Source of the DNA: Squalus acanthias
Taxonomy: Eukaryota
Reading direction: 5' to 3'
Assembly: GCA_030390025.1 (NCBI GenBank)
Contig: CM059432.1
Location: 35,466,001-35,530,000, forward strand
Length of the DNA: 64,000 nt
In this document: positions 1 to 64,000 of the stretch, piece by piece
How positions within the stretch are numbered: the first letter of the stretch is position 1
Layout of the letters: each line of letters starts with the position of its first letter
Translations under genes and position numbers: made by a program
The notes under the pieces: model-generated
The model's input: the letters and a program-made list of their open reading frames with translations, nothing else
What the model was told of the DNA's origin: nothing
Databases searched by the model: none

Positions 1-245
1 AATAATTTGAGACATGACATGTGGTAAGTGCTTTGGAGGAACAGGTGACTTTGGACCTATGGCTTCTAAAGCTCTCTACCACTGGGTTTTACCTCGCATC
101 ATGTCTGGGTCTGTTGTAGACGAATTGATAGAGATTATTTGCCAACAACTTAATTCTCATTGTATCATGTGACTACTGAGATGGTAGAAGGTGAACTAGA
201 TGGACCTTGGTCTTTTTTCGTCTAGCAATTCCTATGTTCCTATGT
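1..245 (+). mobile_element. CR1 LINE 3' end remnant
   Basis: Ends in the CR1-type tail TTCCTATGTTCCTATGT. Confidence 0.55.
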
Positions 246-770
246 AAGCTTCAATAGGCCAAATCTCAAGTTTGACTAGACACATAACATATTCATACAG
301 CTCTCCCTTTCCACACCAAATTGGGTGTTAAAAATAATTTAATATTGATTACCGTTGAAAAAGAGACAGAGTCCAGTTATTTTGATGGTGGGGGATTCGG
401 CAATGGTAATGCCATTGAATGTCAATGGGCGGTGGTTAGACTCTCACTTGTTGGAGATAGTCATTGCCTGGCACTTCTGTGGCGCAAATGTTACCTGCCA
501 CTTATCAGCCCAAGCCTGAATGTCGTCCAGGTCTTGTTGCATGCGGGCATGGACTGCTTCATTATCTGAGGAGTTGTGAATGGCACTGAACACTGTGCAG
601 TCATCAGCGAACATCCTCATTTCTGACCTTAAGTTGGAGGGAAGGCCATTGATGAAGCAGTTGAAGATGGCTGGGCCTAGGACACTGCCCTGAGGAACTC
701 CTGCAGCGATGTCCTGGAGCTGTGATGATTGACCGTCAATCACCACAACCATCTTCCTTTGTGCTAGGTA

Positions 771-1010
771 TAGAAACATAGAAACATAGAAACATAGAAT
801 CTAGGAGCAGGAGTAGGCCATTCAGCCCGTCGAGCCTGTTCCACCATTCAATACGATCATGGCTGATCATCCAAATCCAGTACCCTGTCCCTGCTTTAAT
901 CCCCACAGTACACATATCCCACCCTACCCCCGTAACCCCACGTATTTAATTCCCCCTAACATATCCCATCCTATCCCCATAACCCCACATATTTAATCCC
1001 CCCCTAACAC
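771..1010 (-). mobile_element. CR1 3'-tail insertion with short tandem repeats, nested in LINE A
   Basis: (TAGAAACA)x3 tail plus GGAGTAGGCCATTCAGCCC CR1 terminal motif; interrupts the RT region. Confidence 0.75.
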
Positions 1011-1704
1011 TAATGACTCCAGCCAGTGGAGAGTTTTCCCCCGATTCCCATTGACTTCAGTTTTACCAGGGCTCCTTCATGTCACACGCCGTCAAATGCT
1101 GCCTTGATGTCAAGGGAGTCACTCTCACCTCACCTCTGGAATTCAGCTCCTTTGTCCCTGTTTGGACCAAGGCTGTAATGAGGTCGGGAGCAGAGTGGTC
1201 TTGGCAGAACCTAAACTGGGCATCAGTGAGCAGGTTATTGGTGAGTAAGTGCCGCTTGATAGCACTGTCGATGACACCTTCCATCACTTTGCTGATGATT
1301 GAGAGTAGACTGATGGGGCAGTAATTAGTCGGATTGGATTTGTCCTGCTTTTTTGTGGACAGGACATACCTGGGCAGTTTTCCACATTGTCGGGTAGATG
1401 CCAGTGTTGTAGCTGTACTGGAACAGCTTGGCTAGAGGCGCGGCTAGTTCTGGAACACAAGTCTTCAGAAGGACAGCCGGGATGTTGTCGGGGCCCACAG
1501 CCTTTGCTGTATCCAGTGCGCTCAGCCGTTTCTTGATATCACGTGGAGTGAATCAAATTAGCTGAAGACTGGCTTCTGTGATGATGGGGACCTCAGGAGG
1601 AGGCCGATATGGATCATCCACTTGGTACTTCTGGCTGAAGATGGTTGTAAACGCTTCAGCCTTGTCTTTTGCACTCACGTGCTGGGCTCCATCGTCATTG
1701 AGGA

Positions 1705-2075
1705 ACGGTAGGATAGTGGTAATGTTACTGAACTAGTAATCCAAAGGCCTAGACTAATAATTTGAAGATAAGAGTTCAAATCCCACCATGGCAGGCTGGG
1801 AATTTAAATTCAATTAGCTAAAATAAATCTGGAAGAAAAAGCTAGTGTCAGTAATGGTGACCATGAAACTATTGGATTGTTGTAAAAAGCCATCTGGTTC
1901 AGGAATGTTCTTCAGGGAAGGAAATCTGTTGTTCTTACCTGGTCTGGCCTATATGTGACTCCAGACCCACAGCAATCTGGTTGACTCTTAACTACCCTCT
2001 GAAATGGCCTAGCTGGGCAATAAATGCTGGCCTTGCCAGTGATACCCACATCCTGTGAATGAATAATAAAAAAAA
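1705..2075 (+). mobile_element. tRNA-head SINE made of the LINE A 5' end plus the LINE A 3' tail
   Basis: A-box-like TAGGATAGTGG (1709), B-box GAGTTCAAATCC (1772). 3' end GGGCAATAAATGCTGGCCTTGCCAG...poly(A) matches the LINE A terminus. AGGA on both flanks. Confidence 0.85.
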
Positions 2076-3784
2076 GGATGGTGATATTCATGGAGCCTCT
2101 TCCTCCTGTTAGTTGTTGAATGGTTCACGACTGGATGTGGCAGGACTGCAGAGCTTTGATTTGATTGTGGGATTGCTTAGCCCTGTCTATAGCATGCTGC
2201 TTCTGTTTTTTAGCATGCATGTAGTCCTGTGTTGCAGCTTCCCCAGGTTGGCTCTTCTACACTCCTCATTGAACCAGGGTTGGTCTCCTGGCTTGATGGT
2301 AATGGTAGAGTGAGGGATATGCCGGGCCATGAGGTTACAGATTGTGGTGGAATACAATGCTGCTGCTGCTGCTGATGGCCCACAGCGCCTCATGGATGCC
2401 CAGTTTTGAGCTGCTAGATCTGTTCTGAATCTATCCCATTTAGCACGGTGGTAGTGCCACACAACACGATGGAGGGTGTCCTCAGTGTGAAGACGGGACT
2501 TCGTCTCCACAATGACTGTGCAGTGGTCACTGCTACCAATACTGTCATGGACAGATGCATCTGCGACAGGTAGATTGGTGAGGATGAGGTCAAGTAGGTT
2601 TTTCCCTCATGTTGGTTCTCTCACCACCTGTCGCAGGCCCAGACTGGCAGCTATGTCCTTCAGTACTTGGCCAGCTCGGTCAGTAGTGGTGCTACTGAGC
2701 CACTCTTGGTGATGGACATTGAAGTCCCACACCTAGAGTACATTCTGTGCCCTTGCTACCCTCAGTGCTTCTTCCAAGTGATGTTCAACATGGCGGAGTA
2801 CTGATTCATCAGCTGAGGGAGGGCAGTAGGTGGTAATCAGCAGGAGGTTTCTTTGCCCATGCTTGACCTGAAGCCATGAGACTTCACGGGGTCCGGAGTC
2901 AATGTTGAGGACTCCCAGGGCCACTCCTTCCCGACTGTATACCACTGTGCCGCCACCCCAGGTGGGTCTGTCCTGCCGGTGGGACAGGACATACCCAGGG
3001 ATGGTGATGGAGGAGTTTGCGACATTGGCTGAAAGGTATGATTCTGTGATTATGACTATGTCAGGCTGTTGCCTGACTGGTCTGTGGGACAGTTCTCCCA
3101 ATTTTGACACAAGTCCCCAGATGTTGGTGAGGAGGATTTGCAGGGTTGACTAGGCTAGTTGTGCCGTTGCCGTGTCCGTAGCCGGTGCCGAAGTCGATGC
3201 CGGGTGCTCTGTCCGGTTTCATTCTTATTATTTTGTTTCGTAGCGGTTTGTTACAACTGAGTGACTTGCTAGGCCATTTCAGAGGGCAGTTAAGAGTCAA
3301 CCACATTGCTGTGGGTCTGGAGTCACAGATAGGCCAGACCAGGTAAGGATGGCAGATTTCCTTCCCTAAAGGACATTAGTGAACCAGATGGGTTTTTATG
3401 ACAATCCGATAGTTTCATGGTCACCATTACTGATACTAGCTTTTTATTCCAGATATATTAAATTAACTGAATTTAAATTCCCCAGCTGTCATTAGTCCAG
3501 GCCTCTGGATTACTAGCCCAGTGACATTACCGTTCCCTTAGTCCCACTCTCTTTGGCCTTAACCCTTTTTTTTGGAGAATCATATAATTTACTGGGAAGC
3601 TTCCAACTGGATTATCTGGGTAAAAACACCATACAAATTCGGTCAATATTTATAAAGTACTGATCAGACATCTCAAAGTGCTTCACATACAATGAATGAC
3701 TAAAGTGCAGTGACTGTTGCTATTGTAGTGACTAAAATAAATAATATTATGGACTGGTGACGGTACCAGTGGAAAGACACTTCA

Positions 3785-4545
3785 CCTGGCCGCGCGCTCC
3801 CTCGCACCTGACGCCCTTGCGTTTAGCTGCCAGAAGCGCGCGCACCCGCAGGGGCGCACTTTGCTCTTTCCTCGCGAGTTGGGAACGGAGGCGCGCGCCC
3901 GCACTCTGGGGAATTATTGTGGAGCGCGCCTGTGTTTCCCCCCCCTGCCGCAATTTTAGGGTCTGTGTCTGCAGGCGCGCCCCCGGCAGAGGGCCGGCCC
4001 GCCATCCGCGTGCACGTACACACAGAGGAGCAAATATATTCAGCCAAAAAAAAAAATCAACAGAAGCAACAACATAAAAGAAAAAAAGAAAGCCCGGAAC
4101 CGAGATGGCGGAAGCGCTCATTGTGTGAAAGAGAGAGAAAAGAAAGAATATTCAGCCGGAGCAACTTTTAACTTAATTAAAGGTTTTATTTAAAAATACA
4201 AAGCGAAGAACCCCAGCTTGCTGGAAAAGAAAAGGATGAGGAAAGAAAATCTTCACTGATGCTGAATTCTTTGCAACATTTTTTTGCAACAAGGCAATAA
4301 TTTCACATTCAAAAATCTTTTTTGCAACAACGGGGGAGAAGAGGAAAGCAGGGATGAAGAGTTGCAAGAAAAAACTGCGAGTGTGAGAGAAGAGAGAGGA
4401 AATAATAAATTAATAAAACGAAGAAACCACTGCTTTTGCCGGCCGAGGAATGGCTTCGAAGGAGAGGCTGTACGAGCTGTGGATGTTGTACTTCACCAAG
4501 GTGAGTGCACACCTGTAGCGCGGGGCCAGGGCCGCTAGGCTCCTG
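3785..4545 (+). promoter_or_regulatory. CpG-island promoter and 5' UTR of the NBEAL gene
   Basis: Dense CpG/GCGCGC tract 3785-4115 in apparently unique sequence. YY1-like GATGGCGG (4104) overlaps ETS-like CGGAAG (4109). Lies directly upstream of the coding exon. Confidence 0.8.
4450..4500 (+). CDS. NBEAL2: First coding exon (17 codons, phase-0 end) of neurobeachin-like protein, probably NBEAL2 (NBEAL1 possible)
   Basis: ATG at 4450 in strong context (GGAATGG) gives MASKERLYELWMLYFTK, then AAG|GTGAGT donor at 4501. From memory, human NBEAL1 starts MASRERLFELWMLYCTK and NBEAL2 starts MAASERLYELWLLYYAQ, both with a 51-nt first coding segment. Y8, aromatic residue 15 and location in the CpG island favour NBEAL2. 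Family call is strong; paralogue call is about 0.6. Confidence 0.85.
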
Positions 4546-6296
4546 TCTCAACTCTTACCTTCGCTTGCAAAGAAAAGCACATATTAAAAGAAATCGATGG
4601 TCAATGCACCGTGACAAAAGCAACCAGATGCTTTTTGCGTTGCGTTGTTGTGTTTGAGATTCATCTTTTAATTCTACTTTTATTTTCTTCCTTATTAATG
4701 TAAACGCGATTCCTCGTTTGGGAGAATTATTATTGCACGATGGTTGGAGGTTGCTATCTCTGTTTATGCTGATTTAGAAAATGTTTATTGGTTGAATTTA
4801 TATATATGTGTGTGTGTGTAGCCGGCCTTACTGTGTTTGAAGGTAGGAGAGTTGTAGAATATCTTTAATTTCCCTCTCCTCCCCGCCCCCGCCAATTTAT
4901 GATTTATTTAATCAGGTTTTTAAATGCAATTCAAGACTTGTTGTGGCCAAAAAATGCATTGAGTTTTTTTTAATATAATGTCCTTTAGGCAGAGTGTGGC
5001 TTGTATTTTATTTGTGGCCAGTTTAATTTTTTTTTAGAAGAGTTGTCTGAAAATAAGAGTTGGAGTGATATTCAGATGGAGAGAGGGGGGAAGGGCGTGT
5101 TGCCGACCGATTCGCATTATAAGTGTTAAACTGGTTCATTCTTGGCTATAGTGTGGTGTGTTTATTCAGAGAGCAAAAAACATCTCGCTATTTCTGGTGT
5201 CAAAGCGAGATCCAATGCAATCGGTGCAGCCACAGTCCAATATAAGTCAATTCTAATCGGTTTCCAATGCGTGATATCTGGGATTGTATACCCCCGGGTT
5301 TAGGATTGGTTACATTGCATCTGTCTAAAATCTGGCTGCTCCTTAAAGTTTTCAAATGGCATGTGTTGTACTGGAAGAAAATGAATTGTTTTTTTCATTC
5401 GTGTCACCATTTCCTGAAGGTGGTGTTATTTTTGTTGCAGTGGATTATTTATAGTGATTGGTTTGGGTGCAATACTGTTTATATATACATATATAATGTG
5501 TGCATTGTGTTGGAAACGGCAATTCCCATGGCAGGGTTTGTCTGAGGATTGGATTGGATTAGCTTTTGCTTCAGGGACTGAAGCAGTAGGCTGTGCTGGG
5601 TCCTCGGATGGAGCCACTCCTTGGACTCTCCGGCGCAGGCTGTGTACATTTGTGTGGAATTCAACCCTCAAAATCGAACCCCTTTATGGGCATCACACAA
5701 GACTTTTGAAAAAAATTCCAGGGAATCGAGCCGACTTTCTATTTCCCACTGATTTATCTCTTGCCCACAGCGCCTCATCTCCCTTTCGAGATTTGGGCGA
5801 GGCCATGACAAAGTGCTGGTCTGTCCGGAGGTCCAGGTAGAGCCTCAAAATCCTTCCCCACCCCACCCCCTCCCATCCCCATCCCATCCCACTTCTCTCC
5901 TTCAGACACTGACTTGTGCTGGGGTGCCCCAGGGTACCTCACCCAAGTGACTAGGCAGTGATTATTGGTGACTATTTGACTCTGGGAGGCATCACAAGCA
6001 ACCCAAATGTGTCTGCACATGTAGCAATCAGCTGTGGGAACCATGTCATTTTTTTTTCCCCTTCCTAGCTCAGAGGCTTTGACAAGAAACTTACTCCATG
6101 ATTCAATTCAGTGATCAGATTTGAAGAAAGCATTTGGGCGTACAGACGGGTTTGGCAGCATTATTTTATGACTTCTGGGGATTAATTCTACACAAAAAGG
6201 ATTACATGATTAACCCGTATTCTTTTTTAAAAGGAGTTCAAGACTGATAGTGTAATAACTACGATCAGTGCTTTAGGGGTTAAACAAGTATGTGCA

Positions 6297-6500
6297 AGGA
6301 CTGGATAATGCATTAGTGTAATGTACAGTTCTTTCACCTCTAGGGTCTGGGTTCAAATGCAGACTGAGGAGATGAAAGTCTCTTCTGTCTGCTGACTGTA
6401 AGGACTCTACATGAAATGAGTTTTGGGACATTCAGTCCAGTTCCTGGTGGGGGTAGGACTCTCAGCATAACACTGCCACTGTATTGACATCCATTGACAC
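6297..6500 (+). mobile_element. LF-SINE-like ancient SINE relic (5' half)
   Basis: Ordered blocks GGACTGGAT, CTTTCACCTCTAGG, CTGGGTTCAAAT, TGAAATGAGTT and TCAGTCCAGTTCCT match the LF-SINE consensus as I recall it. Confidence 0.65.
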
Positions 6501-7184
6501 TAAGTTGACTCAGCATGCCCATAGGATGGTTAATGTGGGAAGATCAAATGGCAAACTATTCGGGAAATGGATGCTCTTTTAAGGTTAAGGTAGCACCAGG
6601 ACCTGTGACTCCAGAACTCTGGCAGCCTTGCCTCCCTTCTTGCACCCTTGCACTTGCTCTCCCCGCCCCTTAGAAGCTCAATGCCCCCAGACGTTCATTA
6701 CTACTGCTTCAACCTTCCCCCTCCCCCCGCCCTGCTCCCATTTCAGGCCTCCACTAACACCACCGCCTGCTGCCAGCAGGTGCATGAGAGGCAGACCAAA
6801 GCCAACTCTGTTCATGTCAGGAAGTGCAGAATATTCTTTGCCACCACCTCCAGTAATAACAAGACTGCGATGGTGAATTCAGTGTGGTGGGGGGGGGGGG
6901 GCGGTTGCACATTCTTCCTGCTCTGTGGTGTGTGTGTGTGAGTGAAGGGAATGTGTTGGTGAAAGGGTTAAGTTGAAGCTCTCCAGACTAGAGTTTGTAC
7001 TCTGCTGCTGTTAGAACTAAGTAAATGGTAAACAGTGAGTACATCAGAACAGTTCTGTGGAGTGGCCAAATGGAGCGTGAGCTTACAAGTATCGTGCTTA
7101 GAAAACTCATGTGACTCAGAGCAAACACGGATTCTCACATGGTTTGTTTGGAAAGTGGAAACTACAAAGCGTTGCAGTAAGAAG

Positions 7185-7567
7185 AATAACTTGTTATATA
7201 GTACCTTTCACGACCTCTGGATGTCCCAAAGCGCTTTACAACTAATGAAATACTTTTTGAAGTGCAGTCACTGTTGTAATGTAGGGAATACAGCTGGCAA
7301 TTTGCACACTGCCAGGTACTACAAACAGTAATGAAATAATGATCAGATAATCTAGTGTTGTTGGTTGAGGGGTAAATATTGGACAGAACAGTAGGAGAAC
7401 TCTCCTGGTGGTCTTTGAATCGTGCCATGGGAACTTTCACATGCACCCGAGATGGCACCTCCGACGGTGCAGCTGGGATTATGAGCTCATGTTTCTGGAG
7501 TGGGGCTTGAACCCACAACCTTCTGATGTAGAGGTGAGAGTGCTACCACTGTGCCAAGGCTGACACT
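7185..7567 (-). mobile_element. Deu-domain SINE (SacSINE1-like), internally deleted
   Basis: Reverse complement of the tRNA head, Deu-like core and L2-type tail seen at 17148-17595. Confidence 0.8.
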
Positions 7568-8639
7568 ACTGTCCTGCCACTTTGGACGGGGACACTGGCC
7601 TATTTTGAGGTCTGCTGGAAAATCGAGCCGGGTCACCCTCAAGCAGGCAGTAGGTTGTATTTTTTTTTAAATTTGATTGCCTACTGCCTGAATTTTCAGC
7701 ATGTACAGGGCAGTAGGAGGATGATAATCAGCCCCAATGAAAATCTGCACCGTCTCGTTGACCATGACATCCTTCCTAAAGGAAGGTACCCAAAACTGGA
7801 TGCAATATTCTTGGATTGTTTGTAGTCTGGCTGGAGTCCCTCTCCAAACCTCTTCACCTTTCCACCTTTATCTCCTCCTTAAAACCTACCTCTTTGACCA
7901 AGCATTTGGTCACCCATCCAAATATCTCCTTCTTCAATTTTAAAATAAAAAAATATATATAAATTGGACCAATAGGCGTGGTACTGAGTTGCCCTGATGT
8001 TACCTGAAGAAATCAGCAGCACAAAGTCACTAATAATACGAGAAAAAAAAAATCTCCTTCTTTGGCTCAGTATCAATTTTTGTCTGATTTACATTCCTGT
8101 GAAGCACCTTGGGACATTTAACTGTGTTAAAGGTGCTATATAAATGCAAGCTGTTGCTGGAGTTGGCCAGTCACCGTATGGTTTGTAGCTTTCTCGTGTC
8201 TTGCTCCAGTCACGTAGGCATTTGTTTTTCAAGTGAGAGAGAGCAGCATTCGGTGTGTGCATCAATGTGGGCTGTCCTGTGTGAAGCCCTCCCAGCTGTC
8301 AGCGATGTGTTGCTTCCCACTGTGGGGATGTTTGCTTTATTTCAGCTCATATAAGAGCACCTTCTTTGTATGGCTACTGGTCGACATCTGAAGAACATGG
8401 CTAAACCAACTATTAAACTGAACCACCAATGCAATCTTTGGGTCTTCTACTTTGGGAATCTTGGTTATAGTTCAGGAAGAGTAGGTTCATTTGCCCCATC
8501 TGTTGAGTTCAATTATCTGTGGTGTTTCTTTTCCAAGCTTATATACAGAGGAGAACAATGGCTCGATGGATTGTATTTGGGACTTCAAACTTGAGTACCC
8601 CTCTCTAACGTTCGTGCCTTCTCACCTGAAGGCACTGAC

Positions 8640-8990
8640 TCTTGCTGGAATACAGTTCCATGCGCTCCAACTACCCTCCACCCTTGTTCCTTGCCCAAGC
8701 ACCCGTTCTTCATGTGTGACCCTGGAAATTGAATATCACCAGGCTCTTCAACTGTGGAAGGAATTGCAGCTTCATCTTGTCCTCACCCAATTTTCACAGG
8801 GACACTGGCTGAATTTGCTCCCCCACCCCAAGGGCACTGAGGCCAGTTGTAGCTCCCCAACTGCCACCTTGATTAAGATCAGCTCACTGAGCACAGATTG
8901 GGAGGTTCAATGTGGGATCTTCTTGGTCTGTATGACTAGGTACCTCATTGGGCAATACATTTACTCACTGAGCCGCCAGAGATGAGCTAA
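8640..8990 (-). mobile_element. Unclassified old SINE-like repeat (related copies near 11880-12090, 23690-23990, 29400-29730, 39500-39650, 47490-47690, 50750-51090, 52090-52420)
   Basis: Shared motifs CACTGAGGCCAGTTGTAG and AGCACAGACC, or their reverse complements, recur at these sites. Confidence 0.55.
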
Positions 8991-9369
8991 ATTAAATTTG
9001 TATCATAATGATCAAAAGAAACCCCAACAAATGCCACTGGAGAAGCTGGAATTAAAAAATGATGGTATCTTTGGTCATGCAGTGGCCTTGAACACTAATG
9101 CACTCACGCAGGAGAGTGAAAATTTGATTGTCCCGTTCTGTTCAGTTCAGATCTGAACCTGTCTGGGCATGTAGTTCCTGTCAGCCACCCAAGGCAAGCA
9201 TTGGGGGAGGCCTAGGGAGCAGGTTGTATGTCTAACCTCTCATCAGAGAGGCCCGCGTCTAGGCAGAACTGAGATACAGATAGGCAAGCTCCCCGATTCT
9301 AAGAGGGAAAGGGAGCATCTTTAAGCTATATGTACTACAACGTCGCAGATTTGAGCCCAAGGGAGTTAA

Positions 9370-9805
9370 AAAGAAAGACTTGCGACCACCAGGTGTCCCA
9401 AAGCGCTTTACAGCCAATTAAGTACTTTATGAAGTGCAGTCACTGTTGTAATGTAGGAAGCCAAGTTGCGCACAGCAAGCTCCCTCAAACAACAATGTGA
9501 TAATGACCAGATAGTGTTTTAGTGATGTTGATTGAGGGATAAATATTGGCCAGGACACTGGGGATAACTCCCCTGCTCTTCTTCGAAGTAGTGCCATAGG
9601 ATCTTTTACGTCCACCTCAGATGGCAGACGGGGCCTCAGTTCAACATCTCATCCAAAAGATGGCACCTCCAACTCTGCAGCACTCCTCAGTACTGCACTG
9701 GAGTGTCAGCCTAGACTTTTTGTGCTCAAGTCTCTGGAGCGGGACTTGAACGCACAACTTTCTGACTTGGAGGCAAATGTGCTACCAACTGAGCCACAGC
9801 TGATC
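9370..9805 (-). mobile_element. Deu-domain SINE (SacSINE1-like)
   Basis: Near full-length head, core and tail in reverse orientation. Confidence 0.85.
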
Positions 9806-9894
9806 TCAGCTGGGGAAGTTGTGGAGACGGGGGCTACAATTTGCTGCTGGAACCCTGAGTTAGGAAAGTGAAACCTTGCCTGGGCTTTTTAATT

Positions 9895-10205
9895 TGTTCT
9901 CTGAATGTGGGTTTCTCACTTTTTGCCTATCTCTTGTTGCCCTGAGTAGATGGTGAGTCTTACTGCTCACTTCAGAGGTCATAGGAGTCAACCACATATA
10001 TTGGAACTAGAGTCAAATGTAGGTTAGACCGGGTTCCCTTCCGTGAAGTATATTAATGAACCAGCTGGATTTTAAGGCAATCCAACAACTTTCATTATTT
10101 TTCTGGGTCCAACCCACGCATACCAGATTTATTGAATTCAGTTTCACAACTGCCATGATGGGATTTGAACTCTCATCCTCCGGGTTGTTAGTCTAGTACC
10201 ACAGC
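9895..10205 (-). mobile_element. Degenerate LINE A head+tail SINE
   Basis: GGGATTTGAACTC B box, GAGTCAACCACAT body and degenerate LINE A tail. Confidence 0.65.
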
Positions 10206-10659
10206 ATTCTTAATCATGATCAAGCAATACCTGGTGGAAGGGCACTGGTGAAAGACAGGGATGGGCTGTGGCTGTGATGCAAACCTGCGGTTGAACAACC
10301 TCCCCCCTTGCTATCCAGATCCACCCATAAAGAGTAGCTCCTTGGGACAGGTACTAGAGATTGGCCAACGTTCACAGAACTGCACCTCAGCAAGAACCAG
10401 CGCCCTCTGGATCGGAGCGGAGAAAATGGAAAAAGAAATGCATGGAAATAAGACTGCGTTTAAAAAACAAAATGTGTGTCTCTGCTGATGTTGGTGTGCT
10501 GTGTTGTGACCAGTGACATGTGCAAGCCTGTTCTGGTAGTATCAGCGCTCAATGTTTCAACAAAAAATATAATTAACGTGGAAATAAAAACAGAAATAGA
10601 CGGAAGGAGGGTTGGAGTAAGGTCAAGTAGAGGTCTTCAGAGGATTTTGTTTGAAAGAT

Positions 10660-11090
10660 AAAGACAAAGAATTTGCATTTCTATAGCGCCTTTCACATCC
10701 TCACCACATTCCAAAATGTTTCACAGCCAATGAAGTACTTCTGAAGTGTAGTCATTGCTAAAATGTAGGAAACACATTAGCCAATTTGCAAGGTCCCACA
10801 AACCTCAATGACATAATAAGCTGTTTTAGTGATGTTGGTTGAGGGATAAATGACACCGGGAGAACTCCCCTGCTCTTCAAATAGTGCCGTGGAATCTTTT
10901 ACGTCCACCTGAGAGAGCAGACAGGGTCTCGGTTTTAATGTCTCATCCAAAAGACGACACCTCTGACAATGCAGCATTTCTCCTCAGGCATCAGCTGAGA
11001 TTCTTGTGCTCAAGTCTCTGGCATGGAGATTTGAACTCTAGCCTTCTGACTCTGAGGTGAGCGTGCTACCACTGAGCCATGGCTGACACC
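10660..11090 (-). mobile_element. Deu-domain SINE (SacSINE1-like)
   Basis: Same family, reverse strand. Confidence 0.85.
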
Positions 11091-11263
11091 GAAAGCAGTT
11101 TTGGGAAGATAATGCCACAGAGCAGGGATGTAGTGATAGAAAGATAAGCCACCTATGGAGGGAGGGAGAGGGGAATCAACAGTAATCCAGTGTTGGAGGA
11201 ACAGAAGGCCTATGACTGCTCAGATAAAGTGTTGCAAAACTATCGATGAATTAAAGGACAAGA

Positions 11264-11381
11264 GGGTAGATCTTTGACTTTGTACGATAGTGTAAAACGG
11301 GTGATAGTGGAGAGATGTAAAACGGGCTGCCGATTCACTATCACTTGTTTTACACTATTGCACAAAGTCAAAATCTATCCC
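11264..11381. mobile_element. MITE-like 118-bp hairpin element
   Basis: About 45-bp imperfect inverted arms GGGTAGATCTTTGACTTTGT...ACAAAGTCAAAATCTATCCC. Confidence 0.7.
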
Positions 11382-11837
11382 ATGGACTTTGAGGCTGATA
11401 TTCTAGCACACAGCAAGACAGTGGTACTTAGCTAGTGAAAAACCAGGAAGACATGACTAGCATCACAAAAGATGGATTGTGATCTCCTTCACTTACAATA
11501 TGCATCAACTCTATTCATTTTTAAAATTTGGATTACTTTATTTCCTTTGGTGAAATCTAATAAAACTTCTGTTCCTGTCATTATTGTCTCTGCCTGTCTG
11601 ACTGATTCTTGTACATTTAAGATTTTTATTCTTTTCTTGTAAGTTTTCTATGGTCAGTTGGCGAATGTAAGTTTTAATTTAAATATAAAAATGCGCACAC
11701 AAGATGGGAACAGAATTGGGAAGCAGACTTTAGAAACTCACTCTACAGAACCACCTAGAGGCAAGATCCTGCAACTACACCATGACCGTTGACAGCAAAA
11801 TTGAATGGGGAAATGTTGACTTAGCAATTTACAATGG

Positions 11838-12216
11838 GAAATGTTGACACAAAAGCATGACCAAAATTAGTGACAACAGGAAGTGCGCCCAGGTTCAAAT
11901 CTCAGTCTTTGCTGGCCTCAGTCGGTAGTTTGATGGCAGCACTGCAATTGGCCTCTGGGTTCAGCAGTCGTGGGGGGGAGGGGTGGAGATGGGGGAAATC
12001 AGCTCCTGATTGTTACCTGGTGACGCCTGCGGGAATATGTTTGATTATTGGGTATGGACAAGACCATGGTTCGCTGTGGTGTCTGACAGAGCTTTAATTG
12101 AGAAGAAATGGGTTATGAATGGTATTGAGGAGAAATGTTGACACACAAGCACGACCAAAATTAGTGACAACAGGAAGTGCGCCCAGGTTCAAATCTCAGT
12201 CTTTGCTGGCCTCAGT
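11838..12216 (+). repeat. 85-bp direct duplication (11838-11922 and 12132-12216)
   Basis: The two copies differ at only two positions I can see; both contain CAGGAAGTG. Confidence 0.9.
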
Positions 12217-12430
12217 AGATTGTACAGTGTCTGTGGGAGGAGATTAAGTGGGTGGGCAGGGTCCATGATGGGGTAGCCTGTACAGGGTTTGTGGTAGAAG
12301 TTTAAATGGGTGGGCAGGGTCCATAATATGGTAGAGTGTACAGGGTCAGTGGAAAGAGATTAAATGGGTGGGGTAGAGTCCATGATAGGGTAGATTGTAC
12401 AGGGTCTGTGGGAGGAGGGGCCTTAATGGG
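12215..12430. repeat. Degenerate tandem repeat, about 58-bp unit, 3-4 copies
   Basis: Recurring GTAGA..GTACAGGGT...TTAAATGGGTGGG...GTCCATGAT. Confidence 0.75.
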
Positions 12431-12934
12431 ACAAAGTGTCTGTTCTTGTTTTGTTATCTGCACTCCAATTATCTGCTGCAGTTTTCGCTTGAGAAAACAG
12501 TGCATGAGATGTAAATTCGTTGCACCTCTGCTGATATCAATCTCCTGCCATTGTATGTAAATCAATCTCACAGCCCAAGGAATATTAAGTTCAATATTTG
12601 CATTATAAATTATAAGTGGAGGATATTGCTGCACCATGTATAGTAAACCAAAATTTGGGGACCTTCAATTATGGGCCCATTTCCATTCTCCCCAAAAGGG
12701 GTCACCTTCAAAATTGCGAATGATGGAAGTCCCACCCTAATGTGGTTCCCACAGCTTTTCAGTGATTATGCTCTGGGTGAGTTTGGGTTAATTTTCTTTT
12801 GCGCCTTCTGTATGTTATGTAAACAGGACAATGGAAGTCCTGGTCAAACAGGATACAGTTTTCTTTCTGTCCTTCTCTCGTGACTGGAGGTCTGGTGGCA
12901 TCATTTGTTGGCAGCCACACAGCCTACGAGCTTG

Positions 12935-13738
12935 GAATCATAGAATGGTTACAGCACAGAAGGAGGCCATTCTGCCCGTCGAGCCCGTGCTGGCTCTCTG
13001 CAAGAGCACTTCAGCTAGTCCCACTCCCCTGCTCTTTCCCCGTAGCCCTGCAAATTTCTTTCCTTCAGGTACTTATCCAACTCCCTTTTGAAAGCCGTGA
13101 TTGAGTCTGCCTCCGCCACCCTTACAGGTAGTGCATTCCAGATCCTAACCACTCGCTGCGTAAAAAAGTTTTTTCTTATGTTGTCTTTGGTTCTTTTGCC
13201 AATCACCTTAAATCTGTGTCCTATGGTTCTCGACCCTTCTGCCAATGTGAACAGTTTCTCTCTATCTGCTCTGTCCAGACCCCTCATGATTTTGAACACC
13301 TCTATCAAATCTCCTCTCACTCTTCTTTGCTCTAAGGAGAACAACCCCAGCTTCTCCAGTCTATCCACGTAACTGAAGTCCCTCATCCCTGGAATCATTC
13401 TTGTAAATCTTTTCTGCACCTCTCTAAGGCCTTCACATCCTTCCTAAAGTGCGGTGCCCAGAATTGGACACAATACTCAGTTGAGGCCGAACCAGTGTTT
13501 TATACAGGTTCATCATAATTTCCACGCTTTTGTACCCTATACCTCTATTCATGATGCCCAGGATCCCATAAGGTGTTTTAACTGCTTTCTCAACCTGCAG
13601 TGCCACCTTCAACGATTTGTGCTCATATACCCCTAGGTCTCTTTGCCATGCACCCACTTTAGGATTGTACCCTTTAGTTTATATTTCCTCTCCTCATTCT
13701 TTATACCAAAATGTATCACTTCGCACTTTTCTGCGTTA
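12935..13738 (-). mobile_element. CR1 LINE 3' part (continues at 16771-16960, split by LINE A)
   Basis: ORFs 13015-13419 (RFTRMIPG...FFTQRVVRIWN) and 13433-13657 (LYKTLVRPQL); ATTCTATGATTC-type tail. Confidence 0.9.
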
Positions 13739-16700
13739 AGAATAATAATAAGAAATAAACCAGACGGACCACCTGGCATTGACCTCTGCACCTGCTACGG
13801 ACACGGCAACGGCACACCCAGCCCAGTCAACCCTGCAAAGTCCTCCTCACCAACATCTGAGAACTTGTGCCAAAATTGGAGAGCTGTCCCACAGACTAGT
13901 CATGCAACAGCCTGGCATAGTTATACTCACAGAATCATACCTTTCAGCCAATGTCCCAGAAGGGTCATTGACTTGAAACGTTAACTCTGTTTCTCTAATC
14001 ACAGATGCTGCCTGACCTGCTGAGTATTTCCAGCATTTTCTGTTTTTATTCCTCCATCACCATCCCTGGGTATGTCCTGTCCCACCGGCAGGACAGACCC
14101 ACCAGGGGTGGCGGCACAGTGGTATACAGTCGTGAAGGAGTGGCCTGGGAGTCCTCAACATTGACTCCGGACCCCATGACGTCTCATGGCTTCAGGTCAA
14201 GCATGGGCAAGGAAACCTCCTGCTGATTACCACCTACTGCCCTCCCTCAGCTGATGCATCAGTACTCCGCCATGTTGAACACCACTTGGAAGAAGCACTG
14301 AGAGTAGCAAGGGCACAGAATATACTCTGGGTGAGGGACTTCAATGTCCATCACCAAGAGTGGCTCGGTAGCGACACTACTGACCGAGCTGGCCGAGTCC
14401 TGAAGGACATAACTGCCAGTCTGGGCCTGCGACAGGTGGTGAGAGGACCAACACCAACAAGGAAAAATCTACTTGACCTCGTCCGCACCAATCTACCTGT
14501 CGCAGATGCATCTGTCCATGGCAGCATTGGCAGCAGTGACCACCGCACAGTCATTGTGGAGACGAAGTCCCATCTTCACACTGAGGACACCCTCCATCGT
14601 GTGGTGTGGCACTACCACCGTGCTAAATGGGATAGATTCAGAACAGATCTAGCAGCTCAAAACTGGGCATCCATGAGGCGCTGTGGGCCATCAGCAGCAG
14701 CAGAATTGTATTCCACCACAATCTGTAACCTCATGGCCCGGCATATCCCTCACTCTACCATTACCATCAAGCCAGGGGATCAACCCTGGTTCAATAAGGA
14801 GTGTAGAAGAGCATGCCAGGAGCAGCACCAGGCGTACCTAAAAATGAGGTGCCAACCTGGGGAGGCTGCAACACAGGACTACATGCATGCTAAAAAGCGG
14901 AAGCAGCATGCTATAGACAGGGCTAAGCGATCCCACAATCAACAGATCAGATCAAAGCTCTGCAGTCCTGCCACATCCAGTCGTGAATGGTGGTGGACCA
15001 TTAAACAACTAACGGGAGGAGGAGGCTCCAAGAATATCCCCATCCTCAATGATGGGGGAGCCCAGCACGTAAGTGCAAAAGACAAGGCTGAAGCGTTTGC
15101 AACCATCTTCAGCCAGAAGTGCCGAGTGGATGATCCATATCAGCCTCCTCCTGAGGTCCCCACCATCACAGAAGCCAGTCTTCAGCCAATTCGATTCACT
15201 CCACATGATATCAAGAAACGGCTCAGCGCACTGGATACAGCAAAGGCTATGGGCCCCGACAACATCCCGGCTGTCCTGCTGAAGACTTGTGCTCCAGAAG
15301 TAGCTGTGACTCTAGCCAAGCTGTTCCAGTACAGCTACAACACTGGCATCTATCCGACAATGTGGAGAACTGCCCAGGTTTGTCCTGTCCACAAAAAACA
15401 GGACAAATCCAATCCGGCCAATTTCCGCCCCATCAGTCTACTCTCAATCGTCAGCAAAGTGATGGAAGGTGTCATCAACAGTGCTATCAAGCGGCACTTA
15501 CTCACCAATAACCTGCTCACTGATGCCCAGTTTGGGTTCCGCCAAGACCATTCGGCTCCCGACCTCATTACAGCCTTGGTCCAAACATGGACAAAGGAGC
15601 TGATTTCCAGAGGTGAGGTGAGAGAGACTGCCCTTGACATCAAGGCAGCATTTGACGGAGTGTGGCATCAAGGAGCGCTAGTAAAATTGAAGTCAATGGG
15701 AATCAGGGGGGAAACTCTCCACTGGCTGGAGTCATACCTAGCACAAAGTAGATGGTTGTGGTGATTGGAGGTCAATCATCACAGCCCCAGGACATCGCTG
15801 CAGGAGTTCCTCAGGGCAGTGTCCTAGGCCCAACCATCTTCAGCTGCTTCATCAATGACCTTCCCTCCAACATAAATTCAAAAATGGGGATGTTCGCTGA
15901 TGACTGCACAGTGTTCAGTGCCATTCACAACTCCTCAGATAATGAAGCAGTCCATGCCCGCATGCAACAAGACCTGGATGACTTTCAGGCTTGGACTGAT
16001 AAGTGGCAGGTAACATTCGCGCCACAGAAGTGCCAGGCAATGACTATCTCCAACAAGCGAGAGTCTAACCACTGCCCTTTGACATTCAATGGCATTACCA
16101 TCGCCGAATCCCCCACCATCAACATCCTGGGGGTCACCATTGACCAGAAACTTAACTGGACCAGCCACATAAATACTGTGGCAACAAGAGCAGGTCAGAG
16201 GCTAGGTATTCTGCGGCGAGTGTCTCTCCTTCTGACTCCCCAAAACCTTTCCAACATCTACAAGGCACAAGTAAGGAGTGTGATGGAATACTCTCCACTT
16301 GCCTGGATGAGTACAGCTCCAACAACACACAAGAAGCTCGACACCATCCAGGACAAAGCAGCCCGCTTGATTGGCACCCCATCCACCACCTTAAACATTC
16401 ACTCCCTCCACCACCGGCGTACCATGGCTGCAGTGTGTACCATCTACAAGATGCACTGCAGCAACTCGCCAAGGCTTCTTTGGCAGCACCTCCCAAACCC
16501 GCGACCTCTTCCACCTAGAAGGACAAGGGCAGCAGGCGCATGGGAACACCACCACCTCCAAGTGCCCCTCCAAGTCACACACCATCCTGACTTAGAAGTA
16601 TATCGCCGATCCTTCATCATCGCTGGTCAAAATCCTGGAACTCCCTACCTAACAGCACTGTGGGAGTACCTTCACCACACGGACTGCAGCGGTCCCAGAA

Positions 16701-16770
16701 GGCGGCTCACCACCACCTTCTCCAGGGCAATTAGGGATGGGCAATAAATGCTGGCCTTGCCAGCGACGCC
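13739..16770 (+). mobile_element. LINE family A, near-complete APE-RT ORF (pseudogenised)
   Basis: 492-aa ORF 14286-15764 and 331-aa ORF 15752-16747 joined by one frameshift. APE motifs (ILTESYL, DFNVHH, SDH) and RT motifs (FRPISLL, QFGFR, GVPQGSVLGP, FADD). Confidence 0.95.
13961..14049 (+). mobile_element. Penelope-type terminal fragment inserted in LINE A
   Basis: Matches the terminus of the element at 37178-37280 (GAAACGTTAACTCTGTTTCTCT...CTGCTGAGTATTTCCAGC). Absent from the other LINE A copies. Confidence 0.8.
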
Positions 16771-16960
16771 CATTCCACCAGCCTGTCTATGTCCTCTTGA
16801 AGTCTATCACTATCCTCCTCACTGTTCACTATACTTCCAAGTTTAGTGTCATCTGCAAATTTTGAAATTGTGCCCTGTACACCCACATCCAAGATATTAA
16901 TATATATCAAGAAAAGCAGTGGTTCTAGAACCGACCCCTGGGGAACACCCCTGTATACCT
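16771..16960 (-). mobile_element. CR1 RT fragment (5' continuation of 12935-13738)
   Basis: ORF 16731-16970 GVPQGSVLEP...SKFADDTKLG. Confidence 0.85.
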
Positions 16961-17147
16961 TGAAGAGCAAGGTCAGAGCAAGAGAACTAGATGATGGGGT
17001 TGGGGAGTTCAGATTGTTCTGGTTGTGATATGGTCTCTCCCTTTCTGTAAGAGTCTAAAGCTTCTGACTTTGAACTTGTGATTTCACCCAAGTTCCTCGA
17101 TTGTGTCACCTCCACATCTCGGACCATCTTTTATTCTGTACTTCGGT

Positions 17148-17595
17148 GACAGCCATGGCTCAAATGGTAGCACTCTCGCCTCTTCGTCATTAGATTGTGG
17201 GTTCAAGTCCAACTTCAGAGACTGAGGCACATAATTTAGGCTGACACTCCAGTACAGTACTGAGGGAATGCTGCATTGTCGGAGGCGCCGTCCTTTGGAT
17301 GGGATGTTAAACCAAGGCCCCATCTGCCCTCTCGGGTGGACGTAATAGCAGTATTTGAAAAAGAGCAGGGGAGTTTGCCTGGTGTCCTGGCCAATATTTA
17401 TCCCTCAACCAACATCATTAGAAGATTATCTGGTCTTTAATTTAATTGTTGTTTGTGGGCCCTTGCTGTGTGCAAATTGGCTGCCACGTTTTACTATATT
17501 ACAACAGTGGCTACAATTCCAAAGTAGTTAATTGGCTGTAAAGTGCTTTGGGACGTCCTGAGGTCCAATATAAATGCAAGTTCTTGTTTTCTTTT
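17148..17595 (+). mobile_element. Deu-domain SINE (SacSINE1-like), full length
   Basis: A box TGGCTCAAATGG, B box GGTTCAAGTCC, Deu-like core GGATGGGATGTTAAACCAAGGCCCC...GGTGTCCTGGCCAAT, L2-type tail TATAAATGCAAGTTC. Confidence 0.88.
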
Positions 17596-18055
17596 TGATG
17601 TCAGAAAGCACTTCTTCACAGAGTGCAAATAATATCTGGAATGGGCCGGGGGGGGTGGGCAAGTGGGGACAACACTCTGAAGTCATTCAATGGGAAGTTA
17701 GGTGCTGTGATGAGAAATTGTAGGGAAGGATGAACTAGATGCGCCGAAAGGCCCCTCCATCCATATTTACCTTTGTGAAAGGAATTTCTTCTGAGTTCCA
17801 AATGTGTTTAATACGTAAAGACATTTTCCTGTTTTAAATGTGCAGCCTGGTTTGCTAAATGCACAGGCTGAATTAGTACATCGGATATTTCGGAGCCAAT
17901 GGTGTTAAAAATGCCAAATGAAAGAACTCCAATTAAAACAGAGAACCATAATGAAGTCATTACTTTGCATGTATGCACAAAGATATGTTTGTTTTCCTAA
18001 TGGATATTTAATGGGCTTGCAAATTGTGGGGATGACAGCATAAACGGGTGAGGAA

Positions 18056-18405
18056 ACCCAGGTGAGATAAACAAATTGGAGGGGCCCCCCCCCCCCCCAG
18101 GTGAGACGGGGCAAGAGGGCCCCCCCCCCCCAGGTGAGACGGTAAGAGGCCCCCCCCCAGGTGAGACGGTAAGAGGGCCCCCCCCCAGGTGAGACGGGGT
18201 AAGAGGGGCCCCCCCAGGTGAGACGGTAAGAGGGGGCCCCCAGGTGAGACAGGGTAAGAGGGGTCCCCCCAGGTGAGACAGGGTAAGAGGGGCCCCCCAG
18301 GTGAGACGGGGTATGAGAGGCCCCCCAGGTGAGACGGGGTAAGAGGGGCCCCCCAGGTGAGACGGGGTATGAGAGGCCCCCCAGGTGAGACGGGGTAAGA
18401 GGGGC
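18056..18405. repeat. GC-rich minisatellite, 26-33-bp unit, about 12 copies
   Basis: Unit approximately CCCCCAGGTGAGACGGGGTAAGAGGGG with variable C/G run lengths. Confidence 0.95.
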
Positions 18406-19649
18406 AGAAGGTGAAATAGAGTAAACAGAGTAGTGCTGCACCTGAGTCAAGCTGACAGCATGGGTAGATGGGTCTGAAATCAATTAAAAAGGATTAGTAT
18501 TGTTGGGCCTGCATGACTTTTTTTCCATTCCTAACATGTGTCTTGGTATGGAAGGTCGTGATGACCATTTGATGAGATGCATGATAGGAGAATTGTTGAA
18601 AGCTCACAGGATCCAAACTGTAAATTAAATTAGTGATTGGAGAGGTAATAGGAATCCGAGGCTAGTTACCAATGGAAATGGTTCTAATTGGGCAGCTGCG
18701 ACCTCCTTCCTTCACAGAACATTCTTTCGACTCTTCAGTTATTGAAAATCTTTACCAATGACCTTGAACAAGGTAGACGAGTAAGCGTTCAGATGTGAGG
18801 TACACAACTTGGAAGACTTCGAGGGAAGATTAGCAATGGGTAATGAAAACAACAGTGCATAGTGACAAATGCAGTGCAACACACACCAATAAATAGCAGG
18901 TGTGATTACAAAAGGAGTGGTGGATTGTCAAACTAAGGTGCAGCAGGAGTGCTGTGGGACTTAACGCCAAATCTTGTCACATTACAGTGCAGGGATTGTC
19001 AAAACAAATTGCACACTTGGGTGTATCACTGGATGAACACATAGGAATTGCGCTTACTCTCTCCACAAAGCAATGGTGAAACCACATTCCAGAGTGTTGT
19101 AACTTTGATGGCGAATAACTGCTCCGGGAAGATTCGAACGGCTTGTTATTGTTTTCATCTTGGATTCTAGTTTAAATGACAATATGGCCTAGAAATTGGA
19201 CCACTTACCGCTATCCATTTGCGCCGCTGTCCTGGTGAAAAATGATGGCCGCCACTCTAGCGCCCTTCACTGGCGTGGAATTCGGCGCCCACCATTTTGG
19301 TGAGGGCCTTAGCGCTGCCGATAGCAGTGCTGGCCGTGGACATGTAAATAAAGAGCGGGTGACTGCACGCCGACTTAACGTCACCTCAGCGAACTTTGAC
19401 CTTAGCGCTGAGTTCAGCGCTGGGTCCTAAGCTCACTATGAAAACCCAGCATTCAGCAGACTGACAGAGATGCTGTCAGCACCTCATAAATGGACACACT
19501 CATCTTTCAGGTAAGTTTGCATTTAAGCTTTAGGACTGGATTTTTATTTTATTGAAGTAGTGGCTTGGAGCAATACAGGTTAAACGTTTTTTAAGTGTGC
19601 AGGGAATGCGGCTGGAGGCTTGCAAGGCCTCGGATGGTAAAGGATATAT

Positions 19650-21355
19650 AGGATTACATAGGATATGGCACAGAAACAGGCCATTTGGCCCAACCAGTCC
19701 ATGCTGGCATTTATGCTCCACTCGAGCCTCCTCCCGTCTTTTCTCTTCTAAATCTATCAGTATAACTCTCTATTCCCTTCTCCCTCATATGCTTGTCTAG
19801 CCCCCCCTTAAATGCATCTATACTATTCGCTTCAACCACTCCCTGTGGTAATGAGTTCCACATTCTCACCACTCTTTGGGTAAAGAAGTTTCTTCTGAAT
19901 TCCCTATTGGATTTCTTGGTGACTATCTTATATTGATGGCCTCTCGTTATGCTCTTCCCCACAAGTGGAAACATTCTCTCTGTATCCACTCTATCAAAAC
20001 ATTTCATAATTTTAAAGACCTCTATTAGGTCACCCCTCAGCCTTCTTTTTTCAAGAGAAGAGACCCAGCCTGTTCATCCTTTCCTGTTATGTATGTATAC
20101 CCTCACATTTCTGGTATCATCCTTGTAAATCTTCTCTGCACCCTCTCCAGTGCCTCTATATCCTTTTAATAATATGGCGACCAGAACTGTACGCAGTACT
20201 CTAAGTGTGGTCCAACCAAGGTTTGATACAGGTTTAGCATAACTTCCCTACTTTTCAATTCTATCCCTCTAGAAATAAACCCTAGTGCTTGGTTTGCTTT
20301 ATTTATGGCCTTGCTAACCTGTGTTGCAACTTTTAGTGATTTGTGTATTTGTACTCCGAGATCCCTTTGTTCCTCTACCCCACCTAGACTTGCACCCTCC
20401 AAGTAATAGTGACCTCCCTATTCTTCCTACCAAAATGTAATACCTCACATTTATCTGTGTTGAACTTCATTTGCCAATTATATGCCCATTCTGCAAGTTT
20501 ATTAATGTCCTCCTGTAATTTGTTGCAGTCCTCCTCAGTATTGACTATCCCCCCCAATTTGGTGTCATCTGCAAATTTAGAAATTGTGTTCTTGATTCCA
20601 AAGTCTAAATCGTTAATATAAATTGTGAACAACAGTGGTTCCAGCACTGATCCTTGTGGAACACCACAACCCACCTTCTGCCACTGTGAATAGCTACCTT
20701 TTACTCCTACTCTCTGCTTTCTGTCTTGAAGCCAGCTAGCTATCCATTCTGCTACTTGTCCCCTGACTCCGCATTCTCTGACCTTGTTCATCAGTCTATT
20801 ATGGGGTACCTTGTCGAAGGCCTTTTGAAAATCTAGATAAATTACATCTACTGCATTACCATTGTCTACTCTCTCTGTTACCTCTTCAAAAAATTTAATG
20901 AAGTTGGTCAAGCAAGACTTTCCCTTTTGAAATCCATGCTGACTATTCATTACTATGTTTTTTGTTTCTAGATGTTCTTCTATTTTCTCCTTTAGTAGGG
21001 ATTCCATTATTTTTCAACCACCGATGTTAAGCTGACTGGTCTATAATTCCCTGGACATGTTCTATCCCCCTTCTTAAATATAGGTATTATGTTAGCTATC
21101 TGCCAGTCCTCTGGCACTACACCATTTTACTAACGATTTATTAAATATGTGTAGTAATGCCTCTGCTATCTCTTCCCTAGATTCTTTTAAAATGTGTGGA
21201 TGCAATCTATCTGGACCAGGGGTTTTATCCTCTTTGAGTTTGATTAGTTTATTTAATGTATCCCCTCTTTTTATTTTAAATGCACTTATCTCAATACTAA
21301 TCTCATCATCCAATGTCATGTCCACCTGTTCTAAATGTCATGTCCACCTGTTCTA
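19650..21355 (-). mobile_element. CR1 LINE, 5'-truncated RT region and tail
   Basis: ORFs 20384-21007 (QHGF, YLDFQKAFD, GVPQGS, FADD), 20166-20402, 19711-20007, 21092-21325. Confidence 0.93.
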
Positions 21356-21365
21356 TCTTTTGAGA

Positions 21366-21506
21366 AGACAGAAAATGCTGGAAATACTCAGCAGGTCAGG
21401 CAGCATCCATGGAGAGAGAAACAGAGTTCACATCTCGGGTCGAGATGCTGCCTGACCTGCTGAGTATTTCCAGCATGTTATGCTTTTATTTCAGATTTTC
21501 AGCATC
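21366..21506. mobile_element. Inverted pair of Penelope-type termini (hairpin)
   Basis: Perfect 33-bp inverted repeat, 21375-21407 and 21444-21476. Confidence 0.8.
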
Positions 21507-24500
21507 CGCTCGCAGGGAGAAGAGGAGGACGCAACCCAGACAGCCCCTTTCTGGCCGGGATATCCAGGATAGAATCCTCTGTCTGCGGTACGAGTGACCA
21601 CAACCCCAATTCCCCTTTCAGCATTTGTCCCACACCTTACCTTCCCTTTATTTCTGACCGTGTTCTCTTCATTACAGTGCTGAAATAAAAGCACCTCAAA
21701 GCAAACCTTCCAATCCAACTTTATACATCTATCCATCCAATATGGCATCAAGAAATCAACTCGTCACCCTTATGCATTTCCTTAGTGACTGTCTTATGTG
21801 TGCCTTTGCCTATCCTACTGATGTCACGCAGTGCTACCCCAGTGGCTGCAGCATGGCTGGTGGAAGGCTGCTGACTTTCAGTGGGGGACACTGCAAATGG
21901 CCTTGCTGGTCGACCTTGAGGAGCTGGTGGCTGGGAGTGTGAAATCGAGTGACGGTGTCTCTGCTTCTCCTTCTCCTCTTTCTTCTTCTCCTTCTCCTTC
22001 CTCCCTTCCTCCTCCTCCTCCTCCCCCTTCTTGGTCACCCACTGTCTGGGCAGGCTGCATTTCTTGGGTGTGTGAAATGAGGAAGGCACAAGGGTGGAGT
22101 TGTGGTGAGGGGAAAGCAAGAGGTGCATGTGAGAAGAAGGATAACGTATGAGGATACCAGCATCTTGTATCCTTTCAGCCCCTGCTGCTGGCCAAGGGCT
22201 CAGCCATGCCCCTGCCAAGAATGGCTAGCACCGTCTCCTCTAAAGGGATGAGGTGAAGCTAGGAATGGGAGGTGTGCCTTGTGTTTGGTACAGATTGTTG
22301 GTAGGTAAGCGATGGCAGGGAGGGGGGCTGCAGGATGGGGCGTGCATTTAACAGTGTGTGAGGCTAGTGGTGCAGTTGGTAGGAGATGACTTTTGAAGAT
22401 GCATTCACTGACCTTGACCCATTGGTCTGAGGTCATGAAGCTTCTTTGGGCACTGGAGCCAGGTCGTGAGGGCGACACTGTTGGCAGTGATGGCCTCGGT
22501 GATGTGGTCCCACATCGTTATTTCTGGAGGGCCTCCTGGCCCCTGTAGGTCGAGGACCTCTTTTGCACTGTTGACCCCCTGCACACAGCTGGAGTGCTGT
22601 GTGCGAGACCCTGGGTGCCCCTTCCCTGGCTTGCTAAGCCATTTGTGTTAGTGCTGAAGCACTTTTCCAATTTTTTGAGGTGCGGAAGGGAATTCAGCTT
22701 TAAAAGCTGAAGACTCCCATTTGGCAATTCTTTTTCATAATTTTTTTTTCAGAAGGCAGTTGAGCTGTAAGAGCTGTAAAGCTGCATATTTTTACATCAT
22801 TTTTATTTTTTTCATTTCAGAAGGCACTGCCGACAATGCTTTCTGAAATGACAGCCTCACTTTCAGAGAGTCTGTTCCAACTGCAATGATGCTTTGGCCA
22901 CACTATATTGGGGCCTCCTGCCAGGACCAACACCACCAGGATGGTGTTGCACAGTGAATTAAGCGCTGGCCTAATGTTAATTAGTTCTCAGTGCCAATTT
23001 TTCGGTTCTGCCAGCGCCACCATTTTTGGCGGCCGTTAACACCCGGCCGCTGTGGCACCGGCAGCTTTTGTGGCAGTCACAAATTTCTAGGCCATGTACC
23101 TCATTGTGTGTTTGGAAGATTCTTTTTGTTTATTGGACTCTTTTTTTCAATGAAGATTCTTTGAACAGAAAATACTTCACGCGTAATTGCTGTCAACTTA
23201 TGGTACTGGCTGTCACCCAGTGAAGGGAGTGTAGCCTTGGTTAGTTATAGACTGTCAACCAGTGCAGTTTGAGTCTTCCCGGAACACAGTTATTTTCCAT
23301 TAAAGCTACAATACTCTGGAATGTGGTTTCACCATTGCTTTGTGGAGAGAATCAATGCATTTCCTTTGTGTTCATCCAGTGATACACCCCAATACACCAT
23401 TTGTTTTGGCAATCCCTGCTCTGCCATGTGACAAGATTTGATGTTAAGTCCCTCAGCACTCCTGCTGCACCTTAGTTTGAATAAAAGCTAAGTTGTCTTA
23501 GTTAATCGCCATGATTTAATCAGCCCGTTCCATTGTTACATTGGTCAAATTTTGTTTAATAACTCTCTTGTGAAGTGCCTTGGGACCTTTTACTACGTTA
23601 AAGGTGTTATATAAACGCAAGTTGTTGTTGTTGGTCTTGATTGCCCTTAAGAGGATCCAAAGTGCATTTCTTGATTTGGTACTGTGCCACTAAGATCAAG
23701 AGATCTGAGGTTCTAATCTGTGTCTGAGCCAGGTTAGCTGATATCAGGTGGCTGGCTATTGAGGTGTTGTAATTGGCAGCAGTGCCACTTTGCTAGAAAG
23801 GGGTAAACTCACCCTTGGTTCCCACTACCTGATGATTCCTGCTCAAAAGTTGGACGTGAGGAAAGGTTTGGGCTTGGCTGAGATGCCTCTGATGACAATC
23901 TTTGGCTGGGAGCACACATGAAAAATAGCCACATGATCCCAGATGGAGCCTGTAGAACCCGAGCAAGAGTCCATAGCTTGAGGAGAGTCCATTTTTTAAA
24001 ATGGCATCCTAATGAATGGGCTCAGCCTATGGTAGATTTACAATAGTCAATCCAGATCAGCAGTAATTTTCGACGGCCGAGGTGCATTGTGCTGAATCAG
24101 TCAGTAGCGTATATTGCCCTCATTAACTTCTGCATGATGTCTACTTGGTCTCTGAGGTTGTGTAAAGGAGAATTCTGCAAAGAAGTTATGCCAATTTTTT
24201 CTGCCTCTTTTGCAAACAGAAATGAAAGTGTTGCAACCGGTAATATGTGGTTTTGGGGCGGAGGAAGAGAGATGTCAGGCAAAGTTGAAAGATTGAAAGA
24301 TTTACTAGCTCAATGCGTGAGGCTTACAGTCAGCTCTCTGCAGGAGGCCTCTCTCCATGATCCTCACGCACAGTACGGTGCCATCTTCATTTCCTGTTCC
24401 GATTTTTCCATCCTTTTCTTCCCAAGGTGCTGGCTCATACTAAGTCATGGTTCCCTTGGGCACTGGAAGCCGTCTAGGACCTCCCCCAGCAGACCAATCT

Positions 24501-24579
24501 CGACATACGCCCTAGACAGTGAGTGCCAGCAGGCTATTCGGCCATTGAAGCCCTCAGTTTTGGTTCTGCCAGGACCACT

Positions 24580-26007
24580 TGGCTCCAGATCCCATTACAG
24601 CCTTGGTCCAAACATGGACAAAAGAGCTGAATTCCAGAGGTGAGGTGAGAATGACTGCCCTTGACATCAAGGCTGCATTTGACCGAGTGTGGCATCAAGG
24701 AGCCCTAGTAAAATTGAAGTCAGTGGGAATCAGCGATGCCCACATCCCAGGAACGAATAAAAAAAAAAAGCTCACCAGTCAGCCTTGACGCAGTGGTAGC
24801 ACTCTCTCCCCTGAGCCAGAAGGATCAAGCCCTACACTAGAGACTTGAGCACATAATCTAGGCTGATGCCAGGCCAGATATCCCTGCTCTTCTTCAAATA
24901 GTGGGAATCAGGGGAAAACTCTCCACTGGCTGGAGTCATACCTAGCACAAAGAAATATAGTTATAGTTGTTGGAGGCCAATCATCCCAGCCCCAGGACAT
25001 CGCTGCAGGAGTTGCTCAGGGCAGTGTCCTCGGCCCAACCATCTTCAGCTGCTTCATCAATGACCTTCCCTCCATCATAAGGTCAGAAGCGTGGATATAC
25101 GCTGATGATTGCACAGTGTTCAGTTCCATTCGCAACTCCTCAGATAATGAGGCAGTCCATGCCCGCATGCAGCAAGACCTGGACAACATTCAGGCTTGGG
25201 CTGATGTGTGGCAAATAACATTCACGCCTCACAAGTGACAGGCAATGACCATTTCCAACAAGAGAGAGTTTAGTCACTTCCCCTTGACATTAAACGGGAT
25301 TACTATCACTGAATCCCCCCACCATCAACATCCTGGGGGGTCACCATTGACCAGAAACTTAACTGGACCAACTACATAAATACTGTGGCTACAAGAGCAG
25401 GTCAGAAGCTGGGTATTCCGCAGCGAGTGATTCACCTCCTGACTCCCCAAAGCCTTTCCACCATCTACAAGACACAAGTCAGGGGTGTGATGGAATACTC
25501 TCCACTTGCCTGGATGAGTGCAGCTCCAACAACACTCAAGAAGCTCGACACCATCCAGGACAAAGCAGCCTGCTTGATTGGCACCTCATCCACCACCTTA
25601 AACATTCATTCCCTCCACCATCGGCGCACCGTGGCTGCAGTGTATACCATCTACAAGATGCACTGCAGCAACTCGCCAAGGCTTCTTCGGCAGCACCTCC
25701 CAAACCCGTGACCTTTACCACCGAGAAGGACAAGGGCAGCAGTTGCATGGGAACACCACCACCTCCAAGTTCCCCTTCAAGTCACACACCATCCTGACTT
25801 GGAAGTATATCGCCGTTCCTTCATTGTCGGTGGGTCAAAATCCTGTAACTATCTCCCTAACAGCACTGTGGGAGTACCTTCACCTCACAGACTGCAGTGA
25901 TTCAAGAAGGCGGTTCAATACCACCTTCTCAAGGGCAACTAGGGATGGGCAGTAAATGCTAGCTTTGTCAGCAATGCCCAATCCCATGAGTGAATTAAAA
26001 AAAAAAA
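24580..26007 (+). mobile_element. LINE family A, 5'-truncated RT and 3' tail with poly(A); interrupted at about 24732-24900
   Basis: Collinear with 15550-16770 and ends in GAATTAAAAAAAAAAA. The interruption holds a short LINE A tail and a Deu-SINE piece, with AGTGGGAATCAG duplicated around it. Confidence 0.92.
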
Positions 26008-26169
26008 GATATTTTTGGCCCATCTTTCATCAAAAATATGGCACCTCTGACAACGGAGTTCAGTATTGAACTGAAGTACCAGCAGAGAACACCTCCTCAA
26101 GTCTATAGTGGGGTTTAAACCTACAGTCTTCTGACTCAGAAGTGCGAGTGTTATCAACTGAGACAGAAG

Positions 26170-26508
26170 CTTGAGCATAAGAATCTAGGCTGTACTCCAG
26201 TGCAGTACTGAGGGTGTGCTGTACTGTCGGAGGTGCCATCTTTTGGATGAGACTTTAAACTGAGGCCCCATTGGTTCTCAACTAGATGTAAAAGATCCCA
26301 CCGCACTGTTCACAGAAGAGCTGGGGAGTTCTTCCAGTGTCCTGACCAACAATTATCTGATTATTTATCTCATTGCTTTTTGTGGGACCATGCTGTGCAC
26401 AAATTGGTTGCTGCATTTCCTACATTCCAACAGTGACAATACTTCAATGGCTGCAATGCACTTTGGGACATCATGAAAGGTGCTATATAAATGCAAGTTC
26501 TTTTCTTT
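26170..26508 (+). mobile_element. Deu-domain SINE, flanked by two reverse-strand head fragments (26030-26165, 26565-26730)
   Basis: Core and tail motifs as in 17148-17595. Confidence 0.78.
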
Positions 26509-26741
26509 GATTGTGATGCTGTCTTCGTCCCAAATCCATGCATGCCTGCTCTGTCCAGCTTGGTTTAACAACTCAGTTGAAAGACGTTACCTCTGACAGT
26601 GCCACGCTCCTTCAGTACTGCACTGGAGGGTCAGCCTAGATTATGTATTCGAGTCTCTGGATTGGGGCTTGAACTTGCAACCTTCTGGCTCGGGCGAGAG
26701 CTAAGGTTGGCAATGAGCTAGTGACACTTTTGAGATGCTTT

Positions 26742-27494
26742 GGGCGCGAAATTCGGTTACGCCCCGTTTGGGGGCGGTAACCGAGTTAAGGCCGGACATT
26801 TAACGCCAGGCGCGGAAGTACCGCCCCAGCCACTAAATTCAGCATACCGCCCCGCACAGGAAGTGGAGCACAATCTCAGACGCTCCACTTCCTGGTGGGG
26901 TGGTAACCGAGGCGATGTCGGGGTGCGATCGGCAGCGCTCCACGGGGAGCTGCCGTGCTTCAACGCACCTCCCCTTCAGTTACAGGGGAGGGCTGCTGCA
27001 CACTCTGCAGGGCCTCCGATGGCCCGCACTAGGCCACCAGGGCGGTGTGGTGCCAGGGCAGCATCCTGGCACCGAGACATGGTGCCGGGCTGCGCGATGA
27101 TGGCCAGGACCACGCCACAGCACACCACGGAGGGCTAACCTGGAGGTTGGCCAGAAAAGAAAATGGCGGCGCGGGTCGCAGCCGCACCTCCCCTTTAAAT
27201 ACCACCCTGCGAGCGGAGGTCGGCCCGGCTCGCAACCTGCGAGGCCGGCGCTGACATCACCTGCGGCAGCCTCAGAGCACAGCTGAATTTCTGCCGCAGG
27301 GCGGTAAGGGGCCGCGGCGCACAAGATGCCAGCGGCGCAGCGGCCCGGGGCTACCGGTGGGGACACGCCGCTATCGGGTAGCACCTCAGCAACGCCCCGC
27401 CAAATTTCTCGGGAGGTTTGCACCCCCCGGACGATAAGCCCTTTGCTCCCCGGAGGCGCTAACGGCAGGTGCAAAGGAGCCAAATTTCTAGCCC
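26742..27494. mobile_element. Non-autonomous Harbinger-type element, CpG-rich
   Basis: TIR GGGCGCGAAATT / AATTTCTAGCCC (10/12); 3-bp TSD TTT. Confidence 0.85.
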
Positions 27495-28128
27495 TTTATC
27501 TTTTATTGTTTTAGGAACAAATGAGGGGGGAAGAAAAGCTTGGCAAACACATTTCTTGAAGACGGCATCCGTTTAAGATGTGGGAGGGGAGAAATTGGTC
27601 TTGGCCAGAAGTGCAAAACATGCTCAAAGCAAATCGGCAGCCCTTTTTACACCGCGTGGTAAGGAAAATCGGACGTGGTGTGAAACTGGCTGCTGATTCA
27701 CCGTAAGTGGTATTCTTGCCCAAGGTACTGAGCGTGCTAAAGACTGTTTATGAACTCCACTTTGACTCAGAAAGGGTTACAGTGTGTTTTTTTTCCCCTT
27801 TTGCAGTTAGAGAGTGACTAAACACTTTACTGCTGCTTGTTGCAATCGGTCTTATCGTTTCAATGCTGCTGGCCACATCCGTAGTGAGAGAGAAAGGGGA
27901 AAAAAAACTGAGCCATCCTCCACCCTCCATAAACTTGAGCTTGTCCAAAACACTTGCCTGTATCCTCACCTGTACCAAGTCCCACTCACCCATCACCCCT
28001 GTGCTACAGGTGACCTATATTAGATCCCGGTCCACCAATACCTCAAATTTAAAATTCTCACCTTCATGTTTAAATCCCTCCATATCCTTGCCCCTCCCTA
28101 TCTCTGTACTCTCCTCCAGCCCTACAAC

Positions 28129-28280
28129 CAATGTTCCCTCTAAGTTGCACGTGTGCATAGCCGCACAGCAATCGGGAAGGTCACTCACAATCTGTTCCCT
28201 GTATGATGCAGTGCGTGCGGTGCAGCCGTGCAGCAAATTTTAAGGTACTGCGCACAAAAAAAAAATGAGAGGAAACATTG
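28129..28280. mobile_element. 152-bp MITE, hAT-like termini
   Basis: TIR CAATGTTCCCTCT / AGAGGAAACATTG (12/13); no convincing 8-bp TSD. Confidence 0.65.
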
Positions 28281-28294
28281 CCCAAGAACTCTGG

Positions 28295-29037
28295 GGGGTA
28301 AAAATTCAGTTGGTTGCGCCTCCCGTTAGCGCCTTAAGAGGGCGCTAATGGGGCGCAAAGCCGCTAACGCCCGGGCGCAGCGATGTTTGCGCCGCTCGGG
28401 AACTTAACTAGAAATTGTGCGGCGGCGCTAAACCTTACCGCTGCGACCACCTGCGCGCGCAGATTGTGACGTCATTCCATGGTGCAACGCCCTTGTGGCG
28501 CCCTGGAGCGGAAATTGAGTGGCGCCCCCTGCCTTACCGCCTGGCGCATCCAACGACCGGAAGACTGGAACGCTATCAATCGCTGTGGGGCTGGGGGGGG
28601 GGCGCTATTTAAAGGGGGCCTCTTCCTGTCTTTTTCTGTGGTTGACATTTTTGCACCACTCGTTCTGAGAGAGAGAGAGAGATTCGGAGAGAGAGAAAGA
28701 GAGACTTCTGCATTGAGTCAACGCTTTGTGAGGTAGTTTTGCCTACTGATCCTAACAGTTGGCCCCCCCCCGCTTTAAGAACTGGCCGGCGCCAGTGTGT
28801 CTGTGTTCCCTCGCTAACTGGCAGCAGCTGCGCTGCGCTCGCGCGCTGAGTTAGCGCCTCACTGCTCGGCCTTTGCGCCTTAAGACAGGTGTGCAGCGCC
28901 TGATTTAGCGCTCCACTCACCTCCCGGGGCGGTAAAAGTGAAGTTTCCAGTCAGTGGCGATAATTAGCGCCAGGCGCTAATATTTGCGTCCAGACGATAT
29001 TTGCGCCCCAAATGGGGCGCGACCTAATTTTTCCCCC
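28295..29037. mobile_element. Non-autonomous Harbinger-type element (sister of 35101-35995)
   Basis: TIR GGGGTAAAAATT / AATTTTTCCCCC; TSD TGG. Confidence 0.9.
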
Positions 29038-29734
29038 TGGGTTCCTCCAACTCTGGCCTCTTACACCCCCCACTCCCTTCACCCCACCATTAGCAGCCAT
29101 ACCTTCAGCCGTCTAGGTCTGTAATTACCTTCCTAAACCGCTCGGTCTCTCAATCTCTCTATTCTCCTTCAAGACCCTCCCTAAAACCATTTTTGACCAA
29201 GCTTTTGGTCACCTTTATTACTATCTCTTTTGGCTTGGTGATCATTTGTTGTCTAAATCACAATCCTGTGAAGCACCTTAGGATGTAAATACATTAAAGG
29301 ACTGCAAGTTGTTGTTGGTTCTCGCTGGTACCGCCTGCAGTTTCTACTCTCACTGCAAACTTTCAACCCAGGCTCCACTCCCTGACAGTTGACGCAGGGT
29401 TAAGTATGTTCATTTTCCCACCTTCTTTCCTGAGCACTGGGATACACTTCCACAGGTCCCATTGGAACCTTGTCCCAGTGCGTACTATTAGCGCAAGCTT
29501 AACCATCGCCAGACCGTTTGAACACTGAGAGCGTCGCAACCATATATCCTGGTCTCGCCTAATGTCGACACGTGGAACTTTCAGCAGGGATCACTGGATA
29601 GAAATCAAATGGATATTGTTTTGCACTCCCTAGCGCAGGGGTCCTGAGGCCAGTTGTTATGTCACTACTGCTAATTCAGCACAGACCAAGAATCAAACCT
29701 GGGATCTTCTGCTGTGTATGGCTTCGTATTGTAC

Positions 29735-30525
29735 TCACTGTGCAGTGGTCACTCCTACCAATGCTGTGATGGACAGATGCATCTGTGACAGGTAAATTGG
29801 TGAGGATGAGGTCAAGTAGGTTTTTCCCACCACCTGCCGCAAGCCCAGTCTGGTAGCTATGTCCTTCAGAGCTCGGCCAGTAGTGGTGCTACCGAGCCAC
29901 TTTTAGTGATGGACCCCCACCCAGAGTATATTCTAAGAACATAAGAAATAAGAGGAGTAGGCCATATGGCCCCTCGAGCCTGCTCCGCCATTCAATAAGG
30001 TCATGGCTAATCATCGATCTCAACTCCACTTTCCCGCCCGATCTCCATATCCCTTGATTCTGTGTCTTTGCTACCCTCAGTGGCTTCTTACAAGTGGTGT
30101 TCAACATGGAGGAGTACTGATTCATCAACTGAGGGAGGGCAGTAAGTGGTAATCAGCAGGAGGTTTCCTTGCCCATGTTTGACCTGATGCCATGAGACTT
30201 CATTGGGTCCGGAGTCAATATTAAGGACTCGCAGGGCCACTCCCTCCTGACTGCATACTACTGTGCCGTCACCTCTAGTGGGTCTATCCTGCTGGTGGGA
30301 CAGGACATACCCATAGATGGTGATGGGGAAGTCTAGGACGATGGTTGAAAGGTATGATTCTGTGAACATGACTGTCATGCTGTTGCTTGATTAGTCTGTG
30401 GGACAGCTCTCCCAATTTTGGCACAAGTCCCCAGATGTTAATGAGCAGGACTGTGCAGGGTGGACTGGGCTGGGTGTGCCTTTATCGTGTCCGAATCTGA
30501 TGCCTAGGTCGATGCTGAGTGGTCT
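29735..30525 (-). mobile_element. LINE family A APE-region fragment with nested CR1 tail (29935-30056)
   Basis: ORF 30088-30378 (TESYL...QDRPTRG). The CR1 tail is flanked by an ATTCT duplication. Confidence 0.88.
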
Positions 30526-31411
30526 TGGACCAAACATCAAACATTTAATCAACTGAGGGAAAGATAATTAAGCAAAACTCCAGAATATTCATCCATCCTG
30601 CTGTCTCTATCTTCAACCTTAGCTCATGAAGCATCGTGACTCATGGATTATTTAATCTCTTTTTGTACCTATCCCTATAACCACCAATCCAATTCCCAAA
30701 CAAATATTTATCCAGCTCCTTTTTGAAGGAGCAAATCTACACAACGCCAACTCGGGGTGTATTATTGGCAAGATAGAGTGATGACAGCACCAACATGACC
30801 TGCATCCAAGTCATGGCTATTACAGGCACAGCTTTTGTGGGATGGACATGTCCACATCTCAGTCAAATGTAAGTGTTGTTCGCCCATCGCCCCTGTCCTG
30901 CTGCCATCCAACTGGCTTCTTGTTTCTCAACATATTGGCCGTGAAATTCCCCCTCTTAGCATCTGCATTTAAAGATGGTTTCGGCAGATAAATGGCAGCC
31001 GCCTTACTTCTGGCCATTTCCGGCGCAGGCCACGGCCATCGCCATTTTGGTGAGGTCAGTCGCACGGCCATTGCCTGGGTTAGGCAGAAGAATGCCAATG
31101 AGATAGATCGTAACGTCAATCAGCGTGCAATGCTGATTTGATGCAGGACCTGCTATTTTAGACATTGCTGCTCAACTGCACGCCCTCTCCAGCTGCACAA
31201 GGGACCCCCCACCAATCACATTTAAAGGGATAATCAACAACTTGCAGGTAACTTGTATTTTGATTTCTGCTGGCTCTATGTAAGTTTGTGGAACTGTTTG
31301 GAGCTTTCTACAGTTATTTAAAGTTGGTGAGGTGACGGGGAGTGGTGCTGTAAGTGGAAAAGGCCTTGCTTCTGAATTCAAGGGTTCTGCTCGGACCACT
31401 TGCTCCCAGCC

Positions 31412-32470
31412 ATGGGGGCTCTGCTTGCAGTCCCCCTCATGTTGCAGCATGACTGGGAGATGGAGCAGAGGCAGCAAAGAAGAGGACAAGCTGCTCGCAG
31501 AGGGAGGAAGAGGAGGGGCAGGAGGGCGCTCAGCAGGAGGCCTTACCCAGCTAGGGTCTTCCAAGAGCACTTCTCCTACCTGCACTTAAGCCAGGAGCAG
31601 TGTATTTGGAGGCTCCACTTCACCAAGGAGATGGTCACAGAACTCTGCCACCTCTGCAGCCTCAGAGCAGAGCGACAACGGGTCTCCCAGTGGCCCTCAA
31701 GTTTTTCGCCACTGGATCCTTCCAGTCTGGAGCAGGAGACATTGCTAACATCACCCAGTTTGTCGTTCAGTGCTGCATCTGAGAGGTCACAGAGGCTCTG
31801 TACTCTAGGAGAAGGGACTTCATTGTCTTCTCTCTGAACAGAGAGAAGCAGGAGGAGCATGCATGTGGCTTTGCCAGGATATCGGGCTTCCCCATGGTGC
31901 AGGACGCCATCGACTGCACACACGTGGCTTTGCGGGCACCACATATCAATCCTGAGCTGTACCGCAACTGCAAAGGCTACCACTCACTTAATGTGCAGTT
32001 GGTGTACGACCACGCCCAGCGCATCATGATGGTGAATGCCCGCAGTCATGATGCCTTCATCCTGTGCTAGCAATCTTCCAGCCACCATGTCGAACCTGAG
32101 GGTGGTTGCACAGAGACAAGGGCTATCCGCTCTACTGATGACTCCCCTCCGCAACCCCACCACTCATGGCCAGCAGTCATATAATAAAAACCATATTGCT
32201 ACGAGGAACCTCATTGAGAAGACCATCGGGGTGCTAAAGCAACGGTTCTGCTGCCTTGACTGCTCGGGAGGAGCCCTCCAGTACACGCCGGAGTATGTGT
32301 CCCATTTCATGGTGGTCTGCTGCATCCTCCACAACTTGACCATCATGAGGGCGCAGCCCTTGCCACCACAGGTTCCGTGACCACCTCAGGAGGAGGAAGG
32401 GAGGAGGCAGGCAACAAATCCCTGTTTCCGACGGGCTTTCTGTGAGTGCCTCATCAGACTCCACTTCCAA
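31412..32470 (+). pseudogene. Harbinger (HARBI1-like) DDE transposase pseudogene
   Basis: ALKFFATGSFQ, GFPMVQDAIDCTHV, KGYHSLNVQLV, DKGYP, RNLIEKTIGVLKQRF and CCILHN across frameshifts and stops. Confidence 0.92.
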
Positions 32471-32692
32471 AGAATGAAACTCCAGATCCTCGTTTCTCAA
32501 AACTTCACCACCTTACCATCCCTCTGTCACAGAACATCACAGCATCCTCTTGGGCACAAAGCTGAAATGAGAGCCACCACAAAACAAACATTCCAAACAA
32601 AATTTATAAATGATTCAATCCAATACTACATATCAAAGTCAACTAATCACCCTTGTGCTTTCCCTTAATGTCTGTCTTTCGTGTTCCTTTGC

Positions 32693-34537
32693 TTATTTTA
32701 GTGCTCCTACGCTTATTTTAGTGCTCCTACGCAGTGCTACCCCAGTGGCTGCAGCATGGCTGGTGGAAGGCTGCTGCTTTTCTGTGGGGGACACTGCAGA
32801 TGGCCCTGCAGGATGGCCTCGAGCAGTTCTGGGCCTAGAAAGCCCGGCTGTAGACTGCACTACCTCAGCATGGGTGGCAGCAGTCTGGGCTGGATGGCTG
32901 ACGGGCAGCAGCAAGGCACTGGCGGAGTGGTAGTGGTGAGAGTACGAATGCTGTAATTCTGAGAAAGGACAGCAGGTTCTTGCTCCACGGAGCCACTACC
33001 ACTCCCTGGGCATTCCTAGCCAACTGTTGGAGCACAGATTGCTGGACTGCTGTGAGACCGTGCAAGCATCTTTCCACACTCGTAAACCCAGCCACGATGA
33101 CATTAGTCTGTGTCTGCGTGGCACCAAACTGAGCCTGCATGAGAGCAGTCTGAGCTTCCACTGTAGCACTCAGACATTGGGTCACTTCTGCTTGTGCTGT
33201 AATGGAAACTGTGACATCTCCCATCACACCCAGCATCATGGTTGGGTCCACAAGTGCTGCAATGGTGTTCTCCATTACTTCCATCCTGGAAATCATGGGC
33301 TCCAAGCTCCATGCAAAGCTCCGTGCAATGTTGAAGCTGGACTCCTCCATGCTTATTGAAGCTCTCTGGCAGGCCTGCCATTGCACGAAGCATTTCTGTG
33401 TGCATGCACATCACCCTTCTTCTTAGGCTGCCTCATCAAAATCCTCATCTGAGTCCTGTAGAACTCGTGTACGAACTCGCCCTCCGGGGAGTTGGCACCC
33501 AAGATATCCTATCCCCCAGCCTGACTGCAGCCCACTCGTGCCCAGTGACTCACCACGTGCAGATCCCGCCTCTATACTACCCACTAAAGTACGTGCAGTG
33601 CCATTTTCTGAGCTGGTGCCTGGGAGTGCCTCTTCTTCTCCAACACTCTCCTCCTCTAGTTGGTCGGGGACTGGCTGGGTTGCTGGCAGTTCTTGGGTAT
33701 CTGAAAGGAGAAAGGCACAAGGGTTGGGTTGTGGTGAGGAGAAGGGGGAAAGCAAGATGTGCATCCTTACACCATCAGCAGCTTGTAAGTGAGAAGAGAT
33801 TGTGTGATGAGGGGGAAGTGGGATGTGAGAAGAAGAATTAGGTATGAGCATACAGTCATCATCAATGCTTTCAACCTCACTGCTCACCATGGCCTTGTTG
33901 ACAGGCCTCCAATCATCTCCATCACAGTCTCCCAGTCTCCGCCAGTGCAGTAACGTTCTGCAGACGTGCTTCACCCCCCACCTGTCCGCTGCTGCTCACG
34001 GCGGCTGTGAGCCTCCTTGGCCTGCAACAGAAAAGGAAGTGCATCAGTGAGTGTGGTGCAATGTGTTTGGGTCATGTGCCTGTCATGGTTGAATAGCTGA
34101 CATTTTGTGCAAGGTATGAGATGTGGGCGTGAGGCTTGCAGCAGTGGTAAGTCTCTGAGGGCGAGGTGAAACTATGATTGTGAGGTATGAGTCGTGATTG
34201 CTAGAGCTTGTTGGTAGATGAATGATGGGGGTGTGATGCATTGAGCAGTGTGTGAGGCTAGTGGTGCAGTTGGTGGGATATTGCATTTGAAGATGCATTC
34301 ACTCACCTTGACCATTCGTGTGAGGTCATTAAACTTCTTGTGGCACTGGATCCAGGTCCTGGAGGCAATACTGACAACTTGGGCTGTCTCCTCCCACTGC
34401 CTTCTGAAGTTCTGTCTCGAAGGTCTCCTGCCCCCCTGCGGGTAGAGGACCTGTTTTCTTCTGTGTACCCCGTGGACCCAGGCCTCCAGTGCTGCATCTG
34501 AGAAGTGCCGTGCCCTTTCTCTTCCCTGTTGCGACAT
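32693..34537 (-). pseudogene. Harbinger Myb/SANT-like DNA-binding protein pseudogene, 3 exons (34537-34307, 34021-33854, 33700-~32693)
   Basis: RARHFSDAALEAWV...QWEE...RTWIQCHKKFNDL trihelix/MSANTD-type motif. Donors AAG|GTGAGT and ACT|GTATGC, acceptors TTGCAG and TTTCAG. Confidence 0.82.
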
Positions 34538-35100
34538 GGCTGCATCCACAGTGACAATGAGGTGCTTCTGCAACAAAGCACCTCCCCTTTAAGAAATGCA
34601 GAGAGCCTAGGCAAAATGTTATTGACCAGTAGACTGCACCTGATATTGGCCCCCTTCTTCAACACTGAGCCAACCAGCGCTCCAATCATTGTAATGAGCA
34701 AGCAGCCCATTTGCAGGCCTAATCCAATTTCACCCCCCATTAAGTTTAAAATTTGTGTCCTTGGCTATAAATCCCTCCACAGCCTTGTTTCACCCAATGT
34801 TGCCAGCCTGCCTGTCCTCTAACCCCTCTTAAATGCTCCATCGACTGATTCTGGTCTTTTAATCTGGTGGCAGAGCTTCAGTGACATCAATCCGCTGAAA
34901 CTCTCTCTTTGCCTCTCCATCTCTCTTTACACCTTAAAATGATTTCTCAAACTCATCTCTTTAGCCAAGCTTTTCACCCCATTTCCAAAGCACTCTGGTT
35001 CTGGTACAGCGTTCGTTCTCAGTCACCATCTGTGTTGAAACCATGGGACGGTTTCTATATTAAACATATCAAAACATAATATTTTAATATTATAAACATA

Positions 35101-35995
35101 GGGGTAAAAATTCAGTTGGTTGCGCCTCCCGTTAGCGCCTTAAGAGGGCGCTAATGGGGCGCAAAGCCGCTAACGCCCGGGCGCAGCGATGTTTGCGCCG
35201 CTCGAGAACTTAACTAGAGATTGTGCGGCGGCGCTAAAACTTACCGCTGCGACCACCTGCGCGCGCAGATTATGACGTCATTCCATGGTGCAACGCCCTT
35301 GTGGCGCCCCGGAGCGGAAATTGAGTGGCGCCCCCTGCCTTACCGCCTGGCGCATCCAACGACCAGAAGACTGGAACGCTATCAATCGCTGTGGGGCTGG
35401 GGGGGGGGCGCTATTTAAAGGGGGCCTCTTCCTGTCTTTTATTGTTGGTGGCATTTTTGAACTACGCATTCTGAGAGAGAGAGGGAGAGACTTCTGGAGA
35501 GATTCAACGTTGTGTGAAGGAGTTTTGGGTACTGAGCAGCACTTTGCAGGTTCATTTTGATTTGCCATTCCTTGTATCGATTTAGCAGAGACTGTGGGAG
35601 CTGCACTCTGAGCTCTTTGCCTGGTACTCTCCATTGTTCTTTCCAGCACATTTGATGTGCAAGTCTCTCCAGGCCGAGATTCAAGGCTGCAATGAACAGG
35701 ATGTGGATGGAAAGCAAGATTAACCCTCCCCTTTAAGAACTGGCCCGTGCCATTGTGTGTGTGTTCCATTGCTGACTGACATTACATGAGCTTCGCCAGC
35801 GCTCTGAGTTAGCGCCTCACTGCTCGGCCTTTGCGCCTTAAGACAGGTGTGCAGCGCCTGATTTAGCGCTCCACTCACCTCCTGGGGCGGTAAAAGTGAA
35901 GTTTCCAGTCAGTGCCGATAATTAGCGCCAGGCGCTAATATTTGCGTCCAGACGATATTTGCGCCCCAAATGGGGCGCGACCTAATTTTTACCCC
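35101..35995. mobile_element. Non-autonomous Harbinger-type element
   Basis: Perfect TIR GGGGTAAAAATT / AATTTTTACCCC; TSD ATA. Confidence 0.92.
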
Positions 35996-36047
35996 ATAAT
36001 ATTTTCTATATTAAACATATAAAAACATATATCTTGAAATGTATTTT

Positions 36048-36360
36048 GGATGAGACATTAAACCAAGGCCCCGTCTCCCCCTCAAGTGGATTTAAAAGAT
36101 CCCACAGTACTAATAGAAGAAGAGAAGGGGAGTACTTCCAATATCCTGGCCAATATTTATCCCTCAACAAACATCACTAAAAATAGATGATTTGGTCATT
36201 TATGTCATTGCTGTTTGTGGGACCTTGCTGTGCGCAAATTGGCTCCTGCATTTCCCTTCATTACAACAGTGACTACACTTCAAAAGTACTTAATTTGCTG
36301 TAAAGCGCTTTGGGACGTCCTGAGGTTGTGAATGGCCCTATATAAATGCAAGTCTTTGTT
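36048..36360 (+). mobile_element. Deu-domain SINE, 5'-truncated
   Basis: Core and tail present. Confidence 0.82.
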
Positions 36361-37177
36361 TTATTATTAAGGCTGCTATATAAATAAGTTGTTAAAGTAC
36401 TTGGATGTGCACTTGGGATGCTCTAACCTGCAGGGCTACGGACCAAGAGCTGGGAAGTGGGATTAGGCTGGATAGCTCTTTGTTGGCCGGTGCGGACACG
36501 ATGGGCCGAAATGGCCTCCTTCCGTGCTGTAACTTTCTGTGATTCTATGAGAAGAGTTACCATCAACAGATAGCAAATGGACAGCAAAAGACATGTGCTA
36601 TCAATGTAATTTGTACACTGGTTCAAACCCTGCTGCCTGTGACTATGACTCATTGCTATCCTTGTGTGTTGTGCTCATATTTTTGTTTGAGTGACCTGCA
36701 GTAGTAGTATTATCTCTGACGGGGTTGTGAAGATTCCATGCATTAATGAACAAATGTGCAAAATGCAGAGTGGTGAATGACTCTGCCCTAGGTTTGCTGG
36801 TATGGTGATAACCAGTATTGGCATTGATAACCATCTCATAGAGATATTATCACAACACAGAAAAGGTTGTTTTCGTACTTGTTTTCAGTCCAAACCGCCC
36901 TGTTGCTTTCTTGTATTATAACTGAACCTCGCTTGCTTCTCCCAAGTTGCAGTAAGCCTCTGACACACTCTCTTCCTCCACTCTGCATCGTCACTGTGTT
37001 GAAATTGAGCCTTGTCACATTGTCTCGCGCTCTAACTGTTCTTTCCTCCAATCCGTGGGACTCCTTTCCTTCATAGGTATTCCCTTCGCCATGCGATCTT
37101 CAGCTCTTTAATACAATTTTAAGATAATACAAATTTTAAGATAATTGGCAAGAGAACCAGGGGTGAGATAAAGAGAA

Positions 37178-38442
37178 ACAACAACAGAAAACGCTGGAAA
37201 AACTCAGCAGGCCAGGCAACATCCATGGAGAGAGAAACAGAGTTAACGTTTCAGGTTGAAACCCTTCGTCAGAACTGAGAAAAAAGCAGGAAATGAAACA
37301 GATAAAAAAGCAAGGGGGAGGCTGGGGGGAGGAATAAAAGAACAAAAGAGGAGGTCTGTGATAAGTAGAGACATTAAGAGATGCTCAAGGCGAGACGAGA
37401 TGGTAATAGGACAGGTTAAGAAACAAAAGGTGGCTCAGAAGTGTAAAGTGTGAAATGCTGGCAGAATGAGAGACAGCTGCTGTGGGGGGAGAGAGAGAAA
37501 AAAAAAGGAAAAGGCACAAACCAAAAGGGTGGATAAAATGTATGTGGTAGGGGCCGAGGTTATGATCTGAAATTGTTGAACTTGATATTGAGTCCGGAAG
37601 GCTGTAAAGTGCCTAATCGAAAGATGATGTGCTGTTCCTCGAGCTTACGCTGAGCTTCCGTGGAACAATGCACGAGGCCGAGGACGGTGAGGTCTGAGTG
37701 GGCGTGGAGAGGTGAATTAAAATGACAAGTGACCGGAAGCTCAGGGTCACCCTTACGGACTGAACGGAGGTGTTCTGCAAAGCGGTCACCCAGTCTGCGT
37801 TTGGTCTCCCCAATGTAGAGGAGACCACATCGTGAGCAGCGAATACAGTATACTAGATTGCAAGAAGTACAAGTAAATTGCTGTTTCACCTGGAAGGGGT
37901 GTTTGGGGCCCTGGAGAGTGGGAAGGGGGAATGTATAAGGGCAGGTGTTGCATCTTCTGCACTTGCACGGGAAGGTGCCGGGCGAGGGGGAAGGGGTGCT
38001 GGGGGTGATAGAGGAGTGGACTAGGGTGTCTCGGAGGGAGGGGTCCCTGCGGAATGCTGAAAGGGGAGGTGAGGGGAAGATGCGTTTGGTGGTGGGATCA
38101 CGTTGGAGGTGGCGGAAATGGCGGAGGATAATCCGTTGAATGTGGAGGCTGGTGGGGTGAAAGGTGAGGACAAGGGGAACTCTATCGTGGTTCCGGGAGG
38201 GAGGGGCTGGGGTGAGGGCAGAAGTGCGGGAGATAGAACGGACACGGTCGAGGGCCGTGTCGACCACGGTAGAGGGGAATCCTCGGTTGAGGAAAAAGGA
38301 AGACATGTCGGAAGCACTGGTATGGAAGGTGGCATCGTCGGACAGATGCGGCGGAGACGGAGAAACTGGGAGAAGGGAATAGAGTCCTTACAGGAGGCGG
38401 GGTGGGAGGAAGTGTAGTCCAGGTAGCTGTGGGAGTCAGTGG
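37178..38442 (-). mobile_element. Penelope-like element, 5'-truncated, GIY-YIG endonuclease region intact
   Basis: ORF 37560-38306 with NLVYCIRCSRCGLLYIGETKRRLGDRFAEH and GTLQPSGLN. Inserted in a CR1 tail (37130-37177 / 38443-38680) with TSD GATAA(A/G)GAGAA. Confidence 0.93.
37241..37276 (-). ncRNA. Minimal type I hammerhead ribozyme motif
   Basis: Minus strand: AGUU-CUGACGA-AGG(GUUUCAA)CCU-GAAA-CG-UU-AACU, i.e. stem I, core, stem II, GAAA and palindromic ACGU stem III. Confidence 0.75.
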
Positions 38443-39164
38443 GATAAGGAGAATTTTTTTTACGCAGTGAGCTGTTATGATCTGGAATGCACTGCCTGAA
38501 AGGATGGTGGGAGCAGATTCAGTAGTAACTTTGGAAAGGGAATTGGCTGTATACTTCAAAAGGAAAGAATTGCAGGATTATGGGAAAAGAGCAGGGGAGT
38601 GCAACTAATTGGATAGCTCGTTCAAAGAAATGGCACAGTCACGATGGGCTGAATGGCCTCCTCTGTGCTGTAACCCTGCTATCAGCTGATGACTACTTGC
38701 TACTTTACCTTTATCAAGTCTTTTTGTCTCTGCAACTTTACTTTGTCCTGCACTATCTGCATTAGGTTATCAATTTGGTTTCTCAATTCGAAGATACTGT
38801 AATGGAAGCTCCTGTTATTCCAAGTCAAATGACAACTGCAGCTCCCTTGCTGGGCTCAGTGAATGAATGCACTACCTGCTAGGGTATTGTGCCAAAAGAC
38901 CAGAAAGGTCCTGAGTTCAATACCTGGTCTGCACTGTAAGAAACTGCATGGTCCAGGGTATAATGCAACCTAGGGTAATGGCTGTCAGTGAAGGTCCCAA
39001 GTGAGATGGCTTTGAGACAATAGCTGCCCATTTTCCCAGTGGAATGAAGTCCACTTTGGTGAATTCTAACCTCACTCAGAGGTACCTGAGAGTGGCTGTT
39101 GTTGTGGAAATATAAAGGTTGAAGATTCCATCCTCAACTCTTCTCCTAAGGTTGAGGTGAAATG

Positions 39165-39430
39165 ATCCATATTCTGCATTCAACCTGCCCTGGGAGTGTT
39201 TGATGGGTCAGTGCAGAAGGAGCTTTACTCTGCATTCAACCTGAGCTGTACCTGCCCTGGGAGTGCTTAATGGGACAGTGCAGACTGAGCTTTACTCTGT
39301 ATCTAACCTGTGCTCTACTTGACCTGGGACCATTTGGGACAGTGTAGAGAGAGCTTTACTCTGCACCTAACCCGTGCTCTACCTGACATGGGACTGTTTG
39401 GTGGGACAATGTAGAGAGAGCTTTTACTGA
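39165..39430 (+). repeat. About 65-bp tandem repeat (about 4 units) with an inverted unit at 39660-39730
   Basis: CCTGCCCTGGGAGTGTTTGATGGGACAGTGTAGA..GAGCTTTACTCTG..TCTAACC recurs. Confidence 0.88.
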
Positions 39431-39734
39431 TTTCAACAGAAACAGTTTTGGGTTTGCAATAATTAGCCACAGTTCCCTTTCTCTGAGGAATTAAAAAATC
39501 GCCAGGGTTCTCACTCCTGCTTGCTATCCAGTGAGCCCTGGTGTAAAGTGGACATTAGCTGAGGACTGGCTCACGCTTGGCTGTGGTGCTACCACCCAAG
39601 ATTGAATAGGCTGCCAAAAATCAGGGCCTGGGCTCACACATTAAGAATGCCCAAAGTATAAGGTCAGGTACAGCACAGGTTAGATACAGAGTGAAGCTCC
39701 CTCTACACTGCCCCATCAAACACTCCCAGCAATG

Positions 39735-40992
39735 CTGGATCTGGTTGTGGGGAATGAAGTGGGGCAAGTGGAGCATGTTTCAGTGGGAGAGCATTTGGAA
39801 ACAGTGATTGCAATATCATTAGGTTTAAAATAGTTATGGAAAGGGAAAAATAACAATCAAGGGTGAAGATACTCAACTCAGAGAGGGCTAATTTCAGTGA
39901 GTTGAAAGGGGATCTGGCCCAGGTGGATTGGAAACAAAGATTGGCAGGAAAAACAGTCAATGATCAATTGGAGTCCTTCAAAGAGGAGATAGTTTGGTAC
40001 AGTCTACATACATTCCTATGAGAGTGAAAGGAAGGGCATCCAAAGCTGGAGTTCCCTGGATGACTAATGATATACAGAGATTAAAAAGAAACAGAAAAAG
40101 GAGGCTTATGATAAATGTCAAATTCATAATACAGCAGAAAACTAAGCTGAATGCAGAAAGTACAGGGGAGAACTGAAAAAGGAAATAAAAGGAGCAAAGA
40201 GAATGTATGAGAATAGATTAACAGTAACATAAAAGGGAATCCAGAAGTCTTTTATAAACATCTAAATAGTCAAAGGAAGGGTGGGGCCGATTAGGGACTA
40301 CAAAGGAGATTTTGTGGAGGCAGAGGGCGTGGCTGAGGTACTAAATGAGAACTTTGCATGTGTCTGCACAAAAGAAGAGGATGCTGTCAATGTCACAGTA
40401 AAGGAGGAGGTAGTAGAGAAATTGGATAGGAGTAACATAGATAAGGATACTTAAAAGGTTGGCAGTACACAAAGTAGAAAAATCAACCAGTTTCGGATGG
40501 GATGAATCCTAGGTTGCTGAAGGAAGTAAGGGAGGAGATAGCAGAGGCTCTAGTCATAATCTTTCAATCCTCCTTGGATAGGGGAATGGTACCAGAGGAC
40601 TGGAGGATTGCAAATGTTACACCCCAGTTCAAAAAAGGGGAGAGGGATACACCTGGTAACTTCAGGCCAGTCAGCCTAACCTTTGAAGGTGGGGAAATTT
40701 TTACTGACAATAATCCGAGATAAAATTAATTGTCACTTGGAAAAACACAGGTTAATAAATGACAGCCAGCATGAATTTGTTGAAGGCAAATCATGTCTGA
40801 CAAACTTGATTGAGTTCTTTGCTGAAGTAACAGAGGATTGATGAGGGTAGTGTGGTTAATGATGTGCATATGGACTTTCAAAAGGCGTTTGATAAAGTAC
40901 CACATAATAGACTTGTTGGCAAAATTAAAGCCAATGGGATTAAAGGGACAGTGACAGCGTGGAATAGAGGGACAGAAAGCAGAGAGTAGTGG
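39735..40992 (+). mobile_element. CR1 LINE 5' part (resumes at 45451-46110)
   Basis: PEDWRIANVTP.FKKG...FRPVSLT and later RT motifs; breaks at CAGAGAGTAGTGG. Confidence 0.88.
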
Positions 40993-42228
40993 GATGCAGA
41001 CTTGAACGGATATGGAGAACAACTGGTTTAGCCACTCACTGCCAGATCTGGCTGGACCACATAAGCACTATCGGGTCCTGCTCTCATCTGCCAAAACTGC
41101 TCGCTATTCCAGGATCATTCTGGAATGCAAAGATAACCCCCGGCTTCTTTTCTCTACTGCAAACCGTCTTCTTAAACTCTTCTTCCCTGTCTCCTCCACC
41201 CTCACCTCCAACAACAAGTGCGAGGAGCTCATGGACTTCTTTGTCATTAAGATTGAGACCATCTGATCAGCTGCCTCTGCCACTTCCCTCCCTTCCCCGA
41301 GCCCACTGGGCCAAAATTCCTCTAAGGTTCCCCCCTGCCCTAGCCCTGAACTCTCCTCTTTCTCCAGGTTCTCTCCGATCTCCCCTCATGCCCTCTCCGA
41401 GCTCATTTTGTTCATGAGACCCACTTCCTGCTCCCTTGATCCTATTCCCACTAAACTGCTGACCACCCATCTTCCTTTCCTGAGTCCCATGTTATCTGAT
41501 ATTGTTAACGGTTCTCCCTCCTCAGGCACTGTCCCCCTCTCCTTCAAATCTACTGTCACCACCCCCTCCTAAAAAAAAATGATCCTTGACCCCTCCATCC
41601 ATGTAAACTACTGCCCATCGCCAACCTCCCTTTCCTCTCCAAAGCCCTTGCACGTGTTGTCGCCTCCCAAATCCCTGCCCATCTTTCCCAGAACTCCATG
41701 TTTGAATTTCTCCAATCAGGTTTCCGCCCCAGCCACAGTACCGAAACAGCTCTTATCAAAGTCACAAATGACATCCTATGTGACTGTGACAAAGGTAAAC
41801 GATCCCTCCTCATCCTTCTCAACCTGTCTGCAGCCTTTGACACAGTTTATCATAGTATCCTCCTCCAACATCTCTCCACCGTCGTCCAGCTGGGTGGGAC
41901 TGCACTCGCCTGGTTCCATTCTTATCTATGTAATCGTAGCCAGAGAATCACTTGCAATGGGTTCTCTTCCCACTCCTGCACCGTTACCTCTGGTGTCCCC
42001 CAAGCATCTATCCTTGCCCCCCTCCTATTTCTCATCTACATGCTGCCCCTCGGCAACATCATCTGAAAACAGAGCGTTAGTTACCACATGAACGCTGATG
42101 ACACCCAACTGTGCCTCACCACCACCTCTCTTGACTCCTCCACTGTCTCTAAATTGCCAACTGCTTGTCAGACATCCAGTCCTGGATGAGCAGAAATTTC
42201 CTCCAATTAAATATTGAGAAGACCAAAT
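40993..42228 (+). mobile_element. L2 LINE RT region (resumes at 44622-45450)
   Basis: QSGFRPSHSTETAL, LNLSAAFDTV, GVPQ.S.L.PLLF, WMSRNFLQLN. Confidence 0.9.
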
Positions 42229-44621
42229 TCTTAAAATGCATTCATGAGAATTTTTTTAGCCAGTACGTAGCAAGCCCAACAAGCGAGGGGGCGGTTCTGG
42301 ACCTAGTTTTAGGGAATGAAGCTAGGCAAGTGGAAAAGGAATCAGTGGGAGAGCATATTGGTGGTAGTGATCATAATTCAGTTAGATTTAAGGTAGTTAT
42401 GGAAAAGGACAAGGATAGACCAGGGATAAAAGTTCTCAATTGGGAAAAAGCTAGTTTTACTAAGCTAAGATGTGATTTAGCCAAAGTGGACTGGAGACAG
42501 AAACTTTTCAAGTCAGTGTTAGAGCAGTGGGATGCATTCAAGGAGGAGATAGTGAGGGTTCAGAGCAAGTGCGTTTTCCTTAAAGAAAAAGGGTAGGACT
42601 CACAAATCTAGAGCTCCCTGGATGTCAAGGGGCATACAGGATAGGATAAAGAAAAAAAGGGAAGCTTATGACAGATACTGAGGGCTCAATACTGCAGAAA
42701 CCCTAGAGGAGTATAGAAAATGCAGGGGTGAAATTAAAAAGGAAATTAGGAAAGCAAAGAGAGGGCATGAAAAAATATTGGCATGTAACATGAAGGAAAA
42801 TCCAAAGATGTTTTATAAATACATTAAGAGCAAGAGGATAACTAAAGTAAGAGATGGGCCTATTAGGGACTATAAAGGTAACCTGTGTGGGGAAGCGGGA
42901 CTATAAAGGTAACCTGTGTGTGGAGGTGGAAGACATGGGTATGGTTCTTAATGAATACTTTGTGTCTGTTTTCACAAAAGAGAGGGACGATGCAGACATT
43001 GCAATTAGGGAGGAGGAGTGTGAAATATTAGATGAAATAAACATAGTGAAACAGGAAGTATTAAGGGGTTTAGCATCTTTGAAAATGGATAAATCCCCAG
43101 GCCCGGATGAAATGTATCCCAGACTATTAAGAGAAGTAAGAGGAAATAGCAGAGGCTCTGACCATCATTTTCCAATCCTCTCTGGCTACAGGTGTGGTAC
43201 TGGAGGACTGCTAACATGGTATCATTGTTTAAAAAGGAAGAAAGGGATAAACCGAGTAATTACAGGCCAGTCAGCCTAACCTCGGTGGTGGGAAAATTAT
43301 TGGGAAAAATTCTGAGGGACAGGATAAATCTTCATTTAGAAAGACACGGATTAATCAGGGACAGTCAGCATGGATTTGTTAAGGGAAGGTCGATGGGATT
43401 TTCGATGAGGGTAGTGCGTTTGATGTAGTCTGTATGGATTTTAGCAAGGCTTTGATAAGGTCCCGCATGGCAGACTGGTCATGAAAGTAAAAGCCCATGG
43501 GATCCAAGGCAAAGTGGCAAGTTGGATCCAAAATTGGCTCAGAGGCAGGAAACAAAGGGTAATGGTCGAAGGGTGTATTTGTGACTGGAAGGCTGTTTCC
43601 AGTGGGGTTCCGCAGGACTCAGTACTGGGTCCTTTGCTTTATGTGGTACATATCAATGATTTGGACTTGAATGTAGGAAGTATGATTAAGAAGTTTACAG
43701 ATGATAGAAAAATTGGCTGTGTGGTTGATAATGAAGAAGAAAGCTGTAGACTGCAGGAAGATATCAATGGACTGGTCAGGTGGGCAGAACAGTGGCAAAT
43801 GGAATTCAATCTGGAGAAGTGTGAGGTAATGCATTTGGGGAGGGCTAACAAGGCAAGGGAATACACTATAAATGGTAGGCACTGAGAAGTGCAGAGGATC
43901 AGATGGATCTTGTAGTGCATGTTCACAGATCCCTGAAGGTAGCAGGACAGGTAGATAAGGTGGTTAAGAAGGCATACGGGATACTTGCCTTTATTAGCCG
44001 AGGCATAGAATATAAGAGCAGTGAGGTTATGCTTGAACTATATAAAACATTAGTTAGGCCGCAGCTAGAATACTGCGTGCAGTTCTGATCACCACATTAC
44101 AGGAAGGATGTGATTGCACTAGAGGGGGTGCAGAGGAGATTTATGAGGATGTTGATTGGGCTGGGGAATTTTAACTATGAGGAAAGATTGGATAGGTTGG
44201 GGTTGCTTTCTTTGAATCAGAGGAGGCTGAGGGGAGACCTAATTGAGGTGTATAAAATTATGAGGGGCCTAGATAGAGTGGATAGGAAGGACCTATTTCC
44301 CTTAGTAGAAGGGTCAATAACCAGGGGGCATAGATTTAAAGTAATTGGTCGGAGGTTTAGAGGGGATTTGAGGAGAAATCTTTTCACCCAGAGGGTGGTG
44401 GCGGTCTGGAACTCACTGCCTGAAAGGGTGGTAGAGGCAGAAACCCTCATCACATTTAAGAAGTACTTGGATGTGCACTTGAAGTGCCGTAACCTACAAG
44501 GCTACGGACCAAGTGCTGGAAAATGGGATTAGGGTGGATAGCTCTTTGTCGGCCAGCACGGACAAGATGGGCCGAATGGCCTCCTGCTGTGCTGTAAATT
44601 TCTATGATTCTAAGATTCTAT
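42229..44621 (+). mobile_element. CR1 LINE, late APE through RT and tail, nested in L2
   Basis: LDLVL...SDHN, YRPVSLT, QHGF and ORF 44110-44532; TTCTATGATTCTAAGATTCTAT tail. Confidence 0.93.
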
Positions 44622-45450
44622 GAAGCCATTGTCTTCGGTTCCCGCCACAAGCTCCATTCCCTAGTCACTGACTCCATCCCTTTCCCCAGCAACTGTCTGA
44701 GGCTGAACCAAGCTGTTCGCAACCTTGGTGTCATTATTTGACTCTGAAATGAGCTTCCGACCACATATCCCGCCATCACTAAGACCAGCCATTTCCACCT
44801 CCGGAACATCGTCTGACTCCACTCCTGCCTCAGCTCATCTGCTGCTGAAACTCTCATCCATGCCTTTGTTACCTCTAAACGTGTCTGTTCCAATGCACTC
44901 CTGGTTGGCCGGCCTTCCACATTCTACCCTCCGTAAACTTGAGGTCATCCAAAGCTCTGCTGCCCGTGTCCTAACTCACACCAAGACCCGTTCACCCATC
45001 AACCCTGTGCTCGCTGACCTACATTGGCTTCCGGTTAAGCAATGCCTCGATTTTATAATTCTCATCCTTGTTTTCAAATTCTTCCATGACTTCGCAGCTC
45101 CCTATCTCTGGAATCTCCTCCAGCCCCACAACCCCCCAAGATATCTGCGCTGCTCTAATTCTGACGTCTTGAGAATCCCCAATTTTAATCTCTCAACTAT
45201 TGGTGGCCGTGCCTTCAGCTGCCAAGGTCCTAAGCTCTGGGATTCCCTCCCTAAACCTCTCCACCTGTCGACCTCTCTTTCCTCCTTTAAGAGGCTCCTT
45301 AAAACCTACCTCTTTGACCAAGCTTTTGGTCACCTGCCCGAATTATGTGGCTCGGTGTTTTATTTGATAACACTCCTGTGAAGTGCCTTGGGATGTTTTA
45401 TTACATTAACGTTATATAAATACATGTTGTTGTGTTTTATTTGTTCTTGT
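44622..45450 (+). mobile_element. L2 LINE 3' part and tail
   Basis: IQ.SAARVL...PVLADLHWLPV...FKRLLKTYLF; TGTTGT tail. Confidence 0.9.
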
Positions 45451-46110
45451 TGAAGAACGATTGTTTTTCAGACGAGGGAAATATACAGGGGTCGGTATTG
45501 GAACCACTGCCCTTTTAGATATATATTAATGACCTGGGCTCGGGTATACAGAGCATAATTTTAAAATTTGCAGATGGCACGCAACTCAGAATTGTAGTAA
45601 ACAGTGAGGAGGATTGTTACAGACGTCAGGAGGACATAGATTGGTGAAATAGGCAGACACATGGCAGATGAAATTTAATGCAGAGAAGTGTGAAGTGACT
45701 CATTTTGGAAGGAAGGATGAGGAGAGGCAATATAAATTAAATGGTACAATTTAAAGGGGGTGCAGGAACAGAGAGACCTGAGGGTTTCCGCACAGAAATC
45801 TTTGAAGGTGACAGCACAAGTTGAGAAGGCTGTTTTTTTAATGACAACCTTGGCTTTATTAATCGAGGCCTAGTGTTATGCTAAACCTTTATAAATCACT
45901 GGTTAGGCCTCAGCTGGAGTATTGTGTTCAATTCTGGGCACCGCACTTTAGGAAGGATGTCAAGGCCTTGGCGAGGGTGCAGAGGAGATTTACTAGAATG
46001 GTACCAGGGATGAGAGACTTCAGTTATGTGGAGAGACTGGAGAAGCTGGGATTGTTCTCCTTAGAGCAGAGAGGTAAGGGGAGATTTAACAGAGGTTTTC
46101 AAAATTTGCA
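45451..46110 (+). mobile_element. CR1 LINE RT continuation
   Basis: LYKSLVRPQLEYCVQFWAP (45878-46183). Confidence 0.87.
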
Positions 46111-46189
46111 CTTGCATAAAGACTTTAGCAGTGATCACATTCCGAGGAGGGGAGGGAGCTGGGCATTCAGTGGGAGACTGTGAGATGTG

Positions 46190-46545
46190 TCCATGGCTTC
46201 TTCCCTCCTTATCTCTGTAACCTCCTCCAGCCTTACAATCCTCCACGATATCTGTGCTTCCCCAATCATGGCATCGTGAGCATCCCCGAATTTAATCATT
46301 CAACAAATGGCAGCCGTGCCTTTAGTTCCAAGGCCCTATGCTCTGGAATTCCCTCCCTAAACCTCTCTGCACCTCTCTCCTCGTTTAAGACACTTCTTAA
46401 AACCTACCTCTTTTCTGCCCTAATATCTCCTTATGTGGATCAGTGTCAAATTTTGTTTGATAACGCTTCTGTGAAGCACCCTTGGACATTTTGCTAAGTT
46501 AAAGGTGCTATATAAATGCAAGTAGTTGTTTTTGTTGTTGTTGAG
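46190..46545 (+). mobile_element. L2 3' fragment
   Basis: FKTLLKTYLF; TATAAATGCAAG...TTGTTG tail. Confidence 0.8.
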
Positions 46546-46994
46546 GTAGATAAGCGGAGCTATGGTCGATAAAGTAGGAGTTGAGCCTTAAATCAGCAAA
46601 CCCCTGCAAATCAGTCCCATTTCCCATTTCCGATGCTAACCAGCTTTGTGACCACTATTAATGATATCACCAATCTGTGGCAAATTATGGATGGACCCTC
46701 GCTCACCGTTGGAGCTAAGTAGTCAATGTCCCAAACTCATTCCACTTAGGATGCTTCCCAGCAGACAGAGCGAAAAGACCCTCGTCTCATCAGTTTTGCC
46801 TGAATTTGAGCCCAGGTGCCAGTGATGGAAGGATAACTAAAGTAGCACCCAGTCTCCAATGAAACCTTCTTTTTAATTGTTACAAAAAGGTTTGCATGTG
46901 TTACTATTTTTTAAAAGGGTTAACTTGGTCCCCAGTGGACTGTGTTGTTAAAGGTAGCTTATGGATTTGATATCCAGGCCCATGCTGAGCATTT

Positions 46995-47290
46995 AAAAAA
47001 AAAAATGTATATATTCTTGGCATGTGGGTGTTGCTGGTAAGGCTGACATTTATTGCCCATCCCTAGTTTCCCTTGAGAAAGTGGTGGTGGGTATTCTTGA
47101 ACCGCTGCAGTCTGTGCGGTGAACGTGCTCTCTCAATGGTGTCAGGTAGGGAGTTCCAGAATTTTGACCCAGTGACTATGAAGTCAGGATGGTGTGTGAC
47201 TTGTAGGGGAACTTTGAGGTGATGGTGTTCCCATTATATTGCTGCTCTTGTCCTTCTTGGTGATGGAGGTCACGGGGCTGGGAGTTACTG
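46995..47290 (-). mobile_element. LINE family A 3' fragment
   Basis: Reverse complement of 25700-25990. Confidence 0.8.
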
Positions 47291-48035
47291 TCAAAGTAAC
47301 CTTGATGAGTGTCCAGATGAAAACAAATGAAATTACATTTTTTAAATATCTTTGTTCTCTGGATGTAGGCAGTATGGGCAAGGCTGCATTTATTTCTCAT
47401 CCCTAGTTGCCCTGAGGGTATTATGAGTCAACCTTGTAGTGTAGTTGCTGCAATGCATCCTACAGATCATGCTTGCATGCTGCAGGCACAGTGCTGGGAA
47501 TAGTGGCAAGGCCACCGATTGAGCAGAATTGGCTAATCTCAACCGAGGTGGCGATTGAGATGCTACAACTCGCCTCAGCGCCCCAGGGCTATGGAGGGCA
47601 GAATCGGGCTTGGCTACGATGCTCCCCAAGGCAGAATACTCTGCTGACAGTCCCCTGCCTAGCTCACACATGAAGAATCTGTCACTGGCTTCAGAAAGAG
47701 AAGAAAAAAAATTGGCTTTTAAAAAGAAAACACTGAGAGAATGGAAGAAAGGGCACAAAAAGATTTACCACACCCTTCATATAAAGAGCTTGTTGACTCA
47801 ATGCGACAGAGTTTAGCAAAGAGAGCGAGAGAGGAAGCGTGTCGTTGGCTCGTCTGTGTGACTTGCCACTTCCTGGCCTGTCTGACGATCTGTATGGGGT
47901 TTAGTGTATCATGGAGTCCCGCTCTGTAGGGAGCCTGTCGAGAGCACACAGCCCAACCGGCCATCACTCATCACTGTTATCAAACAGTGCTCTTCACACA
48001 AACTCCTCGGGAGAACCGCTGCAGACGGGCCGATA

Positions 48036-48077
48036 ATGGACTCATCCATTTCCCAGCCGCCTTCGCCAGCATCTGAG
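48036..48077 (+). CDS. Candidate alternative first coding exon (MDSSISQPPSPASE, phase 0)
   Basis: ATAATGG strong Kozak, 14 codons, GAG|GTAATG donor in the same phase as exon 1. Unique CpG-containing sequence with ETS, GATA and RUNX motifs. Confidence 0.45.
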
Positions 48078-48559
48078 GTAATGAAACAGTAAATTCATTT
48101 GTTTTTATTGTGGTGCCTTTCAGGAAGTATTCGAGCTGTGTTTAAGTAGAAGTGAGGCAACTATTTTCACTGCTAACCCCCAGTGAATGAGCATGAACAG
48201 ATCATTAAAATACTTAAAAGCTGAACAACTTTTATTCCAAGAGTGTATATACCAATCTGAGTTACAGATACTTTTCTAAACTTGATTTTACACCAATAGG
48301 TTGAAAGCCATGTGATCTTCTGATTGTAGATGGCACACGTTGATAATTCTGTCATAATATTTGCACTTGTCTAAGACCTTATCAATCATGTCTCGTAGTA
48401 TTTCACCTGATGAATTACTCTTGCATTGGCTGTTGGTATGTAGGAAAGTATAGCAATCATTCTGTGTCACAACCAACAAGGAGGTGAATGACCAGTTAAT
48501 CTGCTTTGTTTTGGGGCTGTATAGATTGTGGGGAAACGTTGGCCAGAAGTCCATGCTTT

Positions 48560-48945
48560 TAAAAATTTCATTCTTTGGATGAAAGCGTCGCTGGAAAGGC
48601 TGGCATCTATTGCCCAACCCTAGTTCCTCTGAGAAGCTGGCTCTCTTTTAGGAACTGATTTTGTGGTTTGCCACTTCAGAGGTCAGTTAAGAGTCATCTA
48701 GGCCAGACCAGGAGGTTTCACTCCCTAAAGGACATTAGTGAACCAGTTGGGTTTTTACGACAAGCCGACAGCTTCATGGTCACTTTCACTGATACCGGCT
48801 TTTTAGTTCCAGATTTTTTAAATCTCAGAATTTGAATTTGAGAATTCAAATTCTCAGACTGCCATGGTGGGATTTGAATTCACCTTATCTGGATTATTAA
48901 TTCAAGATGCTGAATTACTAGTCCAGTGACAGCCACTACACTACT
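48560..48945 (-). mobile_element. LINE A head+tail SINE
   Basis: Head (TACTAGTCCAGTGAC, GGTGGGATTTGAA), body (CCTAAAGGACATTAGTGAACCAG) and tail (ATTGCCCAACCCTAGTT). Confidence 0.8.
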
Positions 48946-49437
48946 GTACCACTCTGCCCTTCTCTGAATGATGCCACAGGATCTTTAACAGCGACCTGAA
49001 CAGGCAGATGGCACCTTGGTTTAACATCTCATCTGAAAGACAGCATCTCCAACAATGCAGCGCCCTCTCAGTACTGCACTCAAGTATGGGACGCAAGCAT
49101 GCAATCTTCCGACCCAGAGCTAAGAGTGCTACCAACTGAGCCAAGGTGGCAAGCGTTTAAATGAATGAAGGTAGTGAACTTTGCTTCTGTGGCGCTATCC
49201 ACACCAATGGTCCCTGTAATTATTTTTGGCACCACGCGGCCGCTTTAAGGGACTGTGTGGGCCATTCAAGATACCGCACATGCGCGGTTTTTGCATTGAA
49301 AAGCTGCAGGCTGGCTGTGCGGGTTCCCTGGAGCGCCGTGCAGCTTAAAGAGAACATTGATCCACACCCCAACTTTTCCAAAGAACAACACAGGGCTGCT
49401 TCTTGTTGGCATCTAGTGAGCACAAAAGAAAGACCAG

Positions 49438-50061
49438 GGCCTAAAAATTCAGTTGCTTTGCGCCTCCCGTTAACGGGCCGCAAAGCAACTAGCGCCCGGG
49501 TGCGGCGCCACCAACGCCTCCCGTGAAATTCAGCCGGAGGTTAGCGGCAGCGGTAACTGTTAGCGCCCCGTGGCGCTGCGCCGCCGGCGATGACGTCATC
49601 GCTGTGCGCAGCACCCTGGCCGCGATCTTCGGTAGCGCCCCCTGACTTACCGCCGGACGCTATGTCTGACGGGGTCAGGGGGGGTCTACCTGCAGCTGGG
49701 GCGGCACAAATTAAAGGGGAGGTGCCAGGCGGCCACTTTTGTTGCTGGCCGTCTGCCAGCACCGACCCCCTCTGCCGTCCCCGGCCTCCTCTGAAGCCCC
49801 CCTGTGGAGTGCCGGCTGCGCTCCGTGAACCTGGCACTTCTCTTGAGTGCCGGGCTCTTTTGCCAGCATTCCGATCCCTGGTCGGCCCCGGGTCGCACTG
49901 CGCAAGGCCCCTCCCCTTTAAGGAGGGCACTTCCAGTAGCACCCCGCTTCCCTCTTGGGGCGCTACCGATGAATTTCGGCCGCGTGGGCGCTAATTTTTT
50001 CTAAAAGTTGCGCCCTGGCGAAGTTAGTGCCCCAAAAGGGGCACGACTCAATTTTTCTCCC
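49438..50061. mobile_element. Non-autonomous Harbinger-type element inserted in a SINE tail
   Basis: TIR GGCCTAAAAATT / AATTTTTCTCCC; TSD CAG/CTG with one mismatch. Subterminal sequence is related to 35101-35995. Confidence 0.8.
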
Positions 50062-50457
50062 CTGCATTTTTATAGCACCTTTCATGACCTCAGAATGTCC
50101 CAATGAAGTACTTTTGAAGTGTAGCCACCGTTGTAATATAGGAAACACGGCAGCCAATTTATGCACAGCAAGGTCCCACAAACAGCAATGTGATAATGAC
50201 CAGATTATCTGTTTTAGTGATGTTGGTTGAGGAATAATTATTGACCAGGACACCAGGAGAGATCCCCTGCTCTGCTGACATAGGTTATTTTACATCCACC
50301 TGAAAGGGTAGACGGGATCTCGTTTAACGTCTCATCCAAAAGACTCCCTCAGTGCTGCACTAGATTACGTGCTCAAATCTCTGGAGTGGGGCTTGAACCC
50401 ACAACCTTCTGACTCTGGCAAGAGTGCTACTACTAAGTACTAAGCTATAGCTGACAC
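50062..50457 (-). mobile_element. Deu-domain SINE
   Basis: Same family, reverse strand. Confidence 0.83.
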
Positions 50458-52639
50458 TGAAGGGCACTGGTAAAGCGCAAAGGGGGAATTACAATAGATT
50501 GTGAGTCTCCATTTGAGCCCTTGACTGCCAGAGCCTTGGCATCAACATAAAATGATTTGTAAAGCCCTGTGTGTTCAGCACCACCCTGGTGCTGTTGAAG
50601 TAGGTCAAAATACAACCATTTTTATTTTTTACAAATCAATTCATCACGTAGCGTATCATCACAAGGCTTTTTTAATATTTATAGTTTGAAACCCCAGCCT
50701 TCTGGTACTTCACAAAAGTGACCATTGTTCACGTTCATGTGAGACTCCAACCTGTGAATGATGATGGAATATCACCAGTTTGACCCTGACTTCCACACAC
50801 ATATATCCTCTAGATTATTAGTTCAGGCCTCTGGATTACTAGTCCAGTAACATATCCACTACACAACCACATCCAAATACATGTGCTTTCCAATAGGAGT
50901 CACTTGAGTAACGATAAGGAACAGGAACACTGTCTGATTTTTTTTTTATAACTCCTTCCAACCTATTGATGCTGAGGGCAATATGTCATGCACCAACCTC
51001 TGTGCCAATGAGACTAATTAACTGAGCACAGACCAGGGAGTGAAGCCTTTCTGCTCTGTGTGGTGCATGTCCCCATTGAACCATTGGGGCAGCTCTGATT
51101 CTTTTTTTTTCGAGTGCCATTTTATCCTGGCTATCACACTCGCTAATTTTCTTGCCAAGCGAGACTCACTGCGTCCGCAGTTGACGTGAGGCCATTTCCA
51201 AATGACCTGCGGAACCATTTGCTCCATTTGCTAGAATCTGTGAGAAAATGGAAATCTTGTGTCTGTAATAGTTTTTTTTAACTCAAACCAATTTCTCCAA
51301 AAAGTATTATGTAGATGAGCATTCATCTGAGAATGGGGTAAACAAAGAAACTTTTTAATTTTGGGCGCATTGTCTTATGGAGATCTACTGAAACCGTTTT
51401 TATTTCCCAACGGGCCAGTCTCCAGATCCAGCTGCCAGTTACACTCTGCCCCAGTGAGGCTTCGCTCGCCGTGGTGTACTAGACCTCCAATTTACGGCAA
51501 GCTACTGAATTCACAGTGTTCTCTGCATAAGCCGCCATTTACTTATAATTCTACAAAAATCAAACTCTACACCACTGCTCCATTTTCTCCCTTCCTCTCG
51601 CTCAGGTGCTAACTGATGCATAGCGGTCACAACACAGAAACAGGCCATTCGGCCCAACCAGCATGCACCCTCCACGTGAACAAATAATGCTAATCACATT
51701 TGCTTCCCACTGTTCACATAACCCTTCATTCCCTTTTCCTCCATCCATCTATCCAATGTAATTCACTGAAAATGACTTTAAAAATCTATATGAATATTGA
51801 TCTAGTTTCTGCCTCAACCACCAACCCTAGAAGTGAATTCCACAGCCTCACAACTCTCTCTATGTGAAGAAGTTTCTCTTGCCCTCTGTAAATCTCTTAC
51901 ATTTAATCTTGTATTTATGACCCCTCGTTATAAGCCCCTAAACTATTGGAAACATTCTGATTCTATCTACCATGTCCCATCCATTCATAATTTTAAACAC
52001 TTCGATCATATCGCCCCGTAAACTGCATTGTTCTAATTTTTTATAAAAGAAACAATTTTTCAAATCTGGGGTATGGTTCCACAGATTGGGTGGCCCTCTC
52101 TTCACCCAAGTGTCCATTCTTCACATTTCAAAGCATCAGCAGGCTATTTGACTTTAGAGGGCATCATAGCTGACCCTGATCCATCCTTATTTCTATACAA
52201 GTGTACTTTCTAGAATGAAATGGAATAGGGAATCTGCCCGATTTTGTTTTCCTCCCTCCCTCCCAGAAATCACTGAGGCCAGTTGCAGCACCTAAAGTTG
52301 TTCTGCCGGAGATCAGTTACCTTGGCACAGATCGAGGATTGAACTGTTGACCTTCACCTGTCAGAGCGGGTCACCAACGCACTAGATGTTGCAGTTACCC
52401 ACCGAACCACAAGGGAAGCCATCAATCTTCTTTTCTCCAATAGAAACAACTTAAGTTGTGTTGAGTCTCTCCTCACTCCAAGCCCTTAGTCTGGGGATCG
52501 CAGTCTTCAGTCTTCTCTGAACCTGCTCCAATGTTGCAGTGACAGGAAAAATCAGGGGAGGGGCAAGGGGAAACTGTTTTGAATCTCTGTAAAATGTGCG
52601 GAAGATCTCCGATACACAAGTAACATGTAATCTAACTCT

Positions 52640-53042
52640 CACTCCAGACACTTGAGCGCATAATCTAGGCTGATACTTCAGTGCAGTACTGAGGGAGCGC
52701 TGCACTGTCGGAGGTGCCGTCTTTCGGATGAGACGTTAAAGCGAGGTGCCGTCTGCATCTCGGGTGGATGTAAAAGATCCCCTGACTCTATTCGAAGAAC
52801 AGCAGGAGAGTTCTCCTGGTATCCTGGCCAATATTTATTCCTCATCCAACATCACTAAAACAGATTGTCTTGTAATTCATTTCATTGCTGTTTTTTAAGG
52901 AACTTGCTGTATGCAAATTGGCTGCCTGCGTTTCCTACATTACAACAGTGACTACACTTCAAAAGTACTTTGTTGGCTGTAAAGCGCTTTGGGACGTCCT
53001 GAGGCTGTGAAAGGCACTATATGAATGAAAGTTCTTTCTTTG
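52640..53042 (+). mobile_element. Deu-domain SINE
   Basis: Well-preserved core CGGATGAGACGTTAAA and tail. Confidence 0.86.
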
Positions 53043-53434
53043 AAGGTTCAAGTGTTGTCCCATTAAGACTGGAGGGATGTGAGTTTATCTTTTGATTTTC
53101 AGACCACCCCGGCTCCCCCACCACCTCAGTTTCTGCTCTCGGCCTCCCTGCCGAGACATTACATGGCCCCTTCTCTCGTGCAACTCATTCTGGATTTAGA
53201 GCCCAGTTGATGGAAAGGCAGATTCTGTATCAAAGCGCCCTACTCCACCTCTTTGCTCTCCTCCTGTCCTAGTCAGGGCTGGTGACTGGCACTGGGAGAT
53301 TTAAGAAAGAAGAGATTTTTTTCTCCCTGTGGTGAAGTTCAAATTCTAAGGCAACAAGATTAAAAATTTGGGAAGTTATGAGTGAGAGAGAGGACGTCAA
53401 ATGGAACTTTTTCACCCAAAGGGTATTGGACTCA

Positions 53435-53905
53435 TTGAAGCAGGCAGTACTACTTGTATCCTAACCAGCACCCCAAGTTCTGTTCACCCCTCACCCTTGT
53501 GCTTGTTCACATACATTAACACCTGGTCCACCAATACCTCAAATTTAAAATTCGCATCCTCATGTTCAACTCCCTCCCTGGCCTCACCCATCTCTATCTC
53601 TGTAAGCTCCTCCAGCTCTACAACCCTCTGCGAAATCTGCCATCCTCCATCTCTAGCCTCTTATGAATGCTGACTTCCTTTGCCCCACCATTGGCAGCCA
53701 TGCCTTCAGCTGTCTAGGACCTAAGTTCTGGAATTTCCTCCATAAACCTCTGCCTCTCTCCTCCTTTAAGATACTCCTTCAAACCTACTTCTCACCTGTC
53801 CGAACATCTCCTCCTTTGGATCGGCGTCAGTTTTTACTCTCCTGTGAAGCACCTCAGGACATTTTACTATGTTAAAGGATCTATATAAATGCAAATTCTT
53901 GTTGT
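53435..53905 (+). mobile_element. L2 3' fragment, followed by a reverse Deu-SINE piece (53905-54150)
   Basis: Collinear with 44990-45430. Confidence 0.78.
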
Positions 53906-55087
53906 TACATTGAGCTTATCACATTCTCAGGCTATCCCAGAGCGTTACCTTTTGATGTGCAATCACTGCTTTATAGACAAACTTGGCAGTCAATTTTGTG
54001 CACAGCAACATCCCACAAACAGCAGATAAATGAATGACCAGATAATCTAGTTTTTTTTATGATGGTGTTGGATGAGGGAAGAGTGTTGGCCCCAGATCAC
54101 TAGAGAACTCCCCGGTGTTTGAATAGTGCCCTGGGATCTTTTACATATCTAAGTGGATGTCTAAGTGGGTTCAAGAGAAAATGAGCTGTAATTCTGGAAA
54201 GAGAAGGGATCGGGAGATATGGAAGTTGTTCCTTAGTGTTAAAGGATGGAATTGTTGGGGACAAAGGGAAAAACCAGAGCTCTTGAGCTTCAAAGAAGCA
54301 ACTGTGAGGGGGCGTCACTGAGGTAGATAAGACATTAAGCAGCATGAAACGGGTAAATCCAGAGCATTTTTAAGTTATACCATGACAGTGGGCGAAGGGA
54401 ACATGGGGTCAAACTAGGAAAAGACAAATGTAGGATTAATATGAGAAAAGTCTTTTCACAAAAAGTAATGGACTTCTGGGTTTGGATAGTGGAGGCAAGA
54501 AACCCTGAAATTATTAAGAAACAAATGGATGGTGTGATGGACTTCCTCATCATTCTCCATCTTGTGAGAAGGTGGGTTGATGGGAGTTGAGATCATAAAA
54601 AATTGGTGGGAATACAGAGCCTAACACACATTAAAAAAAAATACTACTTTATAATCTTAATCTTAGTAAGAAACCTAATCCTCTACTTCAATATTTCAGT
54701 GTCGGGTGTAGTGAATTGTCAACACTTACCCTGCAGATGTGCCTTAAGGCACCTCAGAGATCCCTCAGAGATAACCGGCCGAGACAGGGGAGAGAGAGAT
54801 AGGGGAGAGAAGATCTAATAGGTTTATAATAATCTTCTTTCCTGTTTCTAACCAAATATTGTGAGGTTTTTTTTAATTAAAAAAATATATTCTCTGGCAA
54901 CTTCTTTAGGGGTTCTCCCGCTGTCTTAACGGAAACCCCAGATAGACCCATAAACAGGGTTTCTGCTGATCTTCCACTGAAGTTACAGTGAACAATTTTG
55001 GAGAACCCTGTTTCACACGTTGGAGCCTAGCTGGGGTATAGGGAATAACATCTGATAAATGAGAATGTGGAAAAGTGTTTAATGGAT

Positions 55088-55548
55088 AGAAAAGAAAGAA
55101 AGAACTTGCATTTATATAGCGCCTTTCATGACCTCACGATGTCCCAAACGCTTTACAGCCGATGAAGTACTTTTGAAGTGTAGTCACTGTTGTAATTTAG
55201 GAAAACGTGGCTGCCAATTTGCGCACAGCAAGGTCCCACAAACAGCAATGAATAAAAGACCAGATAATCTGTTTGTGATGTTGGTGGAGGGATAAATGTT
55301 AGCCTGGACACCTGGGAGATCTCCGCTGCTCTTCTAACCGTGCCATGGGATCTTTTATATCCACCTGAGAGAACAGACAGGTTTAATGTCACATCTGAAA
55401 GTGACGTGCAGCTGATAGTGCAGCACTCCCTCAGTACTGCACTGGAGTGTCAGCCTAGATTTTGTGCTCAAGTCTTTGGAGAGTGCATTTGAACCATGAC
55501 CTCCTGGCTCAGAGGCGAGAGTGCTATCAACTGAGTCACGGCTGGCAC
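55088..55548 (-). mobile_element. Deu-domain SINE, full length
   Basis: Head to TTCTTTC tail on the minus strand. Confidence 0.86.
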
Positions 55549-55710
55549 CCAAGGTGGTGGTGGGCCTTCCCCTTGAATGACTGCAGTTCGTGTGATATTC
55601 TTTGTAGCAGTTTGATGCAACTGAGTGGCTTGCTAGGCCACTTCAGAGGGCAGTTAAGAGTCAACCACGTTGGTGTGAGACGGGAATCACATATAGGCCA
55701 GACTGGGTAA
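55549..55710 (-). mobile_element. Fragment of a LINE A head+tail derivative with a different junction
   Basis: Matches 3240-3340, then jumps to the LINE A 3' region (cf. 16676-16718). Confidence 0.75.
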
Positions 55711-56779
55711 TTAAAAATGTTACATTTAATTTGAAACAGACTTGCGGAAAGCATGTGGTGAGAACATTTTGTTGTGTTTGGCCTCCTGTAATTTTTGGTG
55801 CTTTATCGGTGTTACCGAAATAAACACAGACTACAAAAGGTTGTGTCCGATGGGGATTTTGTCAGTTAAATCTGAAACCAGGAACTCTATTAATAAAAAT
55901 TAAAGCACACTGGGCTGGTTGGGGAATTTGGGGCTTCTGTGGTGCTTAGACTGAGCATCAGTTTCAGCTGATCGGTCAGGTTTGTGCAGCAGAGAACCTC
56001 GTTTGGTCTGGTCCCAGGCAGTCTGGGTGCGTGGGATGTTGAGAAGCCCTCGCCTCTTTCTCTCGGGACACTGTGAAGAAAAACAGTGAGATGCATTGAG
56101 AGAGGGAGAAGGTACAGTGATACGATGAGAAGGCAGGTAGGAGGGATTAAGATAAATCGAAACGGATGGGCCTGTTCAGTCTTGCTGCTCTGTCTGGGTT
56201 GTACCTGTTTAGCATTTGTCCTGTTCGTAAAAATGCTTAGAATTTCTCCACCCCAGTTCAGTTTCTTCATTGGAGTTAAAACCATTTTGTTGCATAACCT
56301 ATTTTCTGCTCTGTTCTGACTCTGCATTCTTCCCTCTTTTGACTGCTAACTATTTCTTCCCCCAATTCTGCTTTCTCTGTGCCTATTTCATGCCAAACTG
56401 ATTTTTCCCCATTCTTTCTTTCCTCCTTCCTTTCCTAATTTTCTCTTTCCTTTCTTCCCTTCTTTTGGCATCCATTGTGATGAATCAGTCCTCCACCCCT
56501 CGCCTGGCGAACTATCCTTGTCCCTCTCCTTGTGTAAGACTCTCAGTTCTTCCCCTCCCCTTCCATCTTGCTTCCAAAGCATTGTGCCACAGAGCAGTCT
56601 AGGCTAGGTCCCAGGCCTAGGCTGTGAATGGCATCAAGCAGTTTAGAGTTACCCAGTCCTCACTTCTCCTCCTCCTCCTCCTCTTCTCTCCTGCACATCT
56701 TACTGGCCAGTTAGCCTGACCTCCGAGCTCTGTAGCATCTTAAACCTAGGCACTAGAATGAGCCCTAAGTGACCCCATA

Positions 56780-58575
56780 GGCATTGGAGAAGGTGCAAAA
56801 AAGATTCACAAGGATACCAGAACTGAGAGGATATACTTAACAGGAAAGGCTGAACAGGCTGAGGGGTGACCTGATGGAGGTCTTTAAAATTCTGAAAGGG
56901 ATTGATAGGGTAGACGTAGAGAAAATATTTCCACTTGTGAGCGAATCCAAAACTAGAGGTCATAAATGTATGATTGTCACTAATAAACCCAATAGGGAAT
57001 TCAGGAGAAACTTCTTTACTCAAAATGTGCTACCAGATGGAGTAGTTGAGACGAATAGCATGGATGCATTTAAGGGGAGGCTGGATAAGCACATGAGGGA
57101 GAAAGGAATAGAAGGTTGTGAAGATAGGATTAGAGGGTTAAAATGAAGTTCGGGACCTAGAACGTCAGGACCCTCATGGACAACCCCAACAGCGACAGAC
57201 CGGAACGCCGTACTGCTTTGGTTGCCCGGGAGCTCAGACGTTTCGACATAGACATCGCCGCCCTAAGCGAGACCCGGCGGGTAGGTGAAGGGGCCAGCTC
57301 AAGGAGCAAGGCGGTGGTTACACCTTCTTCTGGAAAGGTAAACCTGAAGAAGAACGGCGCCTCCAGAGACTGCCCTTGTGGAATAAATGAACGCCTCATG
57401 ACTCTACGGCTCACCCTAGCCCTGAACCGGTGCGCTACGGTCATCAGTGCGTACGCCCCAACACTGGAAGCCACAGATGAGACCAAAGAAGAATTCTACT
57501 CCAACCTCGAACAATCCCTGTCCCGAGTCCCAACGGGCAACAAGCTGATCCTCCTTGGCGACTTCAGCGCCAGAGTTGGAAAGGACACAGACCTCTGGGG
57601 AGGTGTGATCGGCAGAGAGGGGGTAGGGAAAGCCAACTGCAACGGTACCCTCCTCCTGATGAAATGCTTAGAACATGGCCTTGTCATAACCAACACCTTG
57701 TTCCATCAGAGAGACAAGTACAAGGCTTCATGGCAACACCCTCGCTCCAAGCACTGGCATCTGCCGGATTACGTCATCGTCCGAGCGAGGGTCCGCAAGG
57801 ACATCTGCATCACCCGCGCCATGACAGGAGCTGACGACTGCTGGACAGACCACCGCCTAATCCGCTCTGTCATCTCCATCAACGTAGCCCCAAAACAGCG
57901 GCGGCAACAGAAGCAATGCCGCAGGAAAATCAACGCTGGAGCTCTCAAAGGCCCTGCTAAGAAAGCCCTGTTCAGCCTGCGCCTCACAAACAACCTGACG
58001 ACTCCCAGTGATTCAGAGACACAGAGTGTCCACAGTGCCTGATCTGCGCTCAAGGCCTCCATAATCAGCACCTGTGAAGAGACGCTCGGTCACCCGACCA
58101 GGAAACACCAAGACTGGTTCGACGAGAGCGACCAGGAGATCCAGGAGCTAATAAGCCGCAAGCGCAAGGCATTCCTGATCTGGAAACAGCAACAGAACTC
58201 GAGAGCAAGAAAGCAGCTCTACAGACGCCTGAAGGCTGAGGTCCAACAAAAAACTCGCGACCTAAAGAACAGATGGTGGGTGGAGAAAGCGCAGGAGATC
58301 CAGCAGCTAGCCAACAACCACGACGTGCGTGGATTCTTTAGCGCAGTCAAGACCATCTACGGCCCAAGCACCCATGGTCCTACCCCACTGTGGGCCAAGA
58401 ACGGAGAGATACTCATCAAGGACAGAGGCAGTCAGTGCCGGCTGGAAGGAGCACTTCGAAGAACTGCCTAAGAAAAAGAAGAGATGAAGAGGGTTGAAAG
58501 GAGGCTCGTGTGGAGTATAAATGCCAGCATAGACCAGCTGGGCCGAATGGCCTGTTTGTGTGCTGTAGAACGTGA
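56780..58575 (+). mobile_element. CR1 3' fragment split by the RTE insertion
   Basis: EVFKILKG...RRNFFTQ (56874-57146); tail GGAGGCTCGTGTGGAG...GGGCCGAATGGCCTGTT resumes near 58488. Confidence 0.82.
57143..58487 (+). mobile_element. RTE-clade LINE: endonuclease and linker joined to 3' tail, RT absent
   Basis: MKFGT*NVRTLMDNP...DIAALSETR, ISAYAPT, LLGDF, SWQHPRSKHWH, TDHRL. Ends in ACTGCCTAAGAAAAAGAAGA. Confidence 0.9.
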
Positions 58576-59610
58576 ATGTGAGCAACAGTGAGCAGCCAGG
58601 GACCTTGCGCAGAGTTACAGTCAAATGAAAGCCCAACGCTACAAATAAAGACTGAAAGTGGTGAAAGATGCAAAGGATGTTGCAGCAGCATCAGAGTATT
58701 GCAGAAGTGATTTCACAAGTCTCCTTGTTTCTTGGGATGTACAATTCTGTTTAGCATACAGCAGTGGGGACGTCTTGGTACTGGAGAGGGTACAGCAAAG
58801 GGAAACACTTTGGATTGGGTACCTGTTTTACGAGGAGCATCTCCAAGCACTGGGAATGTTTACACAGGAGAAAAGGAGGCCGATGGGAGACCTTACTGAG
58901 GTATTTCAGATTCTAGAGGTTTAATTAAACTGTACCCTATGATGTGTTTGACGTAATCATAAAATCTATGATGGGCAACGATTATAGCACAGAAAAGGGG
59001 AGGTGAAGCATTTACCACAGACGGTGATACATTTCTGAAATAGGGTATTAAGGGCAGGTAAATGGAGCTGAGGTACTGATCCGCCATGATCAAATAGAAT
59101 GGCGGAGCAGGTTCGAGGGATTGAATGGCGCTCCTGTTCCTAGCCTACCCTGGGAGACTGTGGAGGCAGATAGTGTTGGGAAATTCAAGAGGGAGTTGGA
59201 TAGATATTTGTTAGAGATAGGGACTGAGGTTTTTTGGGAGGTAGAGCAGAGTGCAGGATATCGAACTTTGGGTCCAGCTAAGTGGGTTGCAATTCCCATG
59301 TTCTCAAATATGCAAAGTCTTCTCGAAATTGACTAGAGATGCAGTGTATTTGGGTTAGTGTGGGTGTGTTCCCAACACCACCCCCCGCCACCCCTTAAAG
59401 AGACAAACAGAGGGGAGGAGGAAAAGCAGATCGAGAAGGTGAGGGATAGGGACAAAGAGAGGATAGCTGCATATTTTGAAGTAGTTTTGGGGGTAACGGG
59501 GTTGTAGTTGAGTCAGCATTATCAAAATGAAACCTTGGAGCCGAGCTCTAATAAAGGGCCACACTTTAACATTAACCTGTCTTTTCTTTGCTGTGCATTT
59601 CACGTACATT

Positions 59611-59706
59611 GGCCCGGAATTTCCTTGGTAGCTGCTCCCCGCTCCACCAGCGTGACTTCGCCAGGAGCGCGGCAGAGCAAAAGCTGCTCTGAGGAAATTC
59701 CAGGCC
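59611..59706. mobile_element. 96-bp Harbinger-type MITE
   Basis: TIR GGCCCGGAATTTCCT / AGGAAATTCCAGGCC (14/15); flanks ATT/TTT. Confidence 0.7.
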
Positions 59707-60189
59707 TTTCCATTTGTGGAAGAAGGCTGTTGCCCGATGATGGGGAGCGAATGGTTAACCCGTTCGTGCGACTTTTCCCCGTCCGCTATTTAAACATCAA
59801 CTTTGCATTCTCACGACACTCCCCGCTTGGAGCAAGATGTCTCTGAACACTTAGCAATAAGCAGGAAAGAGGCACAATGGGCAACCAAACACACGGCTGT
59901 GGAGGAGGGCATGGACGAGATTTTTCAAAGCGGGGATGGAGATGGCAAGGTGAGGAGAACTGGGCCGCCAGTGGTAGAGAGGAGGCGCTGAGGAGAACAA
60001 ACTGGGTAACATTTCCATTAAGAGAACAGGAATGTCTTATAAGAATATTACCTGTTACCACCAACAGTAATTTCTGGCCTGTATTGCTCCTTTGATCCTA
60101 AGTATCAAACTAAGTACATGAAAATATGGTTTTCCGGAGCAGGAAATAGGGACTGAATATTGTACTCTTTACTGACTTCCTCCAAGAAG

Positions 60190-60595
60190 GAGAAAGAGCT
60201 TGCATTTATATAGCACCTTTCACGACCTCAGAACGTCCCAAGCTTTACAACCAATGAAGAAGTACTTTTGAAGTATAGTCACTGTTGTAATGTAATGGGC
60301 CATACGCACAGCCAACTCCCACAAACAGCAATGCGATAATAACCAGATCATCTGTTTTAGTGATGTTGGTTGAGGGATAAATATTGGCCAGGACACCGGA
60401 GGGAACTCCTCAACTCTTCTTCGAAATAGTGCCCTGGAATCTTTTACATCCACCTGAGAGGTCAGACGGGGCCTCAGTATTCCCTCAGTATTGCATTGAA
60501 GTATCAGCCTAGATGATGTGCTCAAGTCTCTAGCATGGGACTTGAACCCACAACCTTCTGACTCAGGCGAGAGCGCTACCAACTGAACCACAGCC
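60190..60595 (-). mobile_element. Deu-domain SINE
   Basis: Same family, reverse strand. Confidence 0.85.
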
Positions 60596-60671
60596 TCTAA
60601 TCTGGAGTTTGCAATCTACTGCACTCATAACAATGATTAATATCACCCCTTATATGTCAGGTCAGTTGTCA

Positions 60672-61352
60672 GTTGGGAAGACCAAAGCTATTGTTTTCGG
60701 TCCCTGCCACAAACTTTGTTCCCTAGCCACTGACTCCATCCCTCTCCCTAACATCTGTCTGAAGCTGAACCACACTGTTCGCAACCTTGGTGTCATATTT
60801 GACCCTGAAATGAGCTTCCGACTACATATCCACAGCATAACTAAGACCGCCTATTTCCACCTCCGTAACATCGCCTGTCTCCGCCCTTGCCTCACCTCAT
60901 CCGCTGCTGAAACCCTCATCCCATGCCTTTGTTACCTCTAGACTTGACTATTCCAACGCACTCCTGGCTGGCCTCCCACATTCTACCCTACGTAAACTTG
61001 AGGTGATCCAAAACTCGGCTGCCCGTGTCCTAACTCGCACCAAGTCCCGTTCGCCCATCACCCCTGTGCTCGCTGACCTACATTGGCTCCCGGTTAAGCA
61101 ACGCCTCGAGTTCAAAATTTTCATCCTTTGTTTTCAAATCCCTCCATGGCCTCGCCCCTCCTTATCTCTAATCTCCTCCAGCCCCACAACCCCCCGAGAT
61201 ATCTGCGCTCCTCTAATTCTGCCCTCTTGAGCATCCCTGATTATAATCGCTCAACCATTGGTGGCCGTGCCTTCTGTTGCCTAGGCCCCAAGCTCATTGC
61301 CTAGCTACCTCTCTTTCCTCCTTTAAGACACTTCTTAAAACCTACCTCTTTG
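60672..61352 (+). mobile_element. L2 3' coding fragment
   Basis: VRNLGVIFD, AYFHLRNI, IQNSAARVL, LHWLPV. Confidence 0.9.
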
Positions 61353-62214
61353 GCGAGTGCTGAGTTACTGTGGTGAGGGTTCAAATCCCAGGGTGTAGAA
61401 GTTAAAAGTTAGGAGGTAATAAGTGAGAAGTGAATTTAAGGGGAGCAGGGGGGATACTTTTCACCCAAAGGGTAATCAACTTGGTCGGGGGAGTGGGGAA
61501 GTATGCTGGGAAGGACACTGCAGTGAACAGTATGAGTGGGTTTAAGAGAAAAGGGATTGATAGAGGGGTAGTTGGGGGTTGGCCTGATCCAAAAGAGGCA
61601 AGTTGAGCCACCTCCTGAATATTCTTGGGTTCAAAGAAGCGGCACTTGTTCCAAATTAACCCCCTGTTGGTCAGTGATTGGCACAAGTGAGGCCAGAGAG
61701 TGGAAGACCTTTAGGTCATCCCAAACGGCTAACCAGTCTCGTGTTCCTGATTGTAGTTGAGCAGGATATAATTTAATTTCTATTGAGATCCTCTTGTAAA
61801 ATGGTGAACATTGATCAAGGGGTTAAATATTGAGTGCTGTTGAGGGAGTCAATTGATGTTGTGGTCACATGGAAGAGTTTTTATGGGGCTTTTGAAGGTG
61901 GGTTGTCAGGTGAAATAGGCTTGGGAGAAAATGCTAGAGCATATGGTTGTAACGCAGAAGGATCATCCTTCATGGAGCAAGCAGGGATCAAGCCATGATC
62001 GAGGAGCAGAGGATGCAGTTAGGGAAGATTGCATAGCTAGGGTGAAGACCAGGATAAGTACCTGCAACCTTTGAAGGGGAGCAAGGGGTTCTTCCGGTGC
62101 CCACGCCAACATTGCTGCCTCAACTAACGCCGACTGAAGCAGGTCATCCATCCCATTGTTATTTGTGTGTTCATAATAAGAGGAACACATCCTCTGTGTT
62201 TGTTTAAATACCGG

Positions 62215-62655
62215 GCTTAAAAGGTAAAATTGTGAGGACAGGTTGCATAAACTTGGCTTGTATTCCCTGGCGTATAGAAGGTTGAGGGGTGATCAGATCG
62301 AGTGTTTAAAATGTTAAAATGATTTGCTAGAGCAGATACAGAGAAACTATTTCCTCTGATGGGGGAATCAAGAACAGGGGGACATAATCTTAAAATTAGA
62401 GCTAGGCCATTTAGGAGAGAAATCACAAAACCCTTTTTCACGCAAGGGTAGTTGAAATCTGGAACTCGCTCCCCTATAAGGCTGTGGGTGCTGGGACAAT
62501 TGGAGCTTTCAAGGTAGAGATCAATAGATGTTTATTGGGTAACGGTATCAAGGGATATGCAACTAAGGCAGGTGAATGGAGTTGAGGTAAAGATCAGCTA
62601 CGATCTAATTCAATGAAGGAATAGGCTCGAGGGGCTGAATGGCTTATTCCTGTTT
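62215..62655 (+). mobile_element. CR1 3' fragment
   Basis: Terminal GGCTCGAGGGGCTGAATGGC motif and C-terminal coding remnants. Confidence 0.8.
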
Positions 62656-62756
62656 TTATAACAACAGCCTTTGCACATCCTTCCTGATGGTTCCAAGAGA
62701 CATGATAAAGGTGCTCAAATATGCAAGGTTTTTTTCCTTCCTTTTCTTCCTTTTGT

Positions 62757-63190
62757 GTCAGCCGTGGCTCAGGGGTAGTTCTCTCACTTTTGAGTCAGAA
62801 GGTCGTGCATTCACGTTCCGCTCCAAAGACTTGAGCACATAATCCAGGCTGACACTCCACTACAATACTGAGGGAGTGCTGCGGCGTTGGATGTGCCATC
62901 TTTCGGATGAGATGTTAAACCAAGTCTGCTTTCTCAGGTGGGTATAAAAGATGCCATGGTGGCACTATTGGAAGAAGAGCAGGGGAGTTCTCCTGGTGTC
63001 CTGGCCGATATTTATCCCTCAACCAACATCACTAAAGTAGATTATCTGGTTATTCATCTCATTTTAGCTGTTTGTGAGACCTTGCTGCATGCAAATCGGC
63101 TGCTGCATTTCGTACATTACAACCGACTACACTGGCTGTGAAGGACTTTGCGATGTCCTGAGGTTGTGAAATACAAGTTCTTTCTTTCTG
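62757..63190 (+). mobile_element. Deu-domain SINE
   Basis: Head, core and tail present. Confidence 0.84.
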
Positions 63191-63519
63191 AGGATGTTCT
63201 TGAAGGCCTGCTACCTCTCATTCTAGTTACGCACAAGTATCTTGTCTTCCGCTGTTAGGGATGGCGGGGGGCGCGGGGTTGCTTAGCCTCTCATCTGTGG
63301 CTATTGTGGTTGATTGTTTAAGAAAAGCCAAGTTCTGCAATATCAGTTTTCCTGTTTCCAATGTGCCAACCTTTCACTATTACTTATTTTCCTTTCTCTG
63401 ATATTGTGGCTTTCAAAGGGGAAGCAGACATGTGTTTGTCTCACAGTTTGATGCATGACCAGCTGCGTGACCTGCTAGGGGCTGCTTGTAGTGAAAGCAT
63501 CAGCTTTCTCCCCTCTTGA

Positions 63520-64000
63520 AGGTATGTGAAAAGGAAAAGACTGGCGAAGGTAAATGTAGGTCCTTTACAGTCAGAGACAGGAGAATTTATAATGGGGAAT
63601 GAGGAAATGGCAGAGAAATTAAATAAATACTTTGTTTCTGTCTTCACGGAGGAAGACACAAAAAACCTCCCAGAAATACGAGAAAACCAAGGTGGCGAGA
63701 ATGAGGAACTTAAAGAAATTATTATTAGTAAAAAAACAGTATTAGCAAAATTAATGGGACTAAAAGTCGATAAATCCCAAGGACAGGATGACCTACATCC
63801 TAGGGTTTTGAAAGAGGTGGCCATTGGGATAGTGGACGCATTGGTTGTCATCTTCCAAAATTCTATAGATTCTGGAACGGTTCCTGCAGATTGGAGGATA
63901 GCAAATGTAACCCCGCTATTTAAGAAAAGAGGGAGAGAGAAAACGGGGAACTACAGACCTGTTAGCCTCACATCAGTAGTTGGGAAAATGCTGGAATCTA
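63520..64000 (+). mobile_element. CR1 LINE linker and RT start, runs off the window
   Basis: + strand reads MAEKLNKYFVSVFT...PADWRIANVTPLFKK...NYRPVSLT. Confidence 0.92.

Follow-up and report, generated by a model that had tools for sequence, protein, structure and literature searches.

The window analysed here, a stretch of 64,000 nucleotides from Squalus acanthias, contains on its minus strand a dead, decayed copy of an abundant 3.3-kb Zenon LINE of sharks and rays. In this family a head, a conserved body, a leader and just one open reading frame (ORF) transpose together as a unit whose 5' end is fixed, and the junction that joins them is real and family-wide. We propose that the head, which by its sequence is of tRNA origin, acts as an internal RNA polymerase III (Pol III) promoter from which the LINE's full-length template RNA is made, a reading to which we give a probability of roughly 60%.

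Running down from position 3537, the window copy is arranged in the order of head, body of about 235 nt, stop codon, A-rich linker, basic leader and APE domain (Table 1). Its head and body match the short element at 1702-2075 with 89% identity over 216 nt (the head match is 41 nt at 88%), and neither a tail nor a TSD lies between the body and the leader, so that the description in an earlier note of a head and body running directly into the leader and APE is borne out. The same note saw no room for an ORF1; there is indeed none, but the short A-rich linker and an AUG-led 48-codon overlapping frame do sit there. As also reported before, the B box is gone, by a 31-nt deletion between 3489 and 3488 relative to intact copies, but the A box is most simply gone as well, by an 11-nt deletion between 3528 and 3527; an alternative alignment keeps a diverged A box at the cost of 5 mismatches. 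Further damage consists of a frameshift near 3137, a stop codon at 2735-2733, two later insertions and the missing 3' end.

Table 1. Parts of the LINE copy near the start of the window and related elements elsewhere in the window
Feature	Position	Strand	Remarks
tRNA-derived head remnant (as judged from sequence), LINE 5' end	3489..3537	-	both boxes deleted here, intact in many other copies
Conserved non-coding body, ~235 nt, common to the LINE and short derivatives	3254..3488	-	not Meta, not UCON3
In-frame stop (3253-3251), A-rich linker, AUG (3222-3220)	3220..3253	-	AUG frame of 48 codons overlaps main ORF in another frame
5' part of single ORF (basic leader, APE endonuclease, linker)	2076..3250	-	broken by frameshift and stop
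Short internally deleted derivative	1702..2075	+	head and body (family 2-312) fused to tail (3255-3315); lies antisense within the LINE copy, no TSD
RT region of window LINE copy	1013..1704	-	family positions 1558-2250, 95%
RT region of window LINE copy	379..771	-	family positions 2249-2641, 96%; 3' end missing
Second LINE copy	13744..16772	+	5'-truncated at family position 348; near-complete ORF and tail
Diverged 5'-truncated LINE copy (leader and APE)	29737..30524	-	family positions 371-1066
Older-type short derivative	55551..55710	-	body and leader start (234-358) fused to the LINE 3' end (3193-3236); does not represent a LINE 5' end
Older-type short derivative	48585..48950	-	head and body 2-254 and tail 3230-3286

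Just upstream of the LINE, positions 3750-4200 (minus strand) are CpG-rich and carry a short ATG-led hydrophobic frame; this stretch may represent a host gene's first exon, in which case the LINE would lie within an intron, in the sense orientation. Elsewhere in the window, a GC-rich minisatellite with units of 27-30 nt occupies 17900-18490. The broken frames at 31376-34800 resemble a Harbinger/PIF-type transposase and a Myb-like partner, and a frame with a GIY-YIG-like motif at 37560-38518 (minus strand) probably belongs to the 3' portion of a Penelope-like element.

The junction was then followed through the genome. An initial search, biased by the 80 nt of body in its query, yielded 30 loci with the junction. 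Two further searches were carried out with queries lying outside the head and body; after removal of 2 self hits and 1 duplicate they gave 57 copies, which are the best 30 of about 2,400-3,400 candidates per search and lean towards well-preserved copies. Among these best-scoring copies, 52 of the 57 extend upstream into the same body, and the starts are found at family position 12 or lower in 30, at 13-90 in 9, at 91-320 in 13 and beyond 320 in 5. The fixed 5' point lies 8 nt before the A box, with 30/57 copies starting within the first 12 nt; in 3 of these 30 a later insertion interrupts the link to the head, and the 60-nt upstream flanks of the 30 copies are unrelated to one another (mean identity 26%, maximum 40%). 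The join is not a local feature but the normal 5' end of the family. The 5 of 57 copies that stop short (338-369) have no common upstream sequence, and no alternative 5' UTR or ORF1 was found among them; neither of these, nor a junction unique to this locus, all of which the earlier note had named as grounds for giving up its reading, was seen among the 57 copies. No TSD was detected: matched flanks of 11 copies share 0-4 nt, no more than mismatched pairs do (mean 3.0), and 1 of 12 copies has no findable end.

A hidden ORF1 variant was also considered and rejected, as the inserts of 600-900 nt found in four copies between body and leader or within the body are unrelated insertions, three of them palindromic and MITE-like, with two copies sharing one element. 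Palindromic MITE-like inserts of 700-900 nt are present at loci L036, L226, L046 (near family position 345) and L224 (near 290). Three palindromic inserts lie in the A-rich linker, two of them being copies of one element at almost identical sites, and the L224 insert matches window positions 35100-35995 and 28295-29038.

Assembled contigs extend the junction beyond this genome. Those from another organism (run X1) have a sharp edge, with 301 loose ends at the head start and an agreement of 0.33; the body-leader join is bridged in runs X1, X9 and X14, by contigs that show no start, strand or cap. At least seven organisms contain half or more of the sampled words from the stretch of head plus APE. 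An accidental junction, made by SINE insertions beside 5'-truncated LINEs or by chimeras with them, would agree with the presence of only one full junction in the window and with the known existence of chimeric retrocopies. We reject it as extremely improbable, and the earlier note, too, had argued against a chance SINE insertion: one collinear junction recurs in 52/57 independent copies (best 30 per search), the five short-stopping copies offer no other 5' UTR or ORF1, and the consensus sequences published for five species have this junction as well. The element at 55549-55710, previously taken for an independent copy of the head-leader junction, does support the link between the two, but it is a short internally deleted element and not a LINE 5' end; it contains about 20-30 nt of leader and then joins the LINE 3' end (family positions 3193-3236; last 120 nt).

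A family majority sequence was derived from 13 head-bearing near-full copies, of 20 fetched, which are 94.5-96.9% identical to it. It is about 3,318 nt long and has one 973-codon frame encoding APE and RT, with no ORF1. Together with the Pfam domains Exo_endo_phos_2 (APE) and RVT_1 (RT) detected in the sister copy at 14136-16744, this confirms the earlier description of a single-ORF LINE. The A box is located at 9-19 and the B box at 74-84, a tRNA-like spacing. In the main ORF the first in-frame AUG comes only far inside APE. Family position 358 carries an AUG that opens a 48-codon frame overlapping the start of the ORF, out of frame with APE-RT; this AUG is present in 49/91 copies in this genome (27 have ATA), and an out-of-frame AUG after the body was also read by eye in all five published elasmobranch consensus sequences. 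Recurrent APE variants fall mostly on third positions (23/36), as expected of a once-coding ORF, and the leader variants comprise 3 synonymous and 4 nonsynonymous changes in the main frame and 2 and 5, respectively, in the AUG frame.

The tail consists of AATAAA and then an A-run, which is A4 or longer in 83/93 tails. In 17 of the 93 a T run of at least four directly precedes the A-tail (e.g., in the window near 26007 and 48585), similar to the terminator-plus-poly(A) ends of T+ SINEs as described in PMC10572872. This T run is possibly a terminator of the T+ type, a point to which we attach little weight because it is absent from most tails and can also arise by slippage.

By its sequence identity to published elasmobranch Zenon, the family is a member of Zenon (CR1 group). 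Stuart et al. 2026 (PMC13343379) describe Zenon elements from five elasmobranchs (SquAca_Zenon-1 and the CarCar, ScyCan, RhiTyp and HypSab Zenon-1), all without ORF1, ending in poly(A) and not yet in repeat databases. The window family is like them in lacking ORF1, in its poly(A) tail and in having the same head, body and leader. SquAca_Zenon-1 is 3,314 nt long, compared with about 3,318 nt for the family majority, and differs from it at 4 positions in the first 400 nt, which were compared by eye. In the first 400 nt of the white shark, catshark, whale shark and stingray consensus sequences, again by eye, the same head, body and leader are present. An A box of the type TRGCNTAGTGG lies 5-10 nt from the 5' end in 5/5 published consensus sequences inspected in this way, and the B box is intact in 4/5 and one base short in the ray, while the spacer and the first bases of the head vary among the five species. 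No head is found in the first 400 nt of two hagfish and one coelacanth Zenon, nor in the lepidopteran Zenon derivatives as given in PMC6740152. Since the lack of ORF1 is a published trait of the Zenon clade, it is not a consequence of head capture.

What is already known, then, is the Zenon family, its lack of ORF1, its poly(A) tail and, as sequence, the head; as a finding the head is not in print as far as the main text of PMC13343379 goes, where it is not described, 'tRNA' and 'polymerase' have 0 matches each, and short derivatives, the missing in-frame AUG and T-avoidance are not reported. The promoter architecture of published Zenon thus appears to have been overlooked, and in the literature searched, which left out Repbase, Dfam and most subscription papers, no account of a tRNA-headed autonomous Zenon was found. 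In protein searches the relatives are from sharks and rays (64-89%), followed by distant animal LINEs (about 35%); the nearest non-shark RTs are 48-50% identical. In a quick RT tree that contained no labelled Zenon references, the RT came off at an open fork and fell outside a group, supported at 95%, that holds the CR1 and L2 of this genome. An atlas search returned generic APE-RT clusters only, and a metagenome scan revealed no invertebrate-type relatives.

The head was compared with tRNA genes of this genome and matched tRNA-Ser(AGA) at 53-55 of 82-84 positions and tRNA-Thr(AGT) at 46-54 of 74; the two score alike (51-58.5 vs 47-51.5). The head-tRNA score was reached by 0/500 shuffles in all 12 comparisons, and by 1/500 in one comparison of a separate set. 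ARAGORN at -ps90 calls the family head as a tRNA (0/300 shuffles pass); at its default setting it makes no tRNA-like call in the 64-kb window, and the Rfam match to the head is weak (14 bits, E 9.8). The tRNA alignments reveal no preserved acceptor stem. The match to tRNA genes above the shuffles and the ARAGORN call at -ps90 lead us to regard the family head as tRNA-derived. At G000:C889:337854-866516 this genome has dozens of tRNA-Ser(AGA) genes in a tandem cluster, with about 1.7 kb from one to the next in many cases.

RNA folding of the head and body gave structures no better than those of shuffles (head z -0.56). By eye, both hairpins of the head persist in the different species with altered sequence. 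The second one (positions 49-67) is, in this genome, a near copy of the anticodon arm (28-46), with 16-18 of 19 nt identical (e.g., in L063 and L072), and in other species it is different and more like a long variable arm. Its interpretation as a duplicated anticodon arm consequently holds for this genome only, where local homogenisation possibly produced the copy.

For the body, the earlier note had suggested a likeness to the Meta-domain, which in MetaSINEs measures 66 bp and comes right behind the tRNA head. This did not hold, as by eye the body shows no likeness to the bivalve Meta-SINE consensus sequences BivaMeta-SINE1 or BivaMD-SINE1 in the supplement of PMC4824008. The UCON3 domain was likewise rejected by eye on two rows of the supplement of PMC7245038, in which two body motifs had 0 matches.

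The short, SINE-like copies were collected with two queries. Of the 30 loci that the window SINE retrieved, 12 run on into the ORF, whereas in 18 the head and body are joined to the LINE end; among 30 found with 55545-55712, 28 are such head/tail joins and 2 are LINEs. The short copies (18/30 and 28/30 loci) thus contain only a 5' and a 3' portion of their partner LINE, fused together, as is characteristic of a short internally deleted element (SIDE). The breaks are scattered over 305-357 on the 5' side and 3170-3255 on the 3' side, with two recurrent classes, the longer of which carries the last ORF codons; many joins include the ORF end. Diagnostic bases, which are common to old LINEs and old short copies, sort 143 elements into an old (4 LINE/25 short), a middle (26/21) and a young class (26/1), with 40 in no class, counts that reflect the queries used and not abundance. 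The simplest reading of these sequences is that the short copies, which fall into three age classes, arose when the head-bearing LINE repeatedly lost internal sequence. The earlier proposal that the LINE captured a SINE is supported in that a head of probable tRNA origin is the normal 5' end of the LINE, but the SINE seen here finds no support as the donor, since the examined copies look LINE-derived.

The coding strand of the family has 0 T4 runs in about 3,300 nt compared with 14 A4 runs. We do not accept this absence as diagnostic of Pol III: 1.65 runs are expected when the ORF's own codons are shuffled (P(0) 0.15-0.16), P(0) is 0.018 under a base shuffle and 0.26 under a dinucleotide model, and a headless RTE control, whose 5' end is made of tandem repeats, also has 0 in 2,212 nt (the CR1 control has 8 in 2,019 nt and the L2 control 3 in 1,481 nt). 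An RTE-like single-ORF LINE family, seen in the window at 57161-58471 (plus strand) and at loci L136-L160, has a coding strand without TTTT over 2.2 kb, and its 5' end is a variable array of GC-rich tandem repeats of about 20 nt after a TATA-like motif.

Shorter T motifs were examined with 1000 shuffles of the ORF's own codons among synonymous sites, with CR1, L2 and RTE controls from the same genome. The Zenon ORF has 74 TT against 90.6 expected (0/1000 shuffles as low), 5 TTT runs against 11.4 (P 0.006) and 1 motif with four T in five positions against 7.4 (P 0.005), these being several P values from a handful of motif tests chosen after the data were seen. Runs of A, C and G are not depleted in the same ORF, and the controls show no T deficit (RTE 9 vs 8.2, CR1 31 vs 29.1, L2 16 vs 11.4). 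The T-run avoidance of the coding strand would fit Pol III read-through; it could also be an older Zenon-wide trait. In the first 357 nt, recurrent non-CpG variants occupy 0/20 box positions and 37/319 others, and at this background of 11.6% the box conservation within the genome is not significant alone (P ~0.09).

We favour a Pol III promoter as the best reading because of the fixed start upstream of the A box, the boxes kept across species and the avoidance of T-runs. A rather unlikely alternative makes the head a passenger: Pol II would transcribe the LINE from a promoter located within its head or body, and the A and B boxes would be kept for the short derivatives, or because TFIIIC binding aids Pol II or the opening of chromatin. 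LINEs are regarded as Pol II units (PMC5786205 and the discussion in PMC10886601), capped RNA would solve the problem of translation, AATAAA and poly(A) are found in the tail as in Pol II RNAs, and the RTE family is TTTT-free without any head. This alternative gives no reason for a start at the first base of the tRNA in five species with differing first bases, it leaves the T-specific depletion in the ORF unexplained, and selection on derived copies cannot keep boxes in LINE masters unless sequence flows back. The AUG after the body (all five published consensus sequences, 49/91 copies here) speaks for the passenger reading, but this conserved AUG is out of frame with APE-RT.

Still less probable is an element with no promoter of its own, co-transcribed by host Pol II, the 5' end of which is set when a tRNA-like fold is cut by an RNase P-like activity or a ribozyme. 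Such cleavage would account for the precise start at the first base of the tRNA and for the two hairpins that persist with altered sequence in the different species, and 5' ends set by ribozymes have been described in other LINE clades (R2, some RTE; PMC5786205). The acceptor stem needed by RNase P is, however, not preserved, the head folds no better than shuffles, and the 9 weak Rfam matches (E up to 10) in the first 900 nt include no ribozyme, although divergent ribozymes can escape such a search; cleavage also predicts neither T-avoidance nor strict conservation of the B box.

Under the Pol III reading, the ancestor of sharks and rays would have gained the head on a Zenon that had none, through template switching with a tRNA or an earlier SINE as the source. 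Pol III would then transcribe from the head and pass through the ORF, terminator-like T-runs having been purged, and terminate at or beyond the A-rich tail; the element's own RT would copy this RNA by target-primed reverse transcription, and short derivatives that retain promoter and tail would act as SINEs. Uncapped RNA is poorly translated. The weakest step in the scheme is the protein, which would need non-standard initiation because the ORF lacks an in-frame AUG until well inside APE: ribosomes might be loaded onto the uncapped RNA by the conserved body or the overlapping AUG-led frame, or the protein might come from Pol II read-through RNAs of other copies. Pol III is also held to be limited to short RNAs in the account given in PMC10886601. 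We put forward only tentatively, as somewhat doubtful, the full Pol III life cycle, in which a 3.3-kb uncapped RNA without an in-frame AUG would be both template and mRNA in an element that predates the shark/ray split and repeatedly spawns SINEs.

The textbook division sets LINEs, as coding elements transcribed by Pol II, against SINEs, as short parasites that use Pol III, and Pol III is considered unfit for long coding elements. A protein-coding LINE transcribed by Pol III would, if true, break this divide, and a vertebrate LINE that keeps its boxes and avoids T-runs makes the rule that LINEs are Pol II elements directly testable. Zenon would also offer a natural case of non-AUG, possibly cap-independent translation. 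The origin of SINE bodies is a long-standing question, and here the partner LINE would supply head, body and tail by the simple route of internal deletion.

Among known systems, the tRNA-headed SINEs built on bipartite LINE fragments (Bov-tA, SINE2-1_ACar; PMC5786205) likewise combine a tRNA head with a 5' and a 3' part of a LINE, but there the head was added to a non-coding deletion product, whereas here it sits on an autonomous coding element. Promoter swaps across the Pol II/Pol III divide are described for the LP-SINEs of molluscs, the mirror case of a SINE with a LINE promoter (PMC4758252), and for TRIMp3 elements (Cassandra, Helenus, Ajax), which are short, non-coding LTR elements and whose autonomous partners, as argued in PMC10886601, must use Pol II. 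MetaSINEs also have a tRNA head followed by a conserved body, and their heads too scored closest to tRNA-Thr, but the body differs by eye (supplement of PMC4824008); the same arrangement with a body unlike ours by eye is found in UCON3-domain SINEs (supplement of PMC7245038). None of the other shark or Zenon-partner SINEs presented in PMC5499810, PMC3747384, PMC6685494, PMC11481361 and 10.1101/443036 matches. The closest parallel in form is lepidopteran Zenon, about 3.3 kb long, with abundant 5'+3' deletion derivatives (Persaeus) and variable joints as here. Persaeus is stated in PMC6740152 to have no homology to tRNA, 5S or 7SL and no Pol III promoter, whereas the derivatives described here inherit the tRNA head and thus look like SINE2 elements.

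Follow-up and report, generated by a model that had tools for sequence, protein, structure and literature searches.

A family of coding LINEs in Squalus acanthias that begins with a tRNA-like head is depleted of T clusters along its open reading frame, and the depletion is specific both to this family and to the sense strand. The anatomy of the element and the coding selection acting in its source lineages can be read directly from the copies. As to transcription, the sequence leads us to favor, with somewhat better than even confidence, the view that source elements would be transcribed by Pol III and that their sense strand has been purged of terminator-like T tracts.

Copies in the window and the family they represent

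The window, that is, the whole 64,000-nt stretch analysed here, holds copies of the family, a short derivative, and elements that served as controls:

13744..16776, + strand: copy A, tRNA-headed CR1-Zenon LINE; dead, 5'-truncated, starting at about family position 348
13961..14049, + strand: foreign insert in copy A, 89 bp, carrying copy A's sole T4/T5
14136..15764, + strand: copy A ORF piece that covers APE endonuclease (PF14529) plus the first half of RT (PF00078)
15752..16747, + strand: copy A ORF piece past the frameshift, second half of RT and C-terminus
16743..16748, + strand: AATAAA in the copy A 3' tail, a tail common to short derivatives
379..3537, − strand: copy B, head and body, broken by inserts
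1702..2071, + strand: SINE-like derivative inserted within copy B, formed by internal deletion, its head fused to the LINE tail
24543..25997, + strand: copy C, an interrupted 3' part with one private T4 close to the 5' edge
29737..30525, − strand: copy D, 5' body fragment, older subfamily
47015..47310, − strand: worn 3' fragment of the same LINE family
42229..44621, + strand: control, canonical CR1 copy, 12 sense T4+ runs
57161..58471, + strand: control, RTE fragment, T-poor, T clusters not depleted

Copy A has neither head nor A tail, and short deletions have removed the A-box and B-box segments from the head of copy B (3491-3537, −); within the window the boxes are kept only by the short copy at 1702-2071, with an A-box-like site at 1709-1719 and a B box at 1772-1783. 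The 89-bp insert, present in 0 of 39 genomic copies, matches window positions 37173-37256, adjoining a GIY-YIG frame, and is likely a Penelope-like fragment. A Penelope-like element with a GIY-YIG frame lies at 37173-38518 (−), and related short fragments at 13961-14049 and 21365-21490. The worn fragment at 47015-47310 was considered as an older sister family and rejected as such, all 20 loci fetched belonging to the same family. Older head pieces of 65%–85% identity, some beside tail pieces, occur at 48670-48950, 55587-55710, 9917-10196, and 50808-50868, and probably derive from earlier SINE or LINE generations. The RTE family (L073-L089; window 57161-58471) has a 5' region consisting of a short GC-rich repeat array of variable number, and a normal AUG ahead of its endonuclease.

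A 181-nt probe spanning the head-body junction returned 2,052 candidates in the S. acanthias genome. Thirty-nine genomic copies diverge by a mean of 3.1% from their column majority, a sequence of 3,320 nt (19.5% T) with one 973-codon stop-to-stop frame containing APE and RT domains and with no ORF1; family copies carry a poly-A tail. Variants common to at least six copies are mostly synonymous (39 synonymous to 25 non-synonymous), whereas private variants are not (397 to 1,104), which indicates that the source elements were translated. With an ORF under purifying selection and a length of 3.3 kb, the family differs from SINEs, which are short and non-coding. In a quick RT tree of 66 rows, none of them a named Zenon protein, the shark LINE falls in a 28-row group (support 91) together with environmental proteins and two from Lepidoptera, and shark and bird CR1 fall elsewhere; the shark L2 forms a long branch. 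Its RT identity to vertebrate CR1 is 33%–35%, and its separate clade places it outside canonical vertebrate CR1.

Judged by its sequence the family is an elasmobranch CR1-Zenon LINE, named from the match of its 5' end to SquAca_Zenon-1 (Stuart et al. 2026, PMC13343379) rather than from the RT tree. That match covers the first 400 nt of the consensus, over which the family majority and the published sequence show about three differences by eye. The two descriptions agree in the lack of ORF1, the single APE-RT ORF, the poly-A tail, and length (3,314 versus about 3,310 nt). According to the same source, Zenon elements that lack ORF1 and end in a poly-A tail occur in sharks, rays, coelacanth, and hagfish. 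A query with P0001, a distant protein, brought up only the same shark family in the 30 loci examined; viral contigs gave no relatives, and 15 full-length copies showed no convincing target-site duplications. LINE contigs of eukaryote type turned up in many prokaryotic genome bins (L290-L369), probably through host contamination.

T runs and T clusters on the sense strand

A sequence-only reading of copy A (13739-16770, +; 20.2% T) had noticed that sense runs of four or more Ts were confined to the foreign insert while A4+ runs were frequent. Both observations hold: a T4 at 14036 and a T5 at 14043 lie in the insert, and 11 A4+ runs were counted. Once the inserts are taken out, no sense T4 remains in copies A (2,944 nt), B (2,539 nt, −), or D (666 nt, −), as had been claimed; copy C likewise has none within 24580-26007, the interval then considered, and its private T4 falls just outside, in 24543-24579. 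The abundance of such runs reported for the ordinary CR1 copy at 42229-44621 is also borne out by its 12. Carried over to the family consensus, a check proposed at the time, the count is again 0: the 39-copy majority has no T4 and seven T3, against 46 A3+, 38 G3+, and 52 C3+. Internal T4s in individual copies are private (30 runs in 177 kb aligned from 79 sources, with at most four copies per site), and 20 of 30 further copies, two of these loci repeating earlier ones, have none.

How surprising a count of zero is depends on the null. The earlier estimate of 4–5 expected runs is near that of a base shuffle (3.9 expected, P = 0.015) and two to three times above the 1.1–1.8 expected from codon-aware or dinucleotide nulls (P = 0.13–0.30). 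Synonymous permutation gives 1.66 expected (P = 0.15), and the remaining nulls give P = 0.17 for third-base redraw, 0.13 for codon order, 0.23 for dinucleotides, and 0.28 for CpG-aware permutation. Because shuffles yield zero in 13%–30% of cases, and because the low-T headless relative L346 (17% T) has no T4 either, the missing TTTT does not by itself provide the independent support for the head that had been drawn from it, and we rejected the T4 count alone as proof. The accompanying worry that headless relatives might be equally depleted applies to this one relative of 132. The RTE majority has just one T4+ run. Nor is T4 an absolute stop, since tRNA-Lys genes of S. acanthias contain internal T4 yet end at T4 or T5. 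The tRNA-Lys(TTT) genes (L400-L429) are arranged in tandem, repeating every ~1.8 kb.

Human Pol III is described as recognizing T3VT, TVT3, and T2VT2 as partial terminators, isolated T3 being nearly inactive (PMC3141230); our first counts of these motifs preceded the use of that source. Windows with four Ts in five nucleotides, which take in canonical and interrupted terminators, occur once in the ORF against 4.7–5.8 expected (P = 0.008–0.030), and windows with four Ts in six, a width picked post hoc among ten window statistics, occur six times against 14–16 expected (P ≤ 0.007). Four nulls in all were used for these windows, among them synonymous, junction-class, and dinucleotide nulls. Five-in-six and five-in-seven windows show no significant depletion and are too rare to test. 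Matching A windows (four in five and four in six) are at expectation. Within the ORF, T3 is found five times against 11.5 expected (P = 0.004) and TT 74 times against 89.5; one T2CT2 remains in the family majority. On the other side of the balance, 14 of 56 copies carry a T2CT2.

Other elements of the same genome behave differently. For majorities built from 17 RTE, 25 L2, and 25 CR1 copies, the corresponding window counts are 9 against 6.4–8.5 expected, 23 against 20–21, and 26 against 25–26, respectively; RTE, with 16.7% T, is poorer in T than the shark Zenon and still at expectation. A fit on the T content of 132 headless relatives, with which RTE, L2, and CR1 agree, predicts 11.4 four-in-five and 22.9 four-in-six windows (P < 0.001), as an extrapolation, given that just five of the 132 lie below 22% T. 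The sister lineages of P0001-P0003 enter the comparison at protein level. These relatives are 160 loci less 28 that contain N or lack a 450-aa open frame, and many of them stem from a small number of hosts and lack independence; two of the 132 reach P ≤ 0.03 on four-in-five windows and none does so on both window measures.

The avoidance of T extends to the protein. Phenylalanine makes up 1.9% of the shark Zenon protein, below all 65 of 65 homologues (minimum 2.2%, median 4.3%); its codons are TTT and TTC in the ratio 3:15, and the pairs FF, FL, FY, FC, and FW are absent. Could all of this have been inherited, in a lineage that had little T, TT, and Phe even before acquiring the head, so that the polymerase is irrelevant? 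Several observations fit: the nulls often give zero T4; the low-T relatives L346, L366, and L292 have T4 counts of 0, 1, and 1; the nearest homologues are already lowish in Phe (2.3%–3.4%); and TA is as depleted as TT (observed/expected 0.67 versus 0.71; T before T versus T before A, P = 0.33), so that a general bias may lie behind some of the TT loss. Those same three relatives, however, have 8, 6, and 8 four-in-five windows, at their own expectation, against one here, and the signal persists when dinucleotides are kept. We consider an inherited or compositional origin unlikely. Base composition, which the sequence-only reading had itself offered as an alternative, can thus account for the absence of T4 under the nulls and is an unlikely source of the shortfall in four-in-five and four-in-six windows; correspondingly, the proposed selection for Pol III read-through finds no footing in T4 alone and gains it from the broader window statistic, with use of that polymerase suggested by sequence features. 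Subfamily substitutions gave no signal on terminator avoidance and had no power: the 85 shared variants created no new T4 and two new four-in-five windows, where private rates predict ~0.5 and 1.7, weak sites thus arising at a neutral rate.

tRNA-like head and translation start

Full-length copies share a single starting base; the A box lies at +9 and the B box at about +73, both being conserved across copies; the general A- and B-box consensus was used to find them. Half of the loci with head sequence (39/78) start within the first 10 nt (88 were examined, many of them picked by the head junction), and 20 of 30 protein-selected copies extend into the head. The flanks of 18 truncated copies have no alternative 5' end in common, except for one 42-bp match. 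The junction between head and body is in one register in 39 of 39 copies, and contigs from three other organisms span it. Aligned with a tRNA-Cys gene of S. acanthias the head scores 50.8 against a maximum of 44.4 in 300 shuffles, its A box lying at a similar offset, and it beats all 300 shuffles for three of seven distinct S. acanthias tRNA sequences; ARAGORN and Rfam do not call it. The spacing of its boxes (~53 nt) exceeds the 30–40 bp given in PMC7279448. The element has an A box close to the 5' end and a B box downstream of it, as in a type-2 Pol III unit, and the family majority lacks an internal terminator (0 T4, one T2CT2). In the supplement of PMC13343379, all seven shark and ray Zenon consensi begin, by eye, with an A/B-box head and are T4-free over the 400 nt given, the boxes being kept while the spacer changes; two hagfish Zenons and one from coelacanth are by eye headless and show T4+ within the 400 characters at the start, part of which may be flank.

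The endonuclease begins at residue 39 and the first in-frame Met is residue 287, so no in-frame AUG lies ahead of the endonuclease. Because eight AUGs stand upstream in the head and none shares the ORF's frame ahead of the endonuclease, translation cannot, on this sequence, be explained by ordinary scanning to an AUG in frame; entry into the ORF would need a −1 shift from an out-of-frame AUG at family position 359 (copy B, window 3211-3213, −) or a non-AUG start. By eye, AUG 359 is present in six of the seven published shark and ray Zenon consensi, and in the ray consensus, whose visible 400 nt reach the ORF, it stands in the same frame relation, a −1 shift being needed there too. It is lost in 15 of 61 S. 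acanthias copies, which form an older subfamily. The pre-ORF region shows no unusual fold (z = 0.03), a crude descriptor run with no positive control found no HDV-like ribozyme, and no 2A-like motif was seen by eye in the N-terminal frames of the shark Zenon. Ahead of the endonuclease, 12 of 120 homologues (P0005, P0020, P0028, and others) and 25 of 73 related loci (L123-L187) have a 2A-like NPGP motif. R2, a non-LTR element that likewise has a single ORF, probably makes uncapped RNA translated from a non-AUG start; it differs in that its RNA is co-transcribed by Pol I and cleaved by an HDV-like ribozyme, and in that its endonuclease is restriction-like.

A Pol II transcript, with its promoter in or near the head, might avoid U-rich tracts for reasons that act on the RNA: splice acceptors, premature polyadenylation, decay, or immune sensing, for example. 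A coding RNA of 3.3 kb that carries AATAAA and ends in an A tail is what Pol II ordinarily makes, low TA beside low TT would fit, and the poly-A tail is general to Zenons as described in PMC13343379. The same pressures should fall on RTE, L2, and CR1 in this genome, which show no depletion; the retention of A and B boxes from sharks to rays despite spacer change, and the eight upstream AUGs, also speak against it. We put this explanation on the same footing as inherited composition, as improbable.

Under Pol III transcription of the source elements, which we prefer, TFIIIC would bind the head boxes, and Pol III would start at the first base of the head and read 3.3 kb end to end, variants with terminator-like T tracts being selected against. 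The uncapped RNA would be translated from a non-canonical start and copied by target-primed reverse transcription from the A tail, and internal deletions of the same RNA would give rise to the SINE-like short copies.

Short derivatives, related elements, and wider meaning

Of 30 head-selected loci, 16 extend from head to body, and the other 14 (L370 counted among them) are short copies made of head plus tail, with varied breakpoints in which positions 308-339 are joined to 3205-3256. Such diversity of deletion breakpoints (1702-2071; L371-L399) suggests repeated birth from the LINE. That the boxes are instead kept for the SINE-like derivatives, with long copies gaining the head by repeated recombination and Pol III read-through past or minor, would suit the share of short copies and the exchange of SINE modules documented in PMC5499810, but we think it the least probable of the alternatives, as the junction register is identical throughout and bridged in other organisms' contigs, the varied breakpoints are those expected of LINE derivation, and T avoidance along the ORF is left unexplained.

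A T run of variable length (1 to about 10) precedes the A tail, ~45 nt past AATAAA (tails L031-L069 and L090-L109), and is longer where the A tail is shorter (rho −0.50). Its excess over background, as might be expected of an encoded terminator, depends on the comparison: P = 0.002 against A5+ runs and P = 0.06–0.11 against A7+ runs, with T≥3 in 16 of 40 tails versus 23 of 98 background A7+ runs (P = 0.06) and a single T the commonest state. Given the inverse relation to A length, the run is possibly the result of later slippage.

By description, the short derivatives resemble SacSINE1 in having head, body, and LINE tail; identity with SacSINE1 and the "Deu" label are presumptive. The Deu-SINEs SacSINE1 and LmeSINE1 are described with a tRNA-like head with A and B boxes, a Deu domain, and a LINE tail; SacSINE1 is non-coding and 463 bp long, and its partner is given as L2-2_CM (PMC5499810, PMC2746220). 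Lepidopteran Zenon and its derivative Persaeus share with the shark family the poly-A tail and internally deleted short forms, and Persaeus carries the 5' end of Zenon; unlike the shark head, it is stated to be without tRNA homology and without a Pol III promoter (PMC6740152). The T+ SINEs B2, Dip, and Ves, as presented in PMC8466645, also have a Pol III head, AATAAA, a variable T run that grows as the A tail shortens, and a short A tail. They are non-coding, and the shark Zenon's terminal T run does not rise clearly over background.

The family itself has been described before; its head, its avoidance of T, and the problem of where translation starts appear to be new within the literature searched. 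The main text of PMC13343379 contains no occurrence of "tRNA", "polymerase III", "promoter", or "start codon", and that text makes no mention of the head, the depletion of T clusters, or the lack of an in-frame AUG; the open-access literature searched gave no account of any of the three. A fuller reading of the sequence, whose truth we regard as evenly balanced, is that an autonomous coding LINE of sharks and rays captured a SINE Pol III promoter before the two groups split, was purged of T clusters over 3.3 kb down to its use of phenylalanine, would make a 935-aa enzyme from uncapped RNA without an in-frame AUG, and would be both partner and parent of tRNA-headed shark SINEs.

LINEs are commonly taken as Pol II transcripts and SINEs as Pol III transcripts (PMC5786205). 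If Pol III does make a natural coding RNA of 3.3 kb, this line between the polymerases would blur; a constraint of transcription would be written into the choice of codons and amino acids, and a cap-independent start would be needed, potentially useful for expression from Pol III. As conserved SINE bodies are described as having no match to LINE sequence so far (PMC5786205), the shark Zenon bears on their origin as well.
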